Of a stretch of 45,688 bases of DNA, positions 1 through 45,688 are shown piece after piece (the stretch's first letter is position 1; each line of letters opens with the position of its first letter). The stretch spans positions 1 through 45,688 of the IMG/VR virus record IMGVR_UViG_3300022909_001346. One strand, given 5' to 3'. The stretch comes from a virus (lineage: Duplodnaviria; Caudoviricetes). Below the pieces are notes generated by a model, which had not been told where the DNA came from, searched no databases, and saw only the letters and a list, made by a program, of their open reading frames with translations. The translations under genes and the position numbers were made by a program.

Positions 1-764
1 TCTCTAGGGTGACATGCACCGCCATCACCGAAGCCAGCTTTCATATAAGCTGGACTCATAATTCTATGTGTGCTGTCAGCTAACGCCTTTGTTACTACAT
101 CAACATTAATATTACCTTGCTTCTGTGCAACGTCTTGTATCATGTTAACAAGGCTCAACTTAGTGCTAATAAAAGTGTTGTAAAATACTTTGATACATTC
201 ACATTCATCCCAAGTACCAACAACAATGCGAGGTTCATTCTCAAGAATGCCGTGATAGAAGTATATCAACTCCCCTACTTCAAGGCTATCTTCGCCATTC
301 TCGCTACCTATCATTAACATTTCAGGATTTACCATATCCCATGCAACCGTCCCCATAGCAATTAGATATGGGTTATATAAAAATTTAGCGTTTTTGATTT
401 GAGGTACGATATGCGATCTGACTGTTCCTGGAAGTACTGTAGAAATCAATACTAGAATTTGTCGGTCTGTCATATAAGAATCGACTTCTTTAATAACATC
501 AACTGCGATACTATAGTCAAAATCCTTAGGCGGTAGATGACCTGTGGGTTCACTGCCACCGTATTCTGGTGAGTGGGGAGTAGGTACTGCGACGAATACA
601 ATCGTCGCATCCTTAACCGCAGCTTCAATAGATTCTTTTTTGTTCACTCTATTTGTTACAATAGTGGGGTCAATATCGTAACCATTCACCTCATGTCCTT
701 TCTGTGCCATAACTTCTGCGCACGGTAACCCCAATTTACCTAAACCAATAAATCCTATACTCAT
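1..764 (-). CDS. ugd: UDP-glucose/GDP-mannose 6-dehydrogenase family protein (partial, runs off the left edge)
   Basis: Not in the ORF track; translated by hand from the ATG at 764: MSIGFIGLGKLGLPCAEVMAQKGHEVNGYDID (Rossmann GxGxxG). Near the window edge it reads GFGDGGACHPR (catalytic Cys motif). AAGGA RBS upstream. Confidence 0.9.
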   Translation of the reverse strand, partial: MSIGFIGLGKLGLPCAEVMAQKGHEVNGYDIDPTIVTNRVNKKESIEAAVKDATIVFVAVPTPHSPEYGGSEPTGHLPPKDFDYSIAVDVIKEVDSYMTDRQILVLISTVLPGTVRSHIVPQIKNAKFLYNPYLIAMGTVAWDMVNPEMLMIGSENGEDSLEVGELIYFYHGILENEPRIVVGTWDECECIKVFYNTFISTKLSLVNMIQDVAQKQGNINVDVVTKALADSTHRIMSPAYMKAGFGDGGACHPR

Positions 765-789
765 TGCAAAAGATCCTTATATATAATTT

Positions 790-1377
790 ATGTTTGATGC
801 CATAACTAAATTTGAAAATCAATTATCCCATTACACCGGTGCAAAGTGGGCAGTCATGACAGACTGCTGTACACATGCAATCGAATTGTGTTTTATTTAT
901 AACAAAGTAACCAAGACATCGTTTACACCGTACACCTATCTCAGTGTTCTGATGCTTATGCACAAGTTAGATATACATTATAACTTGTTAGACGAACCGT
1001 GTCAAGAATGGATTGGAGAATATTCATTTGATAATACCAATATATGGGATAGTGCTAGAAGACTTGAAAGGGGCATGTACAGACCAGGTAGTATGCAATG
1101 CCTAAGTTTCGGTCATAGCAAGCCGCTTGAAATAGGTAGAGGGGGTGCAATACTGCTCGATGATCCAACAGCTTACAAGGCATTAAAAGAAATGTCATAC
1201 GATGGCAGAGACTTGTCTATATCACCCTGGCAGGATCAGAAAGAATTCAGAGTAGGCTATCACTACAAGCCAACAATTGAAGAAGCAAAAATCGGCTCCA
1301 GACTGCTAACAGAAATTAAAGAACAAAGCCAATTCATAAAATATCCGGATTTAAGAAATGTACGCATCGTCACATAA
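790..1377 (+). CDS. Short DegT/DnrJ/EryC1/StrS-family PLP-dependent aminotransferase
   Basis: FENQLSHYTG..AV..DCCTHAIEL, WDSA (PLP-binding Asp), LSFGHSKPL (Schiff-base Lys), GRGGAIL. Only 195 aa. Confidence 0.8.
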   Translation: MFDAITKFENQLSHYTGAKWAVMTDCCTHAIELCFIYNKVTKTSFTPYTYLSVLMLMHKLDIHYNLLDEPCQEWIGEYSFDNTNIWDSARRLERGMYRPGSMQCLSFGHSKPLEIGRGGAILLDDPTAYKALKEMSYDGRDLSISPWQDQKEFRVGYHYKPTIEEAKIGSRLLTEIKEQSQFIKYPDLRNVRIVT

Positions 1378-2269
1378 CGAGTGGGACCCATTAGAACATG
1401 TCATTATAGGAAGTGCAACAAACGCGCATTGGCCTGAGAGATGTGAAATATATCGTAAAAACGAAGAAACTTCATTATGGAAAGAGACGCCTCTGCCAGC
1501 TGGACCGGTAGACCCACTAGTCATAAAACAAGCAAACGTCGATCTATGGAATCTTGGAAATGAATTGCTGCATTGGGCTAATATATGGGAACCAAGAAAA
1601 TTAGACTTCGCTGCGTTTGATGGTTTGTATAACTACTGCCCAAGAGATCGGGTATTGATAATAGGTGATCGTGTAATTGATGTGCCCATGACATATCCCA
1701 CTAGAGAAAAAGAAATCGAAGCATTGGAGTGGATTTTTGATAACGAGATTGTAACTAGCGACAATCCAATGGCAAGATTTGATGCTGCAAACGTGTGTCG
1801 TTTAGGAAAGGATTTATTGTATCTTGTAAGTTCTACTGGCAATCTTGAAGGTGCGAAATGGTTGCAAGAGTATTTAGGCAAAGATTATAAAGTGCATGTG
1901 CTAGATGACATCTACAGCGGCGTTCACATTGATAGCACAATCAGCCCTGTGCGAGAAGGGTTAGTAGTACTGAATAAAGATCGAATCAAAAAAGTACCTG
2001 AAGTATTTAAGAAGTGGGATATTATTTGGATGGGCAAAGATGATCTAGTACATCAACCATTTGTAGATTATCCGTATGCAAGCAATTACATCGGGTTAAA
2101 TTTCCTAACAGTGAATCCTGAAAATGTAATATGTGATCCTAAACAAAATGTATTGATAGATAACTTGCATAAATATGGTATAAACGTCACTGGTGTTGAC
2201 TTACGACACAGCAGAACACTCGGCGGCGGTCATCATTGTGTAACATTGGATATTGTGAGAAAAAAATAA
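1358..2269 (+). CDS. Amidinotransferase (glycine/inosamine-phosphate amidinotransferase family)
   Basis: HNEWDPLEHVIIG N-terminus, YCPRD, FDAAN (Asp), HIDST (His), RTLGGGHHCVTLD (Cys): the Cys-His-Asp triad is intact. Confidence 0.9.
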   Translation: MYASSHNEWDPLEHVIIGSATNAHWPERCEIYRKNEETSLWKETPLPAGPVDPLVIKQANVDLWNLGNELLHWANIWEPRKLDFAAFDGLYNYCPRDRVLIIGDRVIDVPMTYPTREKEIEALEWIFDNEIVTSDNPMARFDAANVCRLGKDLLYLVSSTGNLEGAKWLQEYLGKDYKVHVLDDIYSGVHIDSTISPVREGLVVLNKDRIKKVPEVFKKWDIIWMGKDDLVHQPFVDYPYASNYIGLNFLTVNPENVICDPKQNVLIDNLHKYGINVTGVDLRHSRTLGGGHHCVTLDIVRKK

Positions 2270-2760
2270 TGTGGGTGCGTGGTCATATTACCAGGTCTTG
2301 GGGTGAAAATTACAAGCAGCTTAGATATTTGCAAGATCCAATAAGAGGTGCGCAAGAACAAGAATGGCGAAAACAGGGATACTACAACACCCGTCAATAT
2401 GGTGAAATGTATGGATATCCAAATGAAATGCCTTTATGGGCTGAGTTTATTGCATCTGAACTAAAATTATTTCAGTGTGGATTTGTGTTATACCGAATGA
2501 AAACTCTAGACATAATGCCAATGCATACTGACCATTACAAGAAATACTGTGAAGTGTTCAACACGAATCCAAATGAAGTGTGGCGAGCAATTGTATTCTT
2601 AGAAGATTGGAAGTCCGGTCACTATTTTGAAATAGATGAAGAAGCAATTGTTAATTGGCGAGCTGGCGATTTTATTATGTGGCAAGGTGATGTGCCGCAC
2701 GCAGCAAGTAATATAGGAATAGAAGATAGATACACTCTGCAAATAACAGGGCAAAAATGA
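2269..2760 (+). CDS. 2OG-Fe(II) oxygenase/cupin-like protein
   Basis: MPMHTD...PHAASN...RYTLQIT gives HxD...H...R. The ATG at 2269 overlaps the upstream TAA (TAATG). Confidence 0.7.
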   Translation: MWVRGHITRSWGENYKQLRYLQDPIRGAQEQEWRKQGYYNTRQYGEMYGYPNEMPLWAEFIASELKLFQCGFVLYRMKTLDIMPMHTDHYKKYCEVFNTNPNEVWRAIVFLEDWKSGHYFEIDEEAIVNWRAGDFIMWQGDVPHAASNIGIEDRYTLQITGQK

Positions 2761-3890
2761 TACACTTTGAGCAAACTTTATATTATTGGAATGTACCAGG
2801 ACACGATGATTACGCAGGGTTTTTTGAAAACCATAGAGAAGGTGGCTTCTTCAATAACTTCTCTGACACAAATCCAATATTTGTATTTACTGGTGTGCAA
2901 GACATCCCGTTTGATGCAACAGGAATTGATTTAAGCCAGATTGAAGAAATAGATTTTTACTTATATGAGCCTAGCACCTATTACAACATCAACGAAGAAA
3001 AGAAATCTTGTTATTTTTACCACGAAGATTTGTGGGAAGAAAATAGCAACTTACGCTCACACGAATTAGACACATTAGCCGCGCTGAGTGAAAAGTTTGG
3101 CACTAAGATAAATGTCTTCACCTCTGATTACAACATCAACAAATATTACAAAGAAACATATCCTAACTTGACGTTGGCTACCTTTGATACCTTTTTACGA
3201 CAAATAGGAAACGGTGGCATATACCCGGATGATCTGCTAAAGACAAGAAAATTCGTATCACACAACAAAAGATTTGCAATGCATCGCCTAGTTACTGTAA
3301 GTGCTTTACAAGACAAAAACGCAAACTATACATGGCCCTTCGTTATGGATTGTGATTTAAAATCTACTGCTTGGTACGAACATGAGAACCTACCGCAAGT
3401 ACACGATAAAATAGTAACACCCAGACTGATTGATGTCCAAACACCAATGCATATTGCAGATTTAACGCATGCGGGTAGAGCGCCATATGTTGCAGAGTTT
3501 TGCCCAGGAGATCTTGTGACTTCTATGTCAGAAGCCTGCATCGCAGTAGTAAATGAAACTAGATTTGGGCAACCAACCGCATACTTCAGTGAGAAAACAT
3601 TTGACGCAATGCGATGTATGATTCCGTTTATACTAGTCGCGCCCCCATACACACTAGAATATTTAAGACAGTTTAAGTTTTATACTTGGGGAGCTTTCTG
3701 GGATGAAAGGTACGATAAAATTGAAAATCACACTAAACGAATAGACGCTATAATAAAACTGATTGAACACCTAGATACTTGGACGATTGACGACATGCGA
3801 GAAGTCATTCGACAGGCAGAATGGGGAATCAATCGAAACTTACAGCAAGTCAATCAGTTCATCTCTAACTCAACCATCCTCTATCAATAA
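2757..3890 (+). CDS. Putative glycosyltransferase (GT10/fucosyltransferase-like C-terminal motif)
   Basis: AVVNET...YFSEKTFDAM...PFILV...FWDERYD resembles the GT10 E-x(n)-Y/F-x-S/T-EK motif. Paralogue of 4743-6023. ATGA coupling to the upstream gene. Confidence 0.55.
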   Translation: MIHFEQTLYYWNVPGHDDYAGFFENHREGGFFNNFSDTNPIFVFTGVQDIPFDATGIDLSQIEEIDFYLYEPSTYYNINEEKKSCYFYHEDLWEENSNLRSHELDTLAALSEKFGTKINVFTSDYNINKYYKETYPNLTLATFDTFLRQIGNGGIYPDDLLKTRKFVSHNKRFAMHRLVTVSALQDKNANYTWPFVMDCDLKSTAWYEHENLPQVHDKIVTPRLIDVQTPMHIADLTHAGRAPYVAEFCPGDLVTSMSEACIAVVNETRFGQPTAYFSEKTFDAMRCMIPFILVAPPYTLEYLRQFKFYTWGAFWDERYDKIENHTKRIDAIIKLIEHLDTWTIDDMREVIRQAEWGINRNLQQVNQFISNSTILYQ

Positions 3891-4746
3891 ATTCCTTACG
3901 CATTTCATTTGCTATGTAAGCATGTCCCTTATAATTTGGATGACAGCATCTGCTAACATGTGGAGTGCCTTTAGGATACGCATCGTTATAGTTTAATCCG
4001 TCCCAATATCCTCCATTGGCGACATCATAACTAAACCCATCGTTGTTTAATAACATATGAAATGCAGAAGGGTGTCCTTCAGGTTTCCACATCTGAGAGG
4101 GCAAATCCCATGGAAGGTTAATAGTGTCCCAAACTTTACCTGGGGTCCATCTTGCTACATAACTAAAATCAAATGCCGAAACTAGCATCAACTTAGCATT
4201 GTATAGTTTACACCAATCCTGCACCTGTTTGATAGCGAAGTAAGTGAGCATCATAGTTTGCTTTTCACTGTACATGTCATTAGCATATGCACGCCATAGT
4301 GGGTTGTCCGAATTAGGGTCAGGCCATATAGATTGAAACACGCCATGAAAACGTTCTCCCCATTCAGAGTTAATTATCGAATAGCGTTCAGGGCCCGACA
4401 ACATAAAAACAACAATCTTTTCTTTACTAGTATCTTCCAAATTAAGTTCAGGGTAGAGAGAAGTAAGACTTTGTGCAGCCGCATAATTTCCCGCACCTCG
4501 CGCTCCTAAATTTATAGGAGTCCAATCAGGATAATGATTGTTACAAAATTGTGTTACCCAGCTTCCTTCTATTTCAACTGCTTCTAAATGAGTAATGCAA
4601 TGTGTATTAGGAATGTTCCAGTTATAGGATTCCCATACCTCATCTTTAAGACCCCCCTGACCCTGAGTGAAGCTACAACCAGTGCCTATGAATAACTTAT
4701 CATTTTTAGAATTCTTTTTAAGTTGCGCATAATTTTCAGGTGTCAT
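3865..4746 (-). CDS. SGNH/GDSL hydrolase-like protein
   Basis: FIGTGCSFTQG (block I), NLGARGAGN (block II), CCHPNYKGH (block V). Confidence 0.65.
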   Translation of the reverse strand: MTPENYAQLKKNSKNDKLFIGTGCSFTQGQGGLKDEVWESYNWNIPNTHCITHLEAVEIEGSWVTQFCNNHYPDWTPINLGARGAGNYAAAQSLTSLYPELNLEDTSKEKIVVFMLSGPERYSIINSEWGERFHGVFQSIWPDPNSDNPLWRAYANDMYSEKQTMMLTYFAIKQVQDWCKLYNAKLMLVSAFDFSYVARWTPGKVWDTINLPWDLPSQMWKPEGHPSAFHMLLNNDGFSYDVANGGYWDGLNYNDAYPKGTPHVSRCCHPNYKGHAYIANEMRKEFIDRGWLS

Positions 4747-6023
4747 GTAAGATAGTCCGTGTAGTATTCTTTCAATTTAGTAAAACTCGTATTTGGCTGG
4801 GAGCTATTTCTCATCAAGGTGTAATAGTTATAATCTAACACCTGTCGCATTTCTTCAAACAGTGACATCTTATCAGGAATTTTGTCGATGTCATGCATCA
4901 GTTTTATAATTGCGTTATAACGTTCCCATGTAGGAAGATCGTCGTAGCTCTCATCCCAAAAATCTGAAAACGTTTTGTAACCCAATTCTTTTAGTACCTT
5001 GAGCGAACCTCTGTTGCCAAATATAATAAAAGGACTACGCAGCCCAATTGCTTTGAAAGTTTTCTCACTGACAAACGTGGTGCAATCATTGTCAAAGAAA
5101 CTAGCCTCGCTGATAACAGTGAACCACGTTTGCAATGTAACTTCTGAGTTCAAACGCTCAATGTAATACGCATCAGATTTGGAACTATTATCAGGACCAC
5201 AAGGAAGTTCTTGCATCATATCTTCTAGATCGTAGGTATATCGTTTACCTTCAACTGTATAATCATCTGGGTGATCAAAGGGGATCTTCTGCATACTGAA
5301 TATACCCTTTGTAAGAAACCCCTCATACTTCAATGTAGAATAAAACCAGCAGCGATGTAATCTAGGTCTTTTTTGCATCACATTGAAAGTCAACGTTTCA
5401 TTGCTAGACTTATAATTTATGTGTCTGTTCACCGACAGCGGGGACGCTGAATTGAATATAAATTTATTTCCTATAGCCTTTTCAAAGTGACAGTGTCCTA
5501 TAACTTTTGCAGTGTTTCCTTGTATGCCGTTTTTGAAAATCCACTTACGATACTGCGATTCTGCTTTATAATTGCCAGTTATAAAAACAAGGCTTTGTAT
5601 CGGTAGTTCAGACTCTGCCATGACTTGATGGAACCAAGGCCAAAGTTTTTCATCATGATACCCTTCAAGTGATGAATCCAATACAAGAATGCATTTACCT
5701 TCTCGCATTTTTCTCTTTTGCATCTCAGACAAATATCGAGTGAATGGTTTTTGCCCTTCATTCCAACCAGCCCAATCATCTGGGTTAGTATTGACACCCA
5801 CACAAATTGCAAAATGATCTTCTCTAATAAGACAAGAAGTGACCCCATACCCATTTTCCCATGCTTCATTTGCAACAGGAGCTGTGCCAAAACACAACTG
5901 ACCACCTGATGTCTTTGCATCCGAGTTTATAAAATTGTGTAGGAGAGTAGGGTCATTTGTACCTTCATCATGCAACAGTGGGTGGTTATCAAAATATAGA
6001 TTCATAGCATTGTATACATTCAT
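4743..6023 (-). CDS. Putative glycosyltransferase (GT10-like C-terminal motif)
   Basis: TVISEASFF...FVSEKTFKAI...PFIIFG...GYKTFSDFWDESYD aligns by eye with 2757-3890. ATG at 6023 chosen as start. Confidence 0.55.
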   Translation of the reverse strand: MNVYNAMNLYFDNHPLLHDEGTNDPTLLHNFINSDAKTSGGQLCFGTAPVANEAWENGYGVTSCLIREDHFAICVGVNTNPDDWAGWNEGQKPFTRYLSEMQKRKMREGKCILVLDSSLEGYHDEKLWPWFHQVMAESELPIQSLVFITGNYKAESQYRKWIFKNGIQGNTAKVIGHCHFEKAIGNKFIFNSASPLSVNRHINYKSSNETLTFNVMQKRPRLHRCWFYSTLKYEGFLTKGIFSMQKIPFDHPDDYTVEGKRYTYDLEDMMQELPCGPDNSSKSDAYYIERLNSEVTLQTWFTVISEASFFDNDCTTFVSEKTFKAIGLRSPFIIFGNRGSLKVLKELGYKTFSDFWDESYDDLPTWERYNAIIKLMHDIDKIPDKMSLFEEMRQVLDYNYYTLMRNSSQPNTSFTKLKEYYTDYLT

Positions 6024-6025
6024 TA

Positions 6026-7024
6026 TTATAGAAGTCGTTCTTTCCAAGTTTCGGGTGCATTATCAGAAATCTCAAGCCCAAAGCTATAGTCGAATTCTTT
6101 AGGGCCTTTTTCTTTTATGTATGCGACAGTTTTTTCAATAGCCGTCTTAACATCTGTTTTAGTTTCGTAGCCAAGAAGAGTACGAGCCTTATCACTTGAG
6201 CATGTAGCGTACTTAACTTCCTTGGGTCTATCTGTAGTATGTATAGGCGTGTGTTTGAATTTGCATGCCTTAGCAACTAACTTAGCAGCTTCATTGATAG
6301 TTATAGGATTCTCATCAGGACCTATATTCACAATTTCACTTTGTATATTTGAATCTAGTGCGAGTTTTTCAATACAACTAATACAATCATCAATATAAGA
6401 AAAGCATCGCAACTGATTACCATCACCATATATGTATGAGGGAAGTTTTCGCAAGTTTCTGTTAGCCATAATGCTCAACACGTTTCTATACGGATCATCG
6501 TAACGCTGTCTTGGGCCAACGATGTTGTGAGGTACGGCAATATTCCATTGCATCCCATGCACATCGCATAATGATTTTAAAGTCTGCTCGGCTGCAACTT
6601 TTGCAATTCCATACGGGTCAACAGGAGCAGTTTGCATCTCTTCAGTAAAGGGAGCCTCTTGATTTCCGTACCTAGCCATGCTACTACAAAAAACAAATCT
6701 ACCAACGTTAGCTGTTATCGCAGCCGACATTGTAGACACACTCGCCTCGTAAATGTTTCTTGTAATAAATGAGGGACTAAACACTGATAGCCCTTCATGA
6801 GCAGTCGCTGCACAATGCACTACTATATCATATCCGTGCAATATAGATGCCATCAAGTGACGGTCTCTACAATCAAAATCATACAGCATTACTTTGGGAT
6901 TGACATTATCCCTGTAGCCACCTAGAAAATTGTCATTGCCACCGACTTTATATCCTAACGAGAGGAATTTGTCCGCCAGATGACTGCCTAGAAATCCCGC
7001 CACACCAGTTATAAAAATCTTCAT
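6026..7024 (-). CDS. NAD-dependent nucleotide-sugar epimerase/dehydratase (extended SDR)
   Basis: MKIFITGVAGFLGSHL (TGxxGFxG), HCAA, SS..RYG, YGIAK (YxxxK), NIVGPRQ, GDGNQLRCFSYIDD. Confidence 0.9.
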   Translation of the reverse strand: MKIFITGVAGFLGSHLADKFLSLGYKVGGNDNFLGGYRDNVNPKVMLYDFDCRDRHLMASILHGYDIVVHCAATAHEGLSVFSPSFITRNIYEASVSTMSAAITANVGRFVFCSSMARYGNQEAPFTEEMQTAPVDPYGIAKVAAEQTLKSLCDVHGMQWNIAVPHNIVGPRQRYDDPYRNVLSIMANRNLRKLPSYIYGDGNQLRCFSYIDDCISCIEKLALDSNIQSEIVNIGPDENPITINEAAKLVAKACKFKHTPIHTTDRPKEVKYATCSSDKARTLLGYETKTDVKTAIEKTVAYIKEKGPKEFDYSFGLEISDNAPETWKERLL

Positions 7025-8384
7025 ACTCAGGGAATGTCTCCAAAAAGTTTGTATCACGCCGACGGTCGTATTCATTGAACCAGTTATAGAAGTCCGCCCA
7101 CCCTTCTTCTAGCTTTTCATCTTCGTAGTTAGTGTTCTGCATATAATCATGCACACGCCTAAACTTTTCATATTCCATAGTTTGAAACATTGTAGGATCG
7201 TCATCATCTACATTTTCAAATATGAAAGCCAAGCACTCTGTAATATAAGGCATGAAATGTTCTTTAGGTAGAATATTCATGTCGTAGTGCAAAGGCTCTT
7301 TCAGATACGGTGTGTCAAATCTAATTGTGCGTCCTGTATCATGAGAATTTGAACTAGGTACAATAATGCCCTCATATGTTTTTCTCCATTCTAGAATCTT
7401 CTCAAGCAAAGATTTAAATGTTGTAACAGTCAACGCATTGAAAGTGACCATCAATGTTATAGGAGTTTTTGCTGTTCTTGCATAAGTGTCAAGATTCTTT
7501 TCCCACAACTCTAAGTCTAGTCCAGTGCGAATATACTCTGCTCTCTCGTTCCAACAGTCAATGCTTGTGTATAGCGAAAAGTCTTTAATCTTGTTTTCAC
7601 TTCTGAGTTCATTTACAGCTTCTGCAAGTTTAACAACGCGCCTAGTTTGCACACCGAGATTCGTGTTTACGCTGATCTCCATATGAGGCTTTGGATTTGC
7701 CTTCAACTCTTCAAACACTCTGTAAGTAGACTTATGCAATAACGGCTCACCTCCTGTGATGCGGAGTATGTTCAACGTCTTAGAAACTTCAGGCCACCAT
7801 TTCCACCAAGCAGTGACATAAGGATTTTCTTCTTCAACGCTGATCAAATCAGTACCCAGATCTAGTCGGTGATTCTTCACCATATCATACGGGCCAAACT
7901 TTTTAATTTCTTGCGCTAATCTGCTTGATGCATTGGGGTGACAATAACCACACTTGAAATTACACTCATTACTAAAAGAGATTTCGATGTAATCAGGATT
8001 CGCATCGAAGTCCCAAGGCTGTTCCTTGACTTCTTCTAAACGCTCAGGTGTATAGATGCTTGCTGATCTGATAGTTCTGTCAGACACATAGTCACGACCC
8101 ATGTCTTCAACATTCCAACAATACTGACAACCCTCACACTTCTCACCATTGAGCATTTGCTTTCGCTCTTCTTTTTTGTGAGGGGTGTTATGTAACGATG
8201 AAGGGTTCGCGTCTAAATCCTCGAGAGGAATGTGATGCGGTGCTGGGTGATAGCATGAATGTGTCATGCCTGTTTGCAGATACAACTGAGTATGGTACCA
8301 CTTAGCAAAACAGAATGTAGGACTCAATTCTTTGTCCGTAATATCACGCAAGACAAACGCTTTCTTCATATTGTCATCATTCAT
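6948..8384 (-). CDS. Radical SAM enzyme with an N-terminal Cys-rich (twitch/SPASM-like) region
   Basis: CNFKCGYC (CxxxCxxC) and ITGGEPLL. Extra cysteines in FCFAKW, HSCYH and CEGCQYC. ATGA-coupled start at 8384. Confidence 0.85.
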   Translation of the reverse strand: MNDDNMKKAFVLRDITDKELSPTFCFAKWYHTQLYLQTGMTHSCYHPAPHHIPLEDLDANPSSLHNTPHKKEERKQMLNGEKCEGCQYCWNVEDMGRDYVSDRTIRSASIYTPERLEEVKEQPWDFDANPDYIEISFSNECNFKCGYCHPNASSRLAQEIKKFGPYDMVKNHRLDLGTDLISVEEENPYVTAWWKWWPEVSKTLNILRITGGEPLLHKSTYRVFEELKANPKPHMEISVNTNLGVQTRRVVKLAEAVNELRSENKIKDFSLYTSIDCWNERAEYIRTGLDLELWEKNLDTYARTAKTPITLMVTFNALTVTTFKSLLEKILEWRKTYEGIIVPSSNSHDTGRTIRFDTPYLKEPLHYDMNILPKEHFMPYITECLAFIFENVDDDDPTMFQTMEYEKFRRVHDYMQNTNYEDEKLEEGWADFYNWFNEYDRRRDTNFLETFPEYEDFYNWCGGISRQSSGGQIPLVRI

Positions 8385-9004
8385 TTCTTCACACCCCAAA
8401 CCATAAAACGTTCATATTGTTTATCATTAGGCCCAGCAAACGTCCACTGAGACATGCCTTGTATATACTCATTTCCCACATTACTTATGTACAAAAAATC
8501 CTCAATAGTTTTAGAGCATCTAACATGCTCTCCATTGTCGAAATAATTATTGCCTTGTAAAAAGAAGCTAGTACCCCTTGGTACATTGTTCCACCACATG
8601 TCATAATCATCCTGTCGCAAATGCTCAGTCACCGTATTTATCACAACAGAGGGTATGATAGGATACTTGTACGTTGCACAATCAGCAGTAACAGCGGTTG
8701 CATTGTGTTCTCTAGATATAACATCATTAAACACCCACTCACACTGCGGATCAATGTCTATACTATATATCCATTCAGGATTAAAGTCAAGCGAGTCTAA
8801 CACCATTTGTGTCAGTACGCCATACCAACCACCGAAGATATACAACGGGCCTCGCATGTTAGGCATCTTTTCAAGTTCTATCAGCAAACGAGCCTTACTC
8901 TCTAGCTGACTTCCCCAGAAACAATCCATATATCGTTCTGCTAGATCGGGATGAAATCTAATAAACTTCATCCAGCTTTCAATTGTACTAGCCTTAATTT
9001 CCAT
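8381..9004 (-). CDS. Class I SAM-dependent methyltransferase-like protein
   Basis: YIFGGWYG (motif I-like), SIDIDP (acidic motif II), TADC, VINTVTEH. Confidence 0.65.
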   Translation of the reverse strand: MEIKASTIESWMKFIRFHPDLAERYMDCFWGSQLESKARLLIELEKMPNMRGPLYIFGGWYGVLTQMVLDSLDFNPEWIYSIDIDPQCEWVFNDVISREHNATAVTADCATYKYPIIPSVVINTVTEHLRQDDYDMWWNNVPRGTSFFLQGNNYFDNGEHVRCSKTIEDFLYISNVGNEYIQGMSQWTFAGPNDKQYERFMVWGVKK

Positions 9005-9776
9005 AATTTACCTGAAATTCTTTTGCAACGAATGAATGATATATTGGTCCAGGGTGTAATAAATCTCTGCCTAAATTGCTTTGAGCGGCAGATCTGAATG
9101 GTTCCTCCCATGAACGAAGCGGGCGTGTGAGTCCTTCTATGACTTCTTCCGCAAAAGGTTCAAGAACATCTAGTGACACATTGTGAGAATCGCAAAGTCC
9201 TTTTATAGCATACAACGCTCTAGACTTTGATATAGCTGCTTCTCTTTCATTCAAGAACCTATGAGCATCTCCAGGAAAATAACGTCCAGTAGACCAAGCA
9301 CTGAATGTGTGGTACATGTGAGGCGTAAAGTCCATGTTAAAGAATTCACGCCTCACTCCTGGATTTGTGAGTAAAAATACATGTTTCGATTTAAGTATAG
9401 GCAGCCAATACTGCAAGACTCTAAACATTGTTTCGACGCCACATGCTGGTGCGCCTAGGTTATAACCATGCATGTCAAGCGATTCACTTAATACGCTAGG
9501 CCAAGATTGCTCCTCTGTCACACCTACGCCAAATGTACAACTGCAACCAAGTGCAATGAAGCTATCCGATTTTATAGGATGCAAGTCATCCCCTCGGAAT
9601 CCGTGCGAGTTTACTCTATACGTTATTGAATCTTCGTCCCACGGGAATCGTTCCAAATACTCGCTTTTGCTTTCTTCAAATTTCTTCTTGGTATCCGGCG
9701 GGTACCAGTCATAAGTTTTTCCATATTGCATGCCGTTAAATAACGGAATACAACTATCCGGATCAAGATCACTCAT
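8994..9776 (-). CDS. SGNH hydrolase-like protein
   Basis: NSHGFRG, ALGCSCTFGVGV...WP, NLGAPACG, GRDLLHPG. ATGA-coupled start at 9776. Confidence 0.7.
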   Translation of the reverse strand: MSDLDPDSCIPLFNGMQYGKTYDWYPPDTKKKFEESKSEYLERFPWDEDSITYRVNSHGFRGDDLHPIKSDSFIALGCSCTFGVGVTEEQSWPSVLSESLDMHGYNLGAPACGVETMFRVLQYWLPILKSKHVFLLTNPGVRREFFNMDFTPHMYHTFSAWSTGRYFPGDAHRFLNEREAAISKSRALYAIKGLCDSHNVSLDVLEPFAEEVIEGLTRPLRSWEEPFRSAAQSNLGRDLLHPGPIYHSFVAKEFQVNYGN

Positions 9777-10333
9777 TTCCAAACCACACAATCTATAGGA
9801 TTCATGCTATACCCCTTATCTTTCAAATCAATATAATAAACATTCTGCAACATAGTACTTTTTGGATCAACCTGAAACAACCATCTTTCATCATGCTTCA
9901 AGCGACTCCAAAAAGGATCATTTTGTAGATGTGTGTATCCTGCAGGCGTTCGCTTCTTTTGATAGATTGCATTCAACGCTCTGTTCTTAACATCGTGTGT
10001 CCAGTAGACACAATCATAATCTCTGTCAGTAGCCCAGTCAATCATAGCAGGTAATATAAACCGTGTACCTAATGCCTGATTGCGATATTGTTTCAATGCA
10101 TGAAATCTGCATGCTCTTAAAACTTTAGCGTCTTTCGTAGCATAATGGTCTTGTTCAATTACACCAAGTGCGGCAATCTCATTTTCACCCGTAACATAGA
10201 AAGTCTGCCCATTCAGATTATCAGGATCGAATTTAGATTCTGCTAGTGCTTCATTGCCTTCTGCAAAAGTATTCTGTCTGAAATCTTCAACTTGCGATCT
10301 TACTTCGGAAGTGTATTCTCTAACCTCAAACAT
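9773..10333 (-). CDS. GNAT-family acetyl/acyltransferase
   Basis: RFHALKQYRNQALGT resembles the acetyl-CoA-binding motif A; RALNAIY follows. Confidence 0.55.
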   Translation of the reverse strand: MFEVREYTSEVRSQVEDFRQNTFAEGNEALAESKFDPDNLNGQTFYVTGENEIAALGVIEQDHYATKDAKVLRACRFHALKQYRNQALGTRFILPAMIDWATDRDYDCVYWTHDVKNRALNAIYQKKRTPAGYTHLQNDPFWSRLKHDERWLFQVDPKSTMLQNVYYIDLKDKGYSMNPIDCVVWK

Positions 10334-11001
10334 TCTATATCCTCTTGACCACCTAATGTACCTAATAAGTAGTATCTAATGTCGTCGCCATTGTGAAAAA
10401 CCGCATGCTTATAACCAACGTTTAAAAAATACGCTTTACCCTCTTCCATCTCATAATCAAACTCTTCGCCGCGGTGATAAAATCGATTGACTACGCCACT
10501 GTTACCAGATATAGGTATTATAAAACGAACCGCGTATGTTGTGTTATAATCAATATGCGGAGGCACCACACACCCTGGTAGCATTCTTGACATTCGCAAT
10601 CGTATGATAGGCGCATCAAATGATGCGCTCAACGTATGCATCAAATCAGTGCCTTCATAATGATCAAGCGGTTTGTGCCATCGATACTCATCCATTGTAG
10701 GGTGTATGTTTGCATTTCTACGCAACTTATCTTTTGGTGAGAAACTTGTGAACGATGCAGTGGTAGGTTCATCGTCTGCTTCAAAGTCAAGTCCTGTAAG
10801 ATGGTAATGCTCGATAAGTCCAAGGGTAGAGTCTGCAACTTCGCCATTGTTCACACATAATCCGCCATGAGCGGTGTAATTGTCTTGCCATCTATGCATA
10901 TTCGCTGCAAGATATGCGTTGAATACATCCATATTCACTGCAATAGGCAATTCAGCACAAAGAGGATAATCTCGTTTTTTATACTTTAGCATTTCGATCA
11001 A
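10300..11001 (-). CDS. Asp/Asn beta-hydroxylase-like 2OG-Fe(II) oxygenase
   Basis: RLRMSRMLPGCVVPPHID...RFIIPI...GKAYFLNVGYKHAVFHNGDDIRYYL (HxD...H...R). Confidence 0.75.
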   Translation of the reverse strand: MIEMLKYKKRDYPLCAELPIAVNMDVFNAYLAANMHRWQDNYTAHGGLCVNNGEVADSTLGLIEHYHLTGLDFEADDEPTTASFTSFSPKDKLRRNANIHPTMDEYRWHKPLDHYEGTDLMHTLSASFDAPIIRLRMSRMLPGCVVPPHIDYNTTYAVRFIIPISGNSGVVNRFYHRGEEFDYEMEEGKAYFLNVGYKHAVFHNGDDIRYYLLGTLGGQEDIECLRLENTLPK

Positions 11002-11689
11002 TCAGTCTAATAAGTTGCCCGCCTATATCAAGAGGGTGCCAGAGAACCTTTCTAGGGTCTGCGTGATGTGGTGCATGAAAGCCTTCACCAAATGTAATTA
11101 AGCCAACCCAGATATCACTATGCGCCTGCCTATTCCGGTGCGAATATGTAAACACTAGAGAGCCAATAAGTTTAGCAAGTCCTGCAGGTGCTAACCAAGC
11201 GTATATCAAAGCAAACGGATCAAGTACAAACAATAAGTATGCCCAGAAAAATATGATAGGCCAGTAGTATGCTACTTGCAATCTATATCTTTTATTTCGC
11301 AGCATGTCTCGGCACAATGAAAAATCAATCTTTGCCATCACTTGTAAAAAGTAAGCACGAAACACGCCTCTGTAATACGGCGAATGTGGGTCAAGTTCGG
11401 TGTCTGTGTACTTGTGATGTTCTCTGTGATTTGCAACCCAGACTATCGCAGGACCGACCATCATAATATGAGCAAAGAATGCCATCGTAAACTCAAGCCA
11501 TGCAGGGCAGACAAAGGAGCGATGTGATAAAAGACGATGATATAATATCGTAATTGATGACATTATACAAGCATAAATTGCAAATGTAATACCTAACTGC
11601 CAAGGCGTTGCATACATGAATAGAGGAACGACAGATAGCATTGCAACTAGCTGCCCTAACAATAAAGTCTGTGGTAAATATTTACCCAT
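10979..11689 (-). CDS. Membrane fatty-acid (delta-9-type) desaturase
   Basis: Three His boxes (HRLLSH, HREHH, FGEGFHAPHH), DPHSP and hydrophobic transmembrane segments. Confidence 0.88.
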   Translation of the reverse strand: MGKYLPQTLLLGQLVAMLSVVPLFMYATPWQLGITFAIYACIMSSITILYHRLLSHRSFVCPAWLEFTMAFFAHIMMVGPAIVWVANHREHHKYTDTELDPHSPYYRGVFRAYFLQVMAKIDFSLCRDMLRNKRYRLQVAYYWPIIFFWAYLLFVLDPFALIYAWLAPAGLAKLIGSLVFTYSHRNRQAHSDIWVGLITFGEGFHAPHHADPRKVLWHPLDIGGQLIRLIDRNAKV

Positions 11690-11991
11690 TACTGATCTCG
11701 TCTCATTGATTTAAATTTTCGTACTTTGCCATCATAAAAAAGCATCTGCCACCAAGGAGTATCTTTTTTCATTTTAGGAAGCGTGTATTCTACCTTAGTA
11801 CCATCTGGTCGCACCCAGACAACATGGTATCCTTTCCATCTTTTAGATGGATACCACTCGGCTCGACCACCGTACTTTATGAGTTTCTCAAGCGTCCAAA
11901 AATAACAATTATTTTTTTTTGTAAACAACCTTACAGGCCATGTCCAAAAGAAAATCACCATCAAGATACATGTAAATACTTTTCTATTCAT
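11689..11991 (-). CDS. Hypothetical protein with hydrophobic N-terminus
   Basis: 100-aa ORF whose stop abuts the desaturase start. Confidence 0.6.
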   Translation of the reverse strand: MNRKVFTCILMVIFFWTWPVRLFTKKNNCYFWTLEKLIKYGGRAEWYPSKRWKGYHVVWVRPDGTKVEYTLPKMKKDTPWWQMLFYDGKVRKFKSMRRDQ

Positions 11992-11999
11992 GTACCTAT

Positions 12000-12287
12000 T
12001 TATCTGCCTATGTGACGAACATCCGTAGTAGGGATAACTTGATACGCGCCTTTGTTGTATGCGGGTGCAACTGTGAAATTCTTAGACACTTCCTGCTTGT
12101 ATGATTCATCTTTTGCAGGCTGATATTTGGTAAGTGCGCCCGATTTATACTGAGGGCTATCTTGACCAATAGAATAACTAGTCAATTCTTTGAATTCAGC
12201 TTTGCGTTTTCTGGGCTTAGACCACGCTTTTGTCTTGCGCTTGCGACCAGAAGTAGTGTGTTGCATTGAACCTCGAAACGACTGCAT
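12000..12287 (-). CDS. Basic hypothetical phage protein
   Basis: Start MQSFRG at 12287 with an AAGGA RBS; C-terminal VAPAYNKGAYQVI motif; downstream of a consensus sigma70 promoter. Confidence 0.65.
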   Translation of the reverse strand: MQSFRGSMQHTTSGRKRKTKAWSKPRKRKAEFKELTSYSIGQDSPQYKSGALTKYQPAKDESYKQEVSKNFTVAPAYNKGAYQVIPTTDVRHIGR

Positions 12288-12304
12288 GCCTAATGATCCT
12301 TTGT

Positions 12305-12312
12305 TATAAATA
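12305..12312 (+). promoter_or_regulatory. T4-type late promoter TATAAATA
   Basis: Exact TATAAATA about 80 nt upstream of the + strand operon starting at 12391. Confidence 0.75.
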
Positions 12313-12321
12313 CAGTATATT

Positions 12322-12350
12322 ATTATACAGGAGGCGAGCCGCACTGTCAA
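12322..12350 (-). promoter_or_regulatory. Sigma70 promoter TTGACA-N17-TATAAT
   Basis: Perfect consensus on the minus strand upstream of 12287. Confidence 0.85.
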
Positions 12351-12390
12351 CAACTAAGTAACCAAAATTGACAAATAGGAGATAATTATC

Positions 12391-13419
12391 ATGCGTCATG
12401 CATATATCCTTTCAATATGTCTAGTCATAATGTCAATATCAGTTAGTGCAGAGGAAACTACCACTAACATCAACAATACTACCGATACTACAAGTACGGT
12501 AAACTCCACTTCAGCGAACGCAAACACTAATACGAATACCAACACTAATACGAATGCTACAACGTATACCGGTGTGAACATTAGTACCAACAATAATACA
12601 AATGCAAATACAAATGTGAACACATCGACCTACACTGGCACGAACAACAACACCAATACTAATGCAACTACAATAACTGGCAACAACACTAACACCAATG
12701 CCAATACGAATGTAAACACATCTACTGTAACTGGTACAAATACCAATACCAATAATAACACCAATAACAATACAGTAAATTCTACTAGCAACTCAACGTC
12801 GAATGTAAACCAAAATCAAAATGTGAATAGCAACAGTACTAGCGACAACCGAAGCGAGTCTACTAGTGACAACAGAAACACGAATGTCAACACTAGCAAT
12901 TCAAATTCCAATTCTTCTATAGAGTCTAAGAATGAGAATACGAACAGAAACGAGAATATCAACAAAACTGAAACAACTGTAAAATCACCCCCACCAAGTG
13001 CAATTGCTCCCAGTATCGGCAGCTCATACTCGCAAGACTTGTGTACAACAGGAATCAGTGGCGCAGTTCAGACTCAGATATTCGGTTTCTCTGGTGGCAA
13101 GGCTATAAGAGATGAAAACTGTGAACGAATCAAACTTTCCAAGACCTTGTATGACATGGGTATGAAAGTGGCAGCAGTGTCTCTCATGTGCCAAGATCAA
13201 CGAGTTTGGAACGCAATGAGAATGGCAGGTACTCCTTGTCCGTTTGAAGGTACTATAGGCGATGATGCAAAAGACAAGTGGAAACTCAACCCTGAAGAAT
13301 TGCCTAAAGGAGTGGAACCTAAAACAAATAGGTTAGCATCAAATGAAGACGTAACTTATAATATATACTCTAAGGAAGACTTCTGTGCTAAAAATCCTGA
13401 AGAAGCTGTTTGCATCTAG
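12391..13419 (+). CDS. Secreted Asn/Thr-rich repeat protein with a Cys-containing C-terminal domain
   Basis: AGGAG RBS; signal-peptide-like N-terminus ending SVSA; about 175 aa of NT-rich low complexity; globular C-terminus (DLCTTGISG...DENCERIK...MCQD...TPCP). Confidence 0.8.
   Translation: MRHAYILSICLVIMSISVSAEETTTNINNTTDTTSTVNSTSANANTNTNTNTNTNATTYTGVNISTNNNTNANTNVNTSTYTGTNNNTNTNATTITGNNTNTNANTNVNTSTVTGTNTNTNNNTNNNTVNSTSNSTSNVNQNQNVNSNSTSDNRSESTSDNRNTNVNTSNSNSNSSIESKNENTNRNENINKTETTVKSPPPSAIAPSIGSSYSQDLCTTGISGAVQTQIFGFSGGKAIRDENCERIKLSKTLYDMGMKVAAVSLMCQDQRVWNAMRMAGTPCPFEGTIGDDAKDKWKLNPEELPKGVEPKTNRLASNEDVTYNIYSKEDFCAKNPEEAVCI
12451..12980 (+). repeat. Coding low-complexity (Asn-Thr)n repeat region
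   Basis: Units such as NANTNVNTSTYTG, NANTNVNTSTVTG and TNTNATTITG; codons vary between copies. Confidence 0.8.
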
Positions 13420-15481
13420 TCTAATTCTAGTAAGTGCAAACGCATACGGTGCCGCGGACTATTTAGATCCAAAAGGCATGATCCAAGTTATGGACGGTTA
13501 CGATGACGGCACTGTCCATATCAACTTGGGTCACAACTTCCCCTATTTTGGACACACGTTTACCGATGTATGGATGTCTACCAATGGCTTCCTAATGTTT
13601 TACGATCCAACAGTCAATGTAGGAAATCCTAACTACAACAACAGTTATTGTTGCAGCGGACTAGATCTCGCAAATATGACAGAAATAGGTCGATTCAGTT
13701 ATATGATGGCGCCGCTGTGGACTGACTTACTAGATAAAACTATTGGCGATGACTCTGGGTATTTTTATAAAACAAATGAAAATGGGTCAGCATTTCTTTG
13801 GTACAACATACACGAATTTTACAACGACAACACAAATACATTTCAAGTAGACCTTTACACGGATGGCTCGTTTGATTTCATTTATGATGAGGTTGATGTC
13901 ACACAGCATGCCACGTTTATAGGATTCACTGGAGACGTTACCTCAAACGCGAATGATCTTACCACGCTACAGTATGAGGCGCAAAGCATCGACGAATTTG
14001 GACTAAATTTCATTGATCAAACATTCAGTGGTGGTAGAGCATGGTACGGAGATGACGGTGGATATGGTAGCATCGATTGTTCGGACCCTCTGAATGACTC
14101 TAGCTGTCCAGGGTACGATGATGCATATTTTGATCAACAGTGTACAAATAATTCTCTCTATGACTCACAATGTCCTGGATATGCAGATGCTTTTTACACC
14201 CAACAATGCAATTCAGATCCTTTTTACGATACTGGCTGCTCAGGGTACGATGATGCATATTTTGAGCAGCAATGCAACTACGACCAACAATATGATTTTC
14301 AATGTCCAGGTTATATCGAAGAAGTGTTCGAGGACCCGACAGAAATAGCAAACGAGTTTGAAAGTTCACCGATTGACAGTGGTATGGACACCGGAATGGA
14401 CGACGGATCGACATTCAATGAATTTGGCATCGAAGAGGTAGATTTTTCAGAACCTCAGATGGAAGAAACGCTAATTATGGACGAATTTGCGCCGATGGAA
14501 GAGTTCAATGAGCCAATGGAACAACAATATGAAGAACCGCCCGTACAACAAGAACAAATAATGGTAGTCGAAGAGGCATTTGAAGAAACGATGCCAGAAA
14601 TTGAAGAAATTTTCGAGCCGGAGCCAATTATTGAAGAAGAAATCGAAATTTTAGAAGATTTAGAGATTACCGAGGTATTTGAAGAAGACATAATCGAAAA
14701 ACCAGTAGCCAAAACGCAAAAATCAGGTAAAAAACGAGATAATAGCCTAGCAATATCAGTTTCAGTCAGCATGGCTAACAATTTAGTGAGCAATTTAGAG
14801 CAAAAAGCGATTTCCGAAAGCGAATCGAGTGAAAATACAGTGTCAAGCAGTGATTCTTCGGCAGGTTATCAGAGTGCAAGCAGTTCACAAAGCGGTTCGG
14901 ATAGTAATAGTACAGAAAATGACGGCTCAAGTCAAGGATCTTTTGCAGATAACAGCAATGGAAGCGATTCTGGGGCATCTGGAAACGCTTTTTCAGACAT
15001 TTTCTCTTCCGACACAGCACTATTCATCAACATGACTGGCGAAACCTCGTCTACAGCGTCTGACGGCACTACAGATAGCGATCAACCATCGATTACAACA
15101 GAAGATGTAGGTCAGAACGTTGCATTGGGAGACGCAGCACCAATTGGATTTGCTATTATCCCACCCCCAGCACCAGAAATGCAGGTAGAGGTAGTTGAGG
15201 TCAAGTCGCTTGCTGAAAGAATTGCTGATCAAGTAGCAGCAAGCAAGCGAGAAAATTCAAATGAAATGGCAGTTGGGCAGACCTCACTGATAAAAACGCT
15301 TGCATCAGGTGTTGATGTTAGTGCATACTACAATGTAGAATATGCTCAAGGAGATCAGTTCTATACGAGCAAAGATATTTACACTGGGGTTATAATGAGA
15401 GATAATTTCAGAACACACTATAACATGTTCTCTAAAAGTTACGGGACCATGAACAAATTAATAAGGAGTCAATATGAGTGA
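13385..15481 (+). CDS. Secreted protein: NIDO-like domain, Cys-rich repeats, acidic and Ser-rich linker
   Basis: Signal-like N-terminus. FPYFGHTFTDVWMSTNGFLMF...MAPLWTDL...NTFQVDLYTDGSFDFIY resembles a NIDO domain. Four CPGY repeats and a Glu-rich tract follow. Confidence 0.75.
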   Translation: MLKILKKLFASSLILVSANAYGAADYLDPKGMIQVMDGYDDGTVHINLGHNFPYFGHTFTDVWMSTNGFLMFYDPTVNVGNPNYNNSYCCSGLDLANMTEIGRFSYMMAPLWTDLLDKTIGDDSGYFYKTNENGSAFLWYNIHEFYNDNTNTFQVDLYTDGSFDFIYDEVDVTQHATFIGFTGDVTSNANDLTTLQYEAQSIDEFGLNFIDQTFSGGRAWYGDDGGYGSIDCSDPLNDSSCPGYDDAYFDQQCTNNSLYDSQCPGYADAFYTQQCNSDPFYDTGCSGYDDAYFEQQCNYDQQYDFQCPGYIEEVFEDPTEIANEFESSPIDSGMDTGMDDGSTFNEFGIEEVDFSEPQMEETLIMDEFAPMEEFNEPMEQQYEEPPVQQEQIMVVEEAFEETMPEIEEIFEPEPIIEEEIEILEDLEITEVFEEDIIEKPVAKTQKSGKKRDNSLAISVSVSMANNLVSNLEQKAISESESSENTVSSSDSSAGYQSASSSQSGSDSNSTENDGSSQGSFADNSNGSDSGASGNAFSDIFSSDTALFINMTGETSSTASDGTTDSDQPSITTEDVGQNVALGDAAPIGFAIIPPPAPEMQVEVVEVKSLAERIADQVAASKRENSNEMAVGQTSLIKTLASGVDVSAYYNVEYAQGDQFYTSKDIYTGVIMRDNFRTHYNMFSKSYGTMNKLIRSQYE
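14078..14314 (+). repeat. 66-bp (22-aa) coding tandem repeat, about 3.6 copies
   Basis: C[PS]GY codons at 14105, 14171, 14237 and 14303. Identical 25-mer cagggtacgatgatgcatattttga at 14109 and 14241. Confidence 0.85.
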
Positions 15482-15971
15482 ACAAACAGAGATCGAAATT
15501 GGCGGCGTAAAACTCAAGGGCGGTAAAATGCTTGCAGTTGCGATGGCACTATCTACCGCAGTAGGTGCATTGTACGGGGGCTTTGAAGTCTACAAAGACT
15601 ACATGGATATGAAAGAGCAGATATCTGCATACGTTGCCCCAGACTTGTCTGAAATCAATCAGGGTATCGCAGTGTTACAGGAAACTGTCACATCGCAAAA
15701 TACTACAATTGAAGCGCAACAAAGTATTATTGTAGGATTAGAAAAGCAAATGAATACGTCAAACGAGAGCCAACTCAATTCGCGTACCATTATGCAAGAA
15801 AGTATAAATAGAATTGATGGAGATATGCAATCAGTGTTTAGCGATTTGCGAGACAATGGCAAACGACTATACGAATTAGAAGTGAACACCAACAAAGAAA
15901 TGTTGGATATTAGAAAGTCTATCAATACACAAATCGAGGAAGCACTCGCAAACCCATTATCAGGTAGCTAA
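15474..15971 (+). CDS. Membrane-anchored coiled-coil protein
   Basis: Transmembrane segment MLAVAMALSTAVGALYGGF followed by a heptad-rich helix; overlaps the upstream stop. Confidence 0.75.
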   Translation: MSEQTEIEIGGVKLKGGKMLAVAMALSTAVGALYGGFEVYKDYMDMKEQISAYVAPDLSEINQGIAVLQETVTSQNTTIEAQQSIIVGLEKQMNTSNESQLNSRTIMQESINRIDGDMQSVFSDLRDNGKRLYELEVNTNKEMLDIRKSINTQIEEALANPLSGS

Positions 15972-15972
15972 C

Positions 15973-16710
15973 ATGGCAGGCACATCAGCAGAAAGACAAG
16001 AAAACGCATTAGTCAAAATGATAAACGATGCGGTGAAAAAGAACGGTGTGGCCATCAAAGTTAAAGCTGGAAAGGTGACTGTAAACAATGTTGTAAAAGC
16101 TGAAAAGTTTGGTGGAAGACAAGTATCTGGTTCTGAACCTTATATTGACGTTAATCTTGTTTTGAAAAATGGAAAAACTGTAGGACTTTCCATGAAAGGT
16201 GAATCAGCTCCCTCGCTTGCGGGTGGGGGGTTGAAAGGAATAAACTTAGCGGTTCCTGGATTAGCAGATAGATTTATGAAAGCAGTGTTCGCGCACCTGA
16301 TGAAGAAAATTCAACCAGGTGATAAAGTGCCGGATGTGTACGGAAAAATTTCTGTAACGTACAAAGAAAAAATTGTAGTAGGGAACAAAAACATGGGGGG
16401 ACCTATAGACTACATGTATATTGGAAGTATGAATCCCACATCAAGTTATGATAAGAATAAAAACTGCTTAGAGTTTAGAAATGGTGATCTGTTTGAAGCA
16501 AAAGAATATGCTAAGAGCCATGATTTGTATTTTCGTTTAAGAGCAAGAAGAGAAGATCAAGTATTTGATCCTGAAGCGAAAGACAACAAGAACGTACCTA
16601 AGATCTATAGTAAGTCTCCTAGCAGAGGCGACAGCGCAGGTAGAATAGTAGTAACAGACAAAGTACCAACAAACGCTAGAACGAGCGGCAACATTGTGAG
16701 AGTCAACTAA
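15973..16710 (+). CDS. Putative PD-(D/E)XK-fold nuclease
   Basis: N-terminal helix with E (AERQE), then EPYIDVNL...VGLSMKG (D...SxK variant). Basic protein. Confidence 0.5.
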   Translation: MAGTSAERQENALVKMINDAVKKNGVAIKVKAGKVTVNNVVKAEKFGGRQVSGSEPYIDVNLVLKNGKTVGLSMKGESAPSLAGGGLKGINLAVPGLADRFMKAVFAHLMKKIQPGDKVPDVYGKISVTYKEKIVVGNKNMGGPIDYMYIGSMNPTSSYDKNKNCLEFRNGDLFEAKEYAKSHDLYFRLRARREDQVFDPEAKDNKNVPKIYSKSPSRGDSAGRIVVTDKVPTNARTSGNIVRVN

Positions 16711-17153
16711 TCGTCGAAATTAAAAAGTTCCACGTCAGCTTGCTCTAAGAATTCGATCCCTTCAACAGTAGTATACTTTCCTTTATAGAATACTCTACTG
16801 ATGCCTGACTGATAAATCAACTTCGCGCAGTCTATACAAGGTGGTTTAGTAACGTACAGATCAGCCCCGTCACCACTCTCAGAGGACCTTGCTAGTTTAG
16901 CTATAGCATTAGTCTCTGCGTGTAACACCTCCTTTCTAGTAACTAATTTGGTAGGTATATCGTCTTGGAATGAACCGCCTATAACTACTTGAAACTCGCA
17001 CACATTGTCCCAACCGCTAGGCATGCCATTGTAGCCTATACTAATGATGCGTCTGTCTTTAACAATCACACATCCTACTTGTGCGCGTTTAGCAGTAGAC
17101 AACTTTGCGTATGTCTCTGCAACTTCCATGTGGGCTTTTTGCCATTTATCCAT
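16707..17153 (-). CDS. cd: dCMP deaminase
   Basis: VGCVIVKD.RIISIGYNGMPSG, HAETNAI, PCIDCAKLI. ATG at 17153. Confidence 0.92.
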   Translation of the reverse strand: MDKWQKAHMEVAETYAKLSTAKRAQVGCVIVKDRRIISIGYNGMPSGWDNVCEFQVVIGGSFQDDIPTKLVTRKEVLHAETNAIAKLARSSESGDGADLYVTKPPCIDCAKLIYQSGISRVFYKGKYTTVEGIEFLEQADVELFNFDD

Positions 17154-17155
17154 AC

Positions 17156-17177
17156 AAAAAAGGGGCGTTGCCGCCCC
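17156..17177 (-). terminator. Rho-independent terminator
   Basis: GGGGCG-GCAA-CGCCCC followed by six T on the minus strand, just downstream of 17196-17474. Confidence 0.85.
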
Positions 17178-17195
17178 CTCTCCTATCACTCAAGA

Positions 17196-17474
17196 TTACT
17201 GAGATTGGTTCTTTTGAGAAAGAGCCTTGTAACCAGCAGCAATTACCGCACGACTAGCAGTACCTAGACGATACCGTGATGCGCGACTACGACCACGAGA
17301 ATCCCGAGAACCTTCATTCAGGTAAATCGGAAAACCTTGCTGACGTAGGCTTGACACCATCGCAGTAGGATTCTTCACGCCAAATTGATTGCTGATTTCA
17401 CCAGCTGACAATTCTTTACCAGATTGAAACGCAGTCAACACGCGATCAGTTTTCGTTGTTACAACTTCAGTCAT
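17196..17474 (-). CDS. Winged helix-turn-helix DNA-binding protein
   Basis: VLTAFQSGKELSAGEISNQFGVKNPTAMVSSLRQQGFPIY. Has its own promoter, a GGAG RBS and a terminator. Confidence 0.75.
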   Translation of the reverse strand: MTEVVTTKTDRVLTAFQSGKELSAGEISNQFGVKNPTAMVSSLRQQGFPIYLNEGSRDSRGRSRASRYRLGTASRAVIAAGYKALSQKNQSQ

Positions 17475-17530
17475 AATATATCTCCATGACAATATTTTAA
17501 ATTAAGTAATGATCTTTCATTACAGGTTAC

Positions 17531-17559
17531 ATTATGACACACTAACTTCAGCATGTCAA
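17531..17559 (-). promoter_or_regulatory. Sigma70 promoter TTGACA-N17-CATAAT
   Basis: Near-consensus boxes upstream of the HTH gene. Confidence 0.75.
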
Positions 17560-17568
17560 CAATGATCT

Positions 17569-17994
17569 TCAAGATTCGGTATCCTCTACCAATTCAACAA
17601 TAACACCGTTGTGGATGAAGATTTTTAGATCTTCGGTATCAAAATCGCCGTCAACGCATAAGACATCATACCAGCCTTCTTCGTCAATGCGTTCCCTTAG
17701 AGCTTCTTCCTCTTCTTCGGTAAAGCCATAAAAAGTGTAATCTTCACTACACCCATCCCAGGTAGAATCAAGTTCCCACTCTACGTACCCAGTCACTTCA
17801 AAAACGTAAGCATCGTCAAGGTCTTCTGCCAGTAACTCAATCTCTTCCTCTTCATTGACAGGAGTGATATAAAAATCACCGGAACGCCAGAGAGTAGCAA
17901 TAGAAACAGACCTACCCTTAGTGTCAGAAACAGTTTCAACTTCTTCAACTGACTTTTTGTACTTGTTACTGACGCGATATGTATTAAGCATCAT
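17569..17994 (-). CDS. Acidic hypothetical protein
   Basis: 141-aa ORF, strongly Asp/Glu-rich. Confidence 0.7.
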   Translation of the reverse strand: MMLNTYRVSNKYKKSVEEVETVSDTKGRSVSIATLWRSGDFYITPVNEEEEIELLAEDLDDAYVFEVTGYVEWELDSTWDGCSEDYTFYGFTEEEEEALRERIDEEGWYDVLCVDGDFDTEDLKIFIHNGVIVELVEDTES

Positions 17995-18184
17995 ATTCTC
18001 CTATCTGTTTGAATGTGCGGCGACTCTTGCTAAACTGTTTCATGGGCTTGCTAAAGGTAGTGAGTCCATAGTCATTCTCATGGGCAACTAGCCAACCCTT
18101 CTCATTGATATGATAGATTCCATTGGGAATGTTCTGTTCGCCCCAATCGGTTGTTTCTTGCAATATCTTAATCGACATAATCAT
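17984..18184 (-). CDS. Hypothetical protein
   Basis: 66-aa ORF overlapping both neighbours in the operon. Confidence 0.6.
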   Translation of the reverse strand: MIMSIKILQETTDWGEQNIPNGIYHINEKGWLVAHENDYGLTTFSKPMKQFSKSRRTFKQIGEYDA

Positions 18185-18812
18185 AGATCCTATCTATTTC
18201 TGTTGGGCAATTGAGAAAAAAATCTGCAACTGCCACGTGCCAAGCTGTACCAGGATGTAAACCATCAGCAGCCGTCGGGTGCATCTCTAAATGCCTTGGA
18301 TTCTCATCTAAGTTAGTAGATCGCATAACTCTGAGTTCAGCGCCATACCTTCTACACATTTCTATGATAGCATAGTAGTTCTTTTTCTTGCTCATTGCAA
18401 GTTCTTTTTTGCCTAAAAGGTCAACTAAGCCTCGCTCTTCAGCGTTCCAGCCCCCGATCACACTGAAAGGTGAAACATGATGCAGGATCTTCATTGTTGA
18501 CTTTTCTAGCAACACTTCGCGTCGAAAGTCTGATGGTGTTTGAATGCAGACAATACGCGGCTGTACGATAGGAAGATATCTAGAGATTTGTCTGAATACC
18601 GAATCCGCTCCTCCACCAGGAACTCCTAGATTGTATACAGGTAGTCCGATCTTCTCTTGTAGTATTCTTGCCCAAGTGTCTTCACGCTCCATACCGACAC
18701 CCCAAGTACACGAACAGCCTAGTGCAAAGACCGAATCTCTATTATACTCTATTGGATGATCAATACGCTCAACTAACTGATCATGATCTTCAATTCCAAA
18801 CTCACTGGTCAT
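18168..18812 (-). CDS. SGNH hydrolase-like protein
   Basis: ALGCSCTWGVGM...TW, YNLGVPGGG, ADGLHPG. Confidence 0.7.
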   Translation of the reverse strand: MTSEFGIEDHDQLVERIDHPIEYNRDSVFALGCSCTWGVGMEREDTWARILQEKIGLPVYNLGVPGGGADSVFRQISRYLPIVQPRIVCIQTPSDFRREVLLEKSTMKILHHVSPFSVIGGWNAEERGLVDLLGKKELAMSKKKNYYAIIEMCRRYGAELRVMRSTNLDENPRHLEMHPTAADGLHPGTAWHVAVADFFLNCPTEIDRIYDYVD

Positions 18813-19461
18813 TACTCATCCTTATCAACTCTCTCATTTGTGAAGTAGGCATCTCTTTACCCATTGTACCAATCATCTCATCGTAGATGCGTTTCTCTTC
18901 TTCTAACCACTTTCTGTCTTTCTCGTATAAGATTCTAACCAGAGGATCGCGGATCTTTTTAATCTTGAGAAAAAGATCATTTTCAACTGCGCTTCTATTC
19001 ATATGCACATTATGCTGTAGAACCAGTGGTAAGTTCTCTAGTAATATGTATTTGAATTCTACCGGTTCGTTAGAAAAGTGCATCAACATAGGACCCACGT
19101 GATCATTCCAATGTTGCTCAAACGTCTGTTTACCTCCCATGCCATTTTCGGTTATATACTTAACTGCTTCAATAACACCAGAAGTCCAACGATGTATAGG
19201 ATCTCGTATTACTACAGCAGCAGGGACAGACCCGTCATTCCAAGTAAGATGCGGCGACAATATATCTGAGTTTTCTCGCTCCAATTTATTGTGTAAGTTT
19301 AAAGTACCTGCTGATGCACCCTTGTGCTTGTAGTGGCTCATAAGATACTGACGAACAGAGCTAGAACCGCACTTGGTAGGTGCGGCTATAGCAAAGTAAT
19401 CGTTTCTAAAATAAAACCCTTCAACTTTATCCTGTAGATTCACTTGATATGTCCGAAACAA
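18802..19461 (-). CDS. Sulfotransferase-like protein
   Basis: APTKCGSSSVRQYL (5'-PSB-like loop) and VIRDPIHRWTSG (3'-PB-like motif). Confidence 0.65.
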   Translation of the reverse strand: MFRTYQVNLQDKVEGFYFRNDYFAIAAPTKCGSSSVRQYLMSHYKHKGASAGTLNLHNKLERENSDILSPHLTWNDGSVPAAVVIRDPIHRWTSGVIEAVKYITENGMGGKQTFEQHWNDHVGPMLMHFSNEPVEFKYILLENLPLVLQHNVHMNRSAVENDLFLKIKKIRDPLVRILYEKDRKWLEEEKRIYDEMIGTMGKEMPTSQMRELIRMSNDQ

Positions 19462-19793
19462 TAGTTTTCATCGACAACCTCTAGAGAATAGCGCATAAAC
19501 TCAATGGTGTCTTTGACATATTCAATGAAGCCCTCTAGAGGTACCTCACGCTCAAACCATTCAGTGTACCAGTCACCCTTTAGAGTTCTTACCGTCCAAG
19601 TATCAGATAGGCGCTTTCGTTTGATATGTTTCTCAAGGCCAGTAACATGATGAGGAGTACCCCCGAACACAACAGGAAATTGAGATAACTCACCCATACC
19701 AGCAATATAGTCTTGATTTCGTTCTTTGTAATCGCCGGCTATACCATAGCCTACTCTACCCCAAGGGTTCTGCACTATATAGAAGTAACGCAT
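19440..19793 (-). CDS. Hypothetical protein, possible divergent GIY-YIG fold
   Basis: YFYIV...VGYGIAGDYKERNQDY...LEKHIK...TEWF. Confidence 0.45.
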   Translation of the reverse strand: MRYFYIVQNPWGRVGYGIAGDYKERNQDYIAGMGELSQFPVVFGGTPHHVTGLEKHIKRKRLSDTWTVRTLKGDWYTEWFEREVPLEGFIEYVKDTIEFMRYSLEVVDENYCFGHIK

Positions 19794-21028
19794 TAAGCTG
19801 CCCTCTTATCGTCTGATTCAAGATACTTATCTAGTTCCTTCCTAGTACTTTCAGGTAGGAAGTCTGATACTCTATATGTTTTTGCCCTTCTCACAACATT
19901 ATATGAATCTAGCAAGTACTGAGGGACATACTCTTCACCCCCAAGGTCAGAGTATAATTGCAACAGCACAGTAGGGACAACCTCATGTTTCCACCCAGGA
20001 TTCTCAGTTTTGTAAAGTTTCTTATTAAAGGCTTTCCATGCTTTGTCGCAATCTCCTTTAAACGCTAACATGTCACCAAAGACTTTCTGCAATATACCCG
20101 CAAGTTGTTCAAGCAGCTTGTCACTAGGAATCATTTCTTCGTCTAAATCATATTTTGTAAAAAGATAGGTGAACATTGTAAAAACGTGTGAATCGATTTT
20201 ATAATCCGGGAAAAATGTGTTACACCAATTAGTACACGCTTTATTCTGCTCCTCGGTCATTTTCAAGAATTTTTCAACGTGCGTGAACGTGCGATCCTCT
20301 GCATATTTCTTGCCTTTAGGGGACGCATAGCAATCATTTTGTTCTGCAATTGCAACCTTTCTTTCGATCTCAACAAACTCAGTTACTGTGCTGCCGTACT
20401 GGTCAGCAAGAACAACGGCAGTTTGCGTTGTTTTAAATTTATCTTGCGGTCTCTGACTGTAACCGTTCTGATGGCTGAACCAACGAACACCTACACCAAT
20501 ATCATCAGTTTCAATGTACCAAATGTTTATCACATAGTCTTCCCAGTCTCCATCATAGTCTTCTAGAAGACCTTCCTGAATAAAACGTATGATACATGTA
20601 AGAGTGTGCTGTTTGTCGCAAAGATACCACTCATCTTCAGATGTGTAGATAGCAGTAGCAACTCCCATCATTTGAGGATCAAAAAAGCCAAGCGTCATGA
20701 TCCGAGTGCAATGATCCTTAGCCAGATATCGCTGAATATGAGGGTGAATCTTTATATCACCTAAACGAACGCTGCCTACCTTGGGCGCTCGGGTAAGATT
20801 GACCTTAGCCCCCGATGCTTTGTATTCATCTAACATCGCTTCGTGCGTAGGGTCTTGCTTGAGCATCTCAGCATTTTTGCCGAGATCATAAATCGCAGGT
20901 GATTTAGCACGAAAGGGATGTTCTTCGCCAGCAGGATTCGGCGTGCGTTGTGACTGAGGACGAATAAAAGCCTTGAATATTGGATTTTCTCTCACCCCAG
21001 CATCGAAGTCTAAAGTTAATTGTGCCAT
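19793..21028 (-). CDS. ParB/Srx-like (DGQH-motif-like) domain protein
   Basis: IQRYL...FDP...WYLCDKQHT resembles the QR...DGQH signature; 411 aa; own promoter. Confidence 0.5.
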   Translation of the reverse strand: MAQLTLDFDAGVRENPIFKAFIRPQSQRTPNPAGEEHPFRAKSPAIYDLGKNAEMLKQDPTHEAMLDEYKASGAKVNLTRAPKVGSVRLGDIKIHPHIQRYLAKDHCTRIMTLGFFDPQMMGVATAIYTSEDEWYLCDKQHTLTCIIRFIQEGLLEDYDGDWEDYVINIWYIETDDIGVGVRWFSHQNGYSQRPQDKFKTTQTAVVLADQYGSTVTEFVEIERKVAIAEQNDCYASPKGKKYAEDRTFTHVEKFLKMTEEQNKACTNWCNTFFPDYKIDSHVFTMFTYLFTKYDLDEEMIPSDKLLEQLAGILQKVFGDMLAFKGDCDKAWKAFNKKLYKTENPGWKHEVVPTVLLQLYSDLGGEEYVPQYLLDSYNVVRRAKTYRVSDFLPESTRKELDKYLESDDKRAA

Positions 21029-21060
21029 GATGCAGTATGCCTTTTTGTTTTGATGCGAGT

Positions 21061-21100
21061 ATTATAGTCTATTTGGTGTAAAAGGATAACCTTTATTTCA
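21061..21100 (-). promoter_or_regulatory. Sigma70-type promoter related to the early promoter family
   Basis: TGAAATAAAGG-TTATCC-N17-TATAAT; the upstream TGAAATAAAGG matches the copy at 25.55 kb. Confidence 0.55.
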
Positions 21101-21109
21101 ATAAAACGG

Positions 21110-21826
21110 TCACATGATGTCCTTAAAAGAGTCAATGGACATATACGACACGTTACGATACTCATCAGTCCATTCAGGCTTCAGTCCACCACCGACTATA
21201 ACGAAATGCACATTAGGATACTCAACGAAGTTACGGCAGTGCTGCGAACGCCAGTTTTCGGCAGAGTTACGCCGTTCATACACCTCATAAGCAGAATGCC
21301 CTTCTGGTACATAATTCAGAGTCCCGGCATAGACATTATTCACATCTGCTGATGTGCTACCCATATCAAAGCCTAGCAGATAGACCCTAATAGACTCAGC
21401 AGCGGCAAGCCGAATAGCTGTAGTACCAGTAGACCAGTCTTCACACCCAGGCAACACAATACGCTGAATATCTAAGTCTTTATCACACCAAGTGATATGC
21501 GTCCCCCATGGAGCACCATTCAGTGTGTACATAGCACAAGGCTCACCACGCACTATCAAAGGCTCTGTAGTGGGAAACATCCCGTATGTATCAGCAGGCA
21601 ACTCTTCCCACACTCTGAAACGTATAGAAGCATTCCCAGTATATTCTGTATAGATCTCTTGCATCATGCCGTTGTCTACAGAGACTAGAACATCAGGATC
21701 AAAATCTCTGTATATAGCATTACACCCATACGTGCGATGTCGTAAAGAGTTCAGGTCTATTTGTTTACGGCTCTTGCCGTTTCCTATCACTACGCTCTGA
21801 AACAGAGTCTTCGGATTCTTTTTCAT
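21110..21826 (-). CDS. Maf/sialyltransferase-like (GT-A variant) protein
   Basis: VVIGNGKSR...YGCNAIYRDF.PDVLVSVD...WSTGTTAI...VYLLGFD. Confidence 0.6.
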   Translation of the reverse strand: MKKNPKTLFQSVVIGNGKSRKQIDLNSLRHRTYGCNAIYRDFDPDVLVSVDNGMMQEIYTEYTGNASIRFRVWEELPADTYGMFPTTEPLIVRGEPCAMYTLNGAPWGTHITWCDKDLDIQRIVLPGCEDWSTGTTAIRLAAAESIRVYLLGFDMGSTSADVNNVYAGTLNYVPEGHSAYEVYERRNSAENWRSQHCRNFVEYPNVHFVIVGGGLKPEWTDEYRNVSYMSIDSFKDIM

Positions 21827-21899
21827 ACACTATCCAAATGTTCAGTATAAAGTAAGTTATCATTACGAAGATCCCTAGGTGTGTGCCCGTTATCTTCAA
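21765..21899 (-). CDS. Possible small membrane peptide (44 aa)
   Basis: GGAG RBS, TTG start, MKITGTHLGIFVMITYFILNIWIVY...; overlaps the next ORF, so uncertain. Confidence 0.3.
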   Translation of the reverse strand: MKITGTHLGIFVMITYFILNIWIVYEKESEDSVSERSDRKRQEP

Positions 21900-22153
21900 G
21901 TGGATACTCCTTTGTGTGTGTCTCTTATAGGTGCTGTTTTGTGCCGCGAATTTTCCTGCGAAAAAATTTCTTAAAAGCGATCTACTTTTTGAGGTTCGAA
22001 TTACAAGTGATTAACATGTGCCTGGGTATATAGTGCTGTCATGTGAGCACCCCCTCCTACTTTCCATAGTCGAATTCACTTCCCCCTCACCCTGCCTCCG
22101 TCTCGGCTCTTAGGCTACGGCTATTGGCCAATACGGGCTATGGTATTTCCGTG

Positions 22154-22252
22154 TCAGAACACGATGATCCCGTTAACGTAAAGTACCGCTATAGGTAGGA
22201 CAAAGTACAGTCCCACCAATGCTATTTCTATTCTACCCCAGTCTCTGAACAT
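22154..22252 (-). CDS. Small hydrophobic peptide (32 aa)
   Basis: Not in the ORF track. MFRDWGRIEIALVGLYFVLPIAVLYVNGIIVF, AAGGAG RBS, promoter at 22312-22340. Confidence 0.6.
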   Translation of the reverse strand: MFRDWGRIEIALVGLYFVLPIAVLYVNGIIVF

Positions 22253-22311
22253 ACGGTTCTCCTTAATGATTAATACTATTATCAGGTTCTTCCTTTTAAC
22301 GCAACAGACGT

Positions 22312-22340
22312 AGTATAGTATAGGATAGAAACGATGTCAA
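22312..22340 (-). promoter_or_regulatory. Sigma70 promoter TTGACA-N17-TATACT
   Basis: Near-consensus boxes preceded by AAATAAAGG. Confidence 0.75.
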
Positions 22341-22347
22341 CCTTTAT

Positions 22348-22521
22348 TTACCAGTTATGTACGATATTGGTCATAATGAATAAGGCACATACTACGTTAA
22401 CCAGTACTATGACAGTCCTAACTAAGGCTACTAGGTCAGAGGTGCGGCTGTCTTCGGATGCCTTCTCCCCCAATGCCTTAGCCCATACCTCCCAGGCGTA
22501 TGCACAGGCTCTTCGTATCAT
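22348..22521 (-). CDS. Small membrane protein (57 aa)
   Basis: Not in the ORF track. AGGAG RBS; MIRRACAYAWEVWAKALGEKASEDSRTSDLVALVRTVIVLVNVVCALFIMTNIVHNW. I recall the WAKALGEK motif from small proteins of marine T4-like phages (unverified). Confidence 0.7.
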   Translation of the reverse strand: MIRRACAYAWEVWAKALGEKASEDSRTSDLVALVRTVIVLVNVVCALFIMTNIVHNW

Positions 22522-22538
22522 TTTGGTCTCCTAGGTAC

Positions 22539-22622
22539 TTGACAGGTGCCTTCCTTACCGAACCTTACAGAAAAAGGTTGACAGGGACCTACTCTACCGA
22601 ATATTGTAGAAAAGGCTTGACT
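22539..22622 (+). repeat. Degenerate 39-bp tandem repeat, each unit starting TTGAC
   Basis: TTGAC at 22539, 22578 and 22617; units 1 and 2 match at 28 of 39 positions. Confidence 0.65.
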
Positions 22623-22686
22623 TCCTAGGGAATAGGAGCCACGAACTAAGACCAGCTCTTTTTGCACCCTCATAAATAGAAATACC

Positions 22687-22923
22687 TCATGTATAGAACG
22701 TTATCGATAACCTTTCCGACTTGATGCCTGACTGACAAAGGAAGCCTAATACGCTATCCTCTATGTTTACTATGACTACTATAGCATCCTCACCCCACAC
22801 ATCTGCTAGATCCGCTGCTTCCTCTATACTGTCAAAGAGTATGGGTCTTAGCTGAAACTTACTGTCTCCGTGTATCACATACAGGTATTCGTCATTAAAT
22901 GGATACTTTACCGCGTATTTCAT
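22687..22923 (-). CDS. Hypothetical protein
   Basis: 78-aa ORF with an AGGA RBS. Confidence 0.55.
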   Translation of the reverse strand: MKYAVKYPFNDEYLYVIHGDSKFQLRPILFDSIEEAADLADVWGEDAIVVIVNIEDSVLGFLCQSGIKSERLSITFYT

Positions 22924-23001
22924 CTAATCTTTCCTATATAGAACCCTACTATGAAAGCGAACAAAATATAATAAATCATGTCCTTTTCCTGGGTGTAAAT
23001 G

Positions 23002-23427
23002 TTACCATCTGATATCCCTCATCCATGTATCAACCGCATCTTGCTTGAGCGTATTCTGTTTTAACTGATAGTCATCTATTGCTGACTTGATAGCATCTTC
23101 CGCTAATACGCTACAATGTATCTTTACTGGTGGGAGGGCTAGTTCTTCTGCGATCTCCGTATTCTTTATTGTATATGCAGACTCCAAAGTCCTTCCCTTG
23201 ACCCATTCCGTTAACAGGCTGGATGAAGCGATTGCGCTTCCGCATCCATACGTTTTGAATTTAGCGTCAGTGATGATACCTTCCTCAACCACAATCTGAA
23301 GTCTCATTACGTCACCACAAGCAGGTGCGCCTACCATACCCGTACCTACATTAGGATCCGCAGCGTCTAGCTTACCGACGTTGCGTGGATTGTCATAGTG
23401 ATCCATTACTTTATCGCTGTATGCCAT
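23002..23427 (-). CDS. iscU: Fe-S cluster assembly scaffold IscU
   Basis: MAYSDKVMDHYDNPRNVG, GAPACGDVM, FKTYGCGSAIASSS, LPPVKIHCSVLAEDAI. Confidence 0.96.
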   Translation of the reverse strand: MAYSDKVMDHYDNPRNVGKLDAADPNVGTGMVGAPACGDVMRLQIVVEEGIITDAKFKTYGCGSAIASSSLLTEWVKGRTLESAYTIKNTEIAEELALPPVKIHCSVLAEDAIKSAIDDYQLKQNTLKQDAVDTWMRDIRW

Positions 23428-23428
23428 A

Positions 23429-23692
23429 TCATTGATCCTTCTTTTTTGGGGCTTTCTTGGGTTTATTCTTAGGCTTTACCTTGGCTACGATCACCTCTTC
23501 AACAGCGGTCACGGGTTCCATTGATACTGTAGAATCATACATGCCGTACCTATAGCCGTTTGCCTCTATGCTGATACCGTCGAATACGTCGATGAATACG
23601 CCTTCTTGTGTCATTTCCGATACGAGCGTTGATAGCGAGATGTATTGTTTCCGCTTAGGTTGATAAGGCTTCTTACGGTTTGTGCGTGCCAT
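23429..23692 (-). CDS. Hypothetical protein with basic termini
   Basis: 87-aa ORF downstream of a late promoter. Confidence 0.6.
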   Translation of the reverse strand: MARTNRKKPYQPKRKQYISLSTLVSEMTQEGVFIDVFDGISIEANGYRYGMYDSTVSMEPVTAVEEVIVAKVKPKNKPKKAPKKKDQ

Positions 23693-23706
23693 TCAGGAAT
23701 TCCTTG

Positions 23707-24192
23707 TCAAGTGAAGTATTTATAGCCTCGGACTTTAATCTGTTTTGCCTCTTTGAGAGTGATACCTAGCTCTTCTCTTAGAATGTATTTGGCTAATGGC
23801 TTCTGGCGGGCGAATGCCTCTTTTTCCCACGGTTGTTTGTAGTATGCCATATCCGTGAGATCACTCCCCTTCCAGTATATTTTGTTTTCCTTCTGTACCC
23901 ATCTGCCGTCTAGAAACTGTATCATGTGTACGAATTCGTGGCAGAGGACTTCGATAAAATCATAAAGGCTCATGTCCTTGCCATTGTCTATTTCTATGAT
24001 AGAGTAAGGTTTCCCTCGATCTTTCCAAGAATCTATCATGCCATGACAGCCTTCTTTGCGAATATTTTTAATCTCGATATCCAGGTTGAGTACCCGCTTT
24101 CTCGGTAGTTCTTTGCTCATGAGGTAGACAACGGCATCTTGAGCTAGATGCCGCATCATTTGAGTTCCGCCTTCCACATGAATATAGAACAT
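23707..24192 (-). CDS. Zincin-like metallopeptidase
   Basis: LCHEFVHMIQ (HExxH) and YYKQPWEKEAF. Confidence 0.7.
   Translation of the reverse strand: MFYIHVEGGTQMMRHLAQDAVVYLMSKELPRKRVLNLDIEIKNIRKEGCHGMIDSWKDRGKPYSIIEIDNGKDMSLYDFIEVLCHEFVHMIQFLDGRWVQKENKIYWKGSDLTDMAYYKQPWEKEAFARQKPLAKYILREELGITLKEAKQIKVRGYKYFT
23717..23724 (-). promoter_or_regulatory. T4-type late promoter TATAAATA
   Basis: Exact motif about 25 nt upstream of the ATG at 23692; would also read into iscU. Confidence 0.6.
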
Positions 24193-24196
24193 TCCC

Positions 24197-24574
24197 TTAG
24201 GCTACCTTTTGATTCGATCCGATGAAAGAGGACATGATTTGAGTGAAGCCGATATTGTCGCACATGTGAACACCACCAAACTCATCCACCAGAACATCAC
24301 CAACGGACATGCTGTGCTGTGGTCGGTAGCGAGTGATCTTGGACTCGTCTTCCATGTTATGCGCATCAAATGCCGCTTCCAAAGAATCCACTGCGATGTC
24401 CGCGACATGCTCAAAATACTGGTCGTATTCCGTGACATAAGCCTCAGAACCACCTCGCCCAACCGCTTGCCATGCCTCAATGATTGGCATCTCCTCAAAC
24501 GCCTGAGTCCAACCTAACTCATTGACTCGGTCACACTGCTCACGGCTTGGACGAATTTGAAACAATTTAAACAT
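24197..24574 (-). CDS. Hypothetical early protein (YodL-like motif)
   Basis: LEAAFDAHN...HSMSVGDVL...CDNIGF. Confidence 0.6.
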   Translation of the reverse strand: MFKLFQIRPSREQCDRVNELGWTQAFEEMPIIEAWQAVGRGGSEAYVTEYDQYFEHVADIAVDSLEAAFDAHNMEDESKITRYRPQHSMSVGDVLVDEFGGVHMCDNIGFTQIMSSFIGSNQKVA

Positions 24575-24783
24575 TATACCGTTACCTCACTTTGCTGTTC
24601 ATATTGAGTAATAAGATAATCGAGTTGGTCATTAATGTCCGAGACGCTCAGGTGGTCAGCATCTTTCATATCCATGAACACATCACTGTCCACATAGTTC
24701 CAATCGATTAAGCCGTCCCGAATATTCTCAGGATTTATTACTGCTTCGTTGAACGAATTTACAACCTCTGTTGATATATTCAT
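24574..24783 (-). CDS. Small early protein, WNYVDxD family
   Basis: Paralogue of 29606-29827. Confidence 0.7.
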   Translation of the reverse strand: MNISTEVVNSFNEAVINPENIRDGLIDWNYVDSDVFMDMKDADHLSVSDINDQLDYLITQYEQQSEVTV

Positions 24784-24959
24784 TACGCCACCTCCTCATT
24801 GTATTCCGTTGCACTCAAGACCTGACTAATAGATCGCTCACTTACCCTTACATAAGCCCCATCGCTGAGTTGAATATGCATTTCATCCACAACGCAGACA
24901 ACTTCCAACCATTTCGATTGTCCTTGTCTGCGTACAAAATCACCTTCAAATATAATCAT
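24783..24959 (-). CDS. Hypothetical protein (58 aa)
   Basis: AAGGAG RBS before the ATG at 24959 (MIIFEGDFV...). Confidence 0.65.
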   Translation of the reverse strand: MIIFEGDFVRRQGQSKWLEVVCVVDEMHIQLSDGAYVRVSERSISQVLSATEYNEEVA

Positions 24960-24969
24960 ACTACTCTCC

Positions 24970-25290
24970 TTAAAGATACTCGGGACCAGTCCAACGAACC
25001 CAGCTGTAGTCACCCTCGAGGATGTTGCCACGAGCCTTGTTACGAGCAGGGGCAGCCCAGGACGCTGCCTTGAGCAGATCTCCAGCCTTGAACTTAGAGT
25101 CCGCGACCTTGACAACGAAGCCCCACACAGAACCTCCCTTGATGATTTTGTAGTACTTACGACCTTCAAGAATCTCAAGCGACATTACAAATTCAGAGGC
25201 CATCTTCTCACGAACCTCAGACGTGGGCGGCATGAATCTTAGGTAGTCCTTGTTGATCTCCTCAACCAGCTTTTGTAGTTGCTTTTCCAT
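24970..25290 (-). CDS. Phage early-region hypothetical protein
   Basis: GRKYYKII...SVWGFV...GDLLKAASWAAPARNKARGNI. Confidence 0.75.
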   Translation of the reverse strand: MEKQLQKLVEEINKDYLRFMPPTSEVREKMASEFVMSLEILEGRKYYKIIKGGSVWGFVVKVADSKFKAGDLLKAASWAAPARNKARGNILEGDYSWVRWTGPEYL

Positions 25291-25490
25291 TACACACTCT
25301 CCACGCTGAAATACTCAGCAGTTAAACGTTGAATCGCGACCTGAACAGCAGGACGACCTTCTAACCAATACTCACTCTGCATTGAGGAGTAGCACGATGA
25401 AGAAGGGACAAGAGCAGTTAGCTTCTCGCCTTCCATCAATTCCAGAGCCTCTTTTGAGATCTGAGCTACTAAGCCTTCTGATAGTGTCAT
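25290..25490 (-). CDS. Hypothetical protein
   Basis: First gene after repeated promoter copy 1. Confidence 0.6.
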   Translation of the reverse strand: MTLSEGLVAQISKEALELMEGEKLTALVPSSSCYSSMQSEYWLEGRPAVQVAIQRLTAEYFSVESV

Positions 25491-25504
25491 ATGATTTTCC
25501 TTTT

Positions 25505-25600
25505 CTTCTCAACTTTTGAAACACTATTATACTAGGTATTGGTGACTTTCGCAACCTTTATTTCACCTTTTTTTAGAACCTTTTGTTATATGCTTATAAC
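25505..25600 (-). promoter_or_regulatory. Repeated early promoter/operator element, copy 1
   Basis: GTTATA-AGCA-TATAAC dyad (25585-25600), A-tracts, TTGCGA-N17-TATAAT (25554-25526), leader TTCAAAAGTTGAG. Confidence 0.85.
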
Positions 25601-25626
25601 TTTTTCGTATATACAGCGATGTGGAT

Positions 25627-26424
25627 TTACTCAGGAAAGAGTACAGGAGAGTGCGTAGGATCGGGTAGTGTGAATGCCGCTCCGATGTTTTGATGTGTGA
25701 ATGTCCAGGGGTCAGCAGAAACGAACAGCTTGGCATACTCCTTCTGAACCAGTCTACCTGGGTGTACTAGGTCTCTACCCATAACGCCAATAGCGTGTCC
25801 CCCTTGCGTTCCAATAGCAGGGTGTATCATATACATGTTAGCACCAATTGAGTCACAAATACCCTTGATGCCACATAGAGCCGTGGAGTTTAGTAAAAAG
25901 GCATTCTCCTGACTCAACATTGTCATGGCTACTTCATCAGACGGGTCACTCCAACCCCCGTGTGGCGCCCAAGTAGAATCGTGAGGGTAAAAATACTCTA
26001 TGCGATCAAACCCTGGAGCTAGGATATAGACATTCTTGGGCTTGAGCAGTAGAGCAAAATGCATCGCTATACGAAACGCGCCCATCAGCCCATGTCCAGG
26101 CATACCGAAGTTGTAGATGTGTCTATCAGTCAGTCCCCCCAACATACTAGGCCAAGTGTCTTCCTTATGCACTCCCATGCCATATGTGAAACTACAGCCT
26201 AGAGCCATGTCGCCTTGGAGTCGGTAGTCTCGCTCTTCCCTGAAGCCATACTCATTGGTAGTGTAATTTAGGCTGTATGCTTTAGCCTTGTTATCCCAGC
26301 CGTGAGTTTTCAGTGCATCACGGTCTTGGTTGAGATACATCTCCTCGGTATCACCTGTCATCCATGCAGAGTTGTAGTTACAAGGTTCAGATCCGAATAG
26401 CATACTTCGAGGGCGTTTTATCAA
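25627..26424 (-). CDS. SGNH hydrolase-like protein
   Basis: NEYGFRE, ALGCSFTYGMGV..TWP, NFGMPGHG, GRDLVHPG. Confidence 0.7.
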   Translation of the reverse strand: MIKRPRSMLFGSEPCNYNSAWMTGDTEEMYLNQDRDALKTHGWDNKAKAYSLNYTTNEYGFREERDYRLQGDMALGCSFTYGMGVHKEDTWPSMLGGLTDRHIYNFGMPGHGLMGAFRIAMHFALLLKPKNVYILAPGFDRIEYFYPHDSTWAPHGGWSDPSDEVAMTMLSQENAFLLNSTALCGIKGICDSIGANMYMIHPAIGTQGGHAIGVMGRDLVHPGRLVQKEYAKLFVSADPWTFTHQNIGAAFTLPDPTHSPVLFPE

Positions 26425-27167
26425 TCAAGTTGCCCCATGCGCTTCAGTACTTGGTATGAGACATATCGATGCTGCCTTCTACCAGGACTCATTAGGTCTC
26501 TGCCGTAGTCAGGCTCGTCGAGTAGTTCTACCTCAGGAGATATGTGAATAAAGGTAGAGTTAAACTGATTACACAATGATTGCATAGCCCTGAGTACCAT
26601 GTCCCGTCTAATCTTTTCCATTGGTCGCACATCACCTGGGATGAATTCGCTTATAAGCTCCTCACCCTCAAATCGCTCCCATTGGCTCAAGGAGTCATGC
26701 TGCTCCTGCAATACTACATACTCCGACTGTAGCTGCGGTAACCACGCGAGAAGCAGCCTATACTGCGATTCTAGCGACGAATTGGGTTTAGCTAGTGTGA
26801 TTGCACGATGCCCTAGCTTACTAGCCACTAGATGAGGCCAAGTCATGGGTTCTGGTACGCCTACACCGAAAGCCATGTTAGACCCTAATGCGATCACCGC
26901 GCGTGGTGCAGCAGCAAAGGGCATTTCATTGCAGCGGAATCCGTGTTTGTTGATTCGATACCTAATGTCCACGGTGTCATGATCAAGGGGACTTGTTATA
27001 CTCCAGGGATACTCGCCGTTAGACATCTCTTCCCAGCCATTGGCTAGAAGCTCTTCTGGTTCGTTTTCCTTGTTGAATTCGTACCGTAGTTCCGTGTCGG
27101 ACTCTATGAATTTAGCTGAATAAGGTTCGACTTCCTGTCCACTGGCGTAATAATAAAAGTCTTCCAT
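26421..27167 (-). CDS. SGNH-like protein with degenerate catalytic residues
   Basis: NKHGFRC, ALGSNMAFGVGV..TWP, GRDLMSPG (Ser to Asn and His to Ser relative to paralogues). Confidence 0.65.
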   Translation of the reverse strand: MEDFYYYASGQEVEPYSAKFIESDTELRYEFNKENEPEELLANGWEEMSNGEYPWSITSPLDHDTVDIRYRINKHGFRCNEMPFAAAPRAVIALGSNMAFGVGVPEPMTWPHLVASKLGHRAITLAKPNSSLESQYRLLLAWLPQLQSEYVVLQEQHDSLSQWERFEGEELISEFIPGDVRPMEKIRRDMVLRAMQSLCNQFNSTFIHISPEVELLDEPDYGRDLMSPGRRQHRYVSYQVLKRMGQLD

Positions 27168-27356
27168 TTAGAGGTTTCTCATATCCCTGTAGAAGTCCTT
27201 CTCACAGTTCGCCCAAGATTCAGGTCGCTGTTTTAGCCAGCACATAACAATAGCCATGCCTACAGCCTGACCTTTGGCACCACCGAAGTATCTGCCTGTG
27301 TAGTACGATATGAAAGTGCAGGTAAATGTTATTGCAGTTAGAGTGATCTCATCCAT
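27168..27356 (-). CDS. Small membrane protein
   Basis: 62 aa, hydrophobic N-terminus. Confidence 0.55.
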   Translation of the reverse strand: MDEITLTAITFTCTFISYYTGRYFGGAKGQAVGMAIVMCWLKQRPESWANCEKDFYRDMRNL

Positions 27357-27559
27357 TCCTTAAGGCTCCCTTTTTTTAATGCTTCACCGAAAGACTCATC
27401 TTCCAGTTGCTCGTAAATGTGAATTAGGAAGCCACGATTATTGTTCGTGTATTCCTCGTAGGTCAATAATTCATCACCCCATTCACCGCGCTCCTCGCAG
27501 TTCCTATGGTACATCTTGCGACAAAAAGATTCAAACTGTTCCAGTGCATAAACGCTCAT
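27338..27559 (-). CDS. Hypothetical protein
   Basis: 73-aa ORF overlapping its neighbours. Confidence 0.6.
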   Translation of the reverse strand: MSVYALEQFESFCRKMYHRNCEERGEWGDELLTYEEYTNNNRGFLIHIYEQLEDESFGEALKKGSLKEWMRSL

Positions 27560-28139
27560 AGTTTACCTCTATATAGTTGTAAATCATTTCCCAGCCCTTC
27601 ACCAGAGTGAAGTCTCCTTGGTCGTGCATGTTATATTTATGCTCGATCAATAAAGTTTCATAACCTAGAGCAGCACCTACCCTAGCGTTTGTAGTTTTGT
27701 CCTCGATCCAGATACTGTCAGCATACTTTGCCTGTAGCTCCTCGAGGATATCATCCTTGTCAGCACCACAAGGCAAGCATATAACTTCCTCGAAAGTGTT
27801 ATCGCCAAATAACTTAGCAAGGTTGCGCTCTCTCAGTTTCTTTGCATAAGGATCGTCGCTTAGGCTAGTGACCGCTACAAACTTGACCTGTAGCTTTTCG
27901 TGCAGCAGCTTGATATAGTACTGCGCGTCACGGAGCGGAGGAAGAAAGCCTATTGCAGCCGAAGAGTTGAATTGCTCGACTAGTTTCTTTGACAACGACT
28001 TCTCCATGCCATACCGAGTGTCGATGCCGTAGTGCTCCTTGTATCCAGGAACCTGGGTGTGACCGCGATGATCCATCCATACTGTAAAGCCTTCTTCCCA
28101 GTCAAGTACACATCCGTCTATGTCAGTTAGTACAATCAT
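27531..28139 (-). CDS. HAD-superfamily 5'(3')-nucleotidase-like protein (T4 30.2-like)
   Basis: LTDIDGCVLDW (DxD motif I), AVTS, WIEDK. Confidence 0.8.
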   Translation of the reverse strand: MIVLTDIDGCVLDWEEGFTVWMDHRGHTQVPGYKEHYGIDTRYGMEKSLSKKLVEQFNSSAAIGFLPPLRDAQYYIKLLHEKLQVKFVAVTSLSDDPYAKKLRERNLAKLFGDNTFEEVICLPCGADKDDILEELQAKYADSIWIEDKTTNARVGAALGYETLLIEHKYNMHDQGDFTLVKGWEMIYNYIEVNYERLCTGTV

Positions 28140-28498
28140 TTACACCTGCCCCATCTACCGCACTCATACGCCTGACGCTTTGCTTCGTTAAAGGCTGCGC
28201 GTTCTCGCTCATACACACCCATCTGGTATGCACAATCTATGCGGTTGCCTCGACATCTGAAACGAGGGTACCGCTTATCAAAGGGATACCATGTTCCTGA
28301 GGAACTGTAATAACCCATGCTAGAGTATTCCTCATAGCCAGAGTACGCTGGACTATACGACTGCCTGTCGCTCCACCACTTACCAACTAGGATGCCAGTA
28401 ACGCCGATAGCAACCTTGTCACTAGTGCTACTAGCCTCTACTGATTGTGAAACACCTAAAGCCGCGATGATTACCGCGGCAATTGCTAATTTTTTCAT
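28136..28498 (-). CDS. Secreted hypothetical protein
   Basis: Signal peptide MKKLAIAAVIIAALGVSQSVEA; glycine-zipper-like segment. Confidence 0.7.
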   Translation of the reverse strand: MKKLAIAAVIIAALGVSQSVEASSTSDKVAIGVTGILVGKWWSDRQSYSPAYSGYEEYSSMGYYSSSGTWYPFDKRYPRFRCRGNRIDCAYQMGVYERERAAFNEAKRQAYECGRWGRCK

Positions 28499-28506
28499 TG
28501 TATCTC

Positions 28507-28890
28507 CTAAACCGTTGTGTACCCTTTGCCGTATCGGCCTACTTCCATATGTATATAGAAAGCAGTGTCGAAGTAATCGACCATTGCGTCGGAGTTGTCA
28601 TACCAACCGCGACCCACTTTAGCAGGGGCAGACTTGATAGTGGTAAGGATCTTGTCAAACATACCCTTGTACTCGCCATACATGTTCGTATGATAGTGGT
28701 TGATAGACTGAAAACCAGAGCCAGTGAATTGCTCACCGACAGTTTCTAGCAGACCCTTGGGCCCTTTAGTGAGAGAGACGGAAACGGCTAGTCCGCCAGA
28801 GGATTTACGAACCGAGAAACGATACTTAGGGAACTCCTTCTTGAGTTCTTCACGAATCGCCTTAACTTCAGTTGCTGATATATAAGCCAT
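28507..28890 (-). CDS. Phage early protein (LPD29-like)
   Basis: AIREELKKEFPKYRFSVR...WYDNSDAMVDYFD; family name recalled from the motif, not searched. Confidence 0.6.
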   Translation of the reverse strand: MAYISATEVKAIREELKKEFPKYRFSVRKSSGGLAVSVSLTKGPKGLLETVGEQFTGSGFQSINHYHTNMYGEYKGMFDKILTTIKSAPAKVGRGWYDNSDAMVDYFDTAFYIHMEVGRYGKGYTTV

Positions 28891-28964
28891 AAAATTCACA
28901 TCCTAACAATAAAAAAAGAAACAGTCATGCGCGGTATCGACACAGCCGCGCTCCTGCCGTAACG

Positions 28965-29096
28965 CTACACCATAACTGCTGACTCCAACTTTAATTTGAA
29001 TATCTTCATTTCAAGTTGTGCGATGCGAATAGGGCATACCTCAGACTTGAGTTTTGTTTCTAGCAACTGAAGAAATTCTTTTTTCGTATATCGCAT
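28965..29096 (-). CDS. Small hypothetical protein (43 aa)
   Basis: Not in the ORF track. MRYTKKEFLQLLETKLKSEVCPIRIAQLEMKIFKLKLESAVMV, directly after promoter copy 2. Confidence 0.55.
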   Translation of the reverse strand: MRYTKKEFLQLLETKLKSEVCPIRIAQLEMKIFKLKLESAVMV

Positions 29097-29104
29097 AACT
29101 TTTC

Positions 29105-29200
29105 TCTCTCAACTTTTGAACTACTATTATATGACAATCTGACCCTAAACGCAACCTTTTTATCACGTTTTCTTAGAACCTTTTGTTATATGCTTATAAC
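29105..29200 (-). promoter_or_regulatory. Repeated early promoter/operator element, copy 2
   Basis: Same dyad at 29185-29200; TTGCGT-N17-TATAAT (29154-29126); internal spacing identical to copy 1. Confidence 0.85.
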
Positions 29201-29541
29201 GTTCTGATCATATAAGCAGGCTTAGAAGGGTCCAGAATAAGCTCTGGGTTAGTCACCTCGAGCACCTCGTAAGGGTTGTTTTTCTTTAGTTGCCATTTCT
29301 CAATGACTGGGCGACCGGACTCGTCCTCGTCCACAACGATGTAAGCAACGGTCTTTTTGACAGTCGCATAACGATAGCCAGGAGCACCACCAGCCGTGTC
29401 ACCGACCCACACTAGATGAGGAAAGCAGCACCACTCGCTACAGTTCTCTACCCTATCAGTGTTATTAGAGTACTCAAAGTACTGTCCATGATCCTTCTCA
29501 GTGAAGCATCCAATAGGGTTGACCGTGTGAGTGTAGTACAT
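29194..29541 (-). CDS. Hypothetical protein
   Basis: 115-aa ORF in the early region. Confidence 0.65.
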   Translation of the reverse strand: MYYTHTVNPIGCFTEKDHGQYFEYSNNTDRVENCSEWCCFPHLVWVGDTAGGAPGYRYATVKKTVAYIVVDEDESGRPVIEKWQLKKNNPYEVLEVTNPELILDPSKPAYMIRTL

Positions 29542-29605
29542 ATTTAAAGCCTTTTCATTGCAGCAATTGAAATTCTAAGAACCTGAGACTCGGAGCAGCC
29601 TAGAG

Positions 29606-29827
29606 TCAGCAGAGCTGTACTATGCGGTCTGCTGGACTGACGTAACCAGTGTAGCAATCAGCCAGGTAATCAAACTGATCTGTATAGTTGTCTGGCGCTT
29701 TGCCCAGCATGTTCATGTGTACATCTGCATCCACATAGTTCCAATTAACTGATCCATCTTCCCACAGGTTCTCAGTACTGGTTACTGCTTTATTGAATGC
29801 TCGGGCTATCTGTGTTGATATAATCAT
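29606..29827 (-). CDS. Small early protein, WNYVDxD family
   Basis: Paralogue of 24574-24783; first gene after promoter copy 3. Confidence 0.7.
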   Translation of the reverse strand: MIISTQIARAFNKAVTSTENLWEDGSVNWNYVDADVHMNMLGKAPDNYTDQFDYLADCYTGYVSPADRIVQLC

Positions 29828-29832
29828 ATTTT

Positions 29833-29925
29833 CTCTCTCAACTCGACTTTTGAAACACTATTATATGCTATATTGGTGCCCTTCGCAACCTTTTTTTCGC
29901 CTTTTTTTAGATCCTTTTGTTATAT
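29833..29925 (-). promoter_or_regulatory. Repeated early promoter element, copy 3 (half of the dyad only)
   Basis: TTGCGA-N17-TATAAT (29888-29860); matches copies 1 and 2 up to ccttttgttatat. Confidence 0.8.
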
Positions 29926-29930
29926 AAATA
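29923..29930 (+). promoter_or_regulatory. T4-type late promoter TATAAATA
   Basis: Exact motif 31 nt upstream of the ATG at 29962. Confidence 0.7.
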
Positions 29931-29961
29931 TGCAATAACCATTGATTTGAGTATATACAAT

Positions 29962-30486
29962 ATGGCTAGAGCAAGCAGGTTTTTTCTCTTCCTGACGCGA
30001 TCCGAGTACTGGATTGTCGATGAAAACACCCTACAAGAGGTCCCCAAGCCACGCGAGATGATCATCAAGCAGTCCACTGTAGAAGGTGTGCGAGACTATG
30101 TGATCATTGCTAACAAGCAAAACCTTCCTATTGTAGACCGCTGTAGAGACAGGACAGCTTGGCACACTCCAGAAGGAAGACAACGTATTAGAGAAGCCAA
30201 GCTAGGAGAGAATCACCCAGCAGTGCAGAAAGGGCGCAGTCAGGAGTTCCGAGATAAAGTATCCAAGACTATGAAAGGCACCCGTCGAGGTGAGTTTAAC
30301 CCTATGTACGGTAGAAAGCATAAGCCTTCTACAATACGCAAGATTCGTGAATCAGCCTACAGTAGATCTAAGCGAAAGTGGTGCGTCGAACCCACTGGCA
30401 AAATGCATCTCGTTGAATTAGATGGATTTGAGCTACCAGCGGATTGGCAATGGGGTCGTTACTATGACCCATATCGCCCTGACTAG
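29962..30486 (+). CDS. NUMOD3-motif DNA-binding protein (homing-endonuclease related)
   Basis: HTPEGRQRIREAKLGENHP and GEFNPMYGRKHKPSTIRKI; no recognisable nuclease domain. Confidence 0.7.
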   Translation: MARASRFFLFLTRSEYWIVDENTLQEVPKPREMIIKQSTVEGVRDYVIIANKQNLPIVDRCRDRTAWHTPEGRQRIREAKLGENHPAVQKGRSQEFRDKVSKTMKGTRRGEFNPMYGRKHKPSTIRKIRESAYSRSKRKWCVEPTGKMHLVELDGFELPADWQWGRYYDPYRPD

Positions 30487-30983
30487 GCGACTGATTTCTT
30501 TGGAGACCTTTTCTTTCGCGGTTTCTTTTTTACAGGGACATTATACTCCTCTATACCCAATGCGGGCAACAGAGTCTCTAACTGAGGACATAGCTCTAGC
30601 AGCGTCCCGTCTTTAGCAGCCGTCAACCACTTAGCTTCCATATGATGTAAGCCTTCCAATACCTGCATCCAGTTAGCCTCTCGCTTCCAATCAACCAGCT
30701 TTTGCATATTGCCATTAGGATCAGAGAATGCATTTATACGTCTCCATTCCATCTGGATAGTTGTATCACTCATTCCTGCAGGGATATCTTCATCCAGTTT
30801 GATTGTATCTGGCATACCGCTGGGCAGCCCCCAGTCAACTTTTTGCGCTCCAACACCCCATCGCACGATAGACACCAAGGTCTGGTTGTTTTCTGCCCAT
30901 TGCTTGAGCCTTGCTACCTGTGCGTCTACACCTTCAGCTTTGAATACCCATTCAAACCCTTCGTCCACTTGTCTAAACTTCAT
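30483..30983 (-). CDS. Hypothetical protein, T4-like core neighbourhood
   Basis: WGLPSGMP...KREANWMQVLEGLH..EAKWL; directly downstream of rnh. Confidence 0.7.
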   Translation of the reverse strand: MKFRQVDEGFEWVFKAEGVDAQVARLKQWAENNQTLVSIVRWGVGAQKVDWGLPSGMPDTIKLDEDIPAGMSDTTIQMEWRRINAFSDPNGNMQKLVDWKREANWMQVLEGLHHMEAKWLTAAKDGTLLELCPQLETLLPALGIEEYNVPVKKKPRKKRSPKKSVA

Positions 30984-30985
30984 TC

Positions 30986-31864
30986 TTAGAAATCCTCCGC
31001 GACATCAATCATGCCTTTCAATTTGTATTTAATAAAATAATTTAAGAGTTGACCCTTATCTTTATTTAGTTGCCGTTGATATGACGATATAATCTCTTCC
31101 TTTATATCCGCTGGAGTCATGCTTAGATCTACAAGTTGCTTGTTGCGCACATAGCCAGCAGCCATATCACCTGTCACAAAATCCTCGGGTGACATCTTCT
31201 TCCACTCAGCCAATAGAACCTTGCGAATTGGCTTTTGCCTCTTATCAGTGACAAAGGTATCATCGTCGCTCAAGATATTAGGCACACCATCACCCTTGTC
31301 ACCCTGGATGATATGTTCCATCAAAATAGCATGTGCCGATTCTTCAATCTTTATCATCTTTTTCTTGACAGGTGAGTATTGATGCACGTTTGGCCACTTC
31401 TGCAATTGATTGAAGTCATGGTCACCAGATATAATCAATAACGGCTCAGCTTCCTCGAACAACACGCCTTCTTTAGCGGTTTGACTGTACGCCGCTAGTG
31501 CGCCGATAACATCGTCAGCCTCAGCACCATCTACATCGATCACAGGGTAAGGTAGGAACTCATCTATCTCATTGCGTATCGCGTTCAGTGCTTCAAAGAT
31601 GCTAGGCCAATCAAAGCCTGAATCGTCGCGCACTTTTCTGCGGGAGGCCTTGTAGTAAGGGAACACTTTCTTGCGCCAATAGTGTCGATTGTCGCATGCG
31701 ATGACAAGATCACCAAACTCATTGCCGAACCTAGTCTTGTATCCACGTATGGCATTCAGAATCATGTGTCGTAACAGAGGTACATTTACCTCAACATCAG
31801 TTCTGCCGCGAATCTCGCCCATGAAGGTCGAAATCGCGGTTTGATTGAAATCTACTACTATCAT
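30986..31864 (-). CDS. rnh: T4-like RNase H (5'-3' flap exonuclease)
   Basis: IVVDFNQ, LVIACD..HYWRKKVFPYYKASR, EADDVIG, ISGDHDFNQL, GDKGDGVPN. Confidence 0.93.
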   Translation of the reverse strand: MIVVDFNQTAISTFMGEIRGRTDVEVNVPLLRHMILNAIRGYKTRFGNEFGDLVIACDNRHYWRKKVFPYYKASRRKVRDDSGFDWPSIFEALNAIRNEIDEFLPYPVIDVDGAEADDVIGALAAYSQTAKEGVLFEEAEPLLIISGDHDFNQLQKWPNVHQYSPVKKKMIKIEESAHAILMEHIIQGDKGDGVPNILSDDDTFVTDKRQKPIRKVLLAEWKKMSPEDFVTGDMAAGYVRNKQLVDLSMTPADIKEEIISSYQRQLNKDKGQLLNYFIKYKLKGMIDVAEDF

Positions 31865-32376
31865 GCCATTAACTCCTCAAGACCTTCAGGCTGCTCACCC
31901 CAGACATATCCTACATCAGGATAATAGATACCTTTAGTACGTTTAGGTTCGCCATCAGGGTAGTATGCCATAGCAACAGATCGCCATGTCATTCTATGCT
32001 CTCGGTCTCTGCCGTAATAGTTATCAATCCAATCACCGCCTTGCAAATATGCGTTCATAGCATTGATGTAGGCAGAAACAGATGCAGCCTTAGCTTCAGC
32101 ACCTTTTATTCCTGATCGTATCTCGCGCCCGTGAGATGATAGCAAATCTTTGTTGAATTTGATCCACTCACGGACCTTGTTGAATGAGAGCGAATCGTCT
32201 TCATCCAATGCAAGGACCTTAGGGTGAATGTTTTTGTACTGAGGGGGATTAGCAGCTTGCCGCGCTGCTCTAGCCTTAGCTAGACGTTCAACGGCAGCTG
32301 CCTTTTGTTCAACAGTCATCGGCTTGCGTTTTTTGCGTACCTTTTTCTGCTCTGGTTCTTGTCTTTGTCGTGCCAT
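31861..32376 (-). CDS. Basic hypothetical protein
   Basis: 171 aa, KKVRKKRKPMT..ERLAKARAAR; GGAG RBS and own promoter. Confidence 0.75.
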   Translation of the reverse strand: MARQRQEPEQKKVRKKRKPMTVEQKAAAVERLAKARAARQAANPPQYKNIHPKVLALDEDDSLSFNKVREWIKFNKDLLSSHGREIRSGIKGAEAKAASVSAYINAMNAYLQGGDWIDNYYGRDREHRMTWRSVAMAYYPDGEPKRTKGIYYPDVGYVWGEQPEGLEELMA

Positions 32377-32403
32377 GATGGACTCCTTTGATTGTTACTA
32401 TGT

Positions 32404-32432
32404 ATTATATAGTAACAGGAGTCTAATGTCAA
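32404..32432 (-). promoter_or_regulatory. Sigma70 promoter TTGACA-N17-TATAAT
   Basis: Perfect consensus. Confidence 0.85.
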
Positions 32433-32686
32433 GCAGTAATTGAGTTGATTCGGTCTAATTTGACCGTTCTCCAACCAAGCAATGCAGGAACCCATACCAC
32501 AATCTGATCGTCACGCTTCTTTTTATCAGAGTTAGAATCATTTGCTTCAGTCAAAGCAGGAACATCACCTTCTTTTAATGTAGCAACAAATTCTCTCTCA
32601 GTTTCATCCATTTTTTGGAAGTTGATCGTGACTTCACCAGCCTGTAGTAGAGCGATTAGTTCATCGCGCGTTTCTTTGATACCCAT
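32429..32686 (-). CDS. Small SH3/Sm-like (WYL-like) phage protein
   Basis: VTINFQKMDETEREFVATL...IVVW....GWRTV. Confidence 0.6.
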   Translation of the reverse strand: MGIKETRDELIALLQAGEVTINFQKMDETEREFVATLKEGDVPALTEANDSNSDKKKRDDQIVVWVPALLGWRTVKLDRINSITA

Positions 32687-32714
32687 CTTCTATCTCCGTT
32701 TAATTGAGTGTATC

Positions 32715-32743
32715 ATTATAACTAGAATGCAACACCATGTCAA
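32715..32743 (-). promoter_or_regulatory. Sigma70 promoter TTGACA-N17-TATAAT
   Basis: Perfect consensus. Confidence 0.85.
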
Positions 32744-32769
32744 TAAAGTGTTTGACCATTCGGAATTAA

Positions 32770-33444
32770 TCACTTGATCCATTGCAATTTCTCTTGTAGA
32801 TTGGGCACATCCTTTCTCAGTCTTGCAAAAGGGATGTACCCTACTGCCAATGTCTTATCTGTCAGGTCATAAGATAAATCATATTTATCAATAAAGTTCT
32901 TTGCGCGGCGCATAAACTTGTCCTCAACTATCATATCTGATCCCAACCAACAGAAAAAGTTTGGTCGCGCTAGAGTCTGTGGTTCAATCGTACCATGAGG
33001 ATCATCAGACATTACTGCTTCCGCGAAATGCCTTGCGACATGAGGATACATGACATACAGGTATCCGTATTTTCTATCTACTGTAAAGAAATCGTAATCA
33101 CTATCCTGCAATTCTATAGCTGAGTTGCCGTTTCTGTATCCCCATCTGGGAGGATAGGATTGCTCGACTCTCTCATAATAGTGAATCAAGTCATTCAGCT
33201 TAGAGTACAGTTGATTGTTAGCTCTATTATCAACCGTTTCTTCATGCAACGTATTAATATCAGTATACACGATATCCAACTCATTGCAGGTCTCATGAAT
33301 CTCGGCTTCAATTGACTCTAGCCTGACATCATCCTCATAGTATTCTTCAGACTCCCACAGTTGATTTTCCAACAGAGACATGTATCGATCAGAGAAAGAA
33401 TTGTTAATCGTTTCCCACTCTACGCCATGAAAAGTTAGCTCCAC
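32770..33444 (-). CDS. Hypothetical protein
   Basis: 224-aa ORF overlapping the SDR-like gene. Confidence 0.7.
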   Translation of the reverse strand: MELTFHGVEWETINNSFSDRYMSLLENQLWESEEYYEDDVRLESIEAEIHETCNELDIVYTDINTLHEETVDNRANNQLYSKLNDLIHYYERVEQSYPPRWGYRNGNSAIELQDSDYDFFTVDRKYGYLYVMYPHVARHFAEAVMSDDPHGTIEPQTLARPNFFCWLGSDMIVEDKFMRRAKNFIDKYDLSYDLTDKTLAVGYIPFARLRKDVPNLQEKLQWIK

Positions 33445-34046
33445 GGTTCACCGGTTTCATTCAACAGTTTACCTGACCTATCTGAGGTTAGTTTCATTAT
33501 AGTTTCATACATTACAGGCGCAAAGAACGGCGAGTTGCCGAAGTGTTTTGGCGCTAGACCATAGTAATTTTTACTCTTCTGGGTAGAGAATGATTTCATC
33601 ATGTGATAGCTATATGCCTTATCCGCCGCGTAACCACCTAGAATGAAACCATCGGTTCTTGCACTTGGGTGTAGCACTGGAGATAACATCCAAACAATTT
33701 TAGAGTTCTCTGTAACCTCTATGTATTGTGCGATATAATATGATAGTTGTACATTGTTAAAGAATGCACGGTTCCAATGTTCTAGTTGTACGTTTTCTTG
33801 TACGATGTCATTAGGCGACCCCCCACCATTTTGATTGAACACCACTACATCATAATCCTTGTCAATCTTTGGTATGATATCGCCTGTTGATACATGATGC
33901 CAGTTAACAGGTATAACTCGGTCAGCTTCAATATCCGTATTGCCTGTAATAACGTGGACCTCATCACCGTATTCTTTTGCTGTTGTCGCCAACTGTGCGC
34001 CAAATTTAGAACCACCGCCGACAATTAGAATTTTAGACTGTGCCAT
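33435..34046 (-). CDS. Short-chain dehydrogenase/reductase-like protein
   Basis: ILIVGGGSKFG, DVVVFNQ, YAADK (YxxxK). Confidence 0.7.
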   Translation of the reverse strand: MAQSKILIVGGGSKFGAQLATTAKEYGDEVHVITGNTDIEADRVIPVNWHHVSTGDIIPKIDKDYDVVVFNQNGGGSPNDIVQENVQLEHWNRAFFNNVQLSYYIAQYIEVTENSKIVWMLSPVLHPSARTDGFILGGYAADKAYSYHMMKSFSTQKSKNYYGLAPKHFGNSPFFAPVMYETIMKLTSDRSGKLLNETGEPWS

Positions 34047-35148
34047 GAATTTTTCCTTCGTTTTGATATATTTGTTCCATTACCGTTTGCTTGTCTGTTG
34101 ACACCCCACAGTTCTGCCAGCAGACAACACAGGATTTAGACTCCCAGCTATCATGCACCCATTTATAAGGGTCGTCTGCGAGTATTTCTTTAAGAGATCT
34201 GTCATGCAGAGACAATCGCTTGTCCTTGAATATGTCAATCATCTGTGCTTTCGGGAACAATTGATTGAATCTTGGGTGCATACTCAGATGTCCGAAATGC
34301 ACACAAGGGTACACTGTGCCGTCAGCGGCTATGCGTATCTCAACACCATTACGATGTGAGAAGCATTTGATGTCTCCTGGTGTGTCTGCATACCGTGTTT
34401 CTACCTTTTCTTTGATTGTAATGTATTGAACATCTTCTGCCTTATAATTAGGAGGGGTTGCAGGGTATGTATTTTGTATGTAGCTCTCATCAATCGGTTC
34501 TAATTCATACAGCACATTGTAGTCGGCATCCTTGACTTTCATGTTGCCTTTCTCAAATCCCTTAGGATATTTCACAGTCACATCTAGGAAGCCCATCTCC
34601 CACGCTAGATACCTTACGTCCGCTACCTGATGCTCGTTGTGCTTGAATATCAAAAAGTCCCAGTATGCATTGCCGCCGTTGTCGATAAACGCTCCAGCAT
34701 TTGCCATTACCTTATCCCACTTGACATTTCTGCGGTAAAGATGATTTGTATCCTCTAGCCCGTCGATGGAGAATATCATCTTGCGCTGCTCTCGGTGTGA
34801 GAATAGTTTTCCTAGTTCGCCCCACCAATTGGAATTGCGCATACCCCCGTTGGTATTAAGATGCACTGAGGCTTCAGGGTTGTGTGTCAGCACATAATCT
34901 AGTATCAGCAGCAGATCTGGGTTTGTTCCAGCATCACCATAATCACCAGAGCAGGTCCAGTTGTCAATGCGGGCACAAAAGTCAGCAGGAAACCAATCCT
35001 TGAATTGATCAAAGGTTATGTATGTAGGTTTAAGTTGTTTGTTGACAACGCTGGACATGTCCTCATATCGAGGACACCAAGCACATATAGAATTGCAGAG
35101 GCTGGACAGTTCTATATTCACAAAGTTTACATCATCATAATTCCACAT
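34033..35148 (-). CDS. Radical SAM enzyme with a C-terminal SPASM/twitch-like domain
   Basis: IELSSLCNSICAWCPR, TNGG, FSIDGL; C-terminal IKC...GTVYPC...CVVCWQNC. Confidence 0.88.
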   Translation of the reverse strand: MWNYDDVNFVNIELSSLCNSICAWCPRYEDMSSVVNKQLKPTYITFDQFKDWFPADFCARIDNWTCSGDYGDAGTNPDLLLILDYVLTHNPEASVHLNTNGGMRNSNWWGELGKLFSHREQRKMIFSIDGLEDTNHLYRRNVKWDKVMANAGAFIDNGGNAYWDFLIFKHNEHQVADVRYLAWEMGFLDVTVKYPKGFEKGNMKVKDADYNVLYELEPIDESYIQNTYPATPPNYKAEDVQYITIKEKVETRYADTPGDIKCFSHRNGVEIRIAADGTVYPCVHFGHLSMHPRFNQLFPKAQMIDIFKDKRLSLHDRSLKEILADDPYKWVHDSWESKSCVVCWQNCGVSTDKQTVMEQIYQNEGKIHGTV

Positions 35149-35151
35149 AAT

Positions 35152-36096
35152 TTAGCTTTTCCTGTCAACCAACCAATCTAAGTTTTTTAGCTTCTTTCTT
35201 TCAGCCGGGTTGAGAGATACCCCGTTTGCTACCTTAGTCAATAGCGCCTTGTCTTCATCCATGATTTCGTCTCGCATTGAGGATGCTTCTGGCTCAGGCT
35301 CTACCATCATTTCAGCTTCTGTTGCATCGTCACTAAGCGATAAAAACTCTATACGACCGCCTGTGTGCGCCATGTACTGCATATTAGCAGCAACCACTAG
35401 TAGAATAGCAAGAGGATCAAACACTAGTACTATCGCAATGATGACTGCCCTGACTGCCGCCTCTAGATTCTCCCTGCCATTGTCATATATCAGGTCTGCT
35501 ATGTATTTGATAGGTCCTACTTCTACTTCAAACGCTCGTACTTCAGACTGTAACTCCGAGCGAGTGTCATAGAGTAAATCATTTGCATCTTCAGCCGCAT
35601 CGATTATAGCTCGCATTGCCGTGCGCTCTTCTTTCTGTTCGTTTCTCGCGTCCAATCCTCTTGTCACATAGCCTAGCTCAGTGTATCGATCTAGTGTCGC
35701 GTCGAAGTTGTCTAGGGTAGTCTGTGCGCGTTGTATCTCTTTATCGTTTGATGCTATGCGAGTATCAATCCGTTCTATCTTCGCAGTCGCATCACCGCTT
35801 TCAATGCCTTGATCAATGTGAGCCTTAGATAGAAAGCCGAAAATGCCCATAGATGTGATAATGGACAGTACAATAACTGCTGGCACAAAGTATAGTTTGA
35901 TCAGTAGGTTTGCAGTCTCCCAGTTTCGGTACAGCCATGATGCTGTTACTAGTTTAGCAACCTCTAACACTACACCCATTGCTGCAATAGAATACGCCGC
36001 AGCAGGGAAAATAGCCATCAGACCTACGATAGAAAAGTACCCAGCTACAGCGGAAACTCCGAGGGCGGATATTGCAAGCAAGATTATAAATGGCAT
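35152..36096 (-). CDS. Multi-pass membrane protein with a coiled coil
   Basis: Three N-terminal transmembrane segments, GIFGFLSKAH, a coiled coil, then VGPIKYIA...VFDPLA transmembrane segment. Confidence 0.8.
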   Translation of the reverse strand: MPFIILLAISALGVSAVAGYFSIVGLMAIFPAAAYSIAAMGVVLEVAKLVTASWLYRNWETANLLIKLYFVPAVIVLSIITSMGIFGFLSKAHIDQGIESGDATAKIERIDTRIASNDKEIQRAQTTLDNFDATLDRYTELGYVTRGLDARNEQKEERTAMRAIIDAAEDANDLLYDTRSELQSEVRAFEVEVGPIKYIADLIYDNGRENLEAAVRAVIIAIVLVFDPLAILLVVAANMQYMAHTGGRIEFLSLSDDATEAEMMVEPEPEASSMRDEIMDEDKALLTKVANGVSLNPAERKKLKNLDWLVDRKS

Positions 36097-36419
36097 TTCG
36101 GGCTCCAGTCTATAGGAACAAAGTTAGCGAGTGGCTCTTTGTTTAGTCTGATATTCAACATTGAATTCAAACATTTAGGATCGTGTCGTTGCTGCCATTG
36201 TAACAAAAACTCCTGCATCTTAGCCCAGGACTTCATTTCAAATTCAGCAATAGTTTCTTTCACTAATTCACCTTCATACTGTAGCACATATTTGGATGAG
36301 CCATAGTATTTCTCATAAAGTTTCTGCGTCTTGCCACTATAACCTATATAGTAATCACCGTTGGGAAAGTATGTACAATAGACGCGGTGTACTTGCTTCT
36401 CTTTCTTCTTCTTTGCCAT
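36084..36419 (-). CDS. Stand-alone GIY-YIG (Seg-like) domain protein
   Basis: RVYCTYFPNGDYYIGYS...YYGSSK...QE...CLN; 111 aa. Confidence 0.65.
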   Translation of the reverse strand: MAKKKKEKQVHRVYCTYFPNGDYYIGYSGKTQKLYEKYYGSSKYVLQYEGELVKETIAEFEMKSWAKMQEFLLQWQQRHDPKCLNSMLNIRLNKEPLANFVPIDWSPKCHL

Positions 36420-36451
36420 AACAATCTCATAGTGTAATGCACTATTTATTG

Positions 36452-37429
36452 CTATAGATTATGTACAATTTTCCCTGATTGTATCTCAGATGCTAGATCA
36501 TTTTTAAACTGTGTCACAAGTTCCTGATACTCAGCGTGATCTGGGTGCAGTAAGTTGTCAACCTTCTGACGCTTGTATAGTGCAGGATCTTGCGACCAAT
36601 GCTCTACATTAAAAAAGTTGTACTTAACATTGTGATTGGTCAGTGTGCGTTCCACTAGGTCATAACATTCTCGTATCTCTCTGAAATTCAAATCATGCAC
36701 ACAGTACCATATTGTAAGATTGCCGACGGACTTTTCATTCATGAATTCTAGGTTGCGCATGAGCAAGTCGAAGTTGCCTCCCTTGCGCACTACCTTGTAT
36801 GTGTCATAACGTGCAGCATCCATAGATATGTTTAGGTCTAGGATAAAATCTTCTGCTAAATGTTTGATCTCTTCCCACTTCTGCATCAGCAACAGCCCAT
36901 TGGTATGCATTCGTATCTGCATCAGTTGTGGGTAAGTTTCTCTGCTAATGTTCTTTAGCATCTCAAATGATTTTTTGCTGTAAAGAGGGTCGCCCGAAGC
37001 TGTAGTTGCTAGAAACTTTATCTTGTCAGAAAACTCCTGAACCTCGTCGTAGGAGTCTCTCTGCTGTTTGCTCTCTAATATGAAATCGTTTCTACATGTA
37101 GGGCATGCTAGATTGCAAACATCATCCTCGCACATTTCTACTGCGCTAGGATATTCTTCAATTTGCAGTGCTTCTTTAGGATAGAAGACTCGAGGAGAAC
37201 CACCCTCCCTGTATGTTTTCAGGTAAGGGCAGTTGTCGCCACAGTAACTATATGAGCCGTCGAGTACGCTCTCCCTGATTGCATTGATCTCAGGGCTATT
37301 GAAACGCTCAACTATTGTGTCGCCTGACAGCTTAGGGTGTGTCCCCCATGTAGGATTGCATATCACTTGCTCTCCTGTTTGTAGAAACACTGCCCACTTG
37401 AAAGGCATTGCACAATATTTTTCGCTCAT
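36452..37429 (-). CDS. Radical SAM enzyme with an N-terminal Cys cluster
   Basis: CNLACPTC, SGDPL, HTNGLL; N-terminal YCAMPF...ICNP...YCGDNCP. Confidence 0.85.
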   Translation of the reverse strand: MSEKYCAMPFKWAVFLQTGEQVICNPTWGTHPKLSGDTIVERFNSPEINAIRESVLDGSYSYCGDNCPYLKTYREGGSPRVFYPKEALQIEEYPSAVEMCEDDVCNLACPTCRNDFILESKQQRDSYDEVQEFSDKIKFLATTASGDPLYSKKSFEMLKNISRETYPQLMQIRMHTNGLLLMQKWEEIKHLAEDFILDLNISMDAARYDTYKVVRKGGNFDLLMRNLEFMNEKSVGNLTIWYCVHDLNFREIRECYDLVERTLTNHNVKYNFFNVEHWSQDPALYKRQKVDNLLHPDHAEYQELVTQFKNDLASEIQSGKIVHNL

Positions 37430-37440
37430 ATTACCTCATA

Positions 37441-37641
37441 CTATGACTCATCTTCACCATAGCGACCACGCTCACGATTGCCGTCGCCGTTCAGTTCCGT
37501 GAGATCTTGTTGTTTAAATTTAAAATTCTGCTCATCTCGTATGTGGGAAGTCTTGTCTTTAACAAATATCTCGTCCCAGTTGTTTGCAAACGTTTCGTTA
37601 TTTACAAATGCCTTACGCCGGGTGCTACCTTTTCCATTCAT
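37441..37641 (-). CDS. Small hypothetical protein
   Basis: MNGKGSTRR...FANNWDEIF; AGGAG RBS and late promoter. Confidence 0.65.
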   Translation of the reverse strand: MNGKGSTRRKAFVNNETFANNWDEIFVKDKTSHIRDEQNFKFKQQDLTELNGDGNRERGRYGEDES

Positions 37642-37669
37642 TGAATCAATCTCCTACAGTTTAAACTTT

Positions 37670-37677
37670 TATTTATA
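37670..37677 (-). promoter_or_regulatory. T4-type late promoter TATAAATA
   Basis: Exact intergenic motif upstream of 37641. Confidence 0.75.
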
Positions 37678-37714
37678 GTCAATCACTGCTGAAAAAGAGT
37701 ATTTCAATATATTC

Positions 37715-37888
37715 TTAGGATTCAACAGTCTCGTCTGGGTCTAACCAATCCTCATCAATCGAGTCTTCTATGTCAAGTGATGCACCGCAAAACGGGCACC
37801 ACTCAACTGGATAGAATTTATCATCCATTGTATGCTCGATACAAAATGAGGACTCGCATGCCTCGCATTCTAATAATCTTGTCTTCAC
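37715..37888 (-). CDS. Zinc-ribbon protein
   Basis: CEAC...CPFCG; the GTG start overlaps the nrdB stop. Confidence 0.7.
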   Translation of the reverse strand: MKTRLLECEACESSFCIEHTMDDKFYPVEWCPFCGASLDIEDSIDEDWLDPDETVES

Positions 37889-38868
37889 GCCGCGTTCCAC
37901 ACATCTGACCAGTCACCTGACAATGCACCTCTAGCATAATCAGTTGCTCGGTTCTCAAAAAAGTTTGTATGCGTAGGCGCATTGATCATCTCTTCTACCC
38001 ATGGTAGAGGATTCTTCTTCACTTTGTAAATGCCCTTAAGTCCAAGACTTATCAATCTGCGGTCACAGATATACTTGATATATTTCTTAACATCTTCTGG
38101 AGTCAGGCCTTCCATTGGACCCAACGCAAAGGCGAGATCGATAAACTTCTCTTCAAGTTCAACCATCTGTTCTGCAATTGTGTAGATCTTACCTTTTAGA
38201 TCGTCGTTCCATAGATCTAAGTTCTCTTCTACATATGTTCGGAACAGTTTGATCATTGACTCAGCATGCATTGTCTCATCAACAATTGACCAAGTGATGA
38301 CCTGACCCATGCCTTTCATCTTACCATGACGCGGAAAGTTCAACAACATAATGAAAGAGGAGAATAATTGCATACCCTCAGTGAATGCAGAGAATGCTGC
38401 GATATTGGTTGCTACAGATTCTTTTGTGCCATTAGTGTTTGCTAAATTAGTGAAGTAATCATGCTTGTCTTTCATAGCATCATACTCTAGAAACTCGTTA
38501 TAGGTGCTCTCCGGCATCCCTAAGGTCTCAATCAAGTGTGCGTATGCTGCAACGTGCAGTGCTTCTCTGGCAGCGAATCCTGACAACATCATGCGTACTT
38601 CAGGCTGTGGGAAGTAAGGTAAATAGTTTGTGACATACCCACCTGCTACATCAACATCGCCTTGTACAAAAAATCTAAAGATGTTCGTTAGGAAGCCCTT
38701 CTCAGCTTCATTTAGTCGATTCTTCCAGTCCTTGACATCTTCAGCCATAGGGACTTCGGTGTGCAACCAGTGTGATTGCTCATGCTTTAGCCATGCGTCA
38801 TATGCCCATGGATAGTTAAAAGGTTTAAAGTAATCTCGGTTATCTTGTAGATTTAATTTCTTCGCCAT
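37885..38868 (-). CDS. nrdB: Ribonucleotide reductase class Ia beta subunit
   Basis: FFVQGDVDV, EALHVAAY, EGMQLFSSF, DETMH, NFFENRATDY; AAGGA RBS before the ATG at 38868. Confidence 0.95.
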   Translation of the reverse strand: MAKKLNLQDNRDYFKPFNYPWAYDAWLKHEQSHWLHTEVPMAEDVKDWKNRLNEAEKGFLTNIFRFFVQGDVDVAGGYVTNYLPYFPQPEVRMMLSGFAAREALHVAAYAHLIETLGMPESTYNEFLEYDAMKDKHDYFTNLANTNGTKESVATNIAAFSAFTEGMQLFSSFIMLLNFPRHGKMKGMGQVITWSIVDETMHAESMIKLFRTYVEENLDLWNDDLKGKIYTIAEQMVELEEKFIDLAFALGPMEGLTPEDVKKYIKYICDRRLISLGLKGIYKVKKNPLPWVEEMINAPTHTNFFENRATDYARGALSGDWSDVWNAA

Positions 38869-38906
38869 ATGTGTCCTTTCGATGTTAGTGTTCATAACGA
38901 GCAACG

Positions 38907-38914
38907 TATTTATA
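38907..38914 (-). promoter_or_regulatory. T4-type late promoter TATAAATA
   Basis: Exact motif between glutaredoxin and nrdB. Confidence 0.65.
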
Positions 38915-38918
38915 GTTT

Positions 38919-39104
38919 CTAGTTTTCTACTGCCCATTCGATCAGTTCGGTGTAACCACCGATAAACTCATCATCGATGTAGATTTGAGGCACTCTACCC
39001 TCAGGCTGTTCTTCCTCAGTATACTCAATGTCCATACCCTGTAGAAACATTTTAGCTTCAGTGCAAAATTTGCAATCGTCGCGTGATTTAATTAATACCT
39101 TCAT
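38919..39104 (-). CDS. nrdC: Glutaredoxin
   Basis: CKFC...VPQIYI...IGGY. Confidence 0.88.
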   Translation of the reverse strand: MKVLIKSRDDCKFCTEAKMFLQGMDIEYTEEEQPEGRVPQIYIDDEFIGGYTELIEWAVEN

Positions 39105-39702
39105 CTTTCCTCCCAATTTCGTTAAAAGCCCATGCACGTTCTTTGCACCAAGGGCAGTACCCGCATCTACCCTCATCTTTCTCAGTGCAAGAATGCGTGA
39201 TGTTCATTATATCATACGCAATGCCTAAATCAAAGGCTAATTGTACCGTTACATCCTTAGTGTAATCAAAGAAGGGCTGAATGCATAAATGCTCTGCTCC
39301 CCAGCTGCTAGGATGCTGCCGCTGATGCTCAGGTGCCATGCCATCATAATACTTATTCGTACCTACATATACTACATCAGCGTGATTGTCTTTGATGATC
39401 TCCCAAAGCCCACTTCTCACATACCTAGATACATCTTCAGCAGTGACGCTGCCTACAAGTGTAGTTTCACCTTCATAGCCAGATTGCTTTATGACTTCAT
39501 TAGCCCATCTTTGAGCACCATCTATCTTAGGGACAGTGTACGGTTTGCACTCCTGTCCTCTTTTCTTGCACTCGTTATACACGATGTGCCACAGCACCGC
39601 GCTATCCCAACCACCTGATACTGAAACGGCTATGCGTTTATCGTGGGGGATAGCATCTGCAATTACTTCAGCCTTCACACGCCACACAATTGTCTTCATC
39701 AA
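39088..39702 (-). CDS. QueC-like PP-loop ATPase
   Basis: VSVSGGWDS (PP-loop) and THSC...RCGYCPWCKER (QueC-type Zn site). Confidence 0.75.
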   Translation of the reverse strand: MMKTIVWRVKAEVIADAIPHDKRIAVSVSGGWDSAVLWHIVYNECKKRGQECKPYTVPKIDGAQRWANEVIKQSGYEGETTLVGSVTAEDVSRYVRSGLWEIIKDNHADVVYVGTNKYYDGMAPEHQRQHPSSWGAEHLCIQPFFDYTKDVTVQLAFDLGIAYDIMNITHSCTEKDEGRCGYCPWCKERAWAFNEIGRKDEGIN

Positions 39703-41467
39703 TCAAACTCTGCATATCAATTTCTTTGATTATTTGTCGCTCAACTCGCTTCGACACCTTGTCTGCCTTACCCAACTTCTCGGAACGACAGTAGTACAGC
39801 GTTTTCAGACCTTGCTTCCACGCTAGATAGTGTGCAGCATGTAGGTACTTGATGTTCACATCAGGGCGGAAGAATAGATTGAGTGATTGCGCTTGGTCAA
39901 TAAACTTCTGTCGATCAGCCGCGTGTTCAATCACCCAGCGTTGATCAATCTCCATAGCTGTCTTGTACACATCCTTTTCCCAATCAGTCAAAAAGGACAG
40001 TTGCTGTACAGAACCATCGTTTGCTATGATTGACGACCAAGTTTCATCATAATCGACTTTTTCACCTGCTGAAATTCGCTCTTTAATAAGACCATCCAAA
40101 TGCTTATTTTTGTTGAGGAAGGCACCCGATATGGTGTCTTGCCTGTAAGCGTTCGCCCTAAATGGCTCAATGGACGGCGAAGTGTTTCCCATAATAATAC
40201 TAGAACTAGCGTTGGGAGCGATAGCCATAACATGACTAAATCTTCGCCCTGTGCCCTTCGCATCAGGAGCCTCACCTCTAGCATTCCCAAGTTGTAAATT
40301 CGCTTCATCTAACTTTCCTCTTATCAGTTTGAACATTCTCATGTTTGCACCCTTGGCTACAGCACTTTCCCAAGGAAGATTTTTCTTTTGCAGGTAGGCA
40401 TGAAAGCCTAGTGCGCCGATACCAATGCTACGTTCTTGTGTAGCAGAGAATATTGCACGGGCTACAGTATCAGGAGCTTCATCGATGAAGTACTGTAGCA
40501 CATTATCTAGCATTTCTGCCATGTCTTTTAGAAACTGTGGGTCTTTTGACCATGCATCGTAGTGTTCTAAGTTGACAGATGAAAGGCAACACACTGCGGT
40601 TCGTTGCTCGTTTGTAGGTAGAATGATCTCAGAGCATAGATTGCTTTGATGAATCTTCAGTCCCAAATCTTTCTGAAACTGAGGCATCGTTCGATTGCTT
40701 GTATCGATGAAATGTAGATACGGTTCGCCTGTTTCCATTCTCAATTCTAGTATCTTCTGCCACAAGTACTTGGCTGATACAGTCTCACGAATAGCTCCGG
40801 AGTGTGGGTCACATAAGTTCCAGCCATCATCTGCTTCTGGGTCAACCATACATCGTTCAATGATTTCCATGAATCTGTCAGTGATGTTGATACCGTGATG
40901 TAAGTTTAGGCAACGCAGATTTTGATCACCAGTGGGCTTACGCATATCGAGGAACAAGAGTATATCTGGATGGCTGATATCGAGGTAAGCGGCATAACTT
41001 CCGCGTCTAGTTTTGCCTTGTCGATAAGCCAGGGTACTTGCATCGTATGTTTTGAGGTGAGGTAAGACACCAGTTGACTTGTCGCCTGCGCTGCGAATAC
41101 CAAAGCCAATACCAACACCGCCACCAAGCATACTGAGCCACGATGTTTCTGAATAGTTTTGAACAAGTCCTTCAGCAGTGTCTTCGATGAAATTAAGGAA
41201 GCAAGATATAGGCATGCCTCTTTTGTTTTTACCAAACGAGAGAATTGGGGTTGAATAAGAAAGCCAGTGTTTCGACGCATAATCGTATAATCTTTGTGAG
41301 TGTTCAGGTGATGATCCAAATTGTTTGCTGACATAGGCAAACCTATGTTGAGGGCTAGTCTCATCGTCACGCATGTAACTTTCTTGTAGACGTTGAGCGC
41401 CTAGCTTATCAAATAGTTCATCGCGTGATAAATCTATTTGTAGCCCCATATATTCTTGTTTTGCCAT
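39668..41467 (-). CDS. nrdA: Ribonucleotide reductase class Ia alpha subunit
   Basis: PISCFL, QGKTRRGS, SNLCSEI, VCCLSS, AIAPNASSS, KTLYY, C-terminal CVACEG; no ATP cone evident. Confidence 0.95.
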   Translation of the reverse strand: MAKQEYMGLQIDLSRDELFDKLGAQRLQESYMRDDETSPQHRFAYVSKQFGSSPEHSQRLYDYASKHWLSYSTPILSFGKNKRGMPISCFLNFIEDTAEGLVQNYSETSWLSMLGGGVGIGFGIRSAGDKSTGVLPHLKTYDASTLAYRQGKTRRGSYAAYLDISHPDILLFLDMRKPTGDQNLRCLNLHHGINITDRFMEIIERCMVDPEADDGWNLCDPHSGAIRETVSAKYLWQKILELRMETGEPYLHFIDTSNRTMPQFQKDLGLKIHQSNLCSEIILPTNEQRTAVCCLSSVNLEHYDAWSKDPQFLKDMAEMLDNVLQYFIDEAPDTVARAIFSATQERSIGIGALGFHAYLQKKNLPWESAVAKGANMRMFKLIRGKLDEANLQLGNARGEAPDAKGTGRRFSHVMAIAPNASSSIIMGNTSPSIEPFRANAYRQDTISGAFLNKNKHLDGLIKERISAGEKVDYDETWSSIIANDGSVQQLSFLTDWEKDVYKTAMEIDQRWVIEHAADRQKFIDQAQSLNLFFRPDVNIKYLHAAHYLAWKQGLKTLYYCRSEKLGKADKVSKRVERQIIKEIDMQSLIDEDNCVACEG

Positions 41468-41477
41468 ATGTTTCTCT

Positions 41478-42167
41478 TTATTTTTGAATGATGATATCAT
41501 TTAGTGCTGAAATGACTGAGGGAAAATGTGCCCCCATGATGGACCAGCAAGCGGATGCAATTTCTGCGTGTTCTTTCTGCGTACCGTTTCCCATGCGTAA
41601 CTCACAGTAGTGAATCCATGATCGCAAACTACCTGCCATATACAGAACGGTTTCTGTGTTGCCTTCTGGTAGAACGGCTCTTGCTTGTTCTTTTGCGATA
41701 CCCTTATCTAGGGCCCATTCGTAAGTCTCTTGCGCTCTTCTAATAAGATCTTTCTGCTTCATGTTCCAATCTTCAGCGATCCTATCACCTTCTTTGTACA
41801 AAGGATGCTGATCCAACTCAATAGAGTTTTGTCTATTCTTTGGATCTTGCATTCTGCATTCTCGCTCTACAAAATTAGTAGCTTTAGCATAACGTTGACT
41901 AAATTCTTGGAAGCTAAAACTACGATGGCGCAGTATTTGCTTTGCGATGTCCCGTGTTGTTGTAATCTCAATTGTCATGTGAACCATTTCAAAAGGAGAC
42001 CAGTGATTTTCGTTGATTAAATATTTCAGTAATTTCGGTGCTGTTTCTTTGTTCGATTGGTTAGCTGGGTTGCTCACTCTAGCCGCATATGCTACCAGCT
42101 CTTCGGCGGTGTTGCAGTCTGTTGTTGCATTTGGCTTGCTCAATGCGATCAGGTTGACCTTGCTCAT
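41478..42167 (-). CDS. thyX: FAD-dependent thymidylate synthase
   Basis: HWSPFE and QILRHRSFSFQEFSQRY signature; ARAVLP. Confidence 0.95.
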   Translation of the reverse strand: MSKVNLIALSKPNATTDCNTAEELVAYAARVSNPANQSNKETAPKLLKYLINENHWSPFEMVHMTIEITTTRDIAKQILRHRSFSFQEFSQRYAKATNFVERECRMQDPKNRQNSIELDQHPLYKEGDRIAEDWNMKQKDLIRRAQETYEWALDKGIAKEQARAVLPEGNTETVLYMAGSLRSWIHYCELRMGNGTQKEHAEIASACWSIMGAHFPSVISALNDIIIQK

Positions 42168-42169
42168 AA

Positions 42170-43192
42170 TTAACATTTCTTCCAGTTAGTAAATTTTAGT
42201 TCTGCTGTGAGATTTTTATATGTATTATCATTTATAATTTTCTGAATTTCTAGGGGCTTCATGCCGTCTAGAACCATCTCATTTATGTCTTTACCTGCGA
42301 TTGAGTCAGGCCAGATACATATAGAAAACCCGTCTTTGATATACTTATACATCAGTTTACATAGCTCTAAATTCTTAGGCTGATTATCAAACACAATAGT
42401 AGTGAGCGATAAAGGCAAGTTCAATCGTTCAATCTGATTGAAAGCAACACCTGCGCATGCAATAGCGTTGTCTAAGAATAGACTATCAAGAGGACCCTCA
42501 ACTACAGTGATAGGCTGTGTCTTATCAACCGTATCGAGTCCAAATACTGTAGGAGCAGACTCATCTACTTTTACCATGATGTATCGTAACGCTTCACCTC
42601 TCATCGCTCGTAAGGTGACGCCTGTGAGTCTCCCATGCTCATTGCAGAAGGGTATCACAAGTCTAGGTTCGCTAGTTGTTATTGATGCCCTGTACTTGTT
42701 ATTCAGTTGCACAATGTCTCGCACATCAGAAATGTAGTACAGTCGCTTTGTAGCTTCATCAGGAAGCATCCGAGAGTCACAGTATTCTACTGCCTCATGA
42801 TCATAAGGTAGTGAGTATACTGAGTCAAAAAGATTCTGCCATAGAGGCTTAAAGGGAGGGGGATTGTCAAACACTGTCTTCACTCTAGCTTCAGTGCCAA
42901 ACTTCTTCGCGCTGCCACCTGTAGCATAACGTTCTAGGACATATTCTTTGTACAACAGTCCGTCTAGCTGCTTGAGCATAGACCCAAAGTGTGCGCTGTG
43001 TTGACAGTTGTGGCACTTATACATCAGGTCTTCTCCTTTGCGAAAGAAGTAACCTCGCATCTTGCGTTTGTTTTTTTGTGAGTCACCACAGATAGGGCAA
43101 CGAACATTCCAGAGAAAGTTATCTTTCTTCTTGAATAGCTCGAAACGATGGGTGATTTGCGTCAGAAATTTGATATCAATATATAAGCTCAT
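42170..43192 (-). CDS. 61: T4-like DNA primase (gp61)
   Basis: RCPICGDS...YKCHNC zinc finger, RLVIPF, VEGPLDSLF (Toprim), KDINEM. Confidence 0.93.
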   Translation of the reverse strand: MSLYIDIKFLTQITHRFELFKKKDNFLWNVRCPICGDSQKNKRKMRGYFFRKGEDLMYKCHNCQHSAHFGSMLKQLDGLLYKEYVLERYATGGSAKKFGTEARVKTVFDNPPPFKPLWQNLFDSVYSLPYDHEAVEYCDSRMLPDEATKRLYYISDVRDIVQLNNKYRASITTSEPRLVIPFCNEHGRLTGVTLRAMRGEALRYIMVKVDESAPTVFGLDTVDKTQPITVVEGPLDSLFLDNAIACAGVAFNQIERLNLPLSLTTIVFDNQPKNLELCKLMYKYIKDGFSICIWPDSIAGKDINEMVLDGMKPLEIQKIINDNTYKNLTAELKFTNWKKC

Positions 43193-43199
43193 AACAAGT

Positions 43200-43228
43200 A
43201 TTATACTGCATACTGACTAAGATGTCAA
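43200..43228 (-). promoter_or_regulatory. Sigma70 promoter TTGACA-N17-TATAAT
   Basis: Perfect consensus, 7 nt before the primase ATG. Confidence 0.8.
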
Positions 43229-43719
43229 GAAATCATTTCCAATATGGTCGAAGCGTTTGCAATGAGAAAACCTACTACCATAGCACCGCCCATAACTAGC
43301 CATTGTCGCTGTTCTAGTTGTACTACTCTATCTTCTAGCTTGTTAACGTCTTCCACACTCTCGCGGATACTGTTTCTTATCATACTTTTGAGTTGATCAA
43401 TAGCTTCCATTACTCTGCGGGTGTCCTCTTTCATCTCTGATTGCAACTCTCTACCCTGCGTAGTAATTCTTGAATGTATTTCCTTATTAGAATTTTCAAC
43501 ATCTTTTCGTCTTGATTCAAACAACGAAAATATTTCGTTTTGTTTAGTGCTATGTGTGTTCAATTTTGCTTCGTGTACAGCAAGCATTTGATTCACTGCA
43601 TTTGAAATGTCAGTTATTTTCTCAATAGCGGTGTCCATGCGGTCAAACAGTTGCCCCATTTGTTTCACATCGTTTTCGACAATTGCTAATCGAGTTTCGT
43701 ATTCGCTATTAGTTGACAT
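43225..43719 (-). CDS. Coiled-coil protein with a C-terminal transmembrane helix
   Basis: Heptad-rich; ends WLVMGGAMVVGFLIA. Confidence 0.75.
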   Translation of the reverse strand: MSTNSEYETRLAIVENDVKQMGQLFDRMDTAIEKITDISNAVNQMLAVHEAKLNTHSTKQNEIFSLFESRRKDVENSNKEIHSRITTQGRELQSEMKEDTRRVMEAIDQLKSMIRNSIRESVEDVNKLEDRVVQLEQRQWLVMGGAMVVGFLIANASTILEMIS

Positions 43720-44242
43720 TTTCCTTCTTTCGTTTCTTCTTTCGTTGAACCATAGGCATGAAAACTGGATCGCGACCTGGCTCTCTTTGGTCTGCGGGTC
43801 CAGTACCTATACCAGCAATGCCGCCACCGCCTACACCCATTTCTTCCATATGAAAGTTTTTGAATGTGAGCATATCATTATGTTCTAAAAGTTTACTTTG
43901 TGCCTGAACAGCTTCTTCTGTCATATAAAGGTCGAGGAGAGATTCCAGTTCTCCCTGATCGTGATCCATCTCTGATGATTCACGCAGTATAGCAATAGCG
44001 GCTGCAAATGTCAAGAGTCTTTTTGCGTTTCGATCAGGGGATTTCATAAGTGCTTTCTGCACCTTGAATACAAATCTTTGTAGAAGTGAATATGAGTCGA
44101 GTTCTTCGGAAGACTGAGGATCTTTTAGCTTCTCTCCGTCCTTATCAATGATACCCATTCTGAAGGCATCGCTACGTTCAATTGGGGTAGCCAACATTCG
44201 GAGTATTCTATATGCTACTACCGCATCTACAAAACGTGACAT
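43709..44242 (-). CDS. Hypothetical protein, T4-like core neighbourhood
   Basis: YRILRMLATP...DAFRMGIIDKDG. Confidence 0.75.
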   Translation of the reverse strand: MSRFVDAVVAYRILRMLATPIERSDAFRMGIIDKDGEKLKDPQSSEELDSYSLLQRFVFKVQKALMKSPDRNAKRLLTFAAAIAILRESSEMDHDQGELESLLDLYMTEEAVQAQSKLLEHNDMLTFKNFHMEEMGVGGGGIAGIGTGPADQREPGRDPVFMPMVQRKKKRKKENVN

Positions 44243-44610
44243 TACAGCTTCCTCAGTGTTTCTAGTACATACCCATCTAATGGTATATACGGCTCGTTGC
44301 TTCCTATCTGTTCTAGTGGCACTCTATTGATGAATACTAGAAATGACTTTAAAATCGCCCAATACTTTTCTTCTATTCTAAAGAAAAGCAAGGGAGTTGC
44401 CGCATTATCAAAAACATTGTACAACACCGTCAAGTGATTGAGTATTAATCTTTCACTCAATACACCCGAAGTTTCGTAACGTCGGAAGAGTCTTTTGACA
44501 TACTTGAATCTTTTCAAGTCATCTTCCATATCAGCCATCCCTTCACACGCCGGGTTGTTATAGTTTTTAATTGCGAAAATTAAATAATTTTCATCATTTA
44601 GTTCAGTCAT
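44242..44610 (-). CDS. Hypothetical protein, T4-like core neighbourhood
   Basis: FAIKNYNNP...DLKRFKYVKRLFRRY...ERLILNH...LYNVF. Confidence 0.8.
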   Translation of the reverse strand: MTELNDENYLIFAIKNYNNPACEGMADMEDDLKRFKYVKRLFRRYETSGVLSERLILNHLTVLYNVFDNAATPLLFFRIEEKYWAILKSFLVFINRVPLEQIGSNEPYIPLDGYVLETLRKL

Positions 44611-44619
44611 TCATATTGG

Positions 44620-45063
44620 TTACGTTGACGTAGCCGTTCCACCTATCATATACCATTTCGTGTTAGTATATATAAGCGTCGCGGTCTTGCCAGCGGCATC
44701 AAATACGATTGTGTCCTGTGCTAAATCTGAGTCATCCAATGTTAATGTATTGCTACTTGTGTTAGATGTGCAGATAATTACCTTTATTTGGCCTTCTACA
44801 CCAGCTGCAATAGTCAGTGTACCGGCACTTGTAGCATTCGTAATGTAACTGATATTAGTAGCAACTGAGACAGCACCTGGTTGGGTTATTGTCTCAGCTC
44901 CTGTTAACGATACCTTACCCGAGAAACTGGCAGGTGTAGCAATTGCTGAAAAGAAATTAGCCACTGTAATCTTATTGTTCGCACTACTACGAGCTAATAC
45001 GATATTATCTGTATTAGCGGTTGTAGTAACTGCGGTCAACTCACTGATTTTTTGATCTGCCAT
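44620..45063 (-). CDS. Putative virion structural (fibre/decoration-like) protein
   Basis: MADQKISELTA N-terminus; Thr/Ala/Gly-rich, beta-strand-like composition. Confidence 0.6.
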   Translation of the reverse strand: MADQKISELTAVTTTANTDNIVLARSSANNKITVANFFSAIATPASFSGKVSLTGAETITQPGAVSVATNISYITNATSAGTLTIAAGVEGQIKVIICTSNTSSNTLTLDDSDLAQDTIVFDAAGKTATLIYTNTKWYMIGGTATST

Positions 45064-45073
45064 TTTCTAACTC

Positions 45074-45514
45074 CTAGGTGATTTCGTTGTCAAAATCTAT
45101 AGTAAAATGCTCATCAGCAGGATATAGCTTAGACGTAACAGTGACTGAATGTTCAGTATTGTGCGCCAATCGTTCTACCAATAATGCATGATCCGTAGTA
45201 TACACTATGGGATCTGCTTCGGAACATTTAAAATATGTTACCAACGTATCACCTAATGCGTTCTCAGTGCTCCATACGGCGCCGTGTTGACAGTTCAAAT
45301 TAGCCTCACAATCTCTATGGGGATTTACATCCCCCATATCGTGCAGTGACCAATCAGATGCTAATGTATCATCAGCGACTACGCCATATATTGCATTGAG
45401 TTCGGTAGCGTAGTCTTCTCCCTGTCTAGAGGCAGCTTCATACGTATCCTTGAAGAAGGATGTACCATCTTCCTTCACTTCAGTAATTACTAACACTCTT
45501 CGTGAGATTGTCAT
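45074..45514 (-). CDS. Hypothetical protein
   Basis: 146-aa acidic ORF. Confidence 0.65.
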   Translation of the reverse strand: MTISRRVLVITEVKEDGTSFFKDTYEAASRQGEDYATELNAIYGVVADDTLASDWSLHDMGDVNPHRDCEANLNCQHGAVWSTENALGDTLVTYFKCSEADPIVYTTDHALLVERLAHNTEHSVTVTSKLYPADEHFTIDFDNEIT

Positions 45515-45518
45515 GAGA

Positions 45519-45688
45519 TTATGCCTCTGTCAACGTTGCCGCAGAAGATGTTACGCTATCAGCACCTGTAGCAGAAATAATCACGCGGTACTGATATGTA
45601 TCAAGACCAGTGTTATCAGAAACAGCTAGTGTAGCAGTAGTGAAGTCGCTGTATACTGCGCCATCAATTGTACCGTCAACCGTAACCC
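45519..45688 (-). CDS. Ig-like domain virion protein (Hoc-like), C-terminal fragment
   Basis: Translated by hand: ...TTATLAVSDNTGLDTYQYRVIISATGADSVTSSAATLTEA*, an Ig-type pattern (TLxV...YxYRV...SxAATL). Confidence 0.65.
   Translation of the reverse strand, partial: VTVDGTIDGAVYSDFTTATLAVSDNTGLDTYQYRVIISATGADSVTSSAATLTEA

Follow-up and report, generated by a model that had tools for sequence, protein, structure and literature searches.

Introduction

In streptidine synthesis the amidinotransferase StrB1 acts after oxidation and transamination, as described in PMC13707489, and the phage route proposed here would follow the same oxidation-transamination-amidination logic. The streptidine gene set also includes a PLP aminotransferase and a glycosyltransferase, as does the phage cassette, and StrB1 (PDB 1bwd) shares its amidinotransferase subfamily, catalytic triad and pre-His motif with the phage enzyme. 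However, the phage amidinotransferase is about 45 aa shorter than StrB1 and the phage aminotransferase is half-size. An oxygenase and a UDP-sugar dehydrogenase stand where the streptidine branch has inositol enzymes, and no kinase accompanies them: neither aminocyclitol kinases nor inositol enzymes were found among the window genes or the recurrent neighbours scanned.

Synechococcus phage S-SCSM2R (PQ898602; PMC12801897) carries a comparable trio, ORF305, ORF308 and ORF309, within 3.7 kb: a 195-aa half-size DegT-family protein (mini-DegT), a 164-aa oxygenase and an amidinotransferase, 39%, 31% and 34% identical to their window counterparts. These genes were published as unexplained “antibiotic synthesis genes”, with no experiment. 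In virion preparations the same paper detects the phage's second amidinotransferase and an oxygenase, which may have been carried over (PMC12801897). The trio differs from the window in gene order and in its neighbours, which are GT25-like and GT2 proteins instead of the window GT-B family, for which no match was found in S-SCSM2R; the dehydrogenase of that phage lies 35 kb from the trio and is 28% identical to the window protein.

Amidinotransferases of the Campylobacter phage CP220 type lie, as in the window, among radical SAM and glycosyltransferase-like genes, but they share only 24% identity with the window protein and fall outside the StrB1-like group; oxygenase and mini-DegT matches were not found in 13 kb of that locus. 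The usual home of mini-DegT in lake jumbo phages is a DpdL-type 7-deazaguanine operon, and one such operon (locus L179) hosts a dehydrogenase, oxygenase, mini-DegT and amidinotransferase, as in the window cassette; the DpdL-type system itself was found in neither the window fragment nor S-SCSM2R. The DpdL motif used here is that of Cui et al. (bioRxiv 2023.04.13.536721), the available part of which reports no sugar or guanidino derivative for this system. No characterised phage amidinotransferase pathway, and no characterised product of these genes, was found in the literature searched, most subscription journals and supplements lying outside its scope.

Results

The window is the whole stretch of viral DNA analysed, 45,688 nucleotides long (Table 1). 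Its source is a salt-marsh phage, and positions 1-2977 and 2979-4197 are covered gap-free by a contig of a 2021 marine run. The ORF layout agrees with the first-pass annotation, which had described four overlapping plus-strand genes with a divergent UDP-sugar dehydrogenase: the DegT and amidinotransferase ORFs overlap by 20 nt, the oxygenase ATG overlaps the amidinotransferase stop (TAATG), and the oxygenase and GT-B ORFs overlap by ATGA. Since close relatives measure 163-166 aa, translation of a longer oxygenase form from the TTG at 2236 is unlikely. The window carries the first 254 of the 381 aa of the dehydrogenase, the remainder being seen in the full-length relative of locus L094.

Table 1. 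Position, strand and basis of the cassette and island features in the window.
Feature	Position	Strand	Basis
UDP-glucose/GDP-mannose dehydrogenase family protein	1..764	-	PF03721/PF00984, PHROG 9148
Divergent intergenic gap, 25 nt, AT-rich	765..789	.	between dehydrogenase start (764, -) and DegT ORF
Half-size DegT-family PLP enzyme (mini-DegT), 195 aa	790..1377	+	PF01041 E 2e-11
StrB1-like amidinotransferase, 303 aa, Asp142/His190/Cys294	1358..2269	+	sequence, profile, tree
2-oxoglutarate/Fe(II) oxygenase-like protein, 163 aa, His86-Asp88-His144, Arg154	2269..2760	+	invariant motif
GT-B fold glycosyltransferase-like protein, 377 aa	2757..3890	+	predicted structure
Glycan-tailoring island around cassette	3865..11689	-	first five genes kept in L314 and L315
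Second GT-B paralogue	4743-6020	-	island gene
NDP-sugar epimerase/dehydratase	6026-7024	-	island gene
Other island genes: unknown ORF, twitch-domain radical SAM, GNAT, AspH-like oxygenase, desaturase	within 3865..11689	-	

The amidinotransferase triad reported at first pass is intact: its three residues align with the triad positions of StrB1 (PDB 1bwd) and are kept in 117/118 (Asp142), 118/118 (His190) and 115/115 (Cys294) aligned rows. Judged by its sequence the protein is StrB1-like and not glycine-type, in line with the streptidine logic (StsC/StrB1) invoked originally. It scores 193 bits against StrB1 versus 117 against HsvA, 109-111 against AGAT and 97 against SxtG, the profile comparison yields 262 for the StrB1 side versus 149-158 for the rest, and in the phylogeny that the first-pass annotation had suggested it groups with StrB1-like plasmid proteins (98/94), apart from proteins labelled as glycine-type, StrB1 itself lying outside the tree. 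Ahead of the catalytic His the window protein reads Y-S-G-V-His and StrB1 Y-A-S-T-His; the Asn-Pro-Met of AGAT, whose Asn presumably plays a role in the glycine-type enzyme, is absent and Ser-Gly-Val is found instead. Bacterial StrB1-like relatives also occur in non-cyclitol contexts, with a peptide ligase and an aldehyde dehydrogenase in Robbsia and fused to a tRNA-ligase-like domain in Amycolatopsis.

The DegT-type aminotransferase assignment held for the fold and the PLP residues, but the protein is half-size and the small domain of sugar aminotransferases is absent. Its structure model (pLDDT 93.8) contains a fold-type I PLP domain, matches sugar aminotransferases with Z 15.5-18.2 and aligns to residues 40-96 and 178-252 of the 373 of perosamine synthase, and Lys111 (Schiff-base) and Asp87 (pyridine) are kept in 35/35 rows. 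Perosamine synthase, ArnB, WbpE and DesI (DegT/DnrJ/EryC1/StrS sugar aminotransferases) share this fold and these PLP-site residues; their chains, however, measure 360-435 aa, and the two-domain architecture of about 370 aa is not seen in the 195-aa phage protein, in which alignment gaps show that about 35 residues at the N-terminus, about 40 within the chain and the greater part of the C-terminal (small) domain are missing. A truncated or broken DegT protein is ruled out by the large conserved short family (180-265 aa in 117 of the best 150 relatives) and the high-confidence fold. Among 21 long relatives, four are fused to the window GT-B transferase family and one to the window oxygenase family, and one further protein bears GT4 and FkbM domains; no fusion to an amidinotransferase was found among these 21. 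Four long proteins with HNH or endonuclease VII domains were left out of account as probable joins with mobile elements.

In the 163-aa protein, His86, Asp88, His144 and Arg154 (numbered from start 2269) are invariant in 90/90, 90/90, 91/91 and 91/91 aligned rows. The HxD..H motif noted before is thereby confirmed, and together with the Arg it marks the protein as 2-oxoglutarate/Fe(II) oxygenase-like. PF05118 is assigned to 19% of the members of its ESM Atlas cluster, and a PDB sequence search returned no match. The PHROG label “DNA endonuclease V” (E 2e-4) was rejected on account of the invariant iron motif.

The 377-aa protein is, on its predicted structure (pLDDT 85.5), a GT-B protein: GT-B-type proteins make up 49 of the 50 fold matches listed, and the fold spans the whole chain (Z 7-10, rmsd 4-6). 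The initial label had been GT10-like; the GT-B part stands, and GT10 is a lead only (0.79-0.80 from ESM Atlas), since the best matches listed place T4 beta-glucosyltransferase (Z 10.3, rmsd 5.4) before FUT11 (8.9) and an alpha-1,3-FucT (8.4), and no Pfam GT match was obtained in 50 family members. A PDB sequence search gave nothing useful. E103, E267 and E279-K280 are invariant, and hhalign against S-SCSM2R ORF240 gave a probability of 0.3 with the TEK motif aligned.

Gene neighbourhoods, likewise recommended for survey at the outset, were analysed in 72 non-redundant amidinotransferase loci with 2.5-kb flanks, drawn from samples of the best 80 matches per scan that are biased thereby and contain related, non-independent phages. 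Co-occurrence in other phages was found: the transferase is present in 64 loci, the oxygenase in 61, the dehydrogenase in 44 and mini-DegT in 23, and the gene most often directly next to the amidinotransferase is that of the oxygenase (47/72). The oxygenase accompanies mini-DegT in all 23 of its loci, which show three gene orders (11, 11 and 1), and 21 of them contain all four plus-strand genes. The other 49 loci have no mini-DegT within 2.5 kb, and it was not found in two of five unlinked records at least 51% complete. A sample drawn with the neighbouring radical SAM gene comprises 80 loci, of which 46 have the amidinotransferase; the transferase accompanies it in 46/46 and mini-DegT in 31 (16 non-redundant). 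Two loci of the same lineage, L314 and L315, miss the five-gene block as one piece and keep the first five island genes. Of eight jumbo-phage records with mini-DegT and a completeness of 60% or more, seven have the amidinotransferase, the genes not being adjacent, and in L051 and L136 a different PLP-type protein (weak Pfam match, E 0.012) takes the place of mini-DegT. The pairing recurs with two other amidinotransferase lineages (the S-SCSM2R type and L007-L011), a relative is encoded in 378 viral-contig stretches, and the cassette is widespread. The UDP-sugar dehydrogenase belongs to it.

An exact match to TATAAATA, which we take to be the late-promoter consensus of T4, was not found in the 25-nt divergent gap. 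In relatives this gap is weakly suggestive of a late promoter, with TAAATA at 50/76 module junctions versus 26.9 in shuffled sequence; the enrichment is not module-specific, as 34/36 other divergent junctions carry TAAATA too. Sigma-70 sites occur at chance level (12 versus 15.2). Three RNA runs cover the region in nearly all bins, at the level of contigs only, and for both reasons DNA carry-over is a possible source.

Discussion

Three gene orders, a block missing as one piece and the mini-DegT fusions argue that the cassette genes act as a unit. We consider it about an even bet (probability roughly 0.5) that this optional cassette installs a guanidino group on a phage-made glycan sugar, most likely on a virion (tail-fibre) protein or another surface. 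What is observed is the gene anatomy, the catalytic residues, two protein folds, the linkage and the fusions; the reactions, their order and the target we infer as follows. The dehydrogenase would convert a UDP-hexose into the uronate, and either the oxygenase or the epimerase/dehydratase encoded nearby would introduce a carbonyl into the sugar. This carbonyl would be transaminated by the half-size PLP enzyme, the amidinotransferase would then pass the amidino group of arginine via its Cys to the new amine with release of ornithine, and the GT-B enzyme would attach the sugar. Amination and amidination may even follow sugar transfer, because the aminotransferase has lost the parts with which, we assume, ordinary sugar aminotransferases bind the nucleotide. 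A virion glycan is favoured as target because tail-fibre genes neighbour the island: in L377 and L326 it comes after genes for tail, tail-fibre and virion proteins. Against the reading, no recognised tail genes lie beside the window island, many loci have no mini-DegT close by, bacterial StrB1-like relatives include non-cyclitol contexts, no amidinotransferase fusion was found among the 21 long mini-DegT relatives, and S-SCSM2R gave no match to the transferase family. A broader and more tentative reading is that aquatic phages have a streptidine-like mini toolkit that would build a guanidino sugar straight onto a macromolecule, namely virion glycans in some lineages and, in those merged with the 7-deazaguanine operon, a sugar-bearing DNA purine.

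That the same chemistry acts on a sugar or base amine of phage DNA, extending 7-deazaguanine modification, we consider unlikely, even though 83 mini-DegT loci contain FolE (80), a GT4-like gene (70), QueD (65), a DpdL-motif protein (59) and a DpdA-like gene (37). L179 holds DpdA-like, DpdL, GT, dehydrogenase, oxygenase, mini-DegT, FolE and amidinotransferase genes in a single run, L051 resembles it, FolE directly precedes the amidinotransferase in L136, and 4/4 near-complete jumbo genomes have a DpdA-like gene. With FolE in 80/83 of these loci and the window-type amidinotransferase in only two, mini-DegT may serve another route there, a point against the glycan reading. The DpdA-like label derives from neighbours and from what we take to be a transglycosylase motif, Pfam and PDB giving no match. 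T4 beta-glucosyltransferase heads the transferase fold matches listed, but its lead over unrelated GT-B enzymes is only about 1 Z unit, and each of the four plus-strand cassette proteins has an acidic pI (5.0-6.3). About 28 kb separate the trio from FolE in G019, and DpdA, FolE and QueD were not found in the window, whose record is 28% complete. Complete S-SCSM2R has the trio, while FolE and QueD were not found and nothing matched the DpdA profile used, a narrow one that also misses phage immuto 2-6A; we count the trio without FolE and QueD in favour of the glycan reading. A hydroxymethylcytosine route is disfavoured, as the window thymidylate synthase reads as ThyX type from a motif we assume to be diagnostic.

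Somewhat less probable again is a non-sugar acceptor (a hydroxylated amino acid, polyamine, peptide or protein side chain) served by an oxygenase-amidinotransferase core, with the sugar genes decorating something else. No gene adjoins the amidinotransferase as often as the oxygenase does, S-SCSM2R ORF266 likewise has oxygenases beside it, and HsvA, SxtG and AGAT, of the same family, act on non-sugar substrates. StrB1-like plasmid enzymes are found in peptide-type clusters, and Fic25 (PDB title) is presumably a ficellomycin DegT-type enzyme with a non-sugar substrate. Against this, no partner is as constant as the transferase family (64/72; 46/46), four clusters join it to mini-DegT in a fusion, and it and the dehydrogenase are lost jointly with the trio.

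Independent optional decorations that merely share a glycan island and promoter, and no single pathway, are improbable: islands shuffle freely, and mini-DegT, inside the 7-deazaguanine operon of lake jumbo phages, lies 100-150 kb from the amidinotransferase (G002, G003, G005), but the gene orders, joint loss, fusions and repeated pairing with two other amidinotransferase lineages speak otherwise. That the phage makes a diffusible aminoglycoside-like antibiotic, a proposal made for S-SCSM2R (PMC12801897) and in keeping with the StrB1 likeness, is very improbable, given that enzymes of the inositol pathway, aminocyclitol kinases and resistance genes were not found among the annotated window genes or recurrent neighbours scanned, and that the Streptomyces and Mycobacterium plasmid clusters, unlike the phage cassette, have phosphotransferases. 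A metabolic glycine amidinotransferase (guanidinoacetate, creatine), which automatic labels such as K00613 on viral contigs (table of PMC8226683) and the discussion of creatine-pathway genes, there the methyltransferase, in ocean viruses (PMC11360552) would suggest, is hardly credible for a protein about 80 bits nearer StrB1 than AGAT, with a StrB1-like tree position and pre-His motif.

The result corrects the auxiliary-gene labels “glycine amidinotransferase” and “antibiotic synthesis”, and the cassette can be tested now because it is also present in a cultured phage, S-SCSM2R. For a fold-type I enzyme, the aminotransferase, at 195 aa, would be unusually small. If the broader toolkit reading is true, this would be the first viral guanidino-sugar glycoconjugate, made with a half-size PLP transaminase; on DNA, a guanidino sugar would be a new hypermodification. 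On virions, a cationic guanidino sugar could alter how the particles adsorb, how well they withstand glycan-binding defences or how they decay.

Results and Discussion

The cassette at the start of the window is real and widespread. The four plus-strand genes and the divergent dehydrogenase of the first-pass annotation occupy the positions it had given them. The four genes overlap by 20, 1 and 4 nt in turn, 25 nt separate them from the dehydrogenase, and the stretch is gap-free on a contig of a second marine run. The record (45.7 kb, estimated completeness 28%) also encodes ribonucleotide reductase, primase, thymidylate synthase and NifU; near-identical sequence occurs in salt-marsh and marine metagenomes.

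Coordinates of features in the window and in comparison loci
Sequence	Position	Feature	Remark
Window	1-764 (-)	Dehydrogenase	
Window	790-1377 (+)	Half-size DegT-family aminotransferase (mini-DegT)	
Window	1358-2269 (+)	Amidinotransferase	
Window	2269-2760 (+)	Oxygenase	
Window	2757-3890 (+)	Transferase	
Window	8994-9776, 18168-18812, 25627-26424, 26421-27167	Four SGNH/DUF6473-like paralogues	26-31% identical; in L094 two further such proteins flank the cassette
Window	10300-11689, 23002-23427	AspH-like oxygenase, fatty-acid desaturase, NifU/IscU genes	
Window	39088-39702	Short QueC-like PP-loop gene	Flanked by both ribonucleotide reductase genes
L051, L136	5379-6254, 3082-3975	Class I/II PLP-like protein, 292-298 aa	Takes the place of mini-DegT; relatives in L222, L269, L270
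L179, L051	7873-11253, 9814-11735	Nucleoside-binding Bmp protein, DIOX-type oxygenase; formate-dehydrogenase-like gene (L179)	3' of amidinotransferase
L275 (Flavobacterium phage immuto 2-6A)	11968-12612	gp172, mini-DegT	In glycosyltransferase cluster; adjoins full-length WecE-like aminotransferase
L396 (Amycolatopsis plasmid)	4375-6549	StrB1-like amidinotransferase fused to tRNA-ligase-like domain	Adjoins TauD oxygenase, phosphotransferases
L403 (Synechococcus phage S-SCSM2R)	18354-19247	ORF266, second amidinotransferase	Adjoins two oxygenases; reported in virion proteome

The amidinotransferase survey fetched 183 loci. An ORF for the enzyme was recovered from 180 of them; removing redundancy at 90% left 114, and flanks of 2.5 kb were available for 72. 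Within these flanks (best 80 hits per scan, the related phages among them not being independent) the transferase was found in 64 of the 72 loci, the oxygenase in 61, the dehydrogenase in 44 and mini-DegT in 23. All 23 mini-DegT loci held the oxygenase, in three gene orders, and 21 held all four genes, so the proposed co-occurrence stands. Among the best 80 loci sampled via a neighbouring radical SAM gene, 46 contained an amidinotransferase, every one with the transferase family; among them is another amidinotransferase lineage, of S-SCSM2R type, which is accompanied by this transferase too and often also by mini-DegT. In L314 and L315 the glycan-tailoring island and flanking genes of the window are present, and the only genes missing are the dehydrogenase, the four plus-strand genes of the cassette and a single SGNH-like copy; no amidinotransferase was found elsewhere in these partial records. 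Gene calls for 21 long mini-DegT proteins include four putative fusions with this transferase family and one with this oxygenase family. In lake jumbo phages mini-DegT and amidinotransferase lie far apart, yet both are present in 3/5 and 7/8 mostly complete records.

The amidinotransferase is closest among solved structures to StrB1 (193 bits; HsvA 117, AGAT 109-111, SxtG 97), and a 47-sequence profile gave the same ranking (262 versus 149-158). Its Cys-His-Asp triad is indeed intact: Asp142, His190 and Cys294 align with the catalytic triad of StrB1 and hardly vary among relatives. A tree of 64 rows was built from 48 of the 114 non-redundant loci together with the window, ten plasmid proteins and five further phage paralogues. 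In it the phage sequences branch with bacterial proteins of StrB1-like type (support 98/94) and are separate from those annotated as glycine-type. Some of the StrB1-like bacterial proteins belong to a Streptomyces cluster that also encodes DegT and phosphotransferase proteins, others to peptide-type contexts, so subfamily membership alone does not predict the acceptor. A second, distant family (~350 aa) lies within deazaguanine loci (L201, L202, L210, L255, L256, L267, G026); G026 apparently encodes several pentein-family paralogues.

The assignment as a DegT-type aminotransferase holds for family and PLP lysine, but the protein has only 195 aa and lacks most of the small domain. Shortness is a family trait (180-265 aa in 117 of the best 150 representatives), and the SF...K motif is kept in 137 of these 150. 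The predicted model (pLDDT 93.8) matches sugar aminotransferases with Z up to 18.2; aligned to perosamine synthase, it spans residues 40-96 and 178-252 of 373, without the N-terminal arm and about 40 internal residues. In sugar aminotransferases these parts and the small domain hold the nucleotide sugar, so mini-DegT may act on a sugar once it is linked to something else. A scan of the immuto 2-6A genome found no amidinotransferase.

The putative oxygenase (163 aa) has an HxD...H...R set invariant among relatives. The transferase (377 aa), earlier called GT10-like, has a predicted GT-B fold with T4 beta-glucosyltransferase as top match (Z 10.3, rmsd 5.4, 262 aligned); since GT10 enzymes (Z 8.0-8.9) are interspersed with unrelated GT-B rows, it can be placed no finer than GT-B.

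A guanidino sugar on a virion or surface glycan is an evenly balanced proposition. It is suggested by the island following tail, tail-fibre and virion genes in two of four flank-scanned loci (L377, L326), by the mini-DegT, oxygenase and amidinotransferase trio of cultured S-SCSM2R (ORF305/308/309) standing among GT25-like and GT2 genes, by carbamoyltransferase, SGNH-like and GNAT genes neighbouring the window's cassette, and by its acidic proteins. Decoration of phage DNA is improbable. In its favour, FolE occurs in 80 of 83 mini-DegT-centred loci (best 80 hits per scan), most of which also contain QueD, a GT4-like gene and a DpdL-motif protein, and a deazaguanine-type operon in L179 encloses dehydrogenase, oxygenase, mini-DegT and amidinotransferase. 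Against an exclusive role in DNA modification, neither FolE nor QueD was found in the S-SCSM2R genome. The link to deazaguanine genes is thus genuine in one large lineage, yet not obligatory. The L179 contig looks phage-like although filed under a bacterial MAG.

In L192, L193, L194 and L195-L274 the usual neighbours of mini-DegT are FolE on one side and an NDP-sugar epimerase on the other. The operon also contains DpdA-like, QueD, GT4-like and DpdL-motif genes (motif from Cui et al., bioRxiv 2023.04.13.536721) and is a candidate glycosylated 7-deazaguanine pathway. The cultured cyanophage BUCT-ZZ01 (L277), a Synechococcus phage, carries QueE, QueD, FolE, a DpdL-motif protein and a GT4-like gene 69% identical to its lake-phage counterpart. 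Cultured Pseudomonas phage Paride (L276; Paride_0115-0117, 0121) has unannotated DpdA-like, GT-B and DpdL-motif proteins beside QueE; its scanned genome yielded no amidinotransferase. Paride is a direct test case for sugar-bearing deazaguanine.

The cassette is predicted to act in the manner of the amination-amidination steps of the streptidine pathway, whose aminotransferase is StsC, but is not a streptidine pathway. Streptidine synthesis is outlined as oxidation, transamination and then StrB1 amidination (PMC13707489). Passages of PMC12801897 term S-SCSM2R ORF305 and ORF309 'antibiotic synthesis genes' of unclear purpose, and the literature searched gave no characterised product of any phage amidinotransferase. 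This analysis adds the joint loss of the five-gene block, the putative mini-DegT fusions, the genome-level co-presence of distant genes and S-SCSM2R as a counter-example to a reading confined to DNA. The cassette product is probably, at roughly two chances in three, a guanidino sugar on a glycan of some kind, whether virion/surface or DNA.
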